Of a stretch of 64,000 nt of DNA, positions 1-64,000 are shown piece after piece. The stretch comes from a virus. Location of the stretch: the IMG/VR virus record IMGVR_UViG_3300048839_001082, positions 1 through 64,000 of that record. The stretch is one strand, 5' to 3'. A program made the position numbers and the translations under genes. The notes beneath the pieces are model-generated. The model saw only the letters and a list, made by a program, of their open reading frames with translations. It did not search any database and was not told where the DNA came from. Positions within the stretch are counted from its first letter, which is position 1, and each line of letters starts with the position of its first letter.

Positions 1-263
1 CCTTCATTATCATTAGGGGCTGTATCTTTAACTGCTCCTTTAATTGATTCCACATTTACTATCAATGCTCCTTCATTATCATTAGGGGCTGTATCTTTAA
101 CTGCTCCTTTAATTGATTCCACATTTACTATCAATGCTCCTTCATTATCATTAGGGGCTGTATCTTTAACTGCTCCTTTAATTGATTCCACATTTACTAT
201 CAATGCTCCTTCATTATCATTAGGGGCTGTATCTTTAACTGCTCCTTTAATTGATTCCACATT
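1..263 (+). repeat. 69-bp perfect tandem repeat, about 3.8 copies visible, encoding PSLSLGAVSLTAPLIDSTFTINA
   Basis: Units start at 1, 70, 139 and 208 with identical sequence; in frame with the CDS. Confidence 0.95.
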
Positions 264-843
264 CCAAATATTTACAAGTACGTTGACTATGCAAGGAGTG
301 ATTGTTGTATCTTTCTTAACAACAACATCGGTAATTTATCCTCCAGTTTTTATTAGCGATCAGCTGATAACGACGAGTTTCTTGGAAAGTACTTTTAGTG
401 TAATTAGCCCTAAGCTCAATCTGAATGTTGTCACACCCACACTGGGTAGTAACTTTATTGCATTTACACCTGCACTAAATACGACAAATTCAATCACAAG
501 CGCTTTCATTGACTCCGTTTTCCAAGTTTTTAATGCGGGCGTAGTGCCGGGCGCAGTTGCTATAGCAGCACCTGTATTGCCGAGTTCGAATGCTTTCTAT
601 GTACCCAATCTTTCATTAGAAGCAAGTTCATTATCAGCGGCTTATATCGGAATTTCAGGTGCTATTTATGCACCGTCATTGAGTGGAGGCGCTGCTGCAA
701 TTCTCACCACATTAGATATCGAACGTATAGTTGATGCTTTGCTGTTAAGGTTAAATTTGGATATTATCCCGGTGAATGTCAAGAAAATGAACGATGCTTT
801 TGTTCAAGGCGATGGTACAATCAACAATAAATGGAGGGGTTGA
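1..843 (+). CDS. 5'-truncated repeat-containing putative virion protein upstream of the portal
   Basis: Frame 1 is open from base 1 and continues into the 283..843 ORF; Ser/Thr/Ala/Pro-rich with 23-aa repeats; true start lies outside the window. Confidence 0.7.
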   Translation, partial: PSLSLGAVSLTAPLIDSTFTINAPSLSLGAVSLTAPLIDSTFTINAPSLSLGAVSLTAPLIDSTFTINAPSLSLGAVSLTAPLIDSTFQIFTSTLTMQGVIVVSFLTTTSVIYPPVFISDQLITTSFLESTFSVISPKLNLNVVTPTLGSNFIAFTPALNTTNSITSAFIDSVFQVFNAGVVPGAVAIAAPVLPSSNAFYVPNLSLEASSLSAAYIGISGAIYAPSLSGGAAAILTTLDIERIVDALLLRLNLDIIPVNVKKMNDAFVQGDGTINNKWRG

Positions 844-992
844 TGTTTGATGAAAATTCATTTGAACAAAACTCTTTCAGTATTGACAGTTGGTGGTTTT
901 CAATCATTGAATTAATCAAGAAAAAGATAAAAACACTCGCAACAATGCCGAGAAAATACTTGGTATTCCCTCGTTTCAAGATAGGAGGCTGA
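843..992 (+). CDS. small hypothetical protein, 49 aa (MFDENSFEQNSFSIDSWWF...)
   Basis: ATG overlaps the upstream TGA (TGATG coupling); fills the gap before the portal; below the ORF-track cutoff. Confidence 0.55.
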   Translation: MFDENSFEQNSFSIDSWWFSIIELIKKKIKTLATMPRKYLVFPRFKIGG

Positions 993-1015
993 ATGCAGCA
1001 CAATGAAAGGCAATT

Positions 1016-2662
1016 ATGGCTGTCGTGAACGCCTCCCGTGGAGCGAAGACAGTCGCTGATCCGAACGCTAAATATGAATCATTAATGCGAGATTGGCTGG
1101 TATCTCGCGCAATGTGTAGTGGTGAACAATTTGTTAAAGCTTATGATAGTGTCATCGACAATGTGAGTTTTAACAATTTGTTAATTCCATTTTCACCGTC
1201 GATGAGCTCTTTGCAGTATAATTTTTATCGTGCTGAAGCGGAATTGCCTGGAATAACGGCTGAATTTTCAAAAATGATCGTTAGTGGTTTATTGAGAAAG
1301 CCACCAACGATCACGCTTCCACCATCAGTACCTAAAGAAGCTGCTGATTGGATTAAATATACCTTTAATCAAGATAACACTTCTATTGAATCTTTTTTAG
1401 GAACCGGGCTGTGGGAAGAAATTCAAACCAGCAGAGCATGGGTATATGTTGACTACCCTCATGTTATAAATCCTGAAGACTTGACACCAGATGAAAAGAA
1501 AGAATTAAAACCTTATCCAGTCCTTTGGCCCACAGAAACAGTAATAAATTGGAAAATGGGGTTTGACGATTTAGGTAAGCAAGTTCTTAAACAAGTAATT
1601 GTTAGAGGATTTACCGAAGAGTATGGCGATAACGAATTTCACCCTTCAAATATTGAAACTATTAAGGTGCATGAACTCGATGAAAAAGGTGAATATCGAA
1701 TTCGTGTATTTAAAGCTAAAGCAGATGTCGGTGATTTAAAGTTCGTGAATGGGCAGCAGGTGAAAGATATGAAAACCAAGCCTGCTTTTGAGCATGTTGA
1801 AACATTAGATAAAATTTTAGTTAACAGTGAGCGCTTGAAATTTATTCCGGCTTGGCCTCTTAATGGGCAAGTAGAGCCATCTCCGCCCATGCTCAATGCG
1901 GTGATTAACAAAGAAATTGCACTTTATAATAAAATCAGTCGACGTAACCACTTGTTATATGGTGCCGCGACTTATACGCCGGTGATCATTGCGGATATGT
2001 CTGATGAGGATTTTGAAGAAATTGTCAATAGTGGTTTAGGCACTTGGATTAAACTACCCGCTGGCAGTTCAGCTGAAATTCTTCAAACACCGACTGAAGC
2101 GTTAGCAGATATGGACAGAGCAATTATGTCCAGTATTGAAGAGATGGCAAAGCTCGGCATTCGAATGTTGACACCTGAAGCTGATCAATCCGGTATTGCT
2201 TTAGAGATTCGGAATGCTGCTCAAACTGCCAGACTTGGCACATTAAGTTCAAAAGTCTCTAGCGTGATGCAGCAAATAATTGCCTTCATGTTAGAATGGC
2301 GTTATGGCATTGTTGTGAAAGCTTCTGAAGTTGTGTTTAAATTATCTGAAGACTTTAATGCTACACCGTTCGGAGCTGATTGGATGCGATTGGCCACTGA
2401 GTGGTATCAACAAGGTCTTATTCCCAGATCTATTTGGGTACAAATGCTTAAGCAAAACGATATGTTGCCTTCCGATTATGATGATAAGGAAGGTCAGAAA
2501 GAGATTGACGAAGAGCAACTGATTGACAGACAAGCAGAAAATGATGATTTTGCTGATAGAGCAAAGTTAGAGTACAAATTGCTTGAAGAAGCTCCTGAAG
2601 TTGCTTTTGAAAAACGTAAGGAAGTGCCTGTTTCGAATAAAAAGAAACAAGCTGATTCGTAA
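1016..2662 (+). CDS. portal protein (DUF4055-like)
   Basis: 548 aa, first gene of the head module; YVDYP and E-V-INW motifs typical of this portal class; acidic C-terminus. Confidence 0.8.
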   Translation: MAVVNASRGAKTVADPNAKYESLMRDWLVSRAMCSGEQFVKAYDSVIDNVSFNNLLIPFSPSMSSLQYNFYRAEAELPGITAEFSKMIVSGLLRKPPTITLPPSVPKEAADWIKYTFNQDNTSIESFLGTGLWEEIQTSRAWVYVDYPHVINPEDLTPDEKKELKPYPVLWPTETVINWKMGFDDLGKQVLKQVIVRGFTEEYGDNEFHPSNIETIKVHELDEKGEYRIRVFKAKADVGDLKFVNGQQVKDMKTKPAFEHVETLDKILVNSERLKFIPAWPLNGQVEPSPPMLNAVINKEIALYNKISRRNHLLYGAATYTPVIIADMSDEDFEEIVNSGLGTWIKLPAGSSAEILQTPTEALADMDRAIMSSIEEMAKLGIRMLTPEADQSGIALEIRNAAQTARLGTLSSKVSSVMQQIIAFMLEWRYGIVVKASEVVFKLSEDFNATPFGADWMRLATEWYQQGLIPRSIWVQMLKQNDMLPSDYDDKEGQKEIDEEQLIDRQAENDDFADRAKLEYKLLEEAPEVAFEKRKEVPVSNKKKQADS

Positions 2663-2680
2663 TCACTCTAAAGGATTAAA

Positions 2681-3181
2681 ATGGCTGAAACCACAAGTCA
2701 AACATACAACACCGATATCGATGGCTTAGTCCGTCGTATCGATCGCATTATCACTGAAGTCATTAAGAGCCAATCGTCGGGTGTTAGCCAAACGATTAGC
2801 TTCGATGTCGTTCGTGCTAAGGCTTATGTTGAGAGTTTGCGTAGCTATATCGACTATGTTACTTCACAACCCTTGATGGATCTCCCGGAGACTGGTCCGC
2901 GTGCCATCTCAATGTTGCCTAAGGTTGTGATCCCGCGTCTCGAGAACGAGTCATCGTATGATATGGCTACGATGTTCGATCTGATGCGTGATGAGATGGC
3001 AGGTTCTAATTCAAGTCGCCTTCCTTCAGGCCTCATCAGCCATGATGAAGTTCGTGCTCGTTCGTATTTGGTACGTATTGATAATTTCATCAATGGTTAT
3101 ATTACCGTGATTGATCCTCTGGATCTTCCGGAATCTTCACCGATGACTCCTGTTTCAGGTCCCGGTAAGCAAGGCGTTTAA
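2681..3181 (+). CDS. hypothetical, probably virion protein with an internal two-fold repeat
   Basis: AAGGA RBS; duplicated S-S...D-VRA...DLPE-P motif; followed by a terminator. Confidence 0.7.
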   Translation: MAETTSQTYNTDIDGLVRRIDRIITEVIKSQSSGVSQTISFDVVRAKAYVESLRSYIDYVTSQPLMDLPETGPRAISMLPKVVIPRLENESSYDMATMFDLMRDEMAGSNSSRLPSGLISHDEVRARSYLVRIDNFINGYITVIDPLDLPESSPMTPVSGPGKQGV

Positions 3182-3185
3182 ACCC

Positions 3186-3207
3186 AAAGGCCCTTCGGGG
3201 CCTTTTT
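3186..3207 (+). terminator. intrinsic terminator
   Basis: AAAGGCCC-TTCG-GGGCCTTT followed by T run. Confidence 0.8.
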
Positions 3208-3210
3208 ATT

Positions 3211-6200
3211 ATGACTAATGTTAACACAAAAATCTACGACAAGGCGATAGATCGTGCCGCAATGGTGAGACTGTATGAGCGTAGAGTGAATAGCAAAGTC
3301 GCTAAAGATCTCGATGATCATATTGTTCGTTTAGATAGTCTGATTAGAAAGACAGATAAGCTTAATAACCCTGCCTTAATGGATGGAATTGACCTTGAAC
3401 TTTTAAACACTTATAAAAATACCTTAAACACAACTAAAAGATCTCTTTTAGATTTATTCACTGATCAAGTATCATATGCCTACCAAAATATTGAAGTGGC
3501 CATGGGTCATATTTGGGAAACTGAAAGACCTCATACACGATTAGCTGAAGATGTTGTTTTAAAGAGATCTCTAGTGGGTGACAAGACATTGGCCGGAAGT
3601 TGGGCGGGTGTTAGTTATAATGAAAGACTTCGATTACAAGCTATAATTCGTAAAGGTATTGCAGAAGGTGAAACCGTCGATAAGATTGCCCTTGCCATTA
3701 GAAAAGGCAATCTACATCGAATCACACGTTCACAATCTAGAGCATTAGTCGTGACTTCAATAACTAGTGTGGCTTCTCAAGCAGACCAGGCTGTTTACTT
3801 AGCGAATGAAAAGGCAATTCGTGGTTATCAATACGTGGCTGTGTTGGATAGTAGAACCACGTTACTTTGTTCTCATCGTGACGGTAAAATCTTTCCTGTT
3901 GAAGACACTGTTCACTTGCCTCCGGCGCATATAAACTGCAGATCAACCACTGTTCCTGTAATGGCATCTTGGGAAGATCTCGCTAAATTGGAAGGCGTGG
4001 CTCAAGTTAGACGTAAGAATATTGAAAAATTGAGTAAGCGACAAATTGCATATTATGATGGCCTTACACCGCTTAAAGAAAGTTATAATGACTGGCTGCT
4101 TAGGCAGCCTAAAGAGGTACAATTACGTCATTTGGGTGATTATAAGCGTGTTGAGCTTTTTAATACTGGTGAGCTCACCGTGGATAAGTTTTCCAATGCT
4201 GAGGGTAACTCCGTAGGTATTCGCGAATTAAGAGCAATTACTGAAGCAGGTTATACAATACCTGGTGACACTAAACGATTTGCGGCTGCTAAAGCACAAT
4301 TAGATTCAATGCAATTAGGTGCTTCAAAACCTGAAGATTTCTTTATTGATAAAAAGTTAGTGAAAACACTTGAAGATTATTATGTGCTTCAATCTAAAGA
4401 GCTCGGTGGTACTTTATCATTAACTAATTATCGTGGCGCTTTGATTCATACCAAAAAGAGCATGAAATCTCGTGTGCTCACTTCTCCACCTAGAGAGGAT
4501 CAACTCAAATTTAACCCGATTACTGGAAGATATGAAGATGTTCGATTGTATCAACCCAATCCTGGCGTATTAGCTAATAATCTTAAACTTGTTGAAGAAA
4601 GCGATGTTCTTCTAGCGAAAGACAAAGAATTCTTATTGCAATTTTCAGACTCTCTAAAAGATCGTATGAGTGTGAATGAGCGAGCTGTGGTAGTTGACAA
4701 TTTAAGAATTTTGTTTACTCGTTATCGGAATAATAAAGAAATTTGGGGTAATTTCAAAGCTGTATCTCAGGCTCAGATTAAGTTTGATGTGATGAACGTA
4801 TCTGACGCAATAGAAACACAGATTAGGAAAGATTCAGATATTCTTAAGAAATTGCTTCAAGATAATTATATTGATCCGGTTTTAGGTCCCACTCAACTTG
4901 AGGAGTTACAAGCCACCTTTCTCAGTAACATTCGAGAAAGAAATCTTTGGGAAGATAGAGTTGCACCAGGAATTGCAAAGAAACTTCGTTCAACCTTTGA
5001 TCTTACTATTGCTAAGAAAGTGCCCACTGTCTGGGGCAGACTTTCTGATAGAGAACTGCAGCAATTTTATCTCAAGTTTGCCCATAGACTCAGCCTCGCA
5101 GACTCTCCAGACAGAGATCAATTCGCAGTTCAACTAGGTAGAGATCTTTATAATTTAGCTAATTATAATGGTGATCGTAGAAAGTGGTATGAACTTGGAA
5201 TGGCGATTTTAGAAACCAAGAAGGTTCATCGTTTCTTCGAGATTGAAACATTCGGTGTTCAAAAGCGTCGGATGAAAAGTCGAATGAGCGGCAATTATTT
5301 TGGACCCTATTACGATACTGTTGCTTACAATATCAGAGTGACCGACCCAAAAATACAAAGATATTCTCAATTAACTCGTAAGATCGATGTTGGCCTCAGA
5401 GTGGCTGTGATTGATCCTAAGAATCGTCTTGTGGTTAGAGAAGGTTATAAGACATACTTTATTGATCGTGGTTTACTTGGTTATGAAGATACTCGAATCC
5501 CTATTACTTCAACACACAGTTTTAGTGATTTCCCGGAAGAAATGGTGGATAAGAGTCTAGTCGATGCACTAAATTGGGCCGGTAAAACTGAGTATAAAAT
5601 CGATGAGGACTATCATGATTTTATCAGAAAGTTGTTATATTTTGAAGATGACAAAGGGAAGGCCAAATATTATAATGAGCTTAATGAGTATCGAAAGTTT
5701 ATTGCAGCTAGAGGCGATTCTTATGAACGATTCAAAGCAATGGAATGGCTTCGAAATTCAGGAAAGTCATTTAGCAACCATCCTTTCATCGATCACAGAG
5801 CCCGTATATATGATCGTGGAATGATCTCTCCACAATCCGGTGAAACCTTTCGACCTTTCTTAAATACCACTGAACCTAAGATTTTAGGAATTGATGGATA
5901 TGAAAATCTACAAGACCAAATAGGATCCTTTTTGGGTGGTTTGAACGATCGACTTGAAGGCAGGTTTAATTCGCTGACAGTGACAGGTAGACAAAAAATA
6001 GCTCAAAAGTGGAAAGCTGATTTAGTGAAAATCGGCAATCACATGTTAAGAGGGAAGCCTGGAGATATACGTGCAATACTCGAGTCGGAAATTACGAAAG
6101 ATATAGATGGTGAAGATATCGGAAAATTTTACAGATTCGCTATTGAGCAAGCCAAGCTCGATAATTATTTGGGCGGTGACTATTCTATCCGTAATCTTAA

Positions 6201-7887
6201 TAAGCTTAACAATTATCGCACTTCTCTTGCCTTAGAGCAAGATGCTTCTTCTTCAGGCGCTCAAATAATCGCAATTACAACACGTAATAAACAATTGGCG
6301 GAACTAAGCAATGTCATCCCAACAACTCAAAAGAAACGATTGTACGACGAAATTGCTGCTGCCACTTTCAATGATCCCCGGTTTAAAAATCTCAATAAGA
6401 AATTGGGACTATCGGAGAAGGATCTTCGAAAAGCGGCGAAAGCTCAAAATATGGTTACATTCTACGGAGCAGGCGAACGCACCGGAATCTTAAATGTTGA
6501 AGGGAAGTTGAGCAAAGTCCTTGGAAAAGATACAAATACTTTAGTAGTCAAGGCAGCGGATCGAGATACAGTACTCAACGAAATTTCAGCTCAAATTGCA
6601 AGATATGAGAAGTTTGATCTTGATACTGCAGAAGAGCTTCGATTACTAAGGAATAACGTTAAAGATATCTTTAACAAAGGACTTGATCCTGGTGATGATA
6701 TTCTTGAACAACTCTATTTCTTGCAACCACAAACACGTGAACTTGTTGAGAGAATGTCAACGAATTATGAACGAGTGGTAACCCCTGATGATTTTAAACA
6801 AGTCGCGAAAATCATGAGTGAGCATCTCGCGGAACAAGTGCCCATTCTCAAAGAATTCACTAAGTTTTATGGTAGATTGGCTGAAGACTTTTTAAAGAAT
6901 TCAAAACCATCTAAGAGCGATTTCGATTGGGAAAGTATTGCTAAAACAAGCATTCGAGGCTCTAAGTCTAAAGGTTATGTTTTGCCTGATGTGGTAAGTC
7001 GTATTTTAGGTATAAAAGCTAGAGAGCCTGTATCTGAAAAAGTTTTGAGACGTTTTGGTTTTTGGAAACCTGACGGAACATTAAGTGAAATTCTCTATGG
7101 GGTCCCTTCTCCCGAAGATCGTAGAACAGGCGCCAAATTTATGAAACTTGAGATACTAACACCTACACTTCCGACTCCAGAAAATCTATTGAAAGGTAAA
7201 TTTTTATCTGAGCAAAAAATATCAGGTGTTGAGGTCTTCTATGCTAATAAATTGCCTAAAAGCTGGACAAACGTTCCTTCTGCTAATTTTGATGGAAAAA
7301 TTATAGAACAAAATTTCACTCAAACTTTTGAAGAGCGTTTATTCTATAAAAATCCTGACGGTACTTGGACAACGAACATTCTACAAGTTCTTCAAAAGAC
7401 TTCTTCTAATTGGTGGGAAGAAGCAGCAAATAAAATAGGTAAGATAAATGATATTGCGGATGCTACTAAAGCTAGAACAGCTTTTGGTGTTAACGCTAAT
7501 CATTCCAATGATGCTGTATTGGTGAAGAAATTTCATTTGTGGGGTAAGCGTGAAGGTGTTCCAACTTCCACGATTCATGACGCTTTCTTCGCGAATGCAG
7601 CTGATATGCTTAAAGCTAGAAAGGCTTTACGTACAATCTATGCTGAAGCTTTAAAGAATAATGTTATCAAACTTACATTAGATGAGATGTTAGCTAGAGG
7701 ACTTCCCAGACATCTTTATGATCAATATCTAAAAGAAGCCATAGATTCTGGTCTGATCCCTGTAGAAGGTATTTCCAAGATCAATGGAAGAACAATGAAA
7801 AAGAATGATATTCTCAATGAAGATGATATTTTGAAACCCGTTCCTGACGGTTTTAAAACGGACTATAGCTGGTATGGAGTTGGCTGA
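3211..7887 (+). CDS. MuF/SPP1 gp7-like head morphogenesis domain fused to a T7-like single-subunit RNA polymerase (putative virion RNAP)
   Basis: N-terminal AVLDSRTT..C...DG...PPAHINCRST (MuF). C-terminal DHRARIY, motif A EQDASSSGAQ, motif B RKAAKAQNMVTFYG, NANHSNDA, motif C TIHDAF. Confidence 0.9.
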   Translation: MTNVNTKIYDKAIDRAAMVRLYERRVNSKVAKDLDDHIVRLDSLIRKTDKLNNPALMDGIDLELLNTYKNTLNTTKRSLLDLFTDQVSYAYQNIEVAMGHIWETERPHTRLAEDVVLKRSLVGDKTLAGSWAGVSYNERLRLQAIIRKGIAEGETVDKIALAIRKGNLHRITRSQSRALVVTSITSVASQADQAVYLANEKAIRGYQYVAVLDSRTTLLCSHRDGKIFPVEDTVHLPPAHINCRSTTVPVMASWEDLAKLEGVAQVRRKNIEKLSKRQIAYYDGLTPLKESYNDWLLRQPKEVQLRHLGDYKRVELFNTGELTVDKFSNAEGNSVGIRELRAITEAGYTIPGDTKRFAAAKAQLDSMQLGASKPEDFFIDKKLVKTLEDYYVLQSKELGGTLSLTNYRGALIHTKKSMKSRVLTSPPREDQLKFNPITGRYEDVRLYQPNPGVLANNLKLVEESDVLLAKDKEFLLQFSDSLKDRMSVNERAVVVDNLRILFTRYRNNKEIWGNFKAVSQAQIKFDVMNVSDAIETQIRKDSDILKKLLQDNYIDPVLGPTQLEELQATFLSNIRERNLWEDRVAPGIAKKLRSTFDLTIAKKVPTVWGRLSDRELQQFYLKFAHRLSLADSPDRDQFAVQLGRDLYNLANYNGDRRKWYELGMAILETKKVHRFFEIETFGVQKRRMKSRMSGNYFGPYYDTVAYNIRVTDPKIQRYSQLTRKIDVGLRVAVIDPKNRLVVREGYKTYFIDRGLLGYEDTRIPITSTHSFSDFPEEMVDKSLVDALNWAGKTEYKIDEDYHDFIRKLLYFEDDKGKAKYYNELNEYRKFIAARGDSYERFKAMEWLRNSGKSFSNHPFIDHRARIYDRGMISPQSGETFRPFLNTTEPKILGIDGYENLQDQIGSFLGGLNDRLEGRFNSLTVTGRQKIAQKWKADLVKIGNHMLRGKPGDIRAILESEITKDIDGEDIGKFYRFAIEQAKLDNYLGGDYSIRNLNKLNNYRTSLALEQDASSSGAQIIAITTRNKQLAELSNVIPTTQKKRLYDEIAAATFNDPRFKNLNKKLGLSEKDLRKAAKAQNMVTFYGAGERTGILNVEGKLSKVLGKDTNTLVVKAADRDTVLNEISAQIARYEKFDLDTAEELRLLRNNVKDIFNKGLDPGDDILEQLYFLQPQTRELVERMSTNYERVVTPDDFKQVAKIMSEHLAEQVPILKEFTKFYGRLAEDFLKNSKPSKSDFDWESIAKTSIRGSKSKGYVLPDVVSRILGIKAREPVSEKVLRRFGFWKPDGTLSEILYGVPSPEDRRTGAKFMKLEILTPTLPTPENLLKGKFLSEQKISGVEVFYANKLPKSWTNVPSANFDGKIIEQNFTQTFEERLFYKNPDGTWTTNILQVLQKTSSNWWEEAANKIGKINDIADATKARTAFGVNANHSNDAVLVKKFHLWGKREGVPTSTIHDAFFANAADMLKARKALRTIYAEALKNNVIKLTLDEMLARGLPRHLYDQYLKEAIDSGLIPVEGISKINGRTMKKNDILNEDDILKPVPDGFKTDYSWYGVG

Positions 7888-7889
7888 AT

Positions 7890-7909
7890 AAAGCTGTTAT
7901 ATTAACCCA
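7890..7909 (+). promoter_or_regulatory. candidate phage RNAP promoter, class CTGTT-N4-WAACCC, upstream of scaffold/capsid genes
   Basis: AAAGCTGTTATATTAACCCA matches 32550..32569 at 19 of 20 positions. Confidence 0.6.
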
Positions 7910-7986
7910 GATGACCTATTTCAAAAGTCATTTGAAATTTTAACAAGGGTTGTACCCTTAAATGAGTAGTACTCAAAGGATTGAAA

Positions 7987-8652
7987 ATGCCTGATCAGAA
8001 TAAAGACGACACGTCTGAGATTGAAAACAAGGAAGAGCATAAAGAAGACAAACAGGAAACGGTTGTACCGCCTGACGTCGAAGAAATTGTTCAAAAGAAG
8101 ATTGCGGAAGCTCTCAAACCCATTAAATCTAATTTAGATAAAGCATATCAAGCAAGAGATGCTGCTTTAGACAAAATTAAGGAGTTTGAGAAAAAACAAA
8201 GAGAAGAAGAGCTCTTGAAACTTCAAGAAGCTGGAAAGCATAAAGAAGCTTTTGAATTACAACTTGCCGAAGAAAAAAGACTAAGAGAAGCCGCCGAAGC
8301 AAAAGCTGTCGAGTTGACACGAGACATGACGCTTAAAGGCGAATTGGGCGCTCTAAAATTTAGAAACAACAATGCTATGGAAATGGCATTCAGAGAGATC
8401 GTCCCACAATTGGTTAAAGATGCAAACGGTAATTGGGTGCATCGCTCCGGTATTAGTATTCAAGACTTCGTGCAAGGCTTCGCTGATAATCAAGACAATA
8501 CTTTCTTGTTTACTCAACGTGTCTCTACAGGATCAGGTTCAGGACCCGTAGCTCCTTCACCCGGTAGCAAAGGTGACAAGTCACTTTTTGAACTATCGCA
8601 GGAAGAAGTTTTAAAATTAGCTAGAGAAGGAAAACTTCCGAGGCGTAGATAA
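7987..8652 (+). CDS. capsid scaffolding protein
   Basis: Charged coiled-coil protein with Gly/Ser/Pro tail directly upstream of the major capsid gene; TTG at 7981 is an alternative start. Confidence 0.75.
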   Translation: MPDQNKDDTSEIENKEEHKEDKQETVVPPDVEEIVQKKIAEALKPIKSNLDKAYQARDAALDKIKEFEKKQREEELLKLQEAGKHKEAFELQLAEEKRLREAAEAKAVELTRDMTLKGELGALKFRNNNAMEMAFREIVPQLVKDANGNWVHRSGISIQDFVQGFADNQDNTFLFTQRVSTGSGSGPVAPSPGSKGDKSLFELSQEEVLKLAREGKLPRRR

Positions 8653-8663
8653 CTAGGAACATA

Positions 8664-9905
8664 ATGGGCGTTAAGACTAACCTTGCCGGTGCTACTAATA
8701 CTAGCAACCCCGGCGAACATAACTTTGTTTTACAAGAGGCCATTACTGGATATAGTGATGAAGCTTATACGACAGCTAAAAAGTTGTCTGGTACGGGCAT
8801 TGTCGGTTCTAATCCGAATATTGATACTTCGACGGAAACGTTCATTGGTCAAGTTCGTTGGTTCAAGCCGATGGATCATGTCGTGAACGTTGCTTCTCTG
8901 ACTGATTCGTCAGAAGGCGATTATGCGACGTATAGCTCCGACTATCTGCGTTACGTCAAGACTGTTCGTACGCACGGTGGCAAGAAGATCAATCTGCAAC
9001 AAGTCGTGACTCAACAAGACGGTCTGGCGAAGATCGGGCGTGATTTCGCTGAGACACGCGCCCAAGATGAGCATAATGCCATTTTGGCAGTTCTGCGCGG
9101 CGTGGCTTTGGCTGAACTTTTGAATGGCTGTGCAGCGGCATCTGGTGCTACAGGTCTTGGTGGCCAAACTTTCACCAATGATCCTGAAGACAAGAAGTAT
9201 GGCTTTTATGTCGATCTTGGTGCTGAGAAGTTGATTTCATTACCTGGAACGACACCCGCCGGTGTGGCAAACGCCGCTTACGTCGGCGCTCAACGCGCAG
9301 AAGGTTTCCTGAAGGCTTTCGGTATGGCTTATAAAGACTATGAGCCGGAATGGGCATATTTAGTTGTTTCACCTGAAGTCAAGGCTTCGTTACGTTCAGC
9401 GAATTTGGTTGATAGTGACGGTGTCGTTGAAGCCAATGTCAAGTTTGATACGATTTTCGGCGGCAAATTCAGACTTATCCAGACGCGCGCTTCACAAGGC
9501 TTCTCCGGTGCTGAAATTGATAAGATTCAGACTGGTGCGGGCACTGCTGAACTGACTGACGGCTCGAAGACGTCTTTCATTGTGTTGCCGGGTGCGCTTG
9601 CGATGCAGCAACTCGCTATTCCCGAGCCGACTGAAATTGAACGTAAAGCTGGAGCCTTTAAAGGCGGTGGCACCACGGCCATTTGGCATCGTTGGGGTTA
9701 TGTGCTTGCGCCTGTTGGCTATGATTGGATTGGCAGTGATGCTGCTTTTCCGAGCAATGCAAACTATTACGATGTTGTCGAAGGTGGCACTCAAAAGGCT
9801 CTTGCTTCTGTCGGTTCCGGCACACTTGCGGCCACTACGGGTGTTTGGTCACGTAAGACCAAGTCAGCACTCAGCCTGGGCATTCTTCCGGTCTTTCACG
9901 CTTAA
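8664..9905 (+). CDS. major capsid protein
   Basis: 413 aa; lies between scaffold and head-tail adaptor; high-expression codon usage; GGG...W.RWGY C-terminal pattern. Confidence 0.8.
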   Translation: MGVKTNLAGATNTSNPGEHNFVLQEAITGYSDEAYTTAKKLSGTGIVGSNPNIDTSTETFIGQVRWFKPMDHVVNVASLTDSSEGDYATYSSDYLRYVKTVRTHGGKKINLQQVVTQQDGLAKIGRDFAETRAQDEHNAILAVLRGVALAELLNGCAAASGATGLGGQTFTNDPEDKKYGFYVDLGAEKLISLPGTTPAGVANAAYVGAQRAEGFLKAFGMAYKDYEPEWAYLVVSPEVKASLRSANLVDSDGVVEANVKFDTIFGGKFRLIQTRASQGFSGAEIDKIQTGAGTAELTDGSKTSFIVLPGALAMQQLAIPEPTEIERKAGAFKGGGTTAIWHRWGYVLAPVGYDWIGSDAAFPSNANYYDVVEGGTQKALASVGSGTLAATTGVWSRKTKSALSLGILPVFHA

Positions 9906-9914
9906 GAGCTTAGC

Positions 9915-10394
9915 ATGGCATTAGTCAAAGGCACTAACTCTTATGGTACAGTTGCCGAGGCTGATGCCTACTTCTCTGATCGCATCGACGTAGCCGCTTG
10001 GACGGATGCGAGTGCGGAGGAGAAAGCTAAAGCTTTAGTAACAGCCACGAAGCTATTGGATGAGATTGAATGGCCAGGTCAAGCGGTTGATGTTGATCAA
10101 TCTTTGGCCTTTCCTCGTATTGGTTCATACTTTGATCCTAAACTCGGTGTTGAAGTGATTTTTGATGATGTAGACCCGCCACAAAGACTTACATCAGCTT
10201 GCTTTGAATTAGCTTATCATCTTTGTAATAATGATGGATTGCTAGATGATACAGGCTCGGTAAAGACGATTCACGTTGGTTCTATTACTCTGGAAAATAT
10301 TATGTCGGCCGGTAAGATGCCACATACAGTGAAGAGTTTGATTCGTCCTATTCGTGGTCAATCTGCTCAGAATAGTTGGTGGAGAGCTAACTAA
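9915..10394 (+). CDS. head-tail adaptor/connector (DnaT-like family)
   Basis: NSY.TVAEADAYF, KAL..AT..LD and Q.LAFPR motifs. Confidence 0.75.
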   Translation: MALVKGTNSYGTVAEADAYFSDRIDVAAWTDASAEEKAKALVTATKLLDEIEWPGQAVDVDQSLAFPRIGSYFDPKLGVEVIFDDVDPPQRLTSACFELAYHLCNNDGLLDDTGSVKTIHVGSITLENIMSAGKMPHTVKSLIRPIRGQSAQNSWWRAN

Positions 10395-10747
10395 TGTCTT
10401 ATAAAAATCTTATTAACAAAAATGTTGTCAAAGCATTTAATACGTTGAAAGATTTGGCAGAAGATGTAACACTTCAGAAGACGACAGTGGGCGAATTTGA
10501 TTTTGCCACCAAAGAGCTTGATCTGGCCCAGGAAAGTAGCACTGGTGCTAAGGTGGTGTTTCTAACTGAGTCAAAGAAATCATCTTCGAGGGACACGATT
10601 GAACGTGAAGTATTGATTAAATTTCCTGATATTGTTGATTTAACTCGATATGATACATTAACTCATAATTCAAAGGTGTGGCGAATCGGTGAAATCATTT
10701 TCAATAATGGTTTTATTTACACACTTAAAATATATAGTGGTGTATAA
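10394..10747 (+). CDS. putative head-closure protein
   Basis: Synteny, 117 aa, beta-rich, translationally coupled. Confidence 0.55.
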   Translation: MSYKNLINKNVVKAFNTLKDLAEDVTLQKTTVGEFDFATKELDLAQESSTGAKVVFLTESKKSSSRDTIEREVLIKFPDIVDLTRYDTLTHNSKVWRIGEIIFNNGFIYTLKIYSGV

Positions 10748-11154
10748 TGAGTAAATATCAAACAACATATGACGACGTTTATTCGATTTTTGCTTCTTCT
10801 GAATGGACCGCTGAAGGTATTAAAACAATTCCTGCGGATGTTTTACTTAAAGAAAACATTACCGAGTTTATTCGAGTTAGTGTGATTCCAAGCGGAGAGA
10901 GTGTCAACAATGCTTCCATCTCAGGTCTTATCATAGTTGAAATTTTTACACAGGCGAATCGCGGCCCATTACGTGCCATTATAATAGCTGATAAATTAGA
11001 CAGTTATTTATCAAAACGTTCTGAAGTTTCTGTAGCTGGACGAATGACACAATTCTTCTCCAGTTCATTAACAGACAATAAACCAGATCGCGACAATCCT
11101 GATTTAGTTAAAAGCACGTTTTCGGTTCCCTTTTCTCATTTCGGAGTTTTATAA
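10747..11154 (+). CDS. putative tail terminator protein
   Basis: G.IIVEIFT...G....A..L pattern; directly upstream of the tail tube gene. Confidence 0.6.
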   Translation: MSKYQTTYDDVYSIFASSEWTAEGIKTIPADVLLKENITEFIRVSVIPSGESVNNASISGLIIVEIFTQANRGPLRAIIIADKLDSYLSKRSEVSVAGRMTQFFSSSLTDNKPDRDNPDLVKSTFSVPFSHFGVL

Positions 11155-11742
11155 ATGGCACATATTTCCTCTATCGGCGCCGGCATGTTCTCGGATCTTT
11201 CCGTGGCTAAGCCTAGCGTTGCGCCGACTTTTAGTACGCTTGACTCAGCTTCTGAATTTAAGGCATTGTTCGCTACCATGATTGAGTCAGTTGGCGGTAC
11301 TGCAGCGGCCAATACGTATGTTCGTATTAAGAATGTTCGTGAATTTCCCGCGATGGGTACTCCACCTAATGTGGTGAACGTTCCTGTGTATGGCTCTTCG
11401 ACGTCGCAGCAAATTCAGGGTCAATCTGATGCGCCTTCGATGGAAATCACTATGAACTACGTTGCCACCGAATGGGCGGACGGCACTCTGCTCGGCAATA
11501 TGGTTGGTGATGGTAATCAGTATGTGTTCCGATTCTCATTATTGAACGCAAAGCCTAGTAATTATAATTCCACAGATGCCACAGGCATGGCTAATGGAAA
11601 TATTGAAAATAGTCAATATTTCTGGATTGGTAAGCTTGAAGCCCTCACAGTTTCGCCGCAACTCACCGATGCGAATACTGCGACTATCACAATTACTGTG
11701 CAGTCAGAGTTCTTTGGTGCTTACACCAGCACTCCTGTTTAA
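11155..11742 (+). CDS. major tail (tube) protein
   Basis: I.NVREFPAMG.P.NVVNVP.YG...QIQGQ.DAP.MEIT tail-tube pattern; synteny. Confidence 0.75.
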   Translation: MAHISSIGAGMFSDLSVAKPSVAPTFSTLDSASEFKALFATMIESVGGTAAANTYVRIKNVREFPAMGTPPNVVNVPVYGSSTSQQIQGQSDAPSMEITMNYVATEWADGTLLGNMVGDGNQYVFRFSLLNAKPSNYNSTDATGMANGNIENSQYFWIGKLEALTVSPQLTDANTATITITVQSEFFGAYTSTPV

Positions 11743-11816
11743 TTAGAGTTTTGGGGAGGGCTCGCTGTGTAGCGGTATCCTTAAACGACAAGTATTGTGT
11801 CCCCATTCTTAACAAT

Positions 11817-12041
11817 ATGAACGATATCCATAAGCCGTTTAGTACTGAGTACGTAATTCGTACCACTATTAAACATATGAGGAAATGTGTAGATATTAGT
11901 ATTCGAAAAACTTTTGAACGTATTGGAGAGTTTGCCGAACATCCTGAAATTTCGAAAGAGATTTTTGTGACGTTATCTAATCTACACCAAATGAGGAAGC
12001 AATTAGATGTCTTCCAAAATAATAATCCCGAAAATAAATAA
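11817..12041 (+). CDS. hypothetical protein, about 74 aa
   Basis: ATG at 11817 preferred over TTG at 11751, whose region looks like a hairpin. Confidence 0.55.
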   Translation: MNDIHKPFSTEYVIRTTIKHMRKCVDISIRKTFERIGEFAEHPEISKEIFVTLSNLHQMRKQLDVFQNNNPENK

Positions 12042-12051
12042 GGAACATAAT

Positions 12052-12366
12052 ATGGCAGTCGAAGTCGGTGGTATCAGAAATTTTGTTGGTCGTAAAATGA
12101 CTAAGAAAACAAAATTTATGGGCGAAGATATCACAATCTCTAAGCTGAGTGTAGCAGAAGTTCTTGAAGTTCAAGCGAAGGCCCGTGGAATTGAACAGAA
12201 TGAAGCAGAAGGTTTTAATGTTTTAAAGACGGTAATTCGTTCCGGTGTTGAGGGCGGTAAAGATCTTTCGGAAGAAGATTTTGAAAACTTTCCTCTTGAC
12301 GAGCTTTCAAAGCTTTCCGGTGAAATTATGAAGTTTTCTGGAATCGGGCAAGAACAGGGAAAGTAA
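12052..12366 (+). CDS. tail assembly chaperone (gpG-like)
   Basis: AAGGA RBS before ATG 12052; ends in the GGGAAAG slippery site; upstream of the tape measure. Confidence 0.75.
   Translation: MAVEVGGIRNFVGRKMTKKTKFMGEDITISKLSVAEVLEVQAKARGIEQNEAEGFNVLKTVIRSGVEGGKDLSEEDFENFPLDELSKLSGEIMKFSGIGQEQGK
12357..12363 (+). promoter_or_regulatory. -1 programmed ribosomal frameshift site GGGAAAG
   Basis: Same heptamer as lambda G/GT; the -1 frame is open (GKVILSDEELSIYEIAFHLKMPVY...) into the 12417..12704 ORF. Confidence 0.85.
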
Positions 12367-12704
12367 TATTATCAGATGAGGAGCTTTCTATTTATGAGAT
12401 AGCTTTTCATCTGAAGATGCCTGTCTATCGATTACTTGAAGAAATGACATATGAAGAGCTGATTGGTTGGTTTTCATATTTATCCAGAAGACCGATTGAT
12501 TGGCGCGATGATGAACGTACATATAGATTAATGCAAGCTCAAGGCGTAAAAGAAAAACCTGAAAATATCTTTCAAACACTAAAAGCTGTATATCAAACGG
12601 CACCTATAGTTGAAAGTCAGATTAATAGGTCTTTTAAAAATTCTGTTATGTTTCGTAAGTTATTATCAGCTACTGGTGGTGTTAAGTTGGATTCCACTTT
12701 ATGA
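12357..12704 (+). CDS. tail assembly chaperone frameshift extension (gpT-like part of G-T)
   Basis: Open -1 frame from the slippery site; MT..EL.GW..Y motif typical of gpT-like segments. Confidence 0.75.
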   Translation, partial: GKVILSDEELSIYEIAFHLKMPVYRLLEEMTYEELIGWFSYLSRRPIDWRDDERTYRLMQAQGVKEKPENIFQTLKAVYQTAPIVESQINRSFKNSVMFRKLLSATGGVKLDSTL

Positions 12705-13009
12705 TAAAAATAACGGGTATTAAGAAAACTATTCAAGAAATTGAAAGAAAAGCTGCAACTATTGTTCAACAAAAGAAGAAAGATATAACATTGCAATTGG
12801 TTGAAAAACTTGCCGAGGCTACACCAGTAGATACCGGAGAAGCACAAGCAGGTTGGAAATTAGAAAGTTCTTCTATTGTCAATGATGTTGAACACATAAA
12901 ATTCTTGAACGAAGGCTCCTCTCAACAAGCACCATCACATTTCGTGGAAAAAGTTGTTTTATCACAACCGGGCATCCGCCCTAGTGGTATTATAGTGGTA
13001 GATAATTAA
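12701..13009 (+). CDS. HK97 gp10-like tail completion protein
   Basis: TPVDTG.A..GW and N.V.HI..LN.GSS.QAP..FVE motifs. Confidence 0.8.
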   Translation: MIKITGIKKTIQEIERKAATIVQQKKKDITLQLVEKLAEATPVDTGEAQAGWKLESSSIVNDVEHIKFLNEGSSQQAPSHFVEKVVLSQPGIRPSGIIVVDN

Positions 13010-13013
13010 CCAT

Positions 13014-13055
13014 CCCGCTAGAGTAGATTTTATCTGCTTTAGCGGGTTTATTTTT
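13014..13055 (+). terminator. hairpin/terminator before the tape measure gene
   Basis: CCCGCTAGAGTAGAT-TTT-ATCTGCTTTAGCGGG followed by TTATTTTT. Confidence 0.5.
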
Positions 13056-13068
13056 GAATTGGAGTGAT

Positions 13069-16000
13069 ATGTCTGGCATTCGAATAGACGTAGATGCAAA
13101 GACTTCACAATCGGAGAAGGATCTTAAAAGGATTAATGAGTCTTTACGAAATATTGAAAAGACCACAAATAGTGCATCTAGAGCCCTTTCAAATACATTT
13201 AAGGGAATAAGCACCACAATAATCTCCGGCGGAGCTTTTTTAGCGCTGAAGAATATATCTTCAGAATTCACAAATTTAAGTAATAAAATTGCGCTTGTTA
13301 CAGGCAGAACTGAGAGTTTAATAGTCTCTCAAAGAAAACTCTATCAGATTGCAGAAGACACTCGTTCTTCACTCACTGGTACAGTGGACGTATTTTCAAG
13401 TTTTGGGAGATCTCTAAAGAGTACCGGGATCTCTACTGAAAATATTTTAAAAACTACTAAGACAGTACAACAAGCAATTGCATTATCAGGTTCAAATGCA
13501 GTTGCAGCTTCAAATGCGATTATTCAATTGGGGCAAGGTCTTTCCGCGGGTGCTTTGCGCGGTGAAGAATTGAACTCAGTTATGGAGCAAGCGCCACGTC
13601 TTGCTCAAGCTATCGCTGATGAATTAGGCGTTACAACAGGTAAAATGCGTTTGTTGGCTGCGGAAGGCAAACTGGCCACTGATGTTGTTTTCACCGCATT
13701 GTTGAAACAAGCTGCGCAAATTAATAAAGAATTTAAGGTACTTGCGCCTACGATGGAGCAGTCTACGAGTTTCTTAGTAAGCTCGATGAAGTTTTACGTA
13801 AATGAATTGGATAAAGGTTTAAACCTTTCCGCTTTCCTGTCCGCTAAAATGTTTGAAGTGGGAAAGGGTATAAAGGCAGCTTCTAACAATGCTCTTGAGT
13901 TAGGTGCTAATCTTGCAGCAAGTTACCACACTGTCTTAAAGAATATCAGAGCTATCGGCGGTCCTTTATTAGTGTCTTTGTCAGAGCTTGGTAAACAATT
14001 CGCGAATGTCATTCCGAAGTTGCATTTAACAAAGACTTTGAAAGGTGATATTAATGAAGCAATTCGCATATTTGATGATAAACTATTAGGTGGATTCATT
14101 AATAGCTTTAAGAAATTTAAATTTGTAAATGTATTCAGTATTCGAAGTGATGTTGAAAAGGCAATTACAGAGCTTAAACGACTGAGTCCGAAGTATTGGG
14201 CGGCGAGCGGCTGGGATATCCCTACATTTAAGAAATTCTTTAGTAAGGAGAACTTAAGCAAATACCAAGTCGCCTTTGGAAACCTTGCGAAAGCGATTAC
14301 CGGGAATACTAATTCAATAAGTTCAACAATTACCAATTTAGCAAAGACCGCAGACTATGGTTTTAAAGCGCTTTCAAGATACTTTGGATTTAGACCCGAT
14401 ACTCTAATTGCATTTACTGGTGGACAAATAGATACATTCTTAATGACGTTGTCTGAAGTGACCAGAGGCTTTTCAGGAATAACTGTAAAGATTTGGGAAT
14501 TTAATCGTCTAGTTATCGATAACTTTTTACCAGGTGTACATGCACTTGGTTTAGCTTTAGCAGATGTTTTTAAAGAATTACCAAATATTATTTGGAAAGC
14601 ATTAAAGAGTGTTACAATTGGATTTGTTTCTTTTATTAGAAACTTTACTCAAGTCTTGAAGGAATTGGTATTCACTGATTTTGAAGTTAATTTTAAGCAA
14701 ATCTTTGAAAGTGCTTTAGATGCTTTTAATAATTTTGTTGATGATCTTTCCGATAAAGATATATTTGAAAACATTTACAAAAATATAAAGAGCTTTGGAA
14801 TACGAGTTATAAATGTCTTTAAAGATATTTATGACAAAGTTATTGGAAACTCTTGGTGGACAGATACTATTGAAGCCATAATCGATACTAGTCATTCTTT
14901 ATGGGATAAAGCAAGTTCAGGGCTTAACGATTTCGGACGAAATACTATTAATCTATTTAAAGATATTTTTAATCAAAATAGACGATTGAAGTTTAGCATT
15001 CCTTCATTTAAACTGACATTTGATAAATTTCCCAGAATAGAGATAAATAGTATAACAGACGCTTTTGAAAGTGCTTCAATTAGGGTAAAACAATTCTTTA
15101 GTGATCTTTTTGATAGTTTTCCTTCTATTGCTAAAATGGCGTTTGTTGCCGCTGCGGGTGTTCTTGTATTTGCATTATTTCCACCTGGCATCATAAAGAC
15201 TGCGCTTTTAGCCGCTATTGTCACTAGTCTTGCCACAAGTGCGACAGTGATTGGAGAAGCATTTGGTGCATCATTGACTGGTGGCAGCTTTGTTTATGAT
15301 ATGGGTTATAAGCTAGGTAAAGTGGCTGGTTTGTTTGTGGCTACTGTTATAAGAGAATTTCCTAAGGTTGTAAATGTTTTTGGTGGAGCCATTTCAGCTT
15401 TCTTTCGAGGGATTATAGAAGAACTCCCTATATTGAACACCGCTATTAAAGGTGTTTTTAGTGTTTTTGACACGGTTGGTTTAGCAGGACCTCTGGGAAT
15501 ATTTGGAACTATCTTCTTTGGTAAGAAGCTTGGATTCTTCGATGCTTTGAAAAAAGTCTCTGTAGTCGGCCCTGCCTTAAAGTTCTTTGGACTGATTGAA
15601 ACGAAGAAAGGTAAGAAAGACAAGAGCGGCGATAAAGATGGCTCAATATGGACATCTTTATTTGGAACATTCGGTGCTGTACGAACAGTTTCTGCACTTA
15701 CTTTAATAACGAGCCAATTAGGCGGTTTTGATTCCATTTTCGCTGAATCTAAATGGATGAAGGCTGCATTAGATGTTGGTTTGTTATACTTGTCTTTGTT
15801 CGGTGATAAAGGTCTTGATAACTTGCAAGCAATCCTCTTCAAAACAGTCATTAAGCCCGTTAGAGAAATGTTTAGAACATTAAAAGGTGACTCTTTTATT
15901 GCAAATGGTATTTTTGATGTAATTTTCGGAGATAAAGGCGGCTGGATCGAACGTGCCAGCAGTTTTATGAAAGGTGTTTTTACCGCTATTGGTGAAAATG

Positions 16001-19000
16001 TTGCAAATATTGCTGCACCGCGAATTAAACAAGGTTATGAATTTCTTAAGATATTGTTATTAGGAAAAGATCCTTCAAAGACTATTGAAAGTATAAAGAA
16101 TGTGGCAAGATTGGCCATGTTTAATGTGCAAGATACAATTGCCAAGATCGGATCTGTCTTTAAGTTTTCTGGCCCTTTGATGCCGCGCGGTGCTAGTAAA
16201 TACGCTGCTCAATATCAAGACCTGATGTCTCAGACATTCGGGAAAACGGCTGCTGTCTTGGAAGCAGAAACAAAAAGAACTGCTGAAAAGATCACAAAGA
16301 TAGGTGGTGAGACTGGATTGATGGGCCGTGCGTTTCTCGGCAAACACGGTACAAAAATACTCGTTGGAAGCATTTTGGCAGCATTTGCAGCAATGGCAAT
16401 TGCCAGTCAAGATGCTGAAGCTAAAATAAGAACTCCATTAGACGATACTATCGACATTCTAAGAGATTTGAAAGTTCCAAATCCTTTTAAAGAATTTGCA
16501 TTAGAAACTACAGCTGTTATTCTTCCGTTACTATTTGGTGCACTTGTTTTATTTAGACAAAATGTCACTAATCTATTTAACAAATGGAGCGGAGCACTTG
16601 TTGCGGAAAGTGCCGCTAAAGGGATTTTAGGAAGAATTGCAAACTCTTCACTTGCATTCAAGAGAGTTGGTGCAACAATTGGTGCTGCTGTAGTGGCTGG
16701 CTTTGTTGGTTATGGATTATCAGATGGCAATGCAATGATGGCATTATATGCCGCAGATGCTGCTGGTACTTTAGCCTTTGTGTTTAAAGATCAATTAGCA
16801 AAATTATTCACTGTAAGCGCCTTTGCCAAGATTATTGCAATGATAGGAGGATTGATATCTTTCTTATTGAATCCTTGGGTTTGGATACCGGCAGCTGCAT
16901 TGACGGCAGGTGGTCTTTTAGGAATCTGGTTATTTGGTAAAGAAGGTGAATTCTTTAATGATCTTGATAAAGCAAAAGACAAAATACTTCAATTAATAAG
17001 TTTTGGGTATTTGGGAAAGCAACCTGAACTTGGGCCACGAAGTCTCAGCAAAAATTCAGAACAATTTTTAACGAAGCAAAATATTGATTTAGGCTTTGAT
17101 CTCGATGACATTAACTTTGAGAAAGTATCTTCTAAGGATAGAGAGCTTCTTAACGAGAGTATTAGAAATCTTGAAACTGCTATCGTTGACGCTATTAAAG
17201 AAGATAAGCAAGAAGGACGTATTGACTTTCCTACATATGACCGTATTAAAGCGATGGATAGAAAGATCGCTAATATGGCAACAAATTTGCGCATTAGCTC
17301 CAGTCAGAATGATGTTCCATTCTCGGAAGTCTTAAAGCAAAGCGCATACATACAACCAGAAGGCAGACTTGGTTTAAAGCTTAGTGAGTTGAAGAAATTC
17401 GGTGCTGAGCTTGCGTATAGTATCAATGTCGGTCTAACAAAGTTTTCAAGGTACGGTGCAAAACCTGAAGACAAACTAAGATACACTGAGCGTCTTGATG
17501 AGCTTAAAGCAGAACAAAATCGCAGATACAATCCTAATTTCCGCTTCAGAACAGACGCTGCCACCAAAGAACTTTTAGATCTCGCTAAGAATGCTGAAGA
17601 CTCTGTAGTATTCACTAATGAAGCAATAGAAACTGCTTTAGGTGAAGCTCGTATAAAATTAGAAAGAATTGATGCATTAGTGCGTGAGCAAGAAACTACC
17701 ATGTTTGGTAGTTATAAACCTTTAGAAATGACCGGAAGACAAGGCGAGTACAATCAGACTTTATTGAATGGTTTTAACAGTGCCAGAGATGAAGCACTGC
17801 AACGCGTCAGAGAAAAGTTAGCTTTCGATAGAGAAGAAAAGGCTATAAGAAAATTTAATAAACAGCTTAATGAAGTCGAAACCGTTGCTAAGAATATATT
17901 AAAGCTTGAGTTTGATGTTGAGGATATATTTGCATTTGATCAACACAGCTTCAACAATATGGTCAGAATAACGACTGAAGTTGATGCATTGGGCAAGGCA
18001 CTTATTAAGACATCAGATATTGCCAGTAGAAATGCAATAATTTTAAAGATTAAAGAACAACGTGATCAATTTGTATATGAGCAATCTGAAGCAAGACTTG
18101 CGGAACCTGTTTATAATCAATCCAGATTGCCTGAGTTCATGTCGGAAGCAGGCATGCAAATGTCACCCGAATTTGCGAATTCACTCAGTGACTTTAATGC
18201 AGGAATTATTGCAAAGATAGCTACAGACTTATCAAATAAAATAAAGAAAAGCAAGTTAAAAGTTCCGGGCAGTCCGGAGTATACAGTTCTTGCGGAAGAA
18301 ATTAGAGCTGACCAAGACGCGAATGCAAGGTTCATTGCTGATTTGGCTAAATCCAATCAAGAGACCTTTTTCTATGTAAAAGATCTTGCGGGTAAATATG
18401 AAGTAGACTTCCCTGGGCTAATGAAGAAATACGGACTTTCCGGGGCAAAGACTTTATTATCGAAATTGGCGGATAAAGAACAAGCACGTAGTGATGCCAT
18501 TGCCAAGGGTGATATAGGTATTCTACCTGGAATTGATAACGATATTGCCAGATTTAAAGAAACACTTGCTGAAATTCCTTTGGATGTGCAAACAATGCTT
18601 TCGACGATTGGAAATGTCGGCGTTTCGATTGACATCAATGATTTGTTTAATGCGCCTGAGCTTTTAGCAACACTTACAGAAGTTGCTAATAGACTAAGAG
18701 AAATTGATAAAGATTTTAAATTTAAAGGACCGACCCTTACTTCCGAAGGCCTTGATTCAATATTGATTCGTCAACAAGCTCAACAGAGAGCGGCTTTTGC
18801 GTCTTCTTTAAAGACGATTGACAATACACCTCAAAAATTGGGGACTTTGCTTTCAAATTACGGAGCGGATACTTCTAAAGATATTTCGGCATTAACAGAA
18901 AGCACTCGTAATTATATTGTGGAACTTGAGCGTGTTAAAACCACTATTGAATTTTTGAGAAAGTCTAGACAAAGCCCTGCAGATACCGAAGCACTTTTTC

Positions 19001-22000
19001 AGATGGACACACTATTTAATCGATTGACAGAAAGCTTTAAAAATCGTTTAAAGAAAGTGGGCGAAGTATTCGGTGAAGTGAATTCTACACTTAATTTAGA
19101 ACTTACGGAATCGCAATTCTTTGGATTTTCTAAAGCTGCTCGTAAAACATTATCAGATTACGCTAACTATTTTGCCAGAGGAATTGAGGCTATTAGAGAC
19201 TCATTTGATGGCAAAGACATGTTCGGTACAAGTGCTGAAGACTTCTATAAGAAATATAAAGCTGTTTTAAAGAAGTTAGAATTCATTAAAGTGGTGGAAA
19301 CATCGCTGGAATCTATTTCTGATGTCGTGACCGACGGTCTGGGTGCACAGTTTTCCAAGTTAAGCTCAGCCATGGGCGATCTTCAAATTGATAAGTCAAG
19401 CTTCGCCACATTGCCTTCAGAACTTCGTGAAAGTTCGACTAAGAGTGCTCTCGCCGTTAATGCATTATCTGGTTTGAATGATTTATCAGGTTTATCTGAA
19501 GAGCAACGTGCTTTGATAAATACATTGTCACCGGATGGCTCTAATGCAGAATCTATTTTAAATCAAATTGTTGAAGAATTACGTCGTTCCAATTTGACAG
19601 AATTGGATCCTCAGATAGCTGAATTTTTGAAGAGTCAGTCTGAATTCCCGCGATCACAATTAGACGCCACCAATAACTTATCGTCCGCAATATGGACATT
19701 AAAAGATACTATTGATGCATTGATTTTGAAATTTCCGATGGCAGTTCCGAAGTTTGCTTCAGGTGGTTCAATTAAAGGTCCCGGAAGCGGTATTTCAGAT
19801 TCTATACCGGCATGGCTTTCCAATGGTGAGTTTGTCGTAAATGCCAAGCAAACCAAAAAGCATCGCGGTCTTGTCGAAGCAATAAATAAAGATAGACTTC
19901 CTAGATTTGCTGATGGTGGGTACTTCGGGAATCCCCTTCACATGATCGATAGTCTTGACGATACGATTAATGTGGATGAATTGCTGAAAGTCTATCCTAA
20001 GTTTCAAGATATTCTAAATTTAAAAGAAAATACTTCTGCTGAATTGGTTAAGAGATTTGGAAATAATTTAGATCTTAATAATTTGAATCCAAAAGCGTTT
20101 CTTGAGTTTCGAAAGATTTCAGACAGTTACGCAGAATCTCTTGCGAATTTGTTAAATTTGGATTTAAATTTAACTGATGATCTAGACGTTTTTAGATTTG
20201 AACCTGATTTAAAATTAGGTTCGGAGCAAGTCAGAAAGTCATTTATAAATTTACCTGAACTTGGTGCAAAATACGCTGACTTTCCAAACAAGACCGCAGC
20301 GGAAGCAATCAGATACCATGAGTTTGGGCATGCAATTGCATTTAAATCTCGCAATCTTCCAATAGATCTCGGGCCTGATGTCGACCCTGGTTTAACAGCC
20401 GCAATGTTTAGAAGAGTAAAGGTTCCAATAACGGAATCTGGAAATCTTGTATTAAAAGATTTTCTCGGAACTCCCTTATCTTCGATAAGCATGGAAGATG
20501 CAATTAAACAATTTAATTTGCCGGATGCGCTATTAGAAAGGTATAAGAAGACTTCTCCTATTTTATTTGATGAAGTGGAAGCTTGGCGAATAGGTGATTT
20601 GATATCTCCTTTAAAATTGAATACAAAACCTTTCGAAAGAGCAGCTTTAGGGACATATTCAAATCCCGGACTTACTCAAACATTTGTTAGAATGCAATAT
20701 GCGGATGAATTGAAATCATTATCTTTTAAAGAAACTCCGACACATTCTGCGTTGGTATTAAAAGAAGCGACAGCAGCATTATCAAACCCCCTGGATGTAG
20801 ACGCTTATCTTGCTAGAGTGAATGCTTTTCCAGACTTTGCAACGCTTAAAGAGAATACGCCAGATGCGCTTCAAAAAGATCTTTTAATTTATAAAAGAAT
20901 GTTTGATGAAAAGGCTAGCCAAACATTAATGGGAAAAGCTACGCTTCCCCAGAAAGCTAAAGCTTTTGCAGAACTTTCCAAGAGTGTTCTAAAGAATGCT
21001 GCAAAGAATAGTATTGCTCTCATAAAGAATCCTAATTTTGTTCCCAGTTTGATCGGTGGTGTTGCCGTTGAAGAACTATTAAGGAGAACGCTACCTATTG
21101 AAGACCATTTCATAGGTCTTGCAGACCAAATGGAAGGAACCTTACCGATAGAAATGAGAGGTGTGATAGCAGCATACGGCGCATTTGCGCAATCGTTGTT
21201 AGGACTCGTGGTAGGAAACTTAGTCGGTGATAAAATTTTTGGTGCTAAGAGACTCTTTAAAGTGTTTTCCAAAAATACATTTGCGAATGGAGGCTCAGTA
21301 AAAGGCCCCGGTGGCCCTGTTGAAGACAAAATTCCTGCATTTCTCTCCAATGGTGAATTTGTCGTAAACGCGGCCAGTACAAAGAAGCACAGAGCTCTTC
21401 TGGAACGTATCAATTCAGCTAAAGGTTACAAGCTCGGCGGTCCTGTCGGTGACAATCAAGATGTGATTGAACGCGCCCTTAGAGGGATTCAATATGGACA
21501 AATTGACGCTCTTCAAGGTGTCAGAAAGTTGAGAGCGCAAGCTTCTATACTCGATATCAATTTGAATCCATTGCAATTTGAAGTGCTCGATCAAAAGAAA
21601 CGTGAAGAATTTAGAAGTCTTTTAGAAAATGCTTTCCGAGCAAGAATCGAAGCTTTAGATGCAAAGACTCCTGAACTTGCGGCTGCCGCTCACAGAGCTT
21701 TAACGAATGTCGATGAATTCATGGATAAATACATGACACGATTCGCTGATCCTGCAAAAGAAGCTGGAGCTAATTTTGCCAGAGATTCAGAAGAAAACTT
21801 CCAATCGGGCTTAGCTGATTTACTCAAGGGGAATACCGCAGAAGGTAAGTCAATTGGTAAGACATTTGCTGATAATTTTCTTGATCAATTCACGAATAGC
21901 GTTATAAATACATTCGCTAAGGGAATTACTGATCAACTTTTTGGAAAAGATTCGCCTATAACAGAAGTGTTAAAAGAAGCGGGAACAGGCATTTTTGGTG

Positions 22001-22662
22001 TGTTGAAAAAGAGTTTTTTCAAGAATAAAGAAGAAATTCCAACCGGTGCGCCTTTGACCGCGACATCCGGTACACTTTCGCCATTGATAGCCTCTGAAGG
22101 TAGTCCTTTATTGTCTGAAACGATTAATCCTTTTGAAAGCTTAGAATCGTTAACGGAAGACTTCAAAGTCTGGTTTGATGGTTTCGATGCGACATTAACG
22201 GATGGTCTAAAAAGTATCGAATCTATTGATCTGAGTACGCCACTGGCAGGATTGGGCAAGTTATTATCAGACAACCTAGATGAAGCTATCAATATGTTCA
22301 TAAAGTTTACTGGTGGTTTTGCTTCCGGTGGTTTTGTCAGTGGACCGGGCACGAGTACTTCTGATTCTATTCCCGCAATGTTATCTGCGGGTGAATTTGT
22401 TGTAAATGCAGCATCTGTCAAAAAATTCGGCCCATTACTTGAATCTATTAATTCAGGACGTCCTCGTAATTTTTCTGGAGGCGGTCTTGTGGCACCTTCG
22501 CCATTAGCTGAAAGACCTGTTTCAGTCGGTGGGCAGCAAATCATAAACCTTAATATAACTGGTGATATTAGCCGACAAACAAGAAGTGAGATTTACGCAA
22601 TGATCCCACAAATAGCCGGCGGAGTTAATTTACACAACAGAGAGAAAGGTTTAAAGGTATAA
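13069..22662 (+). CDS. tape measure protein, about 3200 aa, with three GPG..SDSIPA.LS.GEFVVNA repeats and an HExxH module
   Basis: N-terminal tape-measure domain (QLGQGLSAGALRGEELNSVMEQAPRL); hydrophobic helical middle; GGAG RBS before ATG 13069. Confidence 0.9.
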   Translation: MSGIRIDVDAKTSQSEKDLKRINESLRNIEKTTNSASRALSNTFKGISTTIISGGAFLALKNISSEFTNLSNKIALVTGRTESLIVSQRKLYQIAEDTRSSLTGTVDVFSSFGRSLKSTGISTENILKTTKTVQQAIALSGSNAVAASNAIIQLGQGLSAGALRGEELNSVMEQAPRLAQAIADELGVTTGKMRLLAAEGKLATDVVFTALLKQAAQINKEFKVLAPTMEQSTSFLVSSMKFYVNELDKGLNLSAFLSAKMFEVGKGIKAASNNALELGANLAASYHTVLKNIRAIGGPLLVSLSELGKQFANVIPKLHLTKTLKGDINEAIRIFDDKLLGGFINSFKKFKFVNVFSIRSDVEKAITELKRLSPKYWAASGWDIPTFKKFFSKENLSKYQVAFGNLAKAITGNTNSISSTITNLAKTADYGFKALSRYFGFRPDTLIAFTGGQIDTFLMTLSEVTRGFSGITVKIWEFNRLVIDNFLPGVHALGLALADVFKELPNIIWKALKSVTIGFVSFIRNFTQVLKELVFTDFEVNFKQIFESALDAFNNFVDDLSDKDIFENIYKNIKSFGIRVINVFKDIYDKVIGNSWWTDTIEAIIDTSHSLWDKASSGLNDFGRNTINLFKDIFNQNRRLKFSIPSFKLTFDKFPRIEINSITDAFESASIRVKQFFSDLFDSFPSIAKMAFVAAAGVLVFALFPPGIIKTALLAAIVTSLATSATVIGEAFGASLTGGSFVYDMGYKLGKVAGLFVATVIREFPKVVNVFGGAISAFFRGIIEELPILNTAIKGVFSVFDTVGLAGPLGIFGTIFFGKKLGFFDALKKVSVVGPALKFFGLIETKKGKKDKSGDKDGSIWTSLFGTFGAVRTVSALTLITSQLGGFDSIFAESKWMKAALDVGLLYLSLFGDKGLDNLQAILFKTVIKPVREMFRTLKGDSFIANGIFDVIFGDKGGWIERASSFMKGVFTAIGENVANIAAPRIKQGYEFLKILLLGKDPSKTIESIKNVARLAMFNVQDTIAKIGSVFKFSGPLMPRGASKYAAQYQDLMSQTFGKTAAVLEAETKRTAEKITKIGGETGLMGRAFLGKHGTKILVGSILAAFAAMAIASQDAEAKIRTPLDDTIDILRDLKVPNPFKEFALETTAVILPLLFGALVLFRQNVTNLFNKWSGALVAESAAKGILGRIANSSLAFKRVGATIGAAVVAGFVGYGLSDGNAMMALYAADAAGTLAFVFKDQLAKLFTVSAFAKIIAMIGGLISFLLNPWVWIPAAALTAGGLLGIWLFGKEGEFFNDLDKAKDKILQLISFGYLGKQPELGPRSLSKNSEQFLTKQNIDLGFDLDDINFEKVSSKDRELLNESIRNLETAIVDAIKEDKQEGRIDFPTYDRIKAMDRKIANMATNLRISSSQNDVPFSEVLKQSAYIQPEGRLGLKLSELKKFGAELAYSINVGLTKFSRYGAKPEDKLRYTERLDELKAEQNRRYNPNFRFRTDAATKELLDLAKNAEDSVVFTNEAIETALGEARIKLERIDALVREQETTMFGSYKPLEMTGRQGEYNQTLLNGFNSARDEALQRVREKLAFDREEKAIRKFNKQLNEVETVAKNILKLEFDVEDIFAFDQHSFNNMVRITTEVDALGKALIKTSDIASRNAIILKIKEQRDQFVYEQSEARLAEPVYNQSRLPEFMSEAGMQMSPEFANSLSDFNAGIIAKIATDLSNKIKKSKLKVPGSPEYTVLAEEIRADQDANARFIADLAKSNQETFFYVKDLAGKYEVDFPGLMKKYGLSGAKTLLSKLADKEQARSDAIAKGDIGILPGIDNDIARFKETLAEIPLDVQTMLSTIGNVGVSIDINDLFNAPELLATLTEVANRLREIDKDFKFKGPTLTSEGLDSILIRQQAQQRAAFASSLKTIDNTPQKLGTLLSNYGADTSKDISALTESTRNYIVELERVKTTIEFLRKSRQSPADTEALFQMDTLFNRLTESFKNRLKKVGEVFGEVNSTLNLELTESQFFGFSKAARKTLSDYANYFARGIEAIRDSFDGKDMFGTSAEDFYKKYKAVLKKLEFIKVVETSLESISDVVTDGLGAQFSKLSSAMGDLQIDKSSFATLPSELRESSTKSALAVNALSGLNDLSGLSEEQRALINTLSPDGSNAESILNQIVEELRRSNLTELDPQIAEFLKSQSEFPRSQLDATNNLSSAIWTLKDTIDALILKFPMAVPKFASGGSIKGPGSGISDSIPAWLSNGEFVVNAKQTKKHRGLVEAINKDRLPRFADGGYFGNPLHMIDSLDDTINVDELLKVYPKFQDILNLKENTSAELVKRFGNNLDLNNLNPKAFLEFRKISDSYAESLANLLNLDLNLTDDLDVFRFEPDLKLGSEQVRKSFINLPELGAKYADFPNKTAAEAIRYHEFGHAIAFKSRNLPIDLGPDVDPGLTAAMFRRVKVPITESGNLVLKDFLGTPLSSISMEDAIKQFNLPDALLERYKKTSPILFDEVEAWRIGDLISPLKLNTKPFERAALGTYSNPGLTQTFVRMQYADELKSLSFKETPTHSALVLKEATAALSNPLDVDAYLARVNAFPDFATLKENTPDALQKDLLIYKRMFDEKASQTLMGKATLPQKAKAFAELSKSVLKNAAKNSIALIKNPNFVPSLIGGVAVEELLRRTLPIEDHFIGLADQMEGTLPIEMRGVIAAYGAFAQSLLGLVVGNLVGDKIFGAKRLFKVFSKNTFANGGSVKGPGGPVEDKIPAFLSNGEFVVNAASTKKHRALLERINSAKGYKLGGPVGDNQDVIERALRGIQYGQIDALQGVRKLRAQASILDINLNPLQFEVLDQKKREEFRSLLENAFRARIEALDAKTPELAAAAHRALTNVDEFMDKYMTRFADPAKEAGANFARDSEENFQSGLADLLKGNTAEGKSIGKTFADNFLDQFTNSVINTFAKGITDQLFGKDSPITEVLKEAGTGIFGVLKKSFFKNKEEIPTGAPLTATSGTLSPLIASEGSPLLSETINPFESLESLTEDFKVWFDGFDATLTDGLKSIESIDLSTPLAGLGKLLSDNLDEAINMFIKFTGGFASGGFVSGPGTSTSDSIPAMLSAGEFVVNAASVKKFGPLLESINSGRPRNFSGGGLVAPSPLAERPVSVGGQQIINLNITGDISRQTRSEIYAMIPQIAGGVNLHNREKGLKV

Positions 22663-22663
22663 T

Positions 22664-23260
22664 ATGTACGGCATCCTCAATGGCACTACAGTCATTGCTA
22701 AATTCGTGGCACCTTTGTCAGTGAAAAGCAATGTACCGGTATTCGTGTCGGATGCCCTTTCATTAAAGAGAACAGTAACTAAAAGAAATGCTCAACGTTG
22801 GGAGATCTCAACGAATCTTGAGCCGTTATCTGTTGGTGCGAATGATTTATTCGCACTACTCGTTAATAAAGGTGCATCTGAAGTATTGACTATTCAAATG
22901 CCTCAAAATTATGGGGTTATTAAGAAAAGAGTATCCACAGCCTCTCCTAATGTTGATGGGCTATTGGGTGCTACAAACGTAAATGTTTCTCTAAACAATG
23001 GATTGATCCCTGCAGGTACTTTTATTAGATTTTCGAATCACAGTAAAATTTATATGGTGACTGCTGATTTCAATCAAACCGCAGGAATAATGAGTATTTT
23101 TCCTGGACTACTGATTGCTGTGCCGCCGGGTCAAATATTTAAACATCAGGACGATGTTGAAATGTTGTGCAGATTTGATACCGATGTTGTTATTGGCATG
23201 CAATACACAGACGGCATTCTAATGGATGTCGGCACAGTGAATTTAATAGAGGCACTATGA
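22664..23260 (+). CDS. putative distal tail protein
   Basis: Immediately after the tape measure; AQRWE and GTFIRFSNHSKIY motifs; ends in L.EAL. Confidence 0.6.
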   Translation: MYGILNGTTVIAKFVAPLSVKSNVPVFVSDALSLKRTVTKRNAQRWEISTNLEPLSVGANDLFALLVNKGASEVLTIQMPQNYGVIKKRVSTASPNVDGLLGATNVNVSLNNGLIPAGTFIRFSNHSKIYMVTADFNQTAGIMSIFPGLLIAVPPGQIFKHQDDVEMLCRFDTDVVIGMQYTDGILMDVGTVNLIEAL

Positions 23261-23826
23261 TTAAAATATCTACAGGGCTTTCTGATTTACTGTTAGAGCA
23301 AACTGTTGAGTCTTTCTTTCTTGTGGATCTGAATAATGGTTTTAGAAAGACATCAAATGCATTTAATATAACCTATAACGGTAATTTATATATTGCTGAT
23401 GGAACTCTTTTGACTGTGGAACCTCCTCAAATGTCTTCGATCGTTGATCGTCAAGCTTTTAAAATTGTTATGTCCGATGTGAATATGGAAATGGGTGTGT
23501 TGGCGGAAGCCGGAATGTTAGGTACGCCTGTAAATGTATATATGGGTTTTATCAACATTGGAACAGATCAACCCCATACTGAGCTTGATAAATTTTTAAC
23601 GATTTATAGCGGTCATATCGATGGTGTTAGTTATCGCTATGATACTTCACTAATCGGAGAAAGAGCCTTTATATTGACATGCACAACACCAATGAGTGAT
23701 TTAGATCTAAAGAAACCGATATATACCAGTCAAGACTATCTTGACAAAAATTATCCCGGCGATACCTCGTATCAACAGATATACGAGGGTTCCGGCCCGA
23801 TTGAATTAAGATGGGGTAAGATATAA
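23257..23826 (+). CDS. putative baseplate hub/minor tail protein (gpL/DUF2163-like)
   Basis: Synteny; Y.G.ID, YPGDT and terminal WG motifs. Confidence 0.6.
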   Translation: MIKISTGLSDLLLEQTVESFFLVDLNNGFRKTSNAFNITYNGNLYIADGTLLTVEPPQMSSIVDRQAFKIVMSDVNMEMGVLAEAGMLGTPVNVYMGFINIGTDQPHTELDKFLTIYSGHIDGVSYRYDTSLIGERAFILTCTTPMSDLDLKKPIYTSQDYLDKNYPGDTSYQQIYEGSGPIELRWGKI

Positions 23827-24197
23827 TGGTAGCTCCAGTAGTATTGTTTTGGATTAATGTAGCAGTTACAGCAGCTTCAATGGCTTATCAAGCAGATAAG
23901 GCACACAAGGCCAGAAAGAAAGCCAGAGAAGCAGCTGAAGCTCGTAAAGGTTTTGATGTGGTGGTTGAAGGTGAAGTGATGCGTCTTCCTATTGTATATG
24001 GAAGAGCTAAAGTAGGTGGTGTTCGCGTATTCCATGGCACTAAAAATAGTTTTGAATATGTAGAGCCTAATAGTGATCCTGCTTCGCGATTTCTAACTGG
24101 AACTCCTGATACTACTGCTCAGCAATGGACAGGATGGTCTGATAATGGCGGGAGTCCTGGTAATGGCGGTGGTATCGGTGACACCGGTGGTGGATAA
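23826..24197 (+). CDS. N-terminal part of a split tail-tip protein
   Basis: Hydrophobic N-terminus plus LPIVYGRAKVGG, typical of tail-tip N-termini; Gly-rich C-terminal tail. Confidence 0.65.
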   Translation: MVAPVVLFWINVAVTAASMAYQADKAHKARKKAREAAEARKGFDVVVEGEVMRLPIVYGRAKVGGVRVFHGTKNSFEYVEPNSDPASRFLTGTPDTTAQQWTGWSDNGGSPGNGGGIGDTGGG

Positions 24198-24213
24198 TTT
24201 ATAAGGAACAATC

Positions 24214-27200
24214 ATGCCCGGTGGAAATCCATATGAAGATTATGCAGCATCAGTTGATGCACAATCCGCTGCCGAAGCTGCGGTAGTCCCTGAACAATAT
24301 AATACAGTAACAATTCCCGGAACGGTTTTAAATAAAACTGTTGAAGGTGAAAAGAATGAGTTTTTATTTATTCAACAAGCATTATGTGTAGGACCAATTC
24401 AAGGTGTTTATGATGTGTTAATTGATGATGGTTTAGGGCTTACTGAACCTTCACTAGGTGCTGCAGGTTATGAAGATTTAGATGCAAAACCACTTTACCA
24501 AAGTGCGGCAATGCGTTTTGATATTCATAATGGAAATGGTGAAGAAGCTGATAATATCTTAGTAAAGAATTTTCCATCTAGATACTCAGCTAAATTTCCA
24601 AATACTGCGAATGCTTCTATCTGTGTTAAGCTAGATAGAGAAAATCCGCAATTCAATGGCGTGCCCAATGCGCAATTTTTCATCGAAGGTAAATTAGTAA
24701 GAGATATTACAAGGTCAGGCTCAGTTGGTGCTTATACTTACGCACTCACTGGTTTTGTTTACAGTAACAATTCCGCACTTTGTTTATTAGATTATCTTTT
24801 GTTATCGGAAGGTGGAAAAGGACTTTCAGCTTCACAGATTGATCTTGAAAGTTTTTATGATGCCAGAATTTTATGTGACACACCCGTATTAGATAATGCT
24901 TTAATTGGTGGACGTATTTGGAGACCTGAATCTGGCAGAAGAAGTGTTTCACAACGAAACCTTCCACTCTATGAATGTAATATTGTAATAGACACTGAAA
25001 AGACAATCCGTGAAAATGTCGAAGCAATTCTTAACACAATGGGAGACGCTCGACTCGTGTGGAGTCAGTCTAAATATAAACTGGTAGTGGCCTACCCTGA
25101 TTCAAATGCAGCGATTCCATACAGCGGTGAAATCACGGATGATGAATTGGTGCTCGGAGAGCCTATTGATATTTCTTGGCCAACTTCCTCAGAACGCCTT
25201 AATTTTTGTACAGTTCGGTTCAGAAATGAATCGATGGATTTTAAAGAGGATTCTGTTTCATGGCCTCCGAAACAATCAGGTACGTACCTCAGAGGAATTG
25301 GAGCATATTCTTACCCGATAGTTACAGGTTGGCCTTTGGGTGAAACTACCAGTGTGTTCATGAATGCGAATGCTGTTTGGACGGGCGGGACAGATAATAC
25401 ATTTGTTTGGAAGTTCGCAGTAAAGAATTCAGGTGCGCATACTTTAGACATTGCAGTTGATGATGATGGTTTACTCAATGTCAGAAGGAATGGTATTTTA
25501 GAAAGCAACGCCACGAATGTCGGTACTGGTAATAACTGGCGAAACTTCGTAACTCGCAGTTTTAATTGGGTTGAAGATGATATTATTGAAGTTACGATTC
25601 TCGCTAACAATTACCAAGGGCGTATTGCCGGTGTCGCTGGTAGAGTTCTGAATGTTGCCCTTCAAGCTCAGATATGGACCACGAGGTCACCTGCTTATAC
25701 TGATTTTGTTACAGTTAACCAAGATAAAACAGTTTATGATGAATTTTTAACTGAAGATAATAATATTCTTCTTGAAGCAGATATCTTCGCGGACGGTATT
25801 TCAGATTATTACCATGCTTTGGCGAAAGCTGAGGAAATGGTTAGAACAAGCAGAAGCGCATTTATTATTGAATTCACTTACAAAATTAAAGATAGATATT
25901 ACGAACCGGGTGACTTCGTTAAATTGACCAGTTCTACTTTGAATTTTGATGAATTGCCTTTAAAGACCGATGAGATTAAATCAAAAGACGATTTCACGGC
26001 TACTGTGAAGGCTACCAGATTTGACTATACTCAGTTAGCTTGGAATGTAAATGATAATGAATACATTGCTCCGAAAGCTGCCTACGATTTTCTTTTAAAT
26101 GCTCCGAGTGAAGTCGTTTTGGATCGTGAAATAATCTCTAACTTACAATCTTCAGGAACAGTTCGGTGGAAATCAACAGGTGATTCTAAGATAATTGGGT
26201 ATATTGTTTATGTAAATAAAGGTGGTGATAACGATGCAAATGGTTATCCTTTGTTTACTGAAGTGGGCAGAACTGGAATAAGTGAAGAATTCGAACTTCC
26301 AACCCTAGGCTATATGTATGGCGGTGTGGGTGTTAAAGCAATTTCTAATACATCCAGTTCAAAAATGACGGTTAACGCACAAGTCATTTTTAATAATCGT
26401 AAAATTGCATTGACAAGCAGCGATACACAGTTTATTAGAAGAGGTCCTGTTGATGAACCTAGTACAATAACACTGACAGCACACATTGCCGGATATGTGA
26501 ATCCAGTGATCCATTGGTACAAGAACGATGTGCTTTTGCCTGACTCTTCAACAACACTTGTTATTTCTTCAGATCCTGATGGTCTAAGTGTTGTTTATAG
26601 ATTAACAGTTGAAGAATCAGAATTTGTTTGGAATGGTGAACACAGAACAGCTCTCTATAGTACAATTACCATAGCCACACTGTCTGTCGGAAATGCGGCA
26701 TTTACGGACTACATATTTAGACGTGCTTTAACTATGCCGGCAACACCTACAGAACAAGGGATGCCGGCAGGGTGGTACGACACGCCTCCCACACCAAATG
26801 GAAATCCATTATGGGTAACGTGGGCTGAAAAAGATTCTGATGGTTTCCTGATCACATCTTGGGTCACTCCCGTGAATATTGAATCGGGTGATATTCATGT
26901 TCAATATAGTAAAGATGGTATTGCTGATTGGCATGATGTATTTGCTCCCGGCGATCTTTTCATTCATTACAATGTGAATGGAGGGGCTTGGTCAGCAGCG
27001 ATACAAATTTCTTTTGAAGGTATTGATTATTTAACAACTCATTTCATATTCACACGTTCCTTACTTGACCCTCCAGCTCTTGATAATACCGCAGATGAGC
27101 CTGTCGGATGGCTTGATGCGCCTCCAACAAACACGTTATTAGGTCCGCTGTGGTTTAGCACCGGCCAACGTTATAAAAATGGTCAGCTGAATAATGTGTG

Positions 27201-30200
27201 GAGTCCTCCCGTCAAATTAGAAGGCGAGGGTGTTATAGCTGAATACAGTGTTACTGGATTACCTGGCACATGGCACTCTGTATTTGCTGAAGGTGATCTT
27301 TATGGTCGTTACAAAGTTGGTGATGGTGACTGGTCAATTGCGGCAAGAATCGTTGCGGAAAATGGAACTTATGTTAGCTATATCTTTAAAAGATCAGCTA
27401 CAGATATAAGTGGAACACGACCCACGGGAAATGATCCCACATCAAATCAGGGATGGTTTGATGCGCCTCCAGCGGCTAATGTTAATGGTGATCCACTCTG
27501 GGCAAGTTTTGCTAATAAAACACTTGATGATGTTGTGATTGGGCTTTGGAGTTTCCCGGTACAGCTTGAAGGTGGTGCTTTTAAGATAGAATATAGTGAT
27601 GATGGTTTGGGAGATTGGAATGCTACTTTCAATGGGACCACACATAAATGGGCTCGCGTAAGTCAAGATAATGGTGCTCACTGGTCACCTTCATATAAAA
27701 TAGTTGGTGAAGATGGAACATCTTTTGTACTCAAAGGTACAAAGGCAACTGTGGGTGATCTGCCAGCTTCCGGAAATGCAGTGGGTGATATTTGGATTGT
27801 GACCGCGGACGGGAATGGTTATGCATGGGATGGTGATTCTTGGAATAATGTAGGCTCAATTCAAGGACCTGAGGGGGCTGCCGGTAAATATTCCACATTT
27901 GTGTTTAAACGAGCACCGGCAACACCGGTACCGACAACACCTACAGGGAACGATCCGACCGCACAAGGCTGGCTTGATTCCCCTCCAGCTGCGGATAACG
28001 GAAAGCCATTATGGGTCTCAACGACTTACAAAACAGCCGCGGGTGTATTGATCTCTCCGGGCTGGACCACTCCGGTACAATTGGAAGGTTCCGCCGTAAA
28101 GGTTCAATATAGTGATGATGCTGCTGGTACCAATGGATGGTTTGATACTTTCAATGGCACTACTCACAAATGGGCACACTACTCAACGGATGGTGGTTTC
28201 AATTGGTCGGCTTCAATAAAGATTGTCGGTGAGGACGGTGCTGACGCTATTTACGTTGATTTGACATCTGAATCGGATGTTACTGCAGCGGAGGCTGACG
28301 GCACCGGGTACGTACTCCCTTCAAGCAATCAATTAAAATTGTATGTTGGCGGTGTACATACAACAGTTGGTGTTACTTACGGTGGTAATGGGACTGTATC
28401 GGGCCTTACGGCAAGCATTAATACTTCAGGTGTGATCACATTCTCAGGTGCAAGTTGGACTTCAGATACGGTGGAATTCACGTTCACCGCGACACTCAAT
28501 TCTATCAGTTATTCAGCCAAATACACTTACGCAAAATCAAGAAAAGGTTCCGATAGTATTTTTCCGGATCTTTTATCTGAAGCGGATGTCATTTCAGCAA
28601 ATTTATCGGGAGTTTTGACAGCTTCTTTGCCGACGGGAAATAAATTCAATTTGCATAAGGGTGGTTTTATAATCCCATCAGCGCAAGTTGTCTTCGGCGG
28701 TAGTACTACGAGAAATGGATTGACATTAAATATTGGTGCTTCAACTGGAGTTATTACACTCACTCAAAATCCCACTTGGACAAGTCTTTCTGAATCCTTT
28801 GTGTTAACTGCTACATATGGCCCTCCAGGTTCTGAAGTTGTGTACAGTAAAATTTACACCATATCTAAAGCACAACAAGGTGCGACGGGTGATGCCGGAT
28901 CGAAAGGTGATACCGGTGAGCAGGGTGCACCGACCTATACATGGGTTGCTTATGCTAATGACGCTAATGGCACTACGCTCTTTTCGACGACAGACCCCGT
29001 CGGTCGTGCATATATTGGTCTAGCTTTCAATCAGTTAACACCGACACCTGAAGCATGGCCTGGATATTATACATGGTCTTTAATCAAAGGCGAACAAGGT
29101 ATTCCGGGTGTCGGTATTCAAGGACCTCCTAGCTATACTTGGATAGCTTATGCAAATAACGCTACAGGCTTAAATTTCAATACAGGAGCTTGGACTAACG
29201 AAACTTATATCGGTATTGCTGTAAACAAATCAACTGCGGATGAATCCGGAAGTGTTTGGTCGGATTATGTGTGGTCAAAAATTCAAGGTTCGAAAGGTGA
29301 TACTGGGAATCCTGGTCAACGCACCATAATTTTGACCTGTTATAAATGGTATATGAGCGCACCCGCAGTCAATGATTATACACAGGTTGTGACTTATACA
29401 TGGGCAGGCGGGCCTATAAGCTATCCAGGTGGTACTATTGCATGGGCGACAGCTGCTCCCGCAAATACCTTGGGGGAAGGCGCATCATTATATCAATTAG
29501 AATTACATATAACAGACTTAACGGGTATTTCGACTCAAACAGTTTCCAATTGGTCCGCGGCAAAACTAAATGTAATTGGATATACACCCGCAGGTATTGT
29601 TGGTGCCAATGGGCAATCCGCAAGAAAAGCCTACAAAGTTACTACCATACTTTCTCCAGCGCCAAGCGTTACTGCAGGAGTGGGAGATGCAGCTCCGACG
29701 GGAGGATGGTCGTTTATTGCCACAACAACACTTGCTTCGTATGAATATCAATTCACTGTGGATGGCATTCTAACTCCCGGTGGTAATATTACATGGGGAA
29801 ATCCTTATTTAGCTTCATGGAAAGTTGGTAATTTACAAGCTATAGCCGTCGATACAGGTGCTCTTAATGTTTCATTAGGGATGACGATTTCTGATACAGG
29901 GAGCATTGCGTCATCAGGTGCTACTGCTTTTGGAACAGGTGTTGGTATCTGGCAAGGTTATGAAGCAGGTCAATACAAAGCCAGATGGGGAAATCCCACA
30001 GGCGCTAGAGTGCAATGGACAGGTACCAACTTTCAAGTTTATAATACAAACAATCAACTTGTGTTGAGTGCGGGTGGAGCGGTGTGGGATTATGTTACAG
30101 GGACGGGCAAACCCGCGAACAATGCGGGGACGGTAATTGATGGTTCAAGAACCACAAACCCGCAACCTCAAGAATTTCCGCCTCATGAAACATTTTATCT

Positions 30201-31125
30201 TAAAGATGCAGCATCTATCCAGCACCCTACGACGTATGGTTCCCTTGGTATATTAAGAACTGTTCGTCCTTACGGACCAGCTGATGATCCAGATCTTACA
30301 GGTGGTGCTGTTAATCAATGGTTTGAAATTAACGGAATGGTGGGATTCCGAAAATCCACAAATGCAACTACGTGGGGCAGTTGGGAGTATGTTCCTAATG
30401 GCAAAATTAAAAGTAGCAATGTCACCACATTTATTGACTCCGCGGCTATTGGTTGGGCACAAATCGGTAATCTAGATATAAATGCCAATGGTTATTTACG
30501 ATCTGTCAAACCAAGCTATGGCAGTGCCACTGCCGGTATTTATCTTGCTTATAATAATGGTGTCCCTCATTTAGACATTGGTGATTCAACAAAGTATTTT
30601 CGTTGGAGTGGAACTGATTTATTGGTCGGTGGAGACATCATTGCCACCGGGAATATCAAGGCGAGGAATGTTACTAACTCTATATCCAATTCTCTTCAAA
30701 ATTTTCAATTGCCAGTAACAGGAGGAAATGGTGCTTATCAAAGACTTATTGTCGGTGATTTTACTAAAGAACATGCAGGTTCAAAAGTTTTTTTATACTT
30801 AACACTTGTTTTAAATATAAATATAGTGAGTGGAGTTAATGGAGGTCTTGCTTCTTTAGTAGTTCCAGTGGCAGTTATAGGTGGTAAAGGAGCTGAGTCT
30901 TACATTTTTAGATATCCTGTTTCATCTTATTATACATCAAGTCCTATTAATATTCCTATATCGTTTTCAATGGACATTACCCCTTATGTATACGATGGAT
31001 CTCCCAATCCTATAAATATTGATATTAATTATATACAGTTGGTAAATGCTAATCAAGTTTCATTTAATTGGATTAGTACTGCTTTCTTATCAGGATCGTG
31101 CATTGTAACAGAATTGAAAGTATAG
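24214..31125 (+). CDS. central tail fibre/host-specificity (gpJ-like) protein, 2303 aa
   Basis: SNNSALCLLDYL and ID.ESF tip motifs, FN3-like segment, four Trp/Pro-rich repeats, collagen-like G-x-x runs. Confidence 0.85.
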   Translation: MPGGNPYEDYAASVDAQSAAEAAVVPEQYNTVTIPGTVLNKTVEGEKNEFLFIQQALCVGPIQGVYDVLIDDGLGLTEPSLGAAGYEDLDAKPLYQSAAMRFDIHNGNGEEADNILVKNFPSRYSAKFPNTANASICVKLDRENPQFNGVPNAQFFIEGKLVRDITRSGSVGAYTYALTGFVYSNNSALCLLDYLLLSEGGKGLSASQIDLESFYDARILCDTPVLDNALIGGRIWRPESGRRSVSQRNLPLYECNIVIDTEKTIRENVEAILNTMGDARLVWSQSKYKLVVAYPDSNAAIPYSGEITDDELVLGEPIDISWPTSSERLNFCTVRFRNESMDFKEDSVSWPPKQSGTYLRGIGAYSYPIVTGWPLGETTSVFMNANAVWTGGTDNTFVWKFAVKNSGAHTLDIAVDDDGLLNVRRNGILESNATNVGTGNNWRNFVTRSFNWVEDDIIEVTILANNYQGRIAGVAGRVLNVALQAQIWTTRSPAYTDFVTVNQDKTVYDEFLTEDNNILLEADIFADGISDYYHALAKAEEMVRTSRSAFIIEFTYKIKDRYYEPGDFVKLTSSTLNFDELPLKTDEIKSKDDFTATVKATRFDYTQLAWNVNDNEYIAPKAAYDFLLNAPSEVVLDREIISNLQSSGTVRWKSTGDSKIIGYIVYVNKGGDNDANGYPLFTEVGRTGISEEFELPTLGYMYGGVGVKAISNTSSSKMTVNAQVIFNNRKIALTSSDTQFIRRGPVDEPSTITLTAHIAGYVNPVIHWYKNDVLLPDSSTTLVISSDPDGLSVVYRLTVEESEFVWNGEHRTALYSTITIATLSVGNAAFTDYIFRRALTMPATPTEQGMPAGWYDTPPTPNGNPLWVTWAEKDSDGFLITSWVTPVNIESGDIHVQYSKDGIADWHDVFAPGDLFIHYNVNGGAWSAAIQISFEGIDYLTTHFIFTRSLLDPPALDNTADEPVGWLDAPPTNTLLGPLWFSTGQRYKNGQLNNVWSPPVKLEGEGVIAEYSVTGLPGTWHSVFAEGDLYGRYKVGDGDWSIAARIVAENGTYVSYIFKRSATDISGTRPTGNDPTSNQGWFDAPPAANVNGDPLWASFANKTLDDVVIGLWSFPVQLEGGAFKIEYSDDGLGDWNATFNGTTHKWARVSQDNGAHWSPSYKIVGEDGTSFVLKGTKATVGDLPASGNAVGDIWIVTADGNGYAWDGDSWNNVGSIQGPEGAAGKYSTFVFKRAPATPVPTTPTGNDPTAQGWLDSPPAADNGKPLWVSTTYKTAAGVLISPGWTTPVQLEGSAVKVQYSDDAAGTNGWFDTFNGTTHKWAHYSTDGGFNWSASIKIVGEDGADAIYVDLTSESDVTAAEADGTGYVLPSSNQLKLYVGGVHTTVGVTYGGNGTVSGLTASINTSGVITFSGASWTSDTVEFTFTATLNSISYSAKYTYAKSRKGSDSIFPDLLSEADVISANLSGVLTASLPTGNKFNLHKGGFIIPSAQVVFGGSTTRNGLTLNIGASTGVITLTQNPTWTSLSESFVLTATYGPPGSEVVYSKIYTISKAQQGATGDAGSKGDTGEQGAPTYTWVAYANDANGTTLFSTTDPVGRAYIGLAFNQLTPTPEAWPGYYTWSLIKGEQGIPGVGIQGPPSYTWIAYANNATGLNFNTGAWTNETYIGIAVNKSTADESGSVWSDYVWSKIQGSKGDTGNPGQRTIILTCYKWYMSAPAVNDYTQVVTYTWAGGPISYPGGTIAWATAAPANTLGEGASLYQLELHITDLTGISTQTVSNWSAAKLNVIGYTPAGIVGANGQSARKAYKVTTILSPAPSVTAGVGDAAPTGGWSFIATTTLASYEYQFTVDGILTPGGNITWGNPYLASWKVGNLQAIAVDTGALNVSLGMTISDTGSIASSGATAFGTGVGIWQGYEAGQYKARWGNPTGARVQWTGTNFQVYNTNNQLVLSAGGAVWDYVTGTGKPANNAGTVIDGSRTTNPQPQEFPPHETFYLKDAASIQHPTTYGSLGILRTVRPYGPADDPDLTGGAVNQWFEINGMVGFRKSTNATTWGSWEYVPNGKIKSSNVTTFIDSAAIGWAQIGNLDINANGYLRSVKPSYGSATAGIYLAYNNGVPHLDIGDSTKYFRWSGTDLLVGGDIIATGNIKARNVTNSISNSLQNFQLPVTGGNGAYQRLIVGDFTKEHAGSKVFLYLTLVLNINIVSGVNGGLASLVVPVAVIGGKGAESYIFRYPVSSYYTSSPINIPISFSMDITPYVYDGSPNPINIDINYIQLVNANQVSFNWISTAFLSGSCIVTELKV

Positions 31126-31126
31126 T

Positions 31127-31717
31127 ATGCAATATTTTAAATCGGATGAATATGGAAATATTATTCAAATATTACAATCAGACCACGGAATTAACGATAT
31201 TTCTTTTATACAATATGAGAATGATCTTTCAAAACACTGGTATAACATAAGCACGCAGACCGTTATTCAATATACTGATCTACAACAGACAAACAAACGT
31301 AATTATAAAATTGGTGCTACGCATTGGTCTAATGCAACAATGGAATGGGTGATTCCTGATGCACTCAATAACGCAAAACGCCTAGCCAATTCAAAGATAA
31401 CATATGCACGTTCTCTCGCGACATTATCTAGCTTTACCTATGACGGAAAAGAAATTGCCACGGATTCATTATCAAGATCAGATATTGATGGAATTTCTAG
31501 TTATGTTGCGTTATTTGGAGCATTGCCGTCCAACTTTCCGAACGCATGGAAAGCGATGGATAATACATATGTTTCAATTCCCGATGTCGCGACTTGGAAA
31601 TTATTCATAACTGCGATGGTCGCTAAAGGCACGACAAATTTTCTCAATTCAGAAACAAAAAAATCATCAATTGCGTCAGCGCTCACGGTGGAGGAAGTTG
31701 AGGCCATCCAATGGTAA
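31127..31717 (+). CDS. tail fibre-associated protein (DUF4376-like)
   Basis: F.YDG....D..SR..I.G, WKAMDN.YV and terminal A.T.EEV.AI.W motifs. Confidence 0.7.
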   Translation: MQYFKSDEYGNIIQILQSDHGINDISFIQYENDLSKHWYNISTQTVIQYTDLQQTNKRNYKIGATHWSNATMEWVIPDALNNAKRLANSKITYARSLATLSSFTYDGKEIATDSLSRSDIDGISSYVALFGALPSNFPNAWKAMDNTYVSIPDVATWKLFITAMVAKGTTNFLNSETKKSSIASALTVEEVEAIQW

Positions 31718-31902
31718 TCCCTTTGCATGAAATCGGAGAAGATATCGCTAGATTGATTATTGAGGTACATCAAACGGCGGCTCAATTGGAGAATCTTGCA
31801 GTATCTAAAAGATTACGTAAACTAGCCGATGAGTTAGATGAATGTAGAAAAGTTGTTTTAGCATCAGACGAATATTTGAATTCAAAATGGGGAGATTTGT
31901 GA
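31711..31902 (+). CDS. hypothetical protein, 63 aa
   Basis: Coupled ORF with GAGG RBS. Confidence 0.55.
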   Translation: MVIPLHEIGEDIARLIIEVHQTAAQLENLAVSKRLRKLADELDECRKVVLASDEYLNSKWGDL

Positions 31903-32334
31903 ATGATTCGTGTCGCATTTCGCTATAAAGATCCCAGATTTTTTTCAAGAGCGGTTTGCTTGTTGCAAGGCGGTGATAGCGCACATTGTGAAATTGCTTG
32001 GAAATGGGAAAATGATACGCACATTTGCGTGAGTGCCTCTTTTCTTGATGGAGGTGTTCGTACTAAAAGTATTAATATGTCTAAAGAAAAATGGCGTATT
32101 TACGAGATGCAAGGCTCACCTGAATTGGTACGTGCTTGGCTTTTCAGAAATAAGGGCGCTCCCTATGATGTCTTAGGTCTAATGGGGTTCATCTTTAGAA
32201 GAATTAAAGGCTGGCGAAATGCTTGGTTTTGTTCTGAAGTGGCCGCTGAAGTTTTAGGATTGCCTGACCCTTGGAGATATGATTTAAATTTACTTGAAAG
32301 CATATGTATCAGATATGGTACTCGTGTTAATTAA
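31903..32334 (+). CDS. permuted papain-like (NlpC/P60-related) peptidase/amidase
   Basis: His-before-Cys arrangement SAHCEI...YDVLG...WFCSEV. Confidence 0.65.
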   Translation: MIRVAFRYKDPRFFSRAVCLLQGGDSAHCEIAWKWENDTHICVSASFLDGGVRTKSINMSKEKWRIYEMQGSPELVRAWLFRNKGAPYDVLGLMGFIFRRIKGWRNAWFCSEVAAEVLGLPDPWRYDLNLLESICIRYGTRVN

Positions 32335-32435
32335 AATGTATCAATGAAGCTCGTCGAATGAGGTTCGGGAACTCTGACCGGGTGACGCTCCAGGTTGCCC
32401 CAAGTCGGCCCGAAACGCGTCGAAGGCGAGCCGAA

Positions 32436-32490
32436 CGCCGCCACCCCCTGACCACCCCCATGCGGGGCGGGTCGCGGGGCAAGGTGGGCG
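32436..32490. other. GC-rich intergenic hairpin with G-quadruplex-type G-tracts
   Basis: C-tracts pair with GGGGCGGGTCGCGGGGCAAGGTGGG; strongly GC-rich against an AT-rich background. Confidence 0.5.
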
Positions 32491-32549
32491 TTTTTAGGTC
32501 ACGTATTTTCAGTGCGGATTTTTTCCACGGGAGCGCGATTTCGATTGAA

Positions 32550-32569
32550 AAAGCTGTTAAATTAACCCA
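32550..32569 (+). promoter_or_regulatory. candidate phage RNAP promoter upstream of the lysis genes
   Basis: AAAGCTGTTAAATTAACCCA, near-identical to 7890..7909. Confidence 0.6.
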
Positions 32570-32666
32570 TTCCGACGTGCCCCCTATATTAATTCCTTAG
32601 AGTTCCCCAAGGAGTTACCGTTAATATCCGCTGTTTCTAATTGATAAAGATTAGTAAAGGATAGTA

Positions 32667-33212
32667 ATGGAATTAATAGCTGCAGTATTCGGTTTCTTTG
32701 CTCCATTTCTGACTGAAGCGTTTAAGATATTTCAGAAGAAACAAGATAATGCTCATGAGCTCTCCATGATGAGAATTCAGATTGAAGCTAAAGCACAAGA
32801 ACATGTTTATAGAATGGAAGAGATTAATGCTAATGCTGATATCGCTGAAATGAGCACTCTCAGAGCTGCTCCTACATCTTTCGGTGTACAGTTGATCGAT
32901 GCAGCTGCTAATAAGAATTTTAGCAAGTGGATGATTGGCCCGGTATTTTATCTATTTGCCATTCTTGATTTTATATCCAGTCTCGTGAGACCCACGATCA
33001 CTTACGCGGCTTTCACGTTTTACGCGGCAGTGAAGTGGGCTCAGTTTGAGCATGCTCGTACATATCTTGGAAGCAATTATAGCGCGCTTTTGCAGATATG
33101 GACGACTTCAGATATGTCCATTGTTATTTTAGTGCTATCCTATTGGTTTGGACAAAGAGCAGCTAAGGCAGCCTTTGGTGGCTCAGCTAATACAATAACC
33201 AAAGGTGGCTAA
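32667..33212 (+). CDS. putative holin (3TM-holin-like)
   Basis: Transmembrane segments with VRP.ITY and YWFG.R motifs; directly upstream of the endolysin. Confidence 0.65.
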   Translation: MELIAAVFGFFAPFLTEAFKIFQKKQDNAHELSMMRIQIEAKAQEHVYRMEEINANADIAEMSTLRAAPTSFGVQLIDAAANKNFSKWMIGPVFYLFAILDFISSLVRPTITYAAFTFYAAVKWAQFEHARTYLGSNYSALLQIWTTSDMSIVILVLSYWFGQRAAKAAFGGSANTITKGG

Positions 33213-33712
33213 TGGACAAAGAAGTCTTAGAATTGGTGAAAACAATTGCAATGCCATTCGAAAGACTTTATTTAGATGCGTATTGGGACCCTCATCCTCA
33301 CGGTCTTCCGACACAAGGATGGGGTCGTCTCCTCTCTCGCTACAGTCGGAAAATGCATCTAGATGAAGGTAAAACTTTAGAGCAAGCTAATGAATGGCTT
33401 CGCACCACATATCCACGAATAACCAGAGACACGGCTGATGAATGGCTTGAAGAAGATATTGAAAAGGCTAATAAAGCGGTTAAACGATTGGTCAAGGTCT
33501 CACTCACTCCGGGACAAGAAGCTGCCTTAACTGATTTTGCCTATAACGTAGGACCGGGCAATTTACAAATTAGCACACTTCTTAGAATGATAAATCGAGG
33601 TGACTTCCCGGATGCCGTTGAAGAATTTGAGAAGTGGAATAAATCAGGGGGTGTTGTTCTTAAAGGTCTAGTTCGCCGTAGAGCGGCTGAAGTTTTGATG
33701 TTTATGCTTTGA
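33212..33712 (+). CDS. endolysin, phage lysozyme (GH24)
   Basis: FE.....AY.D...T.GWG, AL.DFAYNVG and KW.K.GG.VLKGLVRRR.AE motifs. Confidence 0.9.
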   Translation: MDKEVLELVKTIAMPFERLYLDAYWDPHPHGLPTQGWGRLLSRYSRKMHLDEGKTLEQANEWLRTTYPRITRDTADEWLEEDIEKANKAVKRLVKVSLTPGQEAALTDFAYNVGPGNLQISTLLRMINRGDFPDAVEEFEKWNKSGGVVLKGLVRRRAAEVLMFML

Positions 33713-33713
33713 T

Positions 33714-33935
33714 ATGGAAATCATACATTTGGTCGCTGTTACCCATATCAATAATACGACTTTGAGAACAGTTGAGATGGAAGATAAAACTTTTAGAACC
33801 ATTGAATTTCCATTTAAAGGAGAACCGACCGTACTTGAAAGTTATTCGAAAGTATTCGAATCGACCATTGGTCATGTAAATTGGGCGCATGTAATAAAGA
33901 CGCGCAGAGATTCAAACAATCAACTTGAGGAATAA
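33714..33935 (+). CDS. hypothetical protein
   Basis: Closely packed ORF after the endolysin. Confidence 0.55.
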   Translation: MEIIHLVAVTHINNTTLRTVEMEDKTFRTIEFPFKGEPTVLESYSKVFESTIGHVNWAHVIKTRRDSNNQLEE

Positions 33936-33936
33936 T

Positions 33937-34326
33937 ATGTTTAGTGTAACCGCAACTTTTTCTTTTCTGAACGCGAATGGCTCTCCCGCTAAAGATCCTG
34001 TGATCGAAAAGTGGAACGGTCTCGAGAAGATGAAAGTCGTCGATCAACTTGAAGATCGTTTTTTAGAATTTTTATTGAAGTTAAATCAAGTCGCCACTGA
34101 TGTTGGACATGGTAGAGTTGAAAAGCCCTCCACCACGAATCCTGTGGAAGTTCAATTGGAAGTTTTGGTTACTGAAGATGGAAAGAAGTGGACCAGAGCC
34201 GTTTTCGAATGGCCTAATATGGGCGAAGAGCAACAGGCAGTGATGTTAGGCTTATTCTACGGTGAAATGGCCACTCTCGATAAAGATACTGCTGATAAGA
34301 AAGAAAGCAAGAGCAAACAAAGATGA
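33937..34326 (+). CDS. hypothetical protein
   Basis: GAGG RBS before ATG 33937. Confidence 0.65.
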   Translation: MFSVTATFSFLNANGSPAKDPVIEKWNGLEKMKVVDQLEDRFLEFLLKLNQVATDVGHGRVEKPSTTNPVEVQLEVLVTEDGKKWTRAVFEWPNMGEEQQAVMLGLFYGEMATLDKDTADKKESKSKQR

Positions 34327-34429
34327 ATTTCCTATTTCGTATTAAACTCAGACTTCTGTATTGGGTGGGATACGCAGAAGGTCGCTTCGATTTACTCACT
34401 AAATTGTTAAAATAACCTTCTGAAAAATT

Positions 34430-34454
34430 GCGGAAAAAGGGGTATCTTATATGA
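34430..34454 (+). promoter_or_regulatory. candidate early promoter GCG-N9-GTATCTTATATGA (copy 1)
   Basis: 13-nt core repeated exactly at 38214..38226; both copies are intergenic and precede gene blocks. Confidence 0.55.
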
Positions 34455-34490
34455 GAAGTAGAGATACCCCTTAACCCAATAGGAGATCAA

Positions 34491-34685
34491 ATGCTAGACT
34501 TCCATGCCCATGCTCGTAGAGAGCTTGATGCAACAGCATTACGTTGCAGATTAGAAGCGAATGTACTCGAAGCGAAGCGGACATTTAAAAATGATCCTCC
34601 AGAGCTTCAGATGGAGATTGATTATCTCCGTCACAAGGCCTCTAAGCTTGATGCTGAAAGAGAACGACTGGAATTTCGAGATTAA
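34491..34685 (+). CDS. hypothetical protein, 64 aa
   Basis: AGGAG RBS. Confidence 0.65.
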   Translation: MLDFHAHARRELDATALRCRLEANVLEAKRTFKNDPPELQMEIDYLRHKASKLDAERERLEFRD

Positions 34686-34689
34686 GTTC

Positions 34690-34960
34690 TGTGGGTAACT
34701 CCTACGGCGTGGTGGTCACCACGAAATAAGTGACGCCTTCGACAGGTATGTCGACCCAGTCTTACAAAGGGGTATTAATACTAGTGAGGGCGGCTAGCAC
34801 CGTCTCAATTGCGATGAGTAACCATGCTAGTGGTCTCATGTCGGATTCGTAACCGACACAGCTGGTAGGCTATCCCTTCTACCGCCGGCTAATGAAATGA
34901 AGGAACCCATCTGAAATATGGTGGGACCACTTAAGCATCTTCGAAAGAGGGTGGTTTACA
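34690..34960 (+). ncRNA. putative structured RNA block A
   Basis: About 270 nt without an ORF, tiled by hairpins; complementary loops CTAGCA/TGCTAG; CTGAAA T-loop-like element. Confidence 0.45.
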
Positions 34961-34970
34961 GGAGAAAACC

Positions 34971-35195
34971 ATGTGCGAGCTTTGTGTTCTCGGGGGTTGG
35001 CCAGAAGGTGAATGCTTCTGGAGTGAAAAGAACAAGAACGAGGAATCAATCATGATTGACTCGATCATGATTCACGACGACGCGGCCGCGAATGATCTTC
35101 TCGCGAGTGAGCGTCTCGATCTGTTGTGGGAATACGTCTGTGATTTCTACAGTACACCCAGGCAGACTTACGCGCGTTTTGTTTTCGGGGTTTGA
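34971..35195 (+). CDS. hypothetical protein
   Basis: AGGAG RBS; alternative start at 35052. Confidence 0.5.
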   Translation: MCELCVLGGWPEGECFWSEKNKNEESIMIDSIMIHDDAAANDLLASERLDLLWEYVCDFYSTPRQTYARFVFGV

Positions 35196-35280
35196 ATACA
35201 TGCATGGTGCTGACCCTGTGCATGCTAAGCCTCCGACGAGGCGGAGTCAGCTAGGAAAAACTGTGTCACCGAATTGACAC

Positions 35281-35317
35281 GCCGGATCAGTAACCGGCAT
35301 TAATTTTTTTTTTTCGA
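35281..35317 (+). terminator. hairpin plus A-T11-CGA terminator-like signal (copy 1)
   Basis: GCCGG-ATCAGTAA-CCGGC then T11CGA; the same T11CGA occurs at 39351..39365. Confidence 0.6.
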
Positions 35318-35331
35318 CCAAAGGAGTCAAA

Positions 35332-35628
35332 ATGACGAAGTACATCGGAAATGCGTTTTCTCTGGCGATGGTCCGCGATGAGGATCTAAATAAGGTCTTC
35401 ATGGTCCCTTGCATGGAGCCTGATAGTCGTGAGTGTGTGTCCGTGGTTGGACACGCGGATACGGCGGCCATGCTGGGTGTTGCCTTCAATCGGGTCAGTC
35501 TTCAACTCGAGCCTGGCGACGAACTTTATGTTGCCCAGTATCAAGGAGGACGGCTTCCTGAGGGTGCCACAACGTTGCCGGAGGGTAGTAGTTTCCGGTG
35601 GATCCTTGTTAGTGTTAGAGATTTTTAA
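35332..35628 (+). CDS. DUF1874/STIV B116-like protein
   Basis: YIGNAFSL.M, S.VGH.DTA..L, NR..L.L.PGD and RLPEG motifs. Confidence 0.75.
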   Translation: MTKYIGNAFSLAMVRDEDLNKVFMVPCMEPDSRECVSVVGHADTAAMLGVAFNRVSLQLEPGDELYVAQYQGGRLPEGATTLPEGSSFRWILVSVRDF

Positions 35629-35637
35629 GGAGAGCAC

Positions 35638-35814
35638 ATGCAAATGCACATCGGGCAAATGTCCAAGCCGAAAGGCACAATGAAATCTCCCGCTCAAATG
35701 CGAGAGATGTCCGAGGCTCTGAATAAGAGTATTAGGAAACATGCGATGGACAATCATTGGGGAAGCCAACCAACGACATTTCCTGAAACAACCCGTAACC
35801 AACGAAAGGACTGA
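35638..35814 (+). CDS. hypothetical protein, 58 aa (MQMHIGQMSKPK...)
   Basis: TAAGGAG RBS; stop overlaps the next start; below the ORF-track cutoff. Confidence 0.6.
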   Translation: MQMHIGQMSKPKGTMKSPAQMREMSEALNKSIRKHAMDNHWGSQPTTFPETTRNQRKD

Positions 35815-36083
35815 TGATGTCAAACGACAAGAACCTCGGTAAGTTCATGGCCAAGATCGCCATGTCTGCCGATGAGGCGACCAAGGAAAGCATTCGTGCT
35901 TTCCAGGAAGAGCTCAAGCAGCGCAATCAGGAGATGATCCTGAACAAGCTGAGGGAGGTCCACACGTTGATTGAACGTCAGGTGCAGAACTTGCGTGCGT
36001 TGCGTGCACGCGAAAAGACTCATCTGGCTGAGATTCGTCGTCTGGAGGACTTGGCGAACAGCATCGTCTCCGGTAAGGAGTGA
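35814..36083 (+). CDS. hypothetical coiled-coil protein
   Basis: AAGGA RBS; heptad-rich sequence. Confidence 0.7.
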   Translation: MMSNDKNLGKFMAKIAMSADEATKESIRAFQEELKQRNQEMILNKLREVHTLIERQVQNLRALRAREKTHLAEIRRLEDLANSIVSGKE

Positions 36084-36085
36084 TG

Positions 36086-36375
36086 TTGCGCGGGGCATAC
36101 CGATGATCGGCACCGCGTTATAAATAAGTCGTGAAACGGTACGTAACGGTTCTCACGGACCGTTCGTCTATGCTATATTAAATTAAACTTTATAGGGTAT
36201 AGCTTGAGTCTTGATGACCAAAAAGCCGCCCCTCGCCTTGTGCAAAATCTCAATCCGTCCTCGTGACGGAGGCAGCCACCCCGTACAATCTTTATGGTCC
36301 TTTATCAGAACTATAATAGATGAAAAGGTGGAACCACTGCCTTAAGCGTCCCAAGTGGATTCTTAAGGCAGTGCA
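36086..36375 (+). ncRNA. putative structured RNA block C
   Basis: ORF-free, with multiple hairpins and pseudoknot-compatible segments. Confidence 0.35.
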
Positions 36376-36406
36376 ATTGTGCTCTGCAACGACCAATGGA
36401 GTCGAT

Positions 36407-36499
36407 ATGCTCGTACGTCTGAAGAGTGACCGGAGTGTTGTAACCTGGATGTCCATTGAGCATTTGGAACATCTGTGGCATCGGTGGGAACCTGCGTAA
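36407..36499 (+). CDS. small hypothetical peptide, 30 aa (MLVRLKSDRSVV...)
   Basis: GGAG RBS; lies between two long hairpins. Confidence 0.4.
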   Translation: MLVRLKSDRSVVTWMSIEHLEHLWHRWEPA

Positions 36500-36573
36500 T
36501 TAACGCAGGAAGCTGATAGTTAGGGCATCGATCAAAAGTCGGTGCCTTAAAATCAGTTTAACAAGGAGACTGT

Positions 36574-36807
36574 ATGGATTCAAGAGAGACTGCCCATTTT
36601 GTGGAAGGTGCGATGATGGAGTACTATCGTCGCAACGAATGGAATCCTGAAGACTATACTCGGTATACTCAGGAAACGATCAATAAGGTCTGGAGGTATC
36701 TGACTCAACCGAGTCAAACCATTGATGCGTCTTACACGGATATTCAAGCGCACATCGCGCTCGAAGCAGGTAAGATTCATTTTCCGCAAAGTCTCAAGCG
36801 CCGCTAG
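36574..36807 (+). CDS. hypothetical protein
   Basis: AAGGAG RBS; stop codon lies within the 5' end of tRNA-Arg. Confidence 0.65.
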   Translation: MDSRETAHFVEGAMMEYYRRNEWNPEDYTRYTQETINKVWRYLTQPSQTIDASYTDIQAHIALEAGKIHFPQSLKRR

Positions 36808-36873
36808 CTCAGGGGATAGAGCAACGGCCTTCTAAGCCGTAGGCCGCTGGTTCGAATCCAGCGCGGTGCGCCA
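36798..36873 (+). tRNA. tRNA-Arg (TCT)
   Basis: GCGCCGC/GCGGTGC acceptor stem, ACGGC-CTTCTAA-GCCGT anticodon arm, GGTTCGAATCC, encoded CCA. Confidence 0.95.
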
Positions 36874-36875
36874 GT

Positions 36876-37176
36876 TAACGAACGATGAGATGACGGGTTA
36901 GCGCCGTCATTGGTCAGAAGACTCCTTTCTCCGTAAACGCTGCTTCATGCGAGCTCATCGTTCGTTATTCTAACTGTCCTGCTCGGATACGTCCCTGAGA
37001 GTATTGGACGAAAGGCATTAAAAGCAGCTGAGACTTGGTTGCAACTCATGAGGCAGCTGTGCTATAAGTCGATCGAAATCTGGGAAGAGCCGGGATGTCT
37101 GTGTCCCGTAGTAAGAAAACAGAATAGGTTGAGACTGTACTGCCGAACCAGTACGCCGGAAGGACAGTAACCGGCA
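36876..37176 (+). ncRNA. putative structured RNA(s) D/E downstream of tRNA-Arg
   Basis: Perfect 14-bp stem 36876-36889/36954-36967; 8-bp pairing 36973-36980/37161-37168; three TGAGA T-loop-like hairpins. Confidence 0.5.
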
Positions 37177-37188
37177 TCCTACAATTGC

Positions 37189-37509
37189 ATGGAGAATGAT
37201 GTGACAGATTTCAGTAAACCTTTTGTTGTAAATTCGAATCCGTTCGGCTCTTTCGGAAGGGACTTTGAGAAGCTCGTTCCGAGACTCGAAGACATTCCTG
37301 AAGATTTCGATAATAAGCGTAAGTGGGAGGAGTGGCAGTCTGAATGGTTTTTCTCAGGTCTGACACCGACTCCGACACCTCGCCCTGGAATTGATGTCGA
37401 TTTGGCATTGCGACATCTCGCCGCAATTCAGCGTTCGTGGGAACCAAAGCACGAGCACAAGCAGATCTACGTAGCCTATCTTGCCAGTCTCTGGTTTGAA
37501 CATCCTTGA
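37189..37509 (+). CDS. hypothetical phage protein (SWEPKHEHK motif)
   Basis: Plausible composition; coupled to the next ORF. Confidence 0.6.
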   Translation: MENDVTDFSKPFVVNSNPFGSFGRDFEKLVPRLEDIPEDFDNKRKWEEWQSEWFFSGLTPTPTPRPGIDVDLALRHLAAIQRSWEPKHEHKQIYVAYLASLWFEHP

Positions 37510-37520
37510 AAGGAATTATT

Positions 37521-37856
37521 ATGATGAACACTGAAATGTTGGCCGCTTTTGAATCCGCCAAAAATGAAATTCAGAGAATTCTGGAAGACTGTGAAAAGAC
37601 GAGAGGTAAGAAATTCCGGGTGTATGTCGAACTGATGCAAACGCTGACACTGCTCTTTCAGTCCGGTGGAGTTGGGACCGGAATTCTCACCGCAAAAACG
37701 GCTGAAGTTTGCGGAGCAATCAGCGTGGAACTCGGCCTCAGTGATGCGGACAGCCGAGAAGCATTGAATATCGTGAGATCTCTCGAAAAGATCGGCAAAG
37801 AATTGGGAGATAAATTGTCACTTGCCCGAGCGGACGGTGTGTCCAATTTGAACTAA
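37521..37856 (+). CDS. hypothetical protein
   Basis: AAGGA RBS before ATG 37521. Confidence 0.65.
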   Translation: MMNTEMLAAFESAKNEIQRILEDCEKTRGKKFRVYVELMQTLTLLFQSGGVGTGILTAKTAEVCGAISVELGLSDADSREALNIVRSLEKIGKELGDKLSLARADGVSNLN

Positions 37857-37867
37857 AGAAGGCAATC

Positions 37868-37981
37868 ATGAACAAACAAAAAGGTTTCACGATTTTTGAG
37901 TTGATCGCAGCACTCGCCACTGTGGGTATTTTCAGTGTTGTAGCTTACGTGTTATTTCATTTCATCAGCAAGTTCTGGTGA
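37868..37981 (+). CDS. 37-aa prepilin-like peptide (MNKQKG/FTIFELIAALATVGIFSVVAYVLFHFISKFW)
   Basis: Class III signal: basic leader, G at -1, F at +1, E at +5, then a hydrophobic helix; GAAGG RBS; absent from the ORF track. Confidence 0.7.
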   Translation: MNKQKGFTIFELIAALATVGIFSVVAYVLFHFISKFW

Positions 37982-37986
37982 TTCGA

Positions 37987-38063
37987 GGGCCGTTAGCTCA
38001 GTCGGTAAGAGCAGCGGACTCATAATCCGTTGGTCGTTGGTTCAAGTCCAACACGGCCTACCA
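37987..38063 (+). tRNA. tRNA with CAT anticodon, most likely tRNA-Ile2 (lysidine) rather than Met
   Basis: Cloverleaf with GCGGA-CTCATAA-TCCGT arm and CCA; lacks initiator features; resembles enterobacterial ileX-type tRNA as recalled. Confidence 0.9.
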
Positions 38064-38078
38064 ATAAGGAGATAGTTC

Positions 38079-38198
38079 TTGAAAGAGCTCTACAAACCCT
38101 TAACCGAAAAGGAAGAAAAACTCGGTGTGATACTAAGGGCCATCACTGTTGTTGGGCTCACGGTTTTTTGGGCTTTTGTAATTGCATATCAATTTTAA
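38079..38198 (+). CDS. small membrane protein, 39 aa
   Basis: AAGGAG RBS, TTG start, one hydrophobic helix. Confidence 0.5.
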   Translation: MKELYKPLTEKEEKLGVILRAITVVGLTVFWAFVIAYQF

Positions 38199-38201
38199 AC
38201 A

Positions 38202-38226
38202 GCGCGTAAATCAGTATCTTATATGA
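38202..38226 (+). promoter_or_regulatory. candidate early promoter GCG-N9-GTATCTTATATGA (copy 2)
   Basis: Exact core repeat of 34442..34454. Confidence 0.55.
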
Positions 38227-38257
38227 AGAGATCCCTCTTCTAACTTTGGAGTAAAAG

Positions 38258-38557
38258 ATGACCTCTTTCCAATGGATCAGTTTGTTGGTGACATTCACGA
38301 TCAGTTACATTTACGGATTTGTGTTGAGCATTTTCTTCATGAGTCTGTTCCTGAGCATTGGTGTGGAAGCATTGGCGGCGGTGCTTTTGGCGACCGGCGC
38401 GACCTTCCTTGTCACTCTCGGAACGATCAACCCACTCATGACAGTTTGTGAGAATGCTTCGACACTCGCTTACAGTGCATACGATAACATCCGAAAGGGT
38501 GTGAAGAGTCTTCGGAAGTCTCCGAAGAAGGATAACGTATTTATTCTCAACTTTTGA
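38258..38557 (+). CDS. membrane protein
   Basis: Two hydrophobic helices and a basic tail; GGAG RBS. Confidence 0.65.
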   Translation: MTSFQWISLLVTFTISYIYGFVLSIFFMSLFLSIGVEALAAVLLATGATFLVTLGTINPLMTVCENASTLAYSAYDNIRKGVKSLRKSPKKDNVFILNF

Positions 38558-38567
38558 AGGAGATGTC

Positions 38568-38813
38568 ATGTTCAAGACTATTGTTAATTTTCTCTTCAGT
38601 GGCCTGAGTTTCGCATGGTTCGTTCTGCTTCTCGGTGGGCTGATCACCATGTTGACCGCGCCTTCGCTGTTCGGTTTCGTGCTCGTCACGGCGGGTGCGT
38701 TGGCCACCCTCAAACTGGCCGTGGCAATCGCGTTCGGTGTCGGCGGCTTGCTCGGCGCCGGTGCGCATTATCTACGGCGGCGTTTGACAGGGCATAAGTT
38801 CGAGCAAGTATGA
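38568..38813 (+). CDS. membrane protein
   Basis: AAGGAG RBS; hydrophobic helices and a basic tail. Confidence 0.65.
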   Translation: MFKTIVNFLFSGLSFAWFVLLLGGLITMLTAPSLFGFVLVTAGALATLKLAVAIAFGVGGLLGAGAHYLRRRLTGHKFEQV

Positions 38814-39037
38814 TCGCATCTTTAAAACGTGCGGTGCTGGCCATGACAGTAGTGCTGTTTATCGGAATGCTTTTAGCGTTCTTTAGTGCACCTGTTTTCT
38901 TAGGGTTCACTATCATAACAGCCTCTGTCGTGGCCACAGTGACCACATATGCTCTGCTGGCATTTACAGTTACCTTCCTTTGGGAATGGTTGAGGAAAAA
39001 GAATGCAAAACATTCAAACAATCAATCGACCGCCTGA
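38810..39037 (+). CDS. membrane protein
   Basis: ATGA overlap; two hydrophobic helices and a basic tail. Confidence 0.6.
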   Translation: MIASLKRAVLAMTVVLFIGMLLAFFSAPVFLGFTIITASVVATVTTYALLAFTVTFLWEWLRKKNAKHSNNQSTA

Positions 39038-39302
39038 AATACTGGTAGAAGGATTCTTTGCAACGCGCAAAGATTATCCAGATATCAGTAAGCAATTTTT
39101 GGATGAGCAATCGTTCAAACAGAGTGTGAGAAGATTTACTGCTGATGATCTATACATTACAGACATAGAAAAACTAAAAGGAAATCTTTTGAATGCAATC
39201 GAGGTAGTAGGTGTTATACAGCTGTCAGGGTCGCTCATCCCATTCTTCGTCACGAAGGAAAAAGCAAAACAATTGCGAATGTTGATTGGTAGACGGAGTT
39301 GA
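39003..39302 (+). CDS. hypothetical protein
   Basis: GAGG RBS; last gene before the terminator. Confidence 0.6.
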   Translation: MQNIQTINRPPEILVEGFFATRKDYPDISKQFLDEQSFKQSVRRFTADDLYITDIEKLKGNLLNAIEVVGVIQLSGSLIPFFVTKEKAKQLRMLIGRRS

Positions 39303-39311
39303 TAAAATAAA

Positions 39312-39365
39312 CTACCAAGCACCTTAAAAAGGTGCTTGGTAGAGTTCCCTATTTTTTTTTTTCGA
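39312..39365 (+). terminator. 14-bp hairpin plus A-T11-CGA (copy 2)
   Basis: CTACCAAGCACCTT-AAA-AAGGTGCTTGGTAG then T11CGA. Confidence 0.65.
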
Positions 39366-39594
39366 AAGGGCAATGTGAGCGAGAATGAAATCAAGGGCGT
39401 GCATTTTTTGATGATTGTGATTACCTTGATTGTTCTTTCTCCTTTGTCATTTGAAATGTCGGTATTAGTGTCGATTTTAATCTATATGTATCAGAAAGAA
39501 ATGACCAAATGAAAATTTTGATCTTGCTGTTTTTATTGTATGTAATTCCAAAAATTGTCAGTAAACTTAAATAAATTGTAAATCAGGAGTCGTC

Positions 39595-42351
39595 TTGAAA
39601 TCGAGAGTAGTGGCTTCATTGACTCGGAGAATTACCACTGAAGCTGTTCTGCAAGCTCAGTTACGATTCTTAAAAGAGCATGATGTGAACTCTTATGTAA
39701 ATACTGTAATTTCTACATTATACTTGTACACAAGACCTAAAAAGGGTTACGAAACAACTTCTGTTTACATGGCTGAATTGATTTCTGCCTTGGGTCATGG
39801 TGTGCGAACAAAACTTAAGCTCAAAAGAGACTCCAATGCCGCTGCTAAACTAGGTGCATTTTTATTATATACATTCGAAGAACTTGGTTATATAAAAGTG
39901 ATATTGGGTGTGGGAACGAGACACGCCACTTATATCGTGACTGTAACCAATGACAATGCAATAGTATCGATGTGGAGTGCGATGGAAGCTTCTCATATTG
40001 AGAAATTACCGTCCGGAACTCCATATGCTCCTTGGACCAGCACAAAACATAATGCTGGAATTCGAATGGTGAAGACTAATGATAAAGGAGTACTTGATAA
40101 AATCGCTCCTGAAACTCATCCAATTTTATTCAATGTACTTAACAAAGCTCAAGCCGTCGGTTGGAGAATTCATAAAGAGATTTACGACCTTCATGCATGG
40201 GCGCTAAGGAATAAAACGGATGCATTTGCCGATATTTGGGAACAACAAAATCCCGAAGCGAAGGCTACGAAAATAAGAGAAGTTAAAGCCATCGGCGAAA
40301 TGGCAAAGAAGTTTCTTAACAGTCCAATATATCATCTCTATTATTATGATTTTCGTGGTAGGAAATACACGAATACAGCTTATTTACATGAACAGGGTAA
40401 TGATCTGGCCAGAGCTTTACTCCAAAGAATTGACGAGAAGAAAATAGGCAGAGCAGGTTATTGGTGGATGCTGGTATCAATTGCGTCAAATTGGGGTGGT
40501 GATTCTGGCAGACTTGATGGACTAAAAACTGATAAGATTCCCCTTCAAGAACGTTATTTATGGGCGTTAGATAATGAAGATATTTTATTGGCATATGCTG
40601 AAAAGCCTAAGGTACATCAAGGTTGGATGAAGGCTGACAAACCTTGGCAGTTTCTCGCAGGATGCATTGAGCTAAAAAGACTCAGAGAATGGCAGTATCA
40701 ATACGGCAGTGTTAAAAACCCATTTGAAGATTATAATTATGAATCTCACATGGAAGCCTACATTGATGGTAGCAATAATGGTTCTCAACATCTGGCTGCT
40801 TTGACGCTGGATGAAGTCACGGCGCCTCACGTAAATTTGGTTCCGTTAGAACTTCCAGGAGATCTCTATTCTTATGTGGCCGGACATGTATGGGACCATC
40901 TGCATGAGCTCTTGAAAGATTATCCAGAAGAAGAACGTGAAGACTGTGAAATCTTTATCGATAACTTGATAGAATTGAAGAAGAAGATAACTGCGGCCGA
41001 GCCTAAAAGCGATGTGAGAAGAGAATTAATAGCTTCGATTCAAACTTTTAAAGAGGCTAATCAATATATTCTAGATAAATCTGCCGCGGTGTATTGGTAC
41101 AGGATCGAAGATAATAAGCACAAAAGAAAGATCGTGAAGAGAAACGCGATGACAATTCCGTTGTAAAGGCGGAAGTAAAAGAGGGTGAATTCAGTGGACA
41201 TCCATTCGCTGTGGACAATACTGAGCCGAGCCGTTTAAACGGAAGGTGCAACGACTATCATGTAGGGCAGAAGTCTGCTCGAAGCCCCCTCCACTCCTTG
41301 AGTGATGATATAGTCTGGTCTGCATAGTAATATGCAGCTGTATTAAGCAATTGGTATGAATATGAATTGGAACGAAATCTTTATCTACAACGCAGATGGC
41401 AGTTTAACGAGGCGTTATTCAAATAATCAGCATAATACTGTTGGCTGGATAAATAGTTCAGGTTACAGAGGTGTTGTTAGAACTAAAAATAATAAATTTC
41501 AAGCACGTTTAACGCTAGAAGGTAAAAAGCTTTACTTAGGCTTGTTCGATACGCCCAAGGAAGCTTTTGATTGTGTTGAAACTACACGTAAAGAGTTGTA
41601 CGGCGAATTTGCAACTCTTAGATAAATTGCTTAATACGGGTGAAGATTAACGAACTTCATTGAACACAACGATGGTGGAACAAGTTATGGAATGGGGCAG
41701 CAGATAATTGATGATTCTAGAAAACACGGTATTGACCAGTTACTCTATTTAGAACATAAATGGGGTGCCTTCTTGGGTAGAGCCGTCTTTAATGATTGTC
41801 GATTATCTTTAAAACGCCCTATGAAGCTGTTATCAATTTTTGAAGAAGCCGGAAAGAAAGCCGAGAAACAAGGTAGATTTCTGTCTTGGACAGTGCCTAT
41901 AACAAATTTCCCAGTAGTTCAACACTACACAGAAGGTGTGGTGAAGAAGGTCTGGTGTCAATATGGTCCTCCTAGGGGTCCTCGACTCAGTACAAATTAC
42001 TTCGAAAACACTTACCAAATTTCTATTTCTTTCATCGAAGAACGTGTGCCTTCCCGAAATAAACAATCTCAAGGTGCGAGTCCCAATGCCATTCATAGCT
42101 TAGATGCAGCTCATTTGGCGTTGACCGTTGAAAGATGTGATTTCCCAGTAACTACCATTCATGATAGTTTCGGGTGTTTATTAGCTGACATGCCTGTTTT
42201 GTTCAGGACGGTTAGAGAGACTTTTGTTGAACTTTATAATGCCAATCCGTTAGAGCATTTAATGAAAGACTTAGGCTGCAATATCAATGATGTGGATAGA
42301 GGTACGCTAGATATTTCACTAATACTCGAATCTGAGTATGCATTTTCATAG
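39595..42351 (+). CDS. T7-like DNA-dependent RNA polymerase, intron-split: join(39595..41161,41672..42351), 748 aa
   Basis: DFRGRKY, motif A IDGSNNGSQH, motif B restored by splicing (RKIVKRNAMTIP-Y-GG), PNAIHSLDA, motif C TIHDSFG, C-terminal YAFS. Confidence 0.9.
41162..41671 (+). mobile_element. group I intron in the RNAP gene (510 nt)
   Basis: P1 TTCCGT/GCGGAA with U-G at the 5' splice site; P7 elements ACGACTA and GATATAGTCT; terminal G; splicing restores frame and motif B Tyr. Confidence 0.9.
41356..41625 (+). pseudogene. intron-encoded HNH-AP2 homing endonuclease remnant lacking the HNH domain
   Basis: SGYRGV...KFQAR....GKKLYLGLFDT..EA...LYGEFA AP2-type domain; no HNH motif; flanked by the TATTAAGCAATT/AATTGCTTAATA stem. 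Confidence 0.7.
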
Positions 42352-42358
42352 GATCAAA

Positions 42359-42787
42359 ATGAGATTTATTACTGACGTTTCTCAAGTGTACCGTATGGCT
42401 GGTTTAGAACATGAGTGTCCAGTTACCTTCTCTGCGACTTCATTCCCACCATATGAGTACAATCTCAAAATCCCCAAAGCTGTTGGTAAACGCTTGATTG
42501 AAAGCTTTGAAGGAGTAACACTCTATCCTGGTCGAGATTTTTTGAATGATGATGGTGGATTTGCAATAATTCTCGATTCTAAAAAGGACCTTTCAGATTC
42601 GAGATTTGGATTGCCGGATCTTAATGTCGCTGAAGCTGTTCGATTGATAAATACCGAAAATAAAGAAAGATGGGCAAGTGTACTATTTATCACGAACAAT
42701 GAAACAGGCATTGAGTATGTCTTTAATATTGATCTCTTGAATGAAGAGCAATTGGTCCAGCTTCTTCATATGCACCAGGAAGATTGA
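42359..42787 (+). CDS. hypothetical protein
   Basis: AGGA RBS before ATG 42359. Confidence 0.6.
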   Translation: MRFITDVSQVYRMAGLEHECPVTFSATSFPPYEYNLKIPKAVGKRLIESFEGVTLYPGRDFLNDDGGFAIILDSKKDLSDSRFGLPDLNVAEAVRLINTENKERWASVLFITNNETGIEYVFNIDLLNEEQLVQLLHMHQED

Positions 42788-43020
42788 TGAACAAACTCAA
42801 CATCTTGTTTGAAGGATCTCAAGGCGTCCTCTTTTCAGTTTCTCCCGAACAATTGCCGGGGTTGTTATTGAATTGTCAATTCGTGAAGAAAGAATACGAT
42901 TATGAGTTACATAAATACGTATTCACGAAAGTTGATAAAGATACATCAATAAGCATTGTTCGTGAAGAGGATATGCCTTCTTCACCCCCAACGGAGATTC
43001 CCGTTGAATCTCCTTTTTAG
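42784..43020 (+). CDS. hypothetical protein
   Basis: Coupled ORF. Confidence 0.6.
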   Translation: MMNKLNILFEGSQGVLFSVSPEQLPGLLLNCQFVKKEYDYELHKYVFTKVDKDTSISIVREEDMPSSPPTEIPVESPF

Positions 43021-43047
43021 ATCGTCAAAACAATTTCAGTTAAAATT

Positions 43048-43064
43048 GCTGTTGACTAAACCCT
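43048..43064 (+). promoter_or_regulatory. candidate phage promoter (GCTGTT-GACT-AAACCC) upstream of SSB
   Basis: Same spacing as the 7890 and 32550 motif. Confidence 0.45.
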
Positions 43065-43101
43065 AAAGGGGACTTTCTATTTCAACATTTTAAGGTAAAT
43101 A

Positions 43102-43629
43102 ATGACAATTCTGAAAGACTGCCAATTGTGGTTCGTGAAGGCAAACCCTAAGTACCCTAATGATAAGTTTAATAAAAAGAATCCGACATGGGAATGTCAG
43201 ATTCGTACAGAAAGTAAAGAACAGAAGAAGCTTTGGGAAGATCTAAAGCTCGGCGTGAAGGCAGTCGTACCCGATGAAGGTGCTCCTTTCTACCGTGTTA
43301 ATTTACGTAAGAAGTCTATTAAAGAAGATGGAACACCTGCTTCTACAGTGATCACCGTCAGTGGAAAAATGGTTGACGGAAAGCTAGAGGAAGTCAATCC
43401 TGATTCTATTGGAAACGGCTCTATTGGTAATGTTAGAATCTTCCAATATGAGTATGAGAAGGAAGTAGGTGGTAAGGGTGTTGCTACAGTACTGATGGGT
43501 ATTCAAGTCACTAAGCACATTGTGTATAAGCCTAAGAAGAGAAGCGATGATTTCGGTGAAGCAGATACTGAGACCATCGGCGAATTCGATGAAGAGGCTG
43601 TGCCTGAAGATGACGACGTAAAATATTAA
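43102..43629 (+). CDS. single-stranded DNA-binding protein (T7 gp2.5-like)
   Basis: IGNGS.GNV and L.GIQV motifs; acidic tail ending in an aromatic residue; replication context. Confidence 0.75.
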   Translation: MTILKDCQLWFVKANPKYPNDKFNKKNPTWECQIRTESKEQKKLWEDLKLGVKAVVPDEGAPFYRVNLRKKSIKEDGTPASTVITVSGKMVDGKLEEVNPDSIGNGSIGNVRIFQYEYEKEVGGKGVATVLMGIQVTKHIVYKPKKRSDDFGEADTETIGEFDEEAVPEDDDVKY

Positions 43630-43633
43630 AAAG

Positions 43634-43651
43634 AGGGGACTTCGGTCCCCT
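43634..43651 (+). terminator. UUCG hairpin/terminator
   Basis: AGGGGAC-TTCG-GTCCCCT; identical core at 56273..56288. Confidence 0.6.
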
Positions 43652-43671
43652 TAAAATTCAAAAGGATAATT

Positions 43672-44211
43672 ATGACTGTTCCGTTGCAGAAAAAAGATCC
43701 ATTCGAGCGCTTTCGTGATCTTGAGAAATTTCCTGATGATAAAAAGAAAGATCCTACTGATAGATTTACTGATCATTACACAGACCATCTCGCGAAAGAT
43801 TATAGAACACAAGCGCCTATCGAAATGACTTCTGTTGATTTGGGAAATTGGGCAGCTGAAGACGATGCCGATAAACGTTTCAGCAATGCTCTGGCCCGTG
43901 ATAACAACGAAATGATCGAAAAAGACCTAATCGCGGCCGCCGTTAACCCTTCACACCACAAAGGATTTATTGATGACCTTCAATGGATTGATGTGATGTC
44001 ACGCATACCACGATATCGAAACAATCCTGAGGCTTTTAAAGGTGCCGTAGAACTTCAAATTCGAAAGTATCTGGATAGAAATGGTCGTAAAGATAACGAA
44101 CTCCAAGAGCTCCTCAAAGGGCTTTGGTACTACAAGTATCTTTGCGCTTATATAAAGAATGGCTGCAAACCCATTCGAGGTGATGACGTGGAGAGGATTC
44201 TAGCGAAATGA
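43672..44211 (+). CDS. DUF3310/T7 gp1.7-like protein (putative nucleotide kinase)
   Basis: AVNPSH and KYLDR.GRK.N..QEL.K..WY motifs. Confidence 0.65.
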   Translation: MTVPLQKKDPFERFRDLEKFPDDKKKDPTDRFTDHYTDHLAKDYRTQAPIEMTSVDLGNWAAEDDADKRFSNALARDNNEMIEKDLIAAAVNPSHHKGFIDDLQWIDVMSRIPRYRNNPEAFKGAVELQIRKYLDRNGRKDNELQELLKGLWYYKYLCAYIKNGCKPIRGDDVERILAK

Positions 44212-46160
44212 GCTTCGAGAAGATTCTGTTTGACATAGAAACGGATGGATTGCTTGACACTTGCACACGTATGTGGATACTTCATGCCGTAGATCTGAAA
44301 ACGGGTGAAATGAAAGAGTATCTTGAAGGTGACCTGGGTTGGCAGGATCTTCTCAGCAATGCCAAGCATGTCATCGGCCATAATGTTATCGGGTTTGATT
44401 TACAGGCCTTAAAGAAACTATTCGATTTCGACTTAAAGAGTGATTGTCAAATTACCGACACGATGATCTTATCATTGGTCTTAAATTACAGAAGATTTGG
44501 TGATGACGGTCATAGTCTTGAGGCTTGGGGCAAGTTTCTAAAACAACCTAAACAAGAGCATGAAGATTGGACACAATTCTCAGAAGAAATGAGAACAAGA
44601 TGCCGTTCAGACGTTCAATTGAATATTAAGGTTTATGAAATTGTCAGAAAAGAGTTGGTTGCATTATCAACTAAAGCCCCTCAGATAATTCATTATTTAG
44701 ATGCCGAACATTACACAGCTGAATGGTGCGCTCAAGCCGAAAGAGAGGGTTGGCCGTTCGATATGGAAAAGGCATCCATTCTTCAGCCAAAGCTTGAAGC
44801 TTCAGTACAATTAGCATATGAAGCACTATCCGCAAAACTGGGAACTAAAACAGTCGCCATCGATAAGAAGAATGGAGAAGTACTTCCTAAAAAACCAAAG
44901 TGGACTAAAGACGGTTTCTATGATGCGCATACTTGTCGATGGTTTGATATAGAACCACCTTCAGGTTTTGAAGGTGAAGAAAGAATGGTTTTAGGGCCAT
45001 ACTCTCGTATTAAGTTTGAACCGTTGTCTCTAGATTCTGTTACCGATGTAAAAATCTTTCTTAATAGAAATGGATGGAAGCCTACTCAATGGAATTACAA
45101 AACTGAATTCGATGATGAAACCGGAAGATACAAGAGAATAAAGACATCTCCCAAAATCACTGAGGATTCTTTGGAGTTTCTTGGTGGTGATGGTAAACTC
45201 TATTCGGATTTTGCGGTAGCAAGATCCAGATTGAGTATTTTAAAAACATGGATTGAAGCGGCTAAAAAAGATGGAAAAGTACATGGTGGCGCTTTCCCCA
45301 TTGGGACTCCTAGTTTCCGTGCAAGGCATAGCATTATCGTTAATGTTACTAGTGTTGATAGCGCGTGGGGAAAAGAAATGCGCGAACTCTTCACTTGTAA
45401 ACCCGGCTGGAGACTTGTGGGTTGTGACAGCTCAGGTAACCAAGCTCGAGGACTTGCGCATTATCTTAAAGATGCTGCGTACATTGACACTTTACTCCAT
45501 GGCGATGTTCATCGTGTTAACGCTAGGATTCTTGATTCAGTTCTTTTGGGAATGGGTATTGCCTGGGATGAATGGCTAGTCGAGCAGGGAATGACTGCCG
45601 ATGAAAAGCATACTCTCGAAGAGAATATCCTGGCAAGACAAAGAAGTAATGCCAAAAGAATTCTATATGCTTTCTTATTTGGAGCTTCCGGTGAAAAACT
45701 GTGGAGTTACGTCTTCGGTGTATTTAATAAGAGAAAAGGAAGTGAATTAAAAACAGGATTCATGAAAGCTGTTCCTGGATTTGAAGCACTAATCACCAAA
45801 CTAAACGATATCTTCAATAAGACTAAAAGAACGGGAGATGGCTACATACCGTCCATCACCGGTGCCAGAATATATGTGGATTCCCCACACAAGCTTTTAG
45901 TGTATTTATTGCAAGCCACTGAAAAAGCCACTTGCGCAGCTGCCTTAATGCTCACGGTCAAAGAGCTCAGAAAAAGAAATATTCCTTATACTCCTTGTAT
46001 TTTTATGCATGATGAAATTCAATTCCAAGTGCCTGAAGAGTATGCGGAAGAAGTGGGTAAGATCGGTAAGTTGGCCTTTAAAGAAGGTCCCAAGTTGTTC
46101 AACATTCAGATAATGGATGGTGAATATAAGATCGGTAATAATTGGTTTGAGACACATTGA
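44208..46160 (+). CDS. DNA polymerase family A (T7 gp5-like) with 3'-5' exonuclease
   Basis: FDIETDG, GHNVIGFD, HSLEAWG, GCDSSG, R..AKRILYAFLFG, HDEIQ. Confidence 0.95.
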   Translation: MSFEKILFDIETDGLLDTCTRMWILHAVDLKTGEMKEYLEGDLGWQDLLSNAKHVIGHNVIGFDLQALKKLFDFDLKSDCQITDTMILSLVLNYRRFGDDGHSLEAWGKFLKQPKQEHEDWTQFSEEMRTRCRSDVQLNIKVYEIVRKELVALSTKAPQIIHYLDAEHYTAEWCAQAEREGWPFDMEKASILQPKLEASVQLAYEALSAKLGTKTVAIDKKNGEVLPKKPKWTKDGFYDAHTCRWFDIEPPSGFEGEERMVLGPYSRIKFEPLSLDSVTDVKIFLNRNGWKPTQWNYKTEFDDETGRYKRIKTSPKITEDSLEFLGGDGKLYSDFAVARSRLSILKTWIEAAKKDGKVHGGAFPIGTPSFRARHSIIVNVTSVDSAWGKEMRELFTCKPGWRLVGCDSSGNQARGLAHYLKDAAYIDTLLHGDVHRVNARILDSVLLGMGIAWDEWLVEQGMTADEKHTLEENILARQRSNAKRILYAFLFGASGEKLWSYVFGVFNKRKGSELKTGFMKAVPGFEALITKLNDIFNKTKRTGDGYIPSITGARIYVDSPHKLLVYLLQATEKATCAAALMLTVKELRKRNIPYTPCIFMHDEIQFQVPEEYAEEVGKIGKLAFKEGPKLFNIQIMDGEYKIGNNWFETH

Positions 46161-46162
46161 CC

Positions 46163-46342
46163 ATGCCTATTGAAATTAAAATTTTTATTACATGTTTGAT
46201 TGTTTGGGTAGGCTCAATGATCACAATCATTGAAATTAGACCGGACTCTTATACTTTCATAGATATTATTTTGAAAATTTGTTTTAGTGGAAGTTTATTT
46301 ATTATGGCAGCTACAATATTATACAGTATTTGGAGATTTTAA
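46163..46342 (+). CDS. small membrane protein
   Basis: Two hydrophobic helices. Confidence 0.5.
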   Translation: MPIEIKIFITCLIVWVGSMITIIEIRPDSYTFIDIILKICFSGSLFIMAATILYSIWRF

Positions 46343-46566
46343 TGGCTGAAATGAAACAATATGGAATTACGGTTAAGTTCAATGAAAGAGGTTATTGGTC
46401 GAAACCTTATACATACAAGTCCATTGTCACATATGAAAAGAACGATATCGTAGTGGTTCCCACAGGTACATTTTATTCAGTGGGCAAAGTTCTTTCATGT
46501 GAAGAGAACTATCAATTCGATCCTAAGATTAACTATAAACACATTCATTCAAAGGTAATCCTGTGA
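46342..46566 (+). CDS. hypothetical protein (SH3-like YTY...DIVVVP)
   Basis: GGAG RBS before ATG 46342. Confidence 0.6.
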   Translation: MAEMKQYGITVKFNERGYWSKPYTYKSIVTYEKNDIVVVPTGTFYSVGKVLSCEENYQFDPKINYKHIHSKVIL

Positions 46567-46778
46567 AAACATTCGCTATCTCCTGGTTGCGATTTGTTGA
46601 TGGTGAAATCCACATGGCCGAGTTCGAAGCGCATTCTTTATATGAAGCTATTTGTGAAGCTTTCTTCAGAGCGACGGATACGAAGTATGAAGGCATTCCA
46701 ACAGCTGAAGATGTGATAGATGCAGGATATGACGATCATGAAACTGCTCTCGGAGCTATTCAAATAGGTGGAATTTAA
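46563..46778 (+). CDS. hypothetical protein
   Basis: GTGA overlap; AAGG RBS. Confidence 0.55.
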   Translation: MKTFAISWLRFVDGEIHMAEFEAHSLYEAICEAFFRATDTKYEGIPTAEDVIDAGYDDHETALGAIQIGGI

Positions 46779-47035
46779 TGACTATCAATTTTGGTGAGCT
46801 GTTAATCGAAGCAGTCGGTGATATTGAAGCTCATTATGATAAGCCTGAAATTCTTCCGGTTTCTATAATTGATATAGAACGCACTGATCAAACATTTGAC
46901 ATGAATCACCATATGTCAGACCCTTGTCCTGAATGTGGAGGTTTTAATATGCTATTAGGGGATTGGGTTTGCTACGGCACATGCCACGTATGTTTTGAAA
47001 AACGTATGGATGAAGATGACATTAGCAATTATTGA
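46778..47035 (+). CDS. hypothetical Zn-finger protein
   Basis: CPEC...C...CHVC. Confidence 0.6.
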   Translation: MTINFGELLIEAVGDIEAHYDKPEILPVSIIDIERTDQTFDMNHHMSDPCPECGGFNMLLGDWVCYGTCHVCFEKRMDEDDISNY

Positions 47036-47846
47036 TGGCGATGTCCTCGCATATCAGGCCTGCTACTCTATATGGGAAGACCGTCTCAAGGCCGCAGGTC
47101 GAATTCGCGATGAAATGATTTTAATCGCGTTGGATGAAGATGGCCATAAAGCACCAATAGAGTTCACTAAAGAAGAAGAAAGAAAAGCGCTTGAAAAAGC
47201 TTGGAAGTATTTTGTTTTTCTTCATCAAAATTTAATGGATAAACTTTATTGTGAAGATTATCTCATGGCCGTGAAGGGTCCTAACAACTTTCGTAATTTA
47301 CTTTATCCTGATTATAAGCTCAATCGCCATTCTGATCCTACTAAACGTAATATCTTTGTCCCTATCATTAGATCTCTTGCAGTGGCTGAAGGATTCGCCG
47401 TTGATTCCGATGGTCGTGAAGCGGATGATTTAATGCGAATTTGGGCCGAGCAAGCCATGGAATCTGGTGATGATTTTATTATCGCAACGATTGATAAAGA
47501 CTTAAAGTGTATTCCAGGTAAACACTACTTGATGAATAAAGAAATATTTTTTGAAGTTTCTAAAGAAGAGGCTCGAAAACATTATTATGAACAATTGCTT
47601 AAAGGGGATCCTACAGATCACATTCCAGGTGTACCTAAAATTGGAAATGTTAAAGCAGAGAAATTAATCAAGCCTTGCAAGAATGAAGAAGAAATGCAAG
47701 AAGTAGTCGTGAATGCATATATTGAAGCATATGGAGAAGAATGGTATAGTTACTTTTTATCTAATGCCAAAATGATTCATTTACAAAAAGACCCTAATGA
47801 TTATTTTAAGGCTTCTGATTGGCCTGTCTTATTGGAGTTGAGATGA
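47016..47846 (+). CDS. 5'-3' exonuclease/RNase H (T7 gp6-like)
   Basis: IIDGD, NFR....PDYK.NR, EADD, DKDL and GDPTD.IPG motifs. Confidence 0.9.
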   Translation: MTLAIIDGDVLAYQACYSIWEDRLKAAGRIRDEMILIALDEDGHKAPIEFTKEEERKALEKAWKYFVFLHQNLMDKLYCEDYLMAVKGPNNFRNLLYPDYKLNRHSDPTKRNIFVPIIRSLAVAEGFAVDSDGREADDLMRIWAEQAMESGDDFIIATIDKDLKCIPGKHYLMNKEIFFEVSKEEARKHYYEQLLKGDPTDHIPGVPKIGNVKAEKLIKPCKNEEEMQEVVVNAYIEAYGEEWYSYFLSNAKMIHLQKDPNDYFKASDWPVLLELR

Positions 47847-48490
47847 AATTAGAATGGCAAAATGCGCCCGTGAAAACGCAGTGGGGTGACTGTATGAGAG
47901 AATGTCTTGTTGAATTAGACAAAGATTCAACATTGCGACTTTTCGCGGATGTTGATGATTTGCACAAAGTGGAAAGTGCGCTCTTACGCGAACTGCTGGA
48001 CGAGCCGGTGCAGGAGTCAAGCCCACTCGCGGGCACGATGGCAGAGCAATTCCTGCAAGTCGTCGCCAGCATCTGGCACGATCACCCGGACTATTCGATC
48101 CGGCAGACGCTGGACGCGCTCAATGCGAAGTTTCCTGCAGAGCCGGTGCAGGACACGCCGCCGCAGCGTCCACCCACACCTGTAGGCTGGAGTGATACGG
48201 ACTGGCTGGCTCACCTATCGACCATGCCGCCGATTGCATACGCGCTACGCGACACCCTATACGGCACCAGCAAAGCCGGCGTGCTGCGTTTCTGCGCCGC
48301 CAACGAGCCGGGTGCGTTTGCTGTCTACACCCACCCACCGCAGCAGCGCAAGCCGCTGACGGATGACGAAGCACTCGCGCTTATCCGCGCCACGCCGCAA
48401 GAGGACGTTACTCAAGAAGGATGGATTCGCAGGCAGCGTCTTTCCTGGGTTCGCGCCATCGAGCGTGCCATCACAGGAGAGCCAACATGA
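47843..48490 (+). CDS. hypothetical chimeric protein (AT-rich N-terminus, GC-rich C-terminus ending AIERAITGEPT)
   Basis: ATGA overlap with the exonuclease; composition shift near 47990. Confidence 0.6.
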   Translation: MKLEWQNAPVKTQWGDCMRECLVELDKDSTLRLFADVDDLHKVESALLRELLDEPVQESSPLAGTMAEQFLQVVASIWHDHPDYSIRQTLDALNAKFPAEPVQDTPPQRPPTPVGWSDTDWLAHLSTMPPIAYALRDTLYGTSKAGVLRFCAANEPGAFAVYTHPPQQRKPLTDDEALALIRATPQEDVTQEGWIRRQRLSWVRAIERAITGEPT

Positions 48491-48849
48491 ACGACCTCAT
48501 CAGCAGACTGCGAGCCCTGTCGCGCCACGAGCACGACGACCTCACGATTGGGGATGAGGCGGTGGATGAAATCAAGCGGCTGCGGGTCGATCATGCCGCT
48601 GCGATGGCGGCAATGTGGAAGCGAGTCGCTGAGCTGAAGCAACTGTCGAACGATCGCTGGCGCGAGAACGAACGCTTGCAGGCCCTCAACAGCAGCCTCA
48701 CCCGTAAGGCGAACGCTTACCTCATCGAGAACGCACGGCTGGCAGAAGAGAACACACGCATGCGTAGTGTGCTTGGCGAGATCGAGTGGAGCAACGACAC
48801 CACATGGCAGTCCGAGGCCGCACGCGCAGCCCTGAAGGAGACGCCATGA
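48487..48849 (+). CDS. hypothetical coiled-coil protein (MNDLISRLR...)
   Basis: AGGAG RBS and ATGA overlap at 48487. Confidence 0.65.
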   Translation: MNDLISRLRALSRHEHDDLTIGDEAVDEIKRLRVDHAAAMAAMWKRVAELKQLSNDRWRENERLQALNSSLTRKANAYLIENARLAEENTRMRSVLGEIEWSNDTTWQSEAARAALKETP

Positions 48850-49508
48850 CCCCCACCCAACGCGCCGCCGCGAAGCGGCTGGCAAAAGAACTTGCCAGTG
48901 TTCACCCACTGCACCCTTACGCGCAGATGTGTGGAAGTGCCGCCGCCCTCCTGCGCGAACTGGCCGCAGAGCCGGATGACGTACCTGAGTTAGTGAAGGT
49001 ACGCCGTCAACTATTTGCCGCAGAGCCGGTGGTGACTGAATGCGCTGACAACGACTCACCGTGGCTGGTCTGCAAGACGTGCGCAGCGGCGGGGAAGTGC
49101 GTGAAGGAAGCAGAGCAGGTGCAGAAGCCGGTGGCGTGGGGGGTTTTTGTAGATGACGAGTTGTTCAAGCCGTTTAACTGCAAAGACGAGGCTGTGGACT
49201 GGTTCCAAGCACAATACAACCACGGATCGCGGTACGATTATTTGGTTCTTCCGCTCTACGCCGCACCGCAGCAGCCCATGCACTGCCCAAAGGACGGCGG
49301 AGAGTGCGGTGCCGGAGGGTACTGCCGGCCGGAGCCGGTGCAGCGCAAGCCGTCGATTGAACCATTTGTTGTGAGGCATTACGCTTTTGACGAACGGTCA
49401 AGCATCAAGGGCAACGGTTTCGACGGCCTAGCGATTGGCGAAGACCGCGAGGAGGCTGAATGCTTTATCAAGTTTGTGAATGCCGCAATCAAGGGAGAGC
49501 CGACATGA
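48846..49508 (+). CDS. hypothetical modular protein (PVAW...PLYAAP type, Cys clusters)
   Basis: AAGGAG RBS and ATGA overlap at 48846. Confidence 0.65.
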   Translation: MTPTQRAAAKRLAKELASVHPLHPYAQMCGSAAALLRELAAEPDDVPELVKVRRQLFAAEPVVTECADNDSPWLVCKTCAAAGKCVKEAEQVQKPVAWGVFVDDELFKPFNCKDEAVDWFQAQYNHGSRYDYLVLPLYAAPQQPMHCPKDGGECGAGGYCRPEPVQRKPSIEPFVVRHYAFDERSSIKGNGFDGLAIGEDREEAECFIKFVNAAIKGEPT

Positions 49509-49708
49509 GTGATTACTTTGAGGGATTGAAACTGGCGCAGCGCATTGGCGTGCCATGCAGAAACTGCGCAACCTCAAGCATCTGGTGCGAGCGATGCGCT
49601 CAAAAGTGGCGCAAGGCGTGTGAAGACACAGCAAGACAAGTGTCTCCACCAAACGCGGCCCACATGCCTGACGCCATCGAGCGCGCCATCACAGGAGAGC
49701 CGACATGA
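49505..49708 (+). CDS. hypothetical Zn-finger protein (CRNC...CERC)
   Basis: GGAG RBS; ATGA overlap. Confidence 0.6.
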   Translation: MSDYFEGLKLAQRIGVPCRNCATSSIWCERCAQKWRKACEDTARQVSPPNAAHMPDAIERAITGEPT

Positions 49709-49956
49709 AATTTAATGCGTTATTTGGTTTAGGCGAAATCGTCTGTACGCATCAGCGTGAGACAGTTAATGGTGTGTACCCCGACATGATACTGAAGGTG
49801 GTCGCCATTCAATTTGAGTTAAATGGATCGGTGATGTATTTGTGTCGCAATGCAATATCTGGTAATATTATCGTGTGTGGAGAGAATGAGCTGATCGGCG
49901 ATCCGGCATTTGACCAAGAGGCTGGCAAGTATCCACAGGAAACAAATGAAATTTGA
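49705..49956 (+). CDS. hypothetical protein
   Basis: AGGAG RBS; ATGA overlap. Confidence 0.6.
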   Translation: MKFNALFGLGEIVCTHQRETVNGVYPDMILKVVAIQFELNGSVMYLCRNAISGNIIVCGENELIGDPAFDQEAGKYPQETNEI

Positions 49957-50500
49957 AGGCAAATTACCGAAAGACTTCGAATCCGTGAAAGAGGCCAAGA
50001 AAGTCGCGATTCATCAATTATCGTATTACAACAAAATGATGAATCAAAAAATAATGGGGAGTTCCATAGCTTCAAATGGCCATTGGCAATTTCCTGAAGA
50101 AATGGGGCCACCATTCGTGGGCTTTATTTATGCGCTTTATGACCCTGTTTTGCATCGCGCCTATTTAGGAAAGAAGGCCTATTTAGGTACAGGTGTTAAA
50201 AATCGCGGCAAAGACAGTGGGTGGCGTAATTATGTATCTTCTTCAAATCTATTAAAAGAATTATTTCAGCATCGACCGGTGAGTGAATTTGAATTTATAT
50301 GTATTGAGCAATACAAAACCAAAGGTACCTTATCATACGCTGAAACATGGTCGTTGTGCATGGCTGAGGCACCAACAAGTAAACTTTTCTACAATACACG
50401 AATAGAGTCAGTTTCTTGGTCAGTTAAAGAGCCGATATCTGAAAGACATAAAGAAAGATTATCAATGATAATAAAGATAGTGAAAGAAAATAATGAGTAA
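49946..50500 (+). CDS. GIY-YIG-like endonuclease
   Basis: GFIY.......YLGKK...W..Y.SS...E...FYN pattern. Confidence 0.65.
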   Translation: MKFEGKLPKDFESVKEAKKVAIHQLSYYNKMMNQKIMGSSIASNGHWQFPEEMGPPFVGFIYALYDPVLHRAYLGKKAYLGTGVKNRGKDSGWRNYVSSSNLLKELFQHRPVSEFEFICIEQYKTKGTLSYAETWSLCMAEAPTSKLFYNTRIESVSWSVKEPISERHKERLSMIIKIVKENNE

Positions 50501-50717
50501 AATTTTAGCCGCATTGTCGGTGTTATCCGCATTTTCCGCATTGCTTTACGGTAGTTTCATTTTGATATCTAAGACGGTCCCTTTGGAAAGTGTTGATTAT
50601 ATCTTACTAGGGATTACATTTATGATCGGAGGCAAGGTTTTTATCAGCTTCACTGAAACCTCCAAGGACAAATCCAGCGATGGGAACGATAGTAGCCAAG
50701 AACAGACCTTGCCTTGA
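50493..50717 (+). CDS. small membrane protein
   Basis: Two hydrophobic helices. Confidence 0.55.
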   Translation: MSKILAALSVLSAFSALLYGSFILISKTVPLESVDYILLGITFMIGGKVFISFTETSKDKSSDGNDSSQEQTLP

Positions 50718-53316
50718 TAGTGCTTGTGGCTCTTCAGACGCGAGGCAAATATATGAAGATGGCACAAGCTTCTGTTTCTCTTGCATGAAGTTCTTTCCTA
50801 AAAATGCAGAAGATATCGTGCCAGATAAAGAAGAACATAACTATTTACCGAAAGTGGTAAGAACAGTGGAAGATATCGAAAAGAAGCTTAAAGAAATTTC
50901 CACCCTCCCAGTGAGAGGGTTTAAAGAGAGAAAAGTCTCAAAAGAAGTTTGTGAATTCTTCGATGTTAAGGTTTCTTATAATGCAGATAGTGGTGAAATC
51001 GCTGCTCACTATTATCCTTATGAAAATGGAAAAGCCTATAAAGTCCGAGAGCTTCCTAAACAATTCAAATGGATTTCGAAATCAGAAGATCTCTTTGGTA
51101 AAGACAAATTCAGCAGTGGCGGAAAGCGAATTTTCATTGTAGAAGGTGAAGTTGATACGTTGAGTGTTGCACAGACCCTTCACGACAAGTATGGAAAAAT
51201 TTATCCTGTTGTGGGTCTCTCATCAGCCACGATCGCTGGAAAGACACTTTTAAAAAATCGAGAGTGGTTACGAAGCTTTAAAGAAATTATTCTGTGTCTC
51301 GATAATGATGATGCTGGCAAGGTGGCCACAGAAACAGCCATCAAGATACTAGGTATTGATAAAATTAAAGTTGTCAAACTGGCCGGAAAAGATCCTAATG
51401 AAGTATATTTAAAGCAAGGCTCTTCTGTCTTAATGCAGAATCTATTTGATGCTGCTCCATATATTCCTTCCGGTATCATTACCAAAGAAGCACTATGGGA
51501 AGCACTGGTTAACTATAACAATACACCTTCGATTCCATATCCTGCTTGTGTGCATCGTTTAAATGAAAAAGTCAAAGGGATGCGTAAAGGGGAAATTACT
51601 CTCTTTGTGTCTGGCACTTCCTGCGGCAAGAGCACATTGTTGCGAGAAATCATGCTCAGTAATCAAGAATTGACCACAAGTAAAATTGGTGTTGTCAGTC
51701 TTGAGGAATCTCCCGCGGAAACTGCGCGTAAGTTGTCGGGAATGAAAATTAATAAAAATCCTGCTAAAGAGGAGATACCACTTGAAGAGCTCAAAGTCGG
51801 TTTTGACGCTGTGTTCGGAGATGATCGCTACATTGTATTGGACCATCAAGGATCACTTAAAGACGAAACGATTTTGGACAAGCTTGAGTATATGGCTCTT
51901 AGTGGTTGTGAGTATATATTTATTGATCATATCACGATTTTAGTATCTGAAGGTGCCGGTGAATTGACGGGCAATGAAGCCGTTGATAAGATCATGAACG
52001 ATCTATTAAGATTCGTTAAAAGACATAATGTCTGGATTGGGTTAGTTTCACATCTTCGAAAAACCACGAACACAGGTAAGTCATTCGAAGAAGGCAGAAT
52101 GCCCAATCTAGATGATATCAAGGGATGTTTAGCATACAATACTGAAGTGTTGCTCTCAAATGGTCATTCTACTGCAGTTCAAAATATTAAGATTGGAGAT
52201 TGTTTGATAGGGGATAATGGGATACGTCGTGTGCTCTCATTAAGGAGGGGTGAGCAACAGATGTATAAGGTTACCACTAAGACCACGAATGACAGTTTTA
52301 TATGTAATGAAGATCATGTTTTAACAGTATCTCATAATGATATTTTATTAGACATCTCAATCAAAGATTTTCTTAAAAAGAGTAGCAGTTTTCAGGAAAG
52401 ATGTAAACAGCATTACTCAAAGGGATATGAATTGCCTGAAAAAACTTTATTGATCCCACCATATGCTCTTGGTGCTTGGTTAGGAGATGGTTCTAAATCG
52501 GCATTTAGAATAATGGATGCTAGCGAACTCGGCATCGCTGAGAGAGTTGCAAGGGAACTTAATGCGGAATTGAAACAACCCTCAAATAAAAGAAGAGAGT
52601 ATTTCAACTTTGATACAGGTGTTCAGGGCGACATGCTCACGCGATTGAAAGAATTAGATCTCCTTTGTAACAAACATATTCCTGAAGAGTATATATTTAA
52701 CACAAAAGAAAACAGACTTCTTTTGTTAGCAGGTTTAATTGATACTGATGGAACATACAGCTATAAAGATAATGCTTACTATTTTTACCAAAAAGATGAA
52801 GTATTGGCAGAGAATGTAAAAAAGATAGCAAGATCATTGGGTTTCTATAGCAATGTTAGATCACAAATCATCAATGGTAAATATTCGTCCAATGGTAGTT
52901 TAATTTTTGTAGTGACAATTTCTGGTGATATTGAACAAATTCCTGCTCAGAAAAATATTAAATTAACTCTTAATGAAAGACACACAGATCCATTAAAACG
53001 TGGCATTATTATAGAAAAATTAGGTATTCAACCTTATTACGGATTTACATTAGATGGAAATGGCAGATTTCTATTAGGAAATCATACAATCACTCACAAT
53101 TCAGGCTCAATCAAGCAAATATCATTCGACATTGTTGCTTTCGCGCGTAACCTTCAAGAGCCAGATCCAATCAAATGTAATACCATCTCCATGTCAGTAT
53201 TGAAATGTCGTTTCTCAGGATTGACTGGAGAAATTGGCGGTTCTTATTATGACTATGATACCGGTAGGTTCAGACCGGAAGAGGAAATTCCACAAGAAGA
53301 TTTCACTTCGTTATGA
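50680..53316 (+). CDS. T7 gp4-like primase-helicase with intein
   Basis: Zn-binding PC..CGSSDA...FCFSC, TOPRIM EGEVD and DND, Walker A GTSCGKST, IDHI, SHLRK, KCRFSG. Confidence 0.95.
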   Translation: MGTIVAKNRPCLDSACGSSDARQIYEDGTSFCFSCMKFFPKNAEDIVPDKEEHNYLPKVVRTVEDIEKKLKEISTLPVRGFKERKVSKEVCEFFDVKVSYNADSGEIAAHYYPYENGKAYKVRELPKQFKWISKSEDLFGKDKFSSGGKRIFIVEGEVDTLSVAQTLHDKYGKIYPVVGLSSATIAGKTLLKNREWLRSFKEIILCLDNDDAGKVATETAIKILGIDKIKVVKLAGKDPNEVYLKQGSSVLMQNLFDAAPYIPSGIITKEALWEALVNYNNTPSIPYPACVHRLNEKVKGMRKGEITLFVSGTSCGKSTLLREIMLSNQELTTSKIGVVSLEESPAETARKLSGMKINKNPAKEEIPLEELKVGFDAVFGDDRYIVLDHQGSLKDETILDKLEYMALSGCEYIFIDHITILVSEGAGELTGNEAVDKIMNDLLRFVKRHNVWIGLVSHLRKTTNTGKSFEEGRMPNLDDIKGCLAYNTEVLLSNGHSTAVQNIKIGDCLIGDNGIRRVLSLRRGEQQMYKVTTKTTNDSFICNEDHVLTVSHNDILLDISIKDFLKKSSSFQERCKQHYSKGYELPEKTLLIPPYALGAWLGDGSKSAFRIMDASELGIAERVARELNAELKQPSNKRREYFNFDTGVQGDMLTRLKELDLLCNKHIPEEYIFNTKENRLLLLAGLIDTDGTYSYKDNAYYFYQKDEVLAENVKKIARSLGFYSNVRSQIINGKYSSNGSLIFVVTISGDIEQIPAQKNIKLTLNERHTDPLKRGIIIEKLGIQPYYGFTLDGNGRFLLGNHTITHNSGSIKQISFDIVAFARNLQEPDPIKCNTISMSVLKCRFSGLTGEIGGSYYDYDTGRFRPEEEIPQEDFTSL
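52126..53100 (+). mobile_element. intein with LAGLIDADG endonuclease (325 aa)
   Basis: G|CLAYNTEV...THN|S junctions; block B NEDHVL; LGAWLGDG and LAGLIDTDG; removal restores DDIKG-SGSIKQ. Confidence 0.95.
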
Positions 53317-53324
53317 AAGGTATA

Positions 53325-56042
53325 ATGAGCAGTATTCAAACACCTTGGAGCTCAGTCGGCTACCTAACTTATAAAAGAACGTATGCCAGAGAAATCACTC
53401 CAGGGGTTACCGAAGAATTTCCACAAACAATTGAACGTGTTTTAGATGCTTGTCAAACTCAGTTGCATTGTGGATTTATCGGGGAAGAGTTAGATCGTCT
53501 TAGAGAATACTTTCTTAAGCTTAAAGCGTCAGTTGCTGGAAGATTTCTTTGGCAATTGGGCACTCAGACCGTAGATCGTTTTGGTCTTGCCAGTCTTCAA
53601 AATTGTGCATTTACTGTTGTAGATAGTCCGGTAAGACCTTTCTGTTGGGCTATGGATATGTTGGCATTAGGCTCTGGAGTAGGCTACAATATCCAACATC
53701 GACATATAGATAAATTGCCCACAGTTAAGGAGTGGTTTAGAGCACCTACCAGAATGGACAATGGTGGAGCTGACTTTATTATTCCAGATTCAAGAGAGGG
53801 ATGGGTTAAATTTCTTGGCAAAACACTCAAAGCTGCGTTCCTCAGCGAGACGCCGGAAAAGGGCACTTTCACATATTCAACACAAGTTATCCGAGGGAAG
53901 GGCTCGCCGATTAAAGGATTTGGCGGAGTTGCTTCAGGCCCCGAAGATCTCTGTTGGGGGATTGGAAAAATATCTGAAATATTATCGAAGCGTCACGGGA
54001 AGAAAATTAGGCCAATCGATGCATTGGACATAATGAATATTATAGGTTATATTATTGTGGCCGGTAATGTTCGTCGAAGTGCTCAAATTGCCATCGGCGA
54101 TCCTGATGACGTTGAATTCCTTTTGGCTAAGCGTTGGGATATGGGCAATATTCCTTCTTGGCGTGCCATGTCAAATAACAGTGTAGCTGTTGATGACATT
54201 GAAGACCTTCACGATTATTTCTGGGAAGGATATGAAGGCAAAGGGGAAGCATATGGTCTTATTAACTTAAGACTTGCTCGCAAAGTTGGACGTTTGGGTG
54301 AAACACAATATCCAGATCCCGGTGTTGAAGGAATGAATCCGTTAATCGCTAGCGGCATACATTAGAAATTCTGTATGAAAATTTATCTAAAAACGGTGGA
54401 TCTCCCGATGGGACAATACCGTGCCAATCCGTTATGGAAGGTGTAACGACTATGAGTAAAGATCTGAACAAACGTTTGTATGCTTATGCGATGTTTGATG
54501 GCCACCTAATGTTTACTGGTAGTTCTTTAAACGCGTGTTTAGTAGTCAATATGCTTGAAAAACATAATGATTACATAGACAAAGTTATACAAACTCTGGA
54601 AGAACTTCCTGTAGGCTATAAAAGAAGTTTACCGGAAATTTATACAAAAGACGGTTATGAGCGACAGCAGCAAATAAGACTGCAATCACGCAACCATCCG
54701 ATATTTACGAAAATTCACAGTAGAATATATATTGACAAGCAAAAGACAATAGATCCACATATGTTAACAATGATGGATGAAGAACTGTTGGCAATAGCCT
54801 TCATGGCTGATGGTAGCAGAGATATAGATAAGCGCTGGGCAAACGCCAAGCCTTGTTATAGACTTCATTTTAACAATTTAACGTACGGTGATTTGATGTT
54901 GTTTAAGAAAAGCTTGAAAGATGTATTCAATTTGGAAATAAATACTAGGAAAAAAGGATCTAGATACGATCTTGCAATTCCTACCTTTCATTCCGAATTT
55001 TTCGAAGAAATTGTCGGGCCTTTTATTCTTCCATCGTTTCAGTACAAACTTGGACGATGAACCCCCGAAAGGGGTGGTGATATAGTCTGTTCTATACGGT
55101 AACGTATAGAGATTGACAGAAATGATCAATCAACGTTGTAAAACGTTTAACAACAAAGGTGCTGAGCAATCTTTGTACCCGTATGAGACTTGCTGTTTAG
55201 CGGAAGTATTCCTACCAAACGTCGACAGTAAAGAAGAATTCTTCGATATTCTTGAATTGCTTTATCGAATTAATAAACATAGCCTTTTGTTACCATCTCA
55301 CCATCCTGAAACAGAAAAAGTTGTTCATCAAAACATGAGGATGGGTATTGGTTTGACTGGACTTCTTCAAGTCTCTGATGAAAAGAACGGATGGTTGAGT
55401 GAAGGTTATGAGTATCTCAGAGAATTTGATGTTGCATATTCTGAAGAAAATGATATTCCCATTTCTATTAAACTAACAACGGTCAAGCCAAGTGGAACTT
55501 TATCACTACTTCCAGGTGTTACTCCAGGGATTCACCCTGGTTATGCTCAGTATATGTTTCGTAGGATTCGTATCGGCGCTAGCAATCCGCTCGTGGAAAC
55601 TTGCAGGAGTCATGGTTATCCTGTGGAGTATGTTCGTAATTTTGACGGAACTGAAGACTACAATACAGTGGTTGTGACATTTCCTTTCAGTTATCCTAAA
55701 GGGACAATTCTCGCGTCAGACATGACCGCCATTGATCAACTAAAGGAGATACAAAGGTTACAAAATGACTGGTCGGATAACTCTGTATCGTGTACTATCT
55801 ACTATCGCAAAGAAGAGTTACCGAGCATTCGAGATTTTCTTAAGAAGCACTACAGAAACGGATTCAAGAGTCTCTCCTTCCTTCTCCACAAAGACCATGG
55901 ATTCGATCAAGCTCCCTATGAAGAAATTACAGAGACCGAATTCAGACTACTCTCCAACCGAACTACAATTATTGGAAACCTTGAAAATGCCGAATTCGAA
56001 TCAAGCGACGAATGTGCCACTGGAGCCTGCCCCATTAAATAA
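53325..56042 (+). CDS. nrdJ: class II (B12-dependent) ribonucleotide reductase, intron-split: join(53325..54342,55159..56042)
   Basis: GRFLW, NCAF, GNVRRSA, NP-C-AEQ restored by splicing, TTVKPSGT, C-terminal CATGACPIK. Confidence 0.9.
54343..55158 (+). mobile_element. group I intron in nrdJ (816 nt)
   Basis: P1 CCGT/GCGG with U-G; AACGACT and GATATAGTCT P7 elements; terminal G; splicing recreates the TGT codon of the catalytic Cys. Confidence 0.9.
54452..55060 (+). CDS. intron-encoded LAGLIDADG homing endonuclease
   Basis: Two motifs LYAYAMFDG and LAIAFMADG; typical YKL terminus; lies between the P7 strands. Confidence 0.85.
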   Translation: MSKDLNKRLYAYAMFDGHLMFTGSSLNACLVVNMLEKHNDYIDKVIQTLEELPVGYKRSLPEIYTKDGYERQQQIRLQSRNHPIFTKIHSRIYIDKQKTIDPHMLTMMDEELLAIAFMADGSRDIDKRWANAKPCYRLHFNNLTYGDLMLFKKSLKDVFNLEINTRKKGSRYDLAIPTFHSEFFEEIVGPFILPSFQYKLGR

Positions 56043-56268
56043 AATCAAGGGTGAAATCATTCTTAATGATGGTCGATTCGTGACTATTTATAATGTTACC
56101 GTGAATCATGTTAGACTATCGTATTCTAACAATTCAAGTGACCTTGATAATGCTATTCGATTGGTTAATGCAGCCACACTGATTGATGGGAAACCATTCG
56201 CATTAAATGAAATAGCTAGTCTGAAAATGTCAGAATTCGATAAAATTATCAAAGCACTTTTTAAGTGA
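56014..56268 (+). CDS. hypothetical protein (start uncertain)
   Basis: 3' part of the 55765 ORF that extends beyond nrdJ; followed by a hairpin. Confidence 0.45.
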   Translation: MPLEPAPLNKIKGEIILNDGRFVTIYNVTVNHVRLSYSNNSSDLDNAIRLVNAATLIDGKPFALNEIASLKMSEFDKIIKALFK

Positions 56269-56272
56269 TTCT

Positions 56273-56288
56273 GGGGACTTCGGTCCCC
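56273..56288 (+). terminator. UUCG hairpin
   Basis: GGGGAC-TTCG-GTCCCC. Confidence 0.55.
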
Positions 56289-56305
56289 ATTTAATTGGAG
56301 ATAAC

Positions 56306-56515
56306 ATGGTTAGACCCGCAAAAGGTTGGCTATCTTCAGATGGTTTATTTTTTGAAGATAAAGAAGCAGCCGAAAAGCACGAATTGCGTCAAACAATTAT
56401 TGATGTGCTCGAATCTGTCTATGGGGATGAACATATGTCGATTGGCAAGTTCGTAGATCATCTTCTTAAAAGCCCAAAACTATATATTTCACGTATTGAT
56501 CCACTGGCACTATAA
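56306..56515 (+). CDS. hypothetical protein (SDG..F.DK..A.KHE motif)
   Basis: GGAG RBS. Confidence 0.65.
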   Translation: MVRPAKGWLSSDGLFFEDKEAAEKHELRQTIIDVLESVYGDEHMSIGKFVDHLLKSPKLYISRIDPLAL

Positions 56516-56877
56516 TGTCAATTACATTTTCAGTTGGTACGCCAATTTTGGCAAAACTTACTAATGAATATTATGATTTCAATTCATTGGAAGATGCCGT
56601 GTTCAACACTAAAGAGCATCTTGTAGAGTTAACTCCAAATCTTAATATGGCAAATGGCAACGCATTTGAATTCATGCGAATGTTGGCGTTGCCTCAAGAA
56701 TATTCAGGGATCATCCAACCAGGCGATATATATGCATTTCATAGCATGGTAGTCACATTGCACCGAAAGGCAAGATATTCAAGAACAGTGGAAGAACGCA
56801 TTTTGAGATATTATCTAGAAATGGAGCGTATTTCAGCCTATGCATTAGCGACCGAAGATTCAATTATTTGGGGATAA
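56515..56877 (+). CDS. hypothetical protein
   Basis: Coupled ORF. Confidence 0.65.
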   Translation: MSITFSVGTPILAKLTNEYYDFNSLEDAVFNTKEHLVELTPNLNMANGNAFEFMRMLALPQEYSGIIQPGDIYAFHSMVVTLHRKARYSRTVEERILRYYLEMERISAYALATEDSIIWG

Positions 56878-56878
56878 T

Positions 56879-57160
56879 ATGTTTATAGACCTTGATGATC
56901 AAAAGCGAGAAAAATGTTTTCAAGAATTAGTTCATTGGATTAATACTAATTCATTAGAAAACGGAAGTAACACCCCCGATTTTATTTTAGCTGATTTTTT
57001 GCTGGAATCTTTAATCCTTTTTGAAAAAATAAACCAAGACAAAAAAGAATGGGGACAGGTTCCTGATCCCGGTGAAATGGACGGCGATGCTCAAAGCGCT
57101 TTATCGTCCGCGGGAATGGGGACTGATGAAGATTACGGGGGCACTGATGAGCGTATCTGA
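56879..57160 (+). CDS. hypothetical protein (ENGSNTPDFILA motif)
   Basis: Packed ORF with a recurrent phage motif. Confidence 0.65.
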   Translation: MFIDLDDQKREKCFQELVHWINTNSLENGSNTPDFILADFLLESLILFEKINQDKKEWGQVPDPGEMDGDAQSALSSAGMGTDEDYGGTDERI

Positions 57161-57335
57161 AGGACTCTCTTCACAATCTGATGTTACTGTATCTGATTGG
57201 AAACTTCGAATGGTCTATTTTGATGCAGACGGTTATCCTATGTTACATAAGGAACCCGATCCTGAAGATATACGTGAAGCATTCTTGAAAACTTTTAAGG
57301 TAGAAGAAAAAACCGAGGTGATAAAGAATGTTTAA
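57147..57335 (+). CDS. hypothetical protein
   Basis: Start ATG 57147 (MSVSEG); shares V.FD.DG.PM...PD with 58218..58427. Confidence 0.5.
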   Translation: MSVSEGLSSQSDVTVSDWKLRMVYFDADGYPMLHKEPDPEDIREAFLKTFKVEEKTEVIKNV

Positions 57336-58218
57336 GCCAATGCTCAGCCCTCGGGAAGACCCTCTTTCATATCCGGACTATTTTAGAAAGCTTCAATATC
57401 CTCTGTTAGCCTCACCGAAGCTGGACGGTATTCGTGCGATCATCAAAGATGGTATAGCCTTTTCAAGGACTTTTAAAGCGTTGCCCAGTGGTCAGGTTCA
57501 AGATCAATTCACGTTGATTAATCATTTTGATGGCGAAATTCTTGAAGGAAACCCTTCAGACACAGATGTGTATAATCGTACTCAAAGTCATGTAATGTCT
57601 TTTGACAAGCCGGGTGAGCTTTCATATCATGTATTTGACTGGTGTCATGAAGATTGGCTGCACAGACCTTTTTATGAAAGGTTGGAGATGGCACGCAAAA
57701 TGTTACCTTCAACGCCTTCTTATAAATTTGTGGATCATATTTCTATTGAAACTGAAAAAGAATTATTGGAGTATGAGGAATACGTTTTGAAGCAAGGCTA
57801 TGAGGGCATTATGATGCGTAGTCCGGTTGGATATTACAAGACCGGTAGAGGCACATTTAAGGAAGGTTTAATTTATAAGCTCAAGAGATTCGAAGATGTG
57901 GAGTGCCCGATTTGGGACTTTATTGAGAAACAGATTAACACCAGTCCCAAGGAACGTGATGAGTTGGGTTATGTGAAAAGGGTTGATAAAAAAGACTTTA
58001 AGGAAGGCGCGGGGATGGTCGGTGCCTTCGTAGTTTCATTTGAAGAACAGAAGCTCATTGTGGCACCGGGCGCGTTCAGTCATGACGAATTAATCACCAT
58101 GTGGGAAAATCAAGAACTTTATCGCGGTGCACCTTTGAAATTTCGATTTATGCGTCACGGCATGAAAGATAAACCGAGATTCCCGAGAGCTGTGGGACTC
58201 AGAACAAAAGGTACATAA
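57328..58218 (+). CDS. ATP-dependent DNA ligase
   Basis: SPKLDGIR, FDGEI, YHVFD, EGIMMR, KLKRF and PRFP motifs. Confidence 0.92.
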   Translation: MFKPMLSPREDPLSYPDYFRKLQYPLLASPKLDGIRAIIKDGIAFSRTFKALPSGQVQDQFTLINHFDGEILEGNPSDTDVYNRTQSHVMSFDKPGELSYHVFDWCHEDWLHRPFYERLEMARKMLPSTPSYKFVDHISIETEKELLEYEEYVLKQGYEGIMMRSPVGYYKTGRGTFKEGLIYKLKRFEDVECPIWDFIEKQINTSPKERDELGYVKRVDKKDFKEGAGMVGAFVVSFEEQKLIVAPGAFSHDELITMWENQELYRGAPLKFRFMRHGMKDKPRFPRAVGLRTKGT

Positions 58219-58427
58219 TGAAATCAAGACTTTGTATTGTGCATTTTGATGAGGACGGTGAGCCGATGTCATACGAAGCACCTGATGAGCCTGTAGTTTT
58301 TCGTTGGAAGAGAGATTACTGGTCTGATTGGAATCCCTTGCCTTATGAGAAGCAACTTCATGCTAGTATTAAAGAGCACGGCTATCCTATTGAATATGCA
58401 TACAGTGAAAAGGTAAAACAACGATGA
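58218..58427 (+). CDS. hypothetical protein
   Basis: TAATG coupling. Confidence 0.6.
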   Translation: MKSRLCIVHFDEDGEPMSYEAPDEPVVFRWKRDYWSDWNPLPYEKQLHASIKEHGYPIEYAYSEKVKQR

Positions 58428-58765
58428 AAGCGGTTCTGTATTTTGGTAACAATCCATTTGTACTCGTGGACATTACTAAGAACGCAAAAGGCGAAATCAC
58501 AAGCGGATGGGTGGTAAACGGTGAATGGATGCTTGAAATGGATGATCAACGTATTTATGTAAAGAAAGGCAATAATATCGTTGATACGTATTTTAAAGAA
58601 CCATTTCTTTACATTGAGGTTCCCGAAGAAATGCGCTGTAATTCCACTACCTATAACAAAGTCATTGATTGGGCAAATAAAGAACTCTTAAAATACCGCA
58701 AAGCGCAAGATGAGCAAAAATCTTCTTCACAAGAAAAGATTAATGGAGTTCGCCACTTGGTGTAG
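58424..58765 (+). CDS. hypothetical protein
   Basis: ATGA overlap; AAGG RBS. Confidence 0.6.
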   Translation: MKAVLYFGNNPFVLVDITKNAKGEITSGWVVNGEWMLEMDDQRIYVKKGNNIVDTYFKEPFLYIEVPEEMRCNSTTYNKVIDWANKELLKYRKAQDEQKSSSQEKINGVRHLV

Positions 58766-58952
58766 AAAAGAAGGGTTTGTGGTATCTGATGCACAAATTG
58801 ATTATATTGTCCTACGAGTGCAAAACCCCAGCAAGCCCACAAATCCTATGATGGGTGTGTGGTATCGAGAGCATATGCCCGAACATCTAACAGTCGATTA
58901 TAGATTAATACCCATAGTTCGAAGATTTATTAAGGAAACTAAAGATGCCTAG
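58710..58952 (+). CDS. hypothetical protein
   Basis: Packed ORF. Confidence 0.55.
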   Translation: MSKNLLHKKRLMEFATWCRKEGFVVSDAQIDYIVLRVQNPSKPTNPMMGVWYREHMPEHLTVDYRLIPIVRRFIKETKDA

Positions 58953-59277
58953 CCTAGGTGTGGGTGATGTATTCTTGCTTAAAGAAGGCCAGAAAGTATT
59001 CTTCACTGGTTATAGAAAACAAGGTTTGGATGTTACACTGGAAAGAACCGAACGTTATGTTGTGTATAAAACAACGCATGACGGAGGCGGCACGGGACAT
59101 GGTATGCACGATATTTATCCAGATGGACATCATGTTTGGTGTGAACAATTGGACGTGATCAAACCTTTGCGAGTAAATTTTTATCAATCGGGCTGTTTCA
59201 GAAATATGTATCCTGATTTGGAGATTATTGGAACAGCCAAAAAGATGTGGGTATTCACCCCTAAGAAAGGAACTTAA
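58945..59277 (+). CDS. hypothetical protein (GGGTGHG..D.YPDG motif)
   Basis: AAGGA RBS; recurrent phage motif. Confidence 0.65.
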   Translation: MPSLGVGDVFLLKEGQKVFFTGYRKQGLDVTLERTERYVVYKTTHDGGGTGHGMHDIYPDGHHVWCEQLDVIKPLRVNFYQSGCFRNMYPDLEIIGTAKKMWVFTPKKGT

Positions 59278-60420
59278 ATGACCGGAATGAAGAGCTCCAC
59301 GATCAAGTCAGTCTTGAGGGATCAACTCAACTCTTGGATCTCCACAATCAATGAACCTGAGGTTAGAGAGCTCACGGAAAAGAATGCGTTCGTGACAGGC
59401 GGCGCAATCTCATCGATGTTGCTCGGTGAAATGCCTAATGATTTTGATATTTATTTCAAGACTAAGGAGGCCGCACTCGCGATCGCGACGTATTATGTTC
59501 AAGATTTTAATCGACGTGTCAATAATCAATATAAAACAGACTTGAAGTTATACAAGCAACATGAAGATTATGTAAAACAGCTCGCCGGTTATTATGAAAG
59601 TGAAGGGAAAGAATTCGTAGATACCAGCAAATGGCCGCCCAAGCCGGTGAAACCGATGCATGAAACATTGGTGAAATTGGAAGATCGCGTGAATTGTAAA
59701 GGAGTGATCGAGAATCGAATCATTGTATATGCGAAGAGTGCCGGAGTAGTTTCCGAAACTCAGAGTGAATACAAGTATTTCGAACAACACGGAGAGTTTG
59801 AAGCGGACGATTTTATGCGATCGTTGAAGGCCGATGAAGGTGTTCAATCTGAGATTGAGTATCAACAGTTTAGAGAAGATCCAATCGGTTATACAGCCAC
59901 GCTCGCAAATGAAGTCAAAAGACCGCCGGGTAAACCTCCTGGAGAAATTGTCGGAAAATTTAGACCTGTCTTTCTCTCAGAGAATGCCATCACATTGTCT
60001 CACAAGATGCAATTGGTGGTGAGGTTCTTCGGCACACCTGGAGAAATTCATGAAAATTATGATTTTGCTCATTGCATGTGTTGGTATGATCTTGAAAAAG
60101 ATCATTTGGAACTTCCTTCAGAAGCTATGCAGTGTGTACTGTCTAAGACACTAATCTATAAAGGCTCACTGTATCCGATCGCATCTATCTTCAGAATTCG
60201 CAAGTTTATTGAAAGAGGATGGAGGATCACCGCCGGACAACTTCTCAAAATCATCTGGCAAATTTCGAGTCTTGATTTGAAAGATTCTAGGATCTTGCGA
60301 GAGCAGCTTATCGGCGTGGACCAAGCTTATATGAAGCAATTGCTCCTGGCGTTGGAAAAGAAAGACGTCAAGATCGACGCCATTTATATTGTCAAGCTCA
60401 TTGATGAGATTTTCGAATGA
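59278..60420 (+). CDS. putative nucleotidyltransferase (Pol-beta superfamily)
   Basis: GGAISS....NDFDIYF signature; later YDF.HC and RIRKF..RGW. Confidence 0.7.
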   Translation: MTGMKSSTIKSVLRDQLNSWISTINEPEVRELTEKNAFVTGGAISSMLLGEMPNDFDIYFKTKEAALAIATYYVQDFNRRVNNQYKTDLKLYKQHEDYVKQLAGYYESEGKEFVDTSKWPPKPVKPMHETLVKLEDRVNCKGVIENRIIVYAKSAGVVSETQSEYKYFEQHGEFEADDFMRSLKADEGVQSEIEYQQFREDPIGYTATLANEVKRPPGKPPGEIVGKFRPVFLSENAITLSHKMQLVVRFFGTPGEIHENYDFAHCMCWYDLEKDHLELPSEAMQCVLSKTLIYKGSLYPIASIFRIRKFIERGWRITAGQLLKIIWQISSLDLKDSRILREQLIGVDQAYMKQLLLALEKKDVKIDAIYIVKLIDEIFE

Positions 60421-60758
60421 GAAAAATCTTTGTGTTTGGGAGTAATCTCGCGGGCAGACACGGCGCAGGGGCGGCTCTATTCGCGAGAAACAACTATGGT
60501 GCAATTTACGGTCAAGGAAAAGGACTTCAAGGAAATAGTTATGCCATTCCCACGAAGAATGGTGACTTGAGTGTTAGAACGTTGGATGAAATTTTTAAAG
60601 ACGTGATGGAGTTTCTCAATTTCGCGGAAGACCACCCTGAGATGACATTTGATGTCACTCCGATCGGTTGCGGATTGGCTGGTTATCAACCGGAACAAAT
60701 CAAACCTTTCTTTGTGGATGTTCCTAAGAATGTGAACTTACCGGATGTGTTTAAATGA
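60417..60758 (+). CDS. A1S_2505-like phage protein (macrodomain-related)
   Basis: IFVFGSNLAGRHGAGAA, G.QGNSYAIPT and VTPIGCGLAG motifs. Confidence 0.75.
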   Translation: MRKIFVFGSNLAGRHGAGAALFARNNYGAIYGQGKGLQGNSYAIPTKNGDLSVRTLDEIFKDVMEFLNFAEDHPEMTFDVTPIGCGLAGYQPEQIKPFFVDVPKNVNLPDVFK

Positions 60759-60979
60759 CATTCTATGATATTAAATCCTTTTTGACATTTCGATGGCATC
60801 ATTTTATTAAACCCAGAAGTCTTGAAGATATTATTAAGGAGGAACTCTATGATGCACAACGAAATCTGCTTTTAGATGAAAGAAACTTAGAATATTCACA
60901 ACAAATGGTAAAGTTTAGAAAATTTCAGATCGCACGCTTGGCCAAAAGATTGGAAACACTAAATGACAGAATTTTCTGA
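60755..60979 (+). CDS. hypothetical protein
   Basis: ATGA overlap. Confidence 0.6.
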   Translation: MTFYDIKSFLTFRWHHFIKPRSLEDIIKEELYDAQRNLLLDERNLEYSQQMVKFRKFQIARLAKRLETLNDRIF

Positions 60980-61223
60980 GTTTCGAACACCGAAAGAGAT
61001 GTCTAATGAGGAATTCTTTGAGTACATTTTTAACTATTCTAAAGCAGGGCCATTCGTATAGGTAATCGCTGTTCAGGCAATAATGTCTTTCTTAGAAAAT
61101 GAGGTATCACAACCTCGACCTGAGAAAGATTTGGGTTGGTCAATTATCAATAGACAAGCTTGGTACGATGCTTGTGTAATCCTCTATAAAGAGTTTCAGG
61201 AAAAATATGGCAAAGAATCTTGA
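60963..61223 (+). pseudogene. 86-codon ORF interrupted by one in-frame TAG at 61059..61061
   Basis: MTEFSEF...KAGPFV*VIAVQAIM...YGKES reads continuously and overlaps both neighbouring genes. Confidence 0.55.
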
Positions 61224-61452
61224 TGATTTTGTGAAAGCTTTGAGCGTACTTCAGAGCATACCTTTTGAAAAAGCATTGGGGCTAATGGTTGAAAATTTTA
61301 AAGTGTACGGCAATTGGAATCAAAACGCCTACACACTGGGCTTGCACAATGGGCTCGAAGTCGCTCTCGCATTGTTCCAAAAAAGAGATCCCGCTTTGAA
61401 GCAAATTCCAGAAGAGGGGTATATTGACGATTTCATGGATAAGGATGATTGA
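61207..61452 (+). CDS. hypothetical protein
   Basis: AGGA RBS; GNWN...Y..G..NGLE motif. Confidence 0.65.
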   Translation: MAKNLDDFVKALSVLQSIPFEKALGLMVENFKVYGNWNQNAYTLGLHNGLEVALALFQKRDPALKQIPEEGYIDDFMDKDD

Positions 61453-62285
61453 TGAGCAAACCCATAGTCATTTATCACGCCAATTGTGCGGACGGCTTCT
61501 CGGCTGCCTGGGTCTTCTGGCATAAATACAAAGATGCCCTGGAGTACTTCCCCGGTATTTACGGTAAACCACCCCCGAACGTTCAAAATCGTATTGTATA
61601 CATAGTAGACTTTAGCTATACTCTTGATGTGATGATCGAGATTATTAAAGATGCGATTCAAGTGACCTTACTTGATCATCATCAAACTGCTATGCAAGCG
61701 TTAGATGGCCTTCACGCAAATAATTATTTTCCACATTTTGATATTAATCGAAGCGGTGCTTCAATTGCTTGGGACTTTGTATTCCCTCATGAGAAACGAC
61801 CTTTGTTGTTGAATCACGTGGAAGATAGAGATTTGTGGCGATTTAAACTAGATGGCACACGTGAGTATTCAGCGGCATTGTTCAGTCACAAGTATGATTT
61901 CGAAACTTGGGAAAAATTGATGGCGATGGATGAGATCGCCATGGTTGATTTCAGAATCGCCGGAATGCATATTGAAAGAAAGCATTTCAAAGATATTGAA
62001 GAATTGTTGAAGGTCGGTACTCGTGAGATTGTCATTGATAAGATCCTGGTGCCTTGCTGTAATCTGCCTTGTACAATGTGCAGCGATGGTGGCGATATCC
62101 TTTCAAAATCAGCACCATTTGCGGCCACATATTACGACACGGCCACATATCGAGTCTTCAGCCTTCGTTCTCAAAAGGAAGGTGGAATGGACGTGGCGAG
62201 AATTGCCGAGAAATATGGAGGAGGTGGGCACAAGAATGCCGCCGGTTTTCGGGTGAAGAGAGATACTTTTCTAGCACAAATTTAA
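61452..62285 (+). CDS. DHH/DHHA1 family phosphoesterase
   Basis: YHANCADG, IVDFS, LDHH, DRDLW, SLRS and GGGH..AAGF motifs. Confidence 0.9.
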   Translation: MSKPIVIYHANCADGFSAAWVFWHKYKDALEYFPGIYGKPPPNVQNRIVYIVDFSYTLDVMIEIIKDAIQVTLLDHHQTAMQALDGLHANNYFPHFDINRSGASIAWDFVFPHEKRPLLLNHVEDRDLWRFKLDGTREYSAALFSHKYDFETWEKLMAMDEIAMVDFRIAGMHIERKHFKDIEELLKVGTREIVIDKILVPCCNLPCTMCSDGGDILSKSAPFAATYYDTATYRVFSLRSQKEGGMDVARIAEKYGGGGHKNAAGFRVKRDTFLAQI

Positions 62286-62433
62286 CTCTAAAAATAAGTG
62301 CGTTAAAAACTGCGATCCTGACACGCGTTTCGCCGCCCTTCCCTCCCCCATGACTTTCGAAAACGGTGGCGACTCGGGTCAGTTCTGGCCCACGGTGTGG
62401 CATCCTCGATGTGTAGGTATTGCACCGAGATTT

Positions 62434-62450
62434 CCTGTTGGCTTAACCCT
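62434..62450 (+). promoter_or_regulatory. candidate phage promoter (CCTGTT-GGCT-TAACCC)
   Basis: Same spacing as the 7890, 32550 and 43048 motif; upstream of a gene with high-expression codon usage. Confidence 0.5.
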
Positions 62451-62568
62451 ATGGGCAATCCTGGATGATCATTAATAAGTATTAAGGTTCTGGATTAGAA
62501 ACATACTCTCTTCGGAGAGCCGTTATCTGGTCGCGGTTCGGCCAGAATTTTTATTAGGAAACTTTCTC

Positions 62569-63216
62569 ATGAGTCAAGAACTCCGTCAAGTATATGTTAT
62601 CGGTGACAAGGAATTCACCACGAAGGCCGAAGCTCTGACATTCCTGCGTCGCCCTAAGATCGAAGCGGAAATGGTCAAGGTCACCGGTGGTAATAAAGAC
62701 TTGACTACATGGCTTCTGGATAATCAGGAGTCGGTGGAAGTTGCGTTTGAAGTTGGCACGATTCGTCGCGTCACTAAGTCTGAGCACAATAAGTTGTCCA
62801 AGGCCGTCGAAGCGCTGAAGGCCATTGAAGGCAATCCGAAGATTGCTTTCTTGCAAGAGAATGCCGGTGCGATCCTGGATTCTTTCCGTTGGCCCGCTGT
62901 TAAGCGTATGGATGAAGCTGAGAAGAATGCCGCGGCTCGTAATTCGCTCGTCGCCGCTAGCGAAGGTAATGAGGAATTGGCGGAGTGGATCGTCAGCAAT
63001 AAGGATGCAGTCCTGGCCGCTTATGACGCCGGTAAGGAGAAGCGTGAAGTCTCTACCAAGGCTACCGAAGGTCTGGCCGCTTATCGCGCCAAGAAGGCTG
63101 CTGAGAAGGCAGAAGCGGAAGCCCTTGAAATGGCGGAAGCTGAAAAGAAGGGACCTGAAGCGGTCGCTGCTCTTATTCAGAAGCGTGAAGCTGCAGCTGC
63201 TAAGAACGCTAAGTAA
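62569..63216 (+). CDS. hypothetical Ala/Lys/Glu-rich protein with an internal repeat
   Basis: AGGA RBS; strongly biased codons; GNKDLTTWLLDN and GNEELAEWIVSN repeat. Confidence 0.75.
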   Translation: MSQELRQVYVIGDKEFTTKAEALTFLRRPKIEAEMVKVTGGNKDLTTWLLDNQESVEVAFEVGTIRRVTKSEHNKLSKAVEALKAIEGNPKIAFLQENAGAILDSFRWPAVKRMDEAEKNAAARNSLVAASEGNEELAEWIVSNKDAVLAAYDAGKEKREVSTKATEGLAAYRAKKAAEKAEAEALEMAEAEKKGPEAVAALIQKREAAAAKNAK

Positions 63217-63224
63217 ATAATGTG

Positions 63225-63268
63225 AAGCCCCATTTTGAAGCACCCTGAGGTGTTTTGAGATGGGGCTT
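63225..63268 (+). terminator. long imperfect hairpin (terminator or RNase III-type site)
   Basis: AAGCCCCATTTTGAAGCACC-loop-GGTGTTTTGAGATGGGGCTT. Confidence 0.55.
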
Positions 63269-63302
63269 AAAAATGGAGATGGGCTTAAAAATGGAGATTA
63301 AT

Positions 63303-63434
63303 ATGCTTACTTTGATAAATATCGGACTTGCTTTGCTTTTCGCGGCCAATTTAACACTTTTTGTTACGCCTCATGGTTCTTGGTTCAATCTTTTCGCAGC
63401 TTCTTTCATTGGTCTTCTTTCAATTATCAAATAA
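63303..63434 (+). CDS. small membrane protein, 43 aa
   Basis: GGAG RBS; hydrophobic. Confidence 0.5.
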   Translation: MLTLINIGLALLFAANLTLFVTPHGSWFNLFAASFIGLLSIIK

Positions 63435-63440
63435 ATAATC

Positions 63441-63719
63441 ATGACCGCAAAACGTACATGTCTGACCGTTCGCCAGAACTGGCTTCTCTGCAACTATCTC
63501 GCGGAGAATTACACAAGTTCAAAGATGAACGATACGCAATTCGCGAAGAAGGCTTCCGAAGAACTGGGATTTGATGTCTCAGTACCTCAACTCGGACAGC
63601 GTCGTCGAGAGATGGAAATTCCTTCTTTCATGGAAACGTCCAAAGAACCTGAGACAGTGATTGAACGTGTGCGGGAACTCGAGAAACGTGTTGACGCACT
63701 GGAACAAATGTTCAAATGA
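63441..63719 (+). CDS. hypothetical protein, possibly HTH-like with a C-terminal coiled coil
   Basis: Plausible ORF; RVRELEKRVDALE tail. Confidence 0.6.
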   Translation: MTAKRTCLTVRQNWLLCNYLAENYTSSKMNDTQFAKKASEELGFDVSVPQLGQRRREMEIPSFMETSKEPETVIERVRELEKRVDALEQMFK

Positions 63720-63725
63720 TTAACA

Positions 63726-63815
63726 GGACAGTTGGCTGAGAGGCTTAAAGCGCCGGTCTTGAAAACCGGAGTTGGCGAAAGTCGACCGTGAGTTCGAATC
63801 TCACACTGTCCGCCA
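63726..63815 (+). tRNA. tRNA-Ser (TGA)
   Basis: GGACAGT/ACTGTCC acceptor stem, CCGGT-CTTGAAA-ACCGG anticodon arm, long variable arm, GTTCGAATC, CCA. Confidence 0.95.
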
Positions 63816-63841
63816 TTTAAAATATAAGAGGATTAAATAGA

Positions 63842-64000
63842 ATGATTACAGAATCAAGACCAATTAGCGTACTCCGACGTGTTTTAATATGGGGAGGTGT
63901 TACAATTTTATCTAAACATGTACGACAGTTTCCTGTTATTGAAATGCTCAATGCTGATGACATTGGGATTGGTTGGGTCATGACAAACACAGAATGGATG
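63842..64000 (+). CDS. hypothetical protein, 3'-truncated
   Basis: GAGG RBS; ATG 63842 open to the window end. Confidence 0.5.
   Translation, partial: MITESRPISVLRRVLIWGGVTILSKHVRQFPVIEMLNADDIGIGWVMTNTEWM

Follow-up and report, generated by a model that had tools for sequence, protein, structure and literature searches.

Type IV pili are used in colonisation and are major phage receptors, and to our knowledge the phage-encoded pilus blockers known so far (Tip, Aqs1, and PfsE) come from a few Pseudomonas phages. In the summary given in PMC8764522, Tip of phage D3112 and Aqs1 of phage DMS3 shut down type IV pili and confer superinfection exclusion, and PfsE of the filamentous phage Pf4 is described there as an inner-membrane peptide of ∼30 residues, with a conserved aromatic cluster (YAWGW), that binds PilC, abolishes twitching, and keeps out pilus-dependent phages (PMC8764522). 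In Caulobacter, PilA cut to 17, 25, or 37 mature residues is reported still to signal via the first membrane helix of the PleC kinase, and a synthetic peptide (CIP) is reported to make cells 77% less susceptible to phiCbK and to lower their attachment by 71% (PMC7196804). Intramembrane sensing of PilA by PilS in Pseudomonas is cited both in that paper and in PMC6058289.

The gene considered here, termed the mini-prepilin gene, is located in virus record IMGVR_UViG_3300048839_001082, which is 81,522 bp long, carries direct terminal repeats and is rated complete. The window, to which all coordinates below refer unless another genome is named, is the first 64 kb of that record (64,000 nucleotides). 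The source is a complete 81.5-kb tailed-phage genome, in which PHROG matches identify the portal, the major head protein, the tape measure (3202 aa), tail proteins, and the endolysin (33212-33712). Next come 6 kb of small ORFs with two tRNAs, then a T7-type RNA polymerase gene, and after it replication genes; the mini-prepilin gene lies inside the small-ORF stretch, upstream of the polymerase gene, and this small-gene/tRNA block probably represents the early region. Among named polymerases, the closest come from roseophages DSS3_VP1 and DSS3_PM1 (31% identity) and from Pelagibacter phages (27%). Related DNA turned up only in metagenome runs from wastewater, freshwater, soil, and sludge, with no RNA run among them.

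Several other features of this genome were recorded in passing. The tape measure (13054-22662, +) is unusually long, and a tail-fibre-like protein of 2303 aa is encoded at 24214-31125 (+). A 1558-aa protein (3211-7884, +) combines an N-terminal Mu-F/SPP1 gp7-like head-morphogenesis domain (PF04233, 48.9 bits) with a T7-type RNA polymerase domain at approximately aa 995-1215 (PF00940, 42.7 bits against 22; phrog_414, E 7.9e-22), and could represent a minor head protein joined to a polymerase that travels in the virion, beside the separate polymerase gene. The latter (39595-42351, +) is divided into two ORFs of 523 and 219 aa, between which lies an 89-aa HNH/AP2-like homing-endonuclease ORF (41356-41625), whereas the relative L002 has one uninterrupted 750-aa gene. 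The primase-helicase (50680-53316, +) contains an intein with Hom_end_hint and LAGLIDADG domains (aa 483-750), and the ribonucleotide reductase (53313-56042, +) is in two ORFs split by a LAGLIDADG homing-endonuclease ORF (54434-55060). Directly after tRNA-Met are four small predicted membrane ORFs of 39, 99, 81, and 75 aa (38079-39037, +), for which no family match over the cut-off was obtained; in related phages the corresponding site, ahead of the polymerase gene, is occupied by different small membrane ORFs.

The mini-prepilin gene (37868..37981, +) consists of 37 codons plus TGA, running from the ATG at 37868 to a TGA that ends at 37981, and encodes MNKQKGFTIFELIAALATVGIFSVVAYVLFHFISKFW, exactly the translation given in a preliminary description of this DNA; the reading frame has no upstream in-frame start. 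The ribosome-binding site mentioned there can be identified as the Shine-Dalgarno-like 5-mer GAAGG (37858..37862, +), situated 5 nt before the ATG, a match of at least five being found in just 19 of the 84 long genes of the genome. The ORF fills the space between the preceding gene, whose stop codon is at 37854-37856, and tRNA-Met (37987-38063), sharing its strand with nearly all genes, and by codon log-likelihood its own frame is the best (-146, compared with -172 and -163 for the other frames). A scan for promoters and terminators gave nothing usable, with 5 and 4 sites found compared with 4.8 and 3.3 for shuffled sequence. Third-position GC content is 0.51 in the ORF (37868-37978, +), compared with 0.35 in the long genes of the genome, which fits an origin elsewhere, that is, an acquired gene.

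The ORF is very short and is carried by none of five related phages, observations that speak for a chance, untranslated ORF. This explanation is nevertheless barely credible, in view not only of the Shine-Dalgarno-like site and the codon preference for its own frame but also of full-length homologues (43-65% identity) that are spread over many phages of unrelated type and share invariant residues at either end. Since 37 of 38 library matches extend across the full query and have lengths of 36-43 aa, the mini-prepilin ORF is confirmed, as far as sequence comparison goes, as a genuine phage gene, and a chance ORF is unlikely.

Strain variation is consistent with this assignment. Contigs of four sequencing runs were compared with positions 36500-39600, and one of them (X3) spans 37519-38048, and with it the entire ORF, with 38 differences and no gap (93% identical). 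In contigs from runs X1 and X2, position 37524 is joined to 37946 with 74 other letters between. The left side of this joint ends one base past an ATG (37521-37523) that is preceded by an AAGGA site, and the right side starts exactly at codon Y27, the first residue of the C-terminal motif described below. The resulting 3 + 1 + 74 = 78 nt amount to 26 codons, and the 37-codon frame is kept by letter count alone; in this variant the first 26 codons have diverged past alignment, and the motif codons and the tRNA are kept. Because 421 - 74 = 347 = 37868 - 37521, the 116-aa ORF immediately upstream (37506-37856, +) represents an indel between strains, the contigs of the two runs being without exactly the 347 nt that lead from its internal ATG at 37521 to the mini-prepilin ATG at 37868.

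The product begins with a class III (prepilin) leader, M1-N-K-Q-K-G6 (37868..37885, +), with cleavage predicted after G6, a residue invariant in 38/38 family sequences. This basic leader is followed by F-T-I-F-E and then by a hydrophobic stretch (L12-F30). Residues 1-27 match the Pfam N_methyl model PF07963 at 29.7 bits (cut-off 21.2; E 4.3e-7), and TIGR02532 matches at 22.6 bits (cut-off 16.3); in all six frames of the 81,522-bp genome the mini-prepilin is the sole N_methyl match (E 1.5e-7 per genome). The prepilin signal of the preliminary description (G-1, F+1, E+5, and a hydrophobic helix), for which a profile match had been suggested as a check, is therefore recognised by both models above their curated cut-offs. 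A Pfam scan at E <= 1 gave N_methyl only, and the sequence reads F-T-I-F-E-L with no E-Y, so that assignment to the Flp/Tad (type IVc) class fails. From the signal, a host that possesses a prepilin peptidase is a reasonable expectation. A single prediction, run without controls, of a complex between the Pseudomonas aeruginosa prepilin peptidase and the peptide gave a score of 0.00 (mark 0.32).

The predicted mature peptide, F7-W37 (37886..37978, +; mature F1, E5, and G14), is 31 residues long and, according to an AlphaFold2 model built on the family alignment and a profile search of the PDB, would form a single continuous helix. The model has one helix at residues 9-36 (mean pLDDT 92.5) and no globular domain, and the family profile matches pilins among solved structures (MshA, Geobacter PilA-N, and PilA) at positions 1-26 only. 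A pilin-type globular C-terminal domain is absent, the protein ending 31 residues past the predicted cut, which bears out the earlier characterisation of the peptide as having no globular head. For want of that head domain the structural definition of a pilin fails: the mini-prepilin has a class III signal by sequence but, as modelled, is structurally no pilin. The N-terminus of prepilins is cytoplasmic, and the signal thus implies that the N-terminus of the mini-prepilin would be cytoplasmic and its C-terminal end on the periplasmic side.

That end carries a motif which the preliminary description had passed over. In the mini-prepilin it reads Y27-V-L-F-H31-F32-I-S-K35-F36-W37 (37946..37978, +), with the stop codon directly after, and its general form is (Y-V-x-x-)H-F-[ILV]-x-K-F-W-stop. 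A phmmer search of 1.84 billion representative proteins yielded 38 matches at E <= 1e-3 (best 2.9e-6), 37 of which are 36-43 aa long and align with the mini-prepilin from end to end; the remaining one is an 87-aa call whose end consists of the same 40 residues. In an alignment of the window protein with 37 of the matches (A1, 38 sequences), members fall into two length classes of 37 and 40 aa, and seven residues (G6, T8, E11, H31, F32, K35, and W37) are invariant in 38/38. Tyrosine at -10 is present in 26/38 and valine at -9 in 32/38, and the majority have glycine at mature position 14, following the pilin pattern. As judged from these invariant residues, the prepilin signal and the C-terminal motif are both under selection. 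The single helix of the model places Y27/H31/K35 and V28/F32/F36 at i, i+4, and i+8, from which it follows that, in the model, Y/H/K and V/F/F form one conserved face near the C-terminal end.

Existing annotation touches the signal and leaves the motif aside. Source names on two of nine looked-up clusters are 'PilE' and 'prepilin-type ... domain-containing protein', and of 30 Atlas neighbours, 29 bear the N_methyl label, the top three clusters by score among those listed being 35-38 aa long. No Pfam, PHROG, or PADLOC model covers the C-terminal motif, the matches being to N_methyl or to weak, unnamed prepilin-like PHROGs at the N-terminus only; the PHROG search with the window protein likewise returned only weak N-terminal prepilin-like families, and PADLOC gave no match to the mini-prepilin. 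Sub-threshold Pfam matches on single family members were to PLDc_N, DUF5326, SafA, and PsbX. The unnamed PHROG families 10597, 13280, 11263, and 16515 (59-72 positions) match the signal part only (E 2.6e-5 to 9e-3), which indicates that other short prepilin-like phage proteins exist.

The motif is more widely distributed than the signal. When viral contigs were scanned for back-translated HF[ILV]xKFW-stop, at least 118 loci were obtained, and 111 in-frame motif ORFs were counted among the matches listed. In at least 72 ORFs (60 unique), a hydrophobic stretch of 20 residues immediately precedes the motif. The matches listed include 56 unique motif peptides of <=50 aa (27-50 aa), of which 14 carry the prepilin signal G-[FY..]-[TS]-x-x-E, the other 42 having unrelated N-termini and no such signal; in three of these 42 (L074, L075, and L090) a decayed prepilin signal can be discerned. 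Tyrosine at -10 is found in 23 of the 42 leaderless peptides listed, compared with 26/38 in A1, and a small aliphatic residue (V/I/A) at -9 is common to the prepilin-type and leaderless groups; neither position was part of the search pattern. Among the same listed leaderless members, 26/42 have a net positive N-terminal flank, compatible with one common topology, and 6/42 a net acidic one, which does not fix the topology.

A profile (A2) was made from the last 26 residues of 48 motif-selected sequences, with the motif in 48/48, and it finds the window ORF (E 3.5e-7) together with three members from cultivated phages that lay outside its input. The window protein has the properties of the family, namely a length within 27-50 aa, one helix, and H, F, K, (F), and W in the last seven residues. 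Single-helix phage peptides that end in (Y-V-x-x-)H-F-[ILV]-x-K-F-W-stop are thus, by sequence, an undescribed family. No paper was found that prints HFISKFW, HFIAKFW, HFIIKFW, or HFVAKFW, nor one on phage mini-prepilins, in the literature search.

The three cultivated members are in phages of three families. Aeromonas phage vB_AdhS_TS3 (Demerecviridae, T5-like) has an unannotated 37-aa ORF of the prepilin type at 7483-7596, in a small-ORF block that adjoins a gene annotated 'protein A1'; A1 is a pre-early gene in T5, and this is the pre-early end of such a genome. The member in Aeromonas phage Ahp1_CNU-2021 (Straboviridae, T4-like) is 42 aa long, of the prepilin type and ends in KYW, and that in Stenotrophomonas phage C121 (Schitoviridae) is 36 aa long, lacks the prepilin signal, and is encoded in a left-end small-gene block, 3.1 kb from the left end; both are annotated as hypothetical proteins. 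A tblastn search of 50,697 phage records with family members detected TS3, Ahp1, and C121 only, a lower bound given the poor sensitivity at such length. In all, family members occur in T4-like, T5-like, N4-like, and lambdoid backgrounds and in a T7-RNAP siphovirus.

Bacterial genomes gave a different picture. The stricter pattern YVxxHF[ILV]xKFW is present in 12 of the 118 listed viral loci, with a helix before the motif in all 12, and in a set of 185,579 bacterial and archaeal species, each represented by one genome, it was found at 17 places, a single one of which, in a Chitinophagales MAG, has helix, motif, and stop. Profile A2, at E <= 0.01, matched 0/401 genomes in the class and 0/401 in the phylum of the genome with an Enterovibrio locus (G006, locus L143); in the phylum of the genome with a Chryseobacterium locus (G007, locus L133) it gave 1/401, a borderline match inside a 709-aa frame that is spurious. 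Known holders used as positive controls, including the three cultivated phages and a 3.1-Mb MAG, were recovered in 5/5 cases. On this sampling the family is essentially phage-restricted, not having been found in the ∼1,200 sampled bacterial genomes searched.

The genomic contexts of the family, as read from neighbouring sequence, are early or accessory regions. Among the prepilin-type viral loci listed, 4/12 have genes for RecT/Erf, exonuclease, NinB, NinG, or a repressor next to them, and 2/12 are opposite-strand inserts between myovirus tail genes. No neighbouring gene is common to more than 4 of 44 family loci, which suggests that the peptide acts alone, and no co-occurring pilus, secretion, or receptor gene was found at these 44 loci or at the 12 prepilin-type viral loci. 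Adjacency to a tRNA was considered as a family trait, being seen here and in Ahp1, and was rejected, as a tRNA lies within 500 nt in 1/59 family loci. Neither an N_methyl match nor the motif was found in any of five related phages whose polymerases are 47-61% identical; the gene is hence dispensable, inference from synteny is ruled out, and the gene is best regarded as a sporadic, mobile accessory gene. Use of the neighbouring genes as probes found no relatives, blastn of the region against phages detected tRNAs only, and an exact pattern of the gene 3′ end plus tRNA had 0 matches in viral and metagenome contigs.

The explanation that we prefer, hesitantly and with slightly less than even confidence, is that the mini-prepilin is an early accessory peptide which, once trimmed by the prepilin peptidase of the host, remains in the inner membrane and interferes with type IV pilus or type II secretion function. 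The 37-residue precursor with its class III signal would be made from the early-region accessory gene and would insert in the inner membrane with its N-terminus in the cytoplasm, and a host prepilin peptidase of the PilD/GspO type would then cut after G6 and methylate F7. The remaining 31 residues, a single helix, would be retained in the membrane because no head domain is present. The pilin-like N-terminal half and the invariant C-terminal face (Y21-H25-K29 and V22-F26-F30 plus W31 in mature numbering) may then bind an inner-membrane component that handles pilin helices, candidates being the PilC/GspF platform protein, alignment proteins, a PilS/PleC-type pilin-sensing kinase, or the peptidase itself. 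Type IV pilus or type II secretion function would be lost in the infected cell, and the presumed benefit is that pilus-dependent competitors are excluded and progeny are not wasted on cells already infected. Support for such an involvement of a pilin-handling system comes from the invariant signal, from a family conserved end to end and confined to phages, and from the modelled single helix. We consider a more sweeping proposal rather unlikely in its entirety: that inner-membrane peptides of 30-45 residues (helix plus YVxxHF[ILV]xKFW-COOH), forming a superfamily exclusive to phages and present in many tailed-phage lineages, serve as headless pilin decoys, the prepilin-type members being matured by the peptidase and poisoning the pilin-handling platform or spoofing pilin-sensing kinases such that type IV pili or type II secretion are off within minutes, and the leaderless members doing the same without processing.

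The observation that counts most against a pilin-directed function is that, among the matches listed, 42/56 of the peptides with helix and HFxxKFW have no prepilin signal, so that the most conserved module is not pilin-specific and the target need not be the pilus system; since motif and helix occur without the signal, at least part of the activity would reside in a module that is not specific to pilins. The main rival, possible though less than probable in our estimation, is accordingly worded around that module: the helix and its C-terminal HF[ILV]xKFW end would target some other conserved inner-membrane function (for example the DNA-entry route of superinfecting phages, a transporter, a protease, or a lipid), the leader being one of several interchangeable N-termini for insertion, orientation, or trimming, and pili or secretion not being the target. 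Leaderless relatives are the majority, which favours this rival, and it gains from the three decayed signals among them, from the sharing of Y at -10 and V/I/A at -9 by both groups at positions outside the search pattern, from the net positive flank of 26 of the 42 listed, which would allow a common topology, and from the leaderless C121 member, whose position in a left-end block of small genes is comparable. Inside the prepilin subfamily, however, G-1, T+2, and E+5 are invariant (38/38), which exceeds the needs of a mere insertion signal and favours the pilin-system explanation, E5 being a residue of pilin assembly and interaction; the majority glycine at mature position 14, too, follows pilins. 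The earlier proposal of a pilin mimic accordingly holds as regards a prepilin signal without a head, and is weakened as regards pure mimicry by the listed peptides in which motif and helix occur without the signal; the jamming of assembly, titration of the peptidase, and superinfection exclusion that it put forward are hypothetical.

Two further functions deserve mention. A role in membrane damage or lysis timing, as an inner-membrane oligomer of the holin, antiholin, or depolarising kind, would suit a very small single-helix product with an aromatic and cationic end, and four more small membrane ORFs follow within 1.1 kb downstream; we regard this as improbable, given that the endolysin (33212-33712) and its upstream membrane protein are more than 4 kb away on the upstream side, that the T5-like, N4-like, and lambdoid homologues are in early or recombination regions and not in lysis cassettes, and that no holin family in Pfam or PHROGs matches. 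Type IV filaments are held together by their helix core, from which one might suppose that the mini-prepilin is a minor subunit built into the host pilus or pseudopilus, altering the fibre for the phage rather than blocking it. As reported in PMC12426801, full-length viral pilins are assembled by the host machinery in a haloarchaeon, a finding that lends this supposition some support. It is nonetheless highly improbable for a peptide that lacks a head domain altogether, whose invariant C-terminal end is matched by none of the solved pilins, and most of whose relatives are without the signal needed for assembly.

If the preferred interpretation, disturbance of a pilin-handling system by the peptide, is true, conserved phage-only 'headless pilins' would constitute a different and perhaps widespread route to pilus blocking, and would parallel in nature the synthetic pilin peptides by which attachment is blocked in Caulobacter. 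A putative specific binding site in the inner membrane is suggested by the invariance of the C-terminal motif, and with three phages in culture together with their hosts the question can be tested immediately. The family also illustrates that ORFs of fewer than 40 codons can be conserved genes, though skipped by annotation in at least one deposited genome.

Compared with described systems, the mini-prepilin resembles type IV pilins and type II pseudopilins in its short basic leader ending in G, its F-T-x-x-E and the ∼20 hydrophobic residues that follow, and is unlike type IV pilins in stopping at mature residue 31, with no alpha-1C and no globular domain. Unlike solved pilins it has the invariant HF[ILV]xKFW carboxyl end, and unlike host pilins it is phage-encoded and was not found in the bacterial genomes sampled (∼1,200). 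Geobacter PilA-N ('Geopilin domain 1'), the shortest of the solved pilins, likewise has little beyond the N-terminal helix, and its chains 9egp_A and 7tgg_A are the second and third best PDB matches of the family profile; these proteins are host-encoded and work with a partner, PilA-C, their solved chains have 69 and 90 residues compared with 37 for the mini-prepilin, and they do not have the KFW end. Tip and Aqs1 act on the cytoplasmic ATPase PilB and, unlike the mini-prepilin, are neither membrane peptides nor pilin-like. A virus-borne prepilin signal is shared with full-length viral pilins such as the cyanophage 'pilin' (Synechococcus phage ACG-2014f has a gene so annotated, and PHROG 3433 matches weakly over the mini-prepilin signal, E 0.0016) and SNJ2 PilA1/2, which are at least 120 aa long with a head domain, those of SNJ2 being reported to build pili (PMC12426801). 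PfsE is described without a prepilin signal and is by that description set apart from the mini-prepilin (PMC8764522). The Caulobacter CIP is likewise a headless pilin helix in the inner membrane, reported as sufficient to act in Caulobacter (PMC7196804), the difference being that laboratory truncations of a host Flp-type pilin are compared with a natural phage gene that has an additional conserved C-terminal motif. By analogy, the truncated Caulobacter PilA and CIP (as reported in PMC7196804) and the PfsE-PilC interaction (as reported in PMC8764522) provide a precedent for the idea that such a peptide acts on pilus function.
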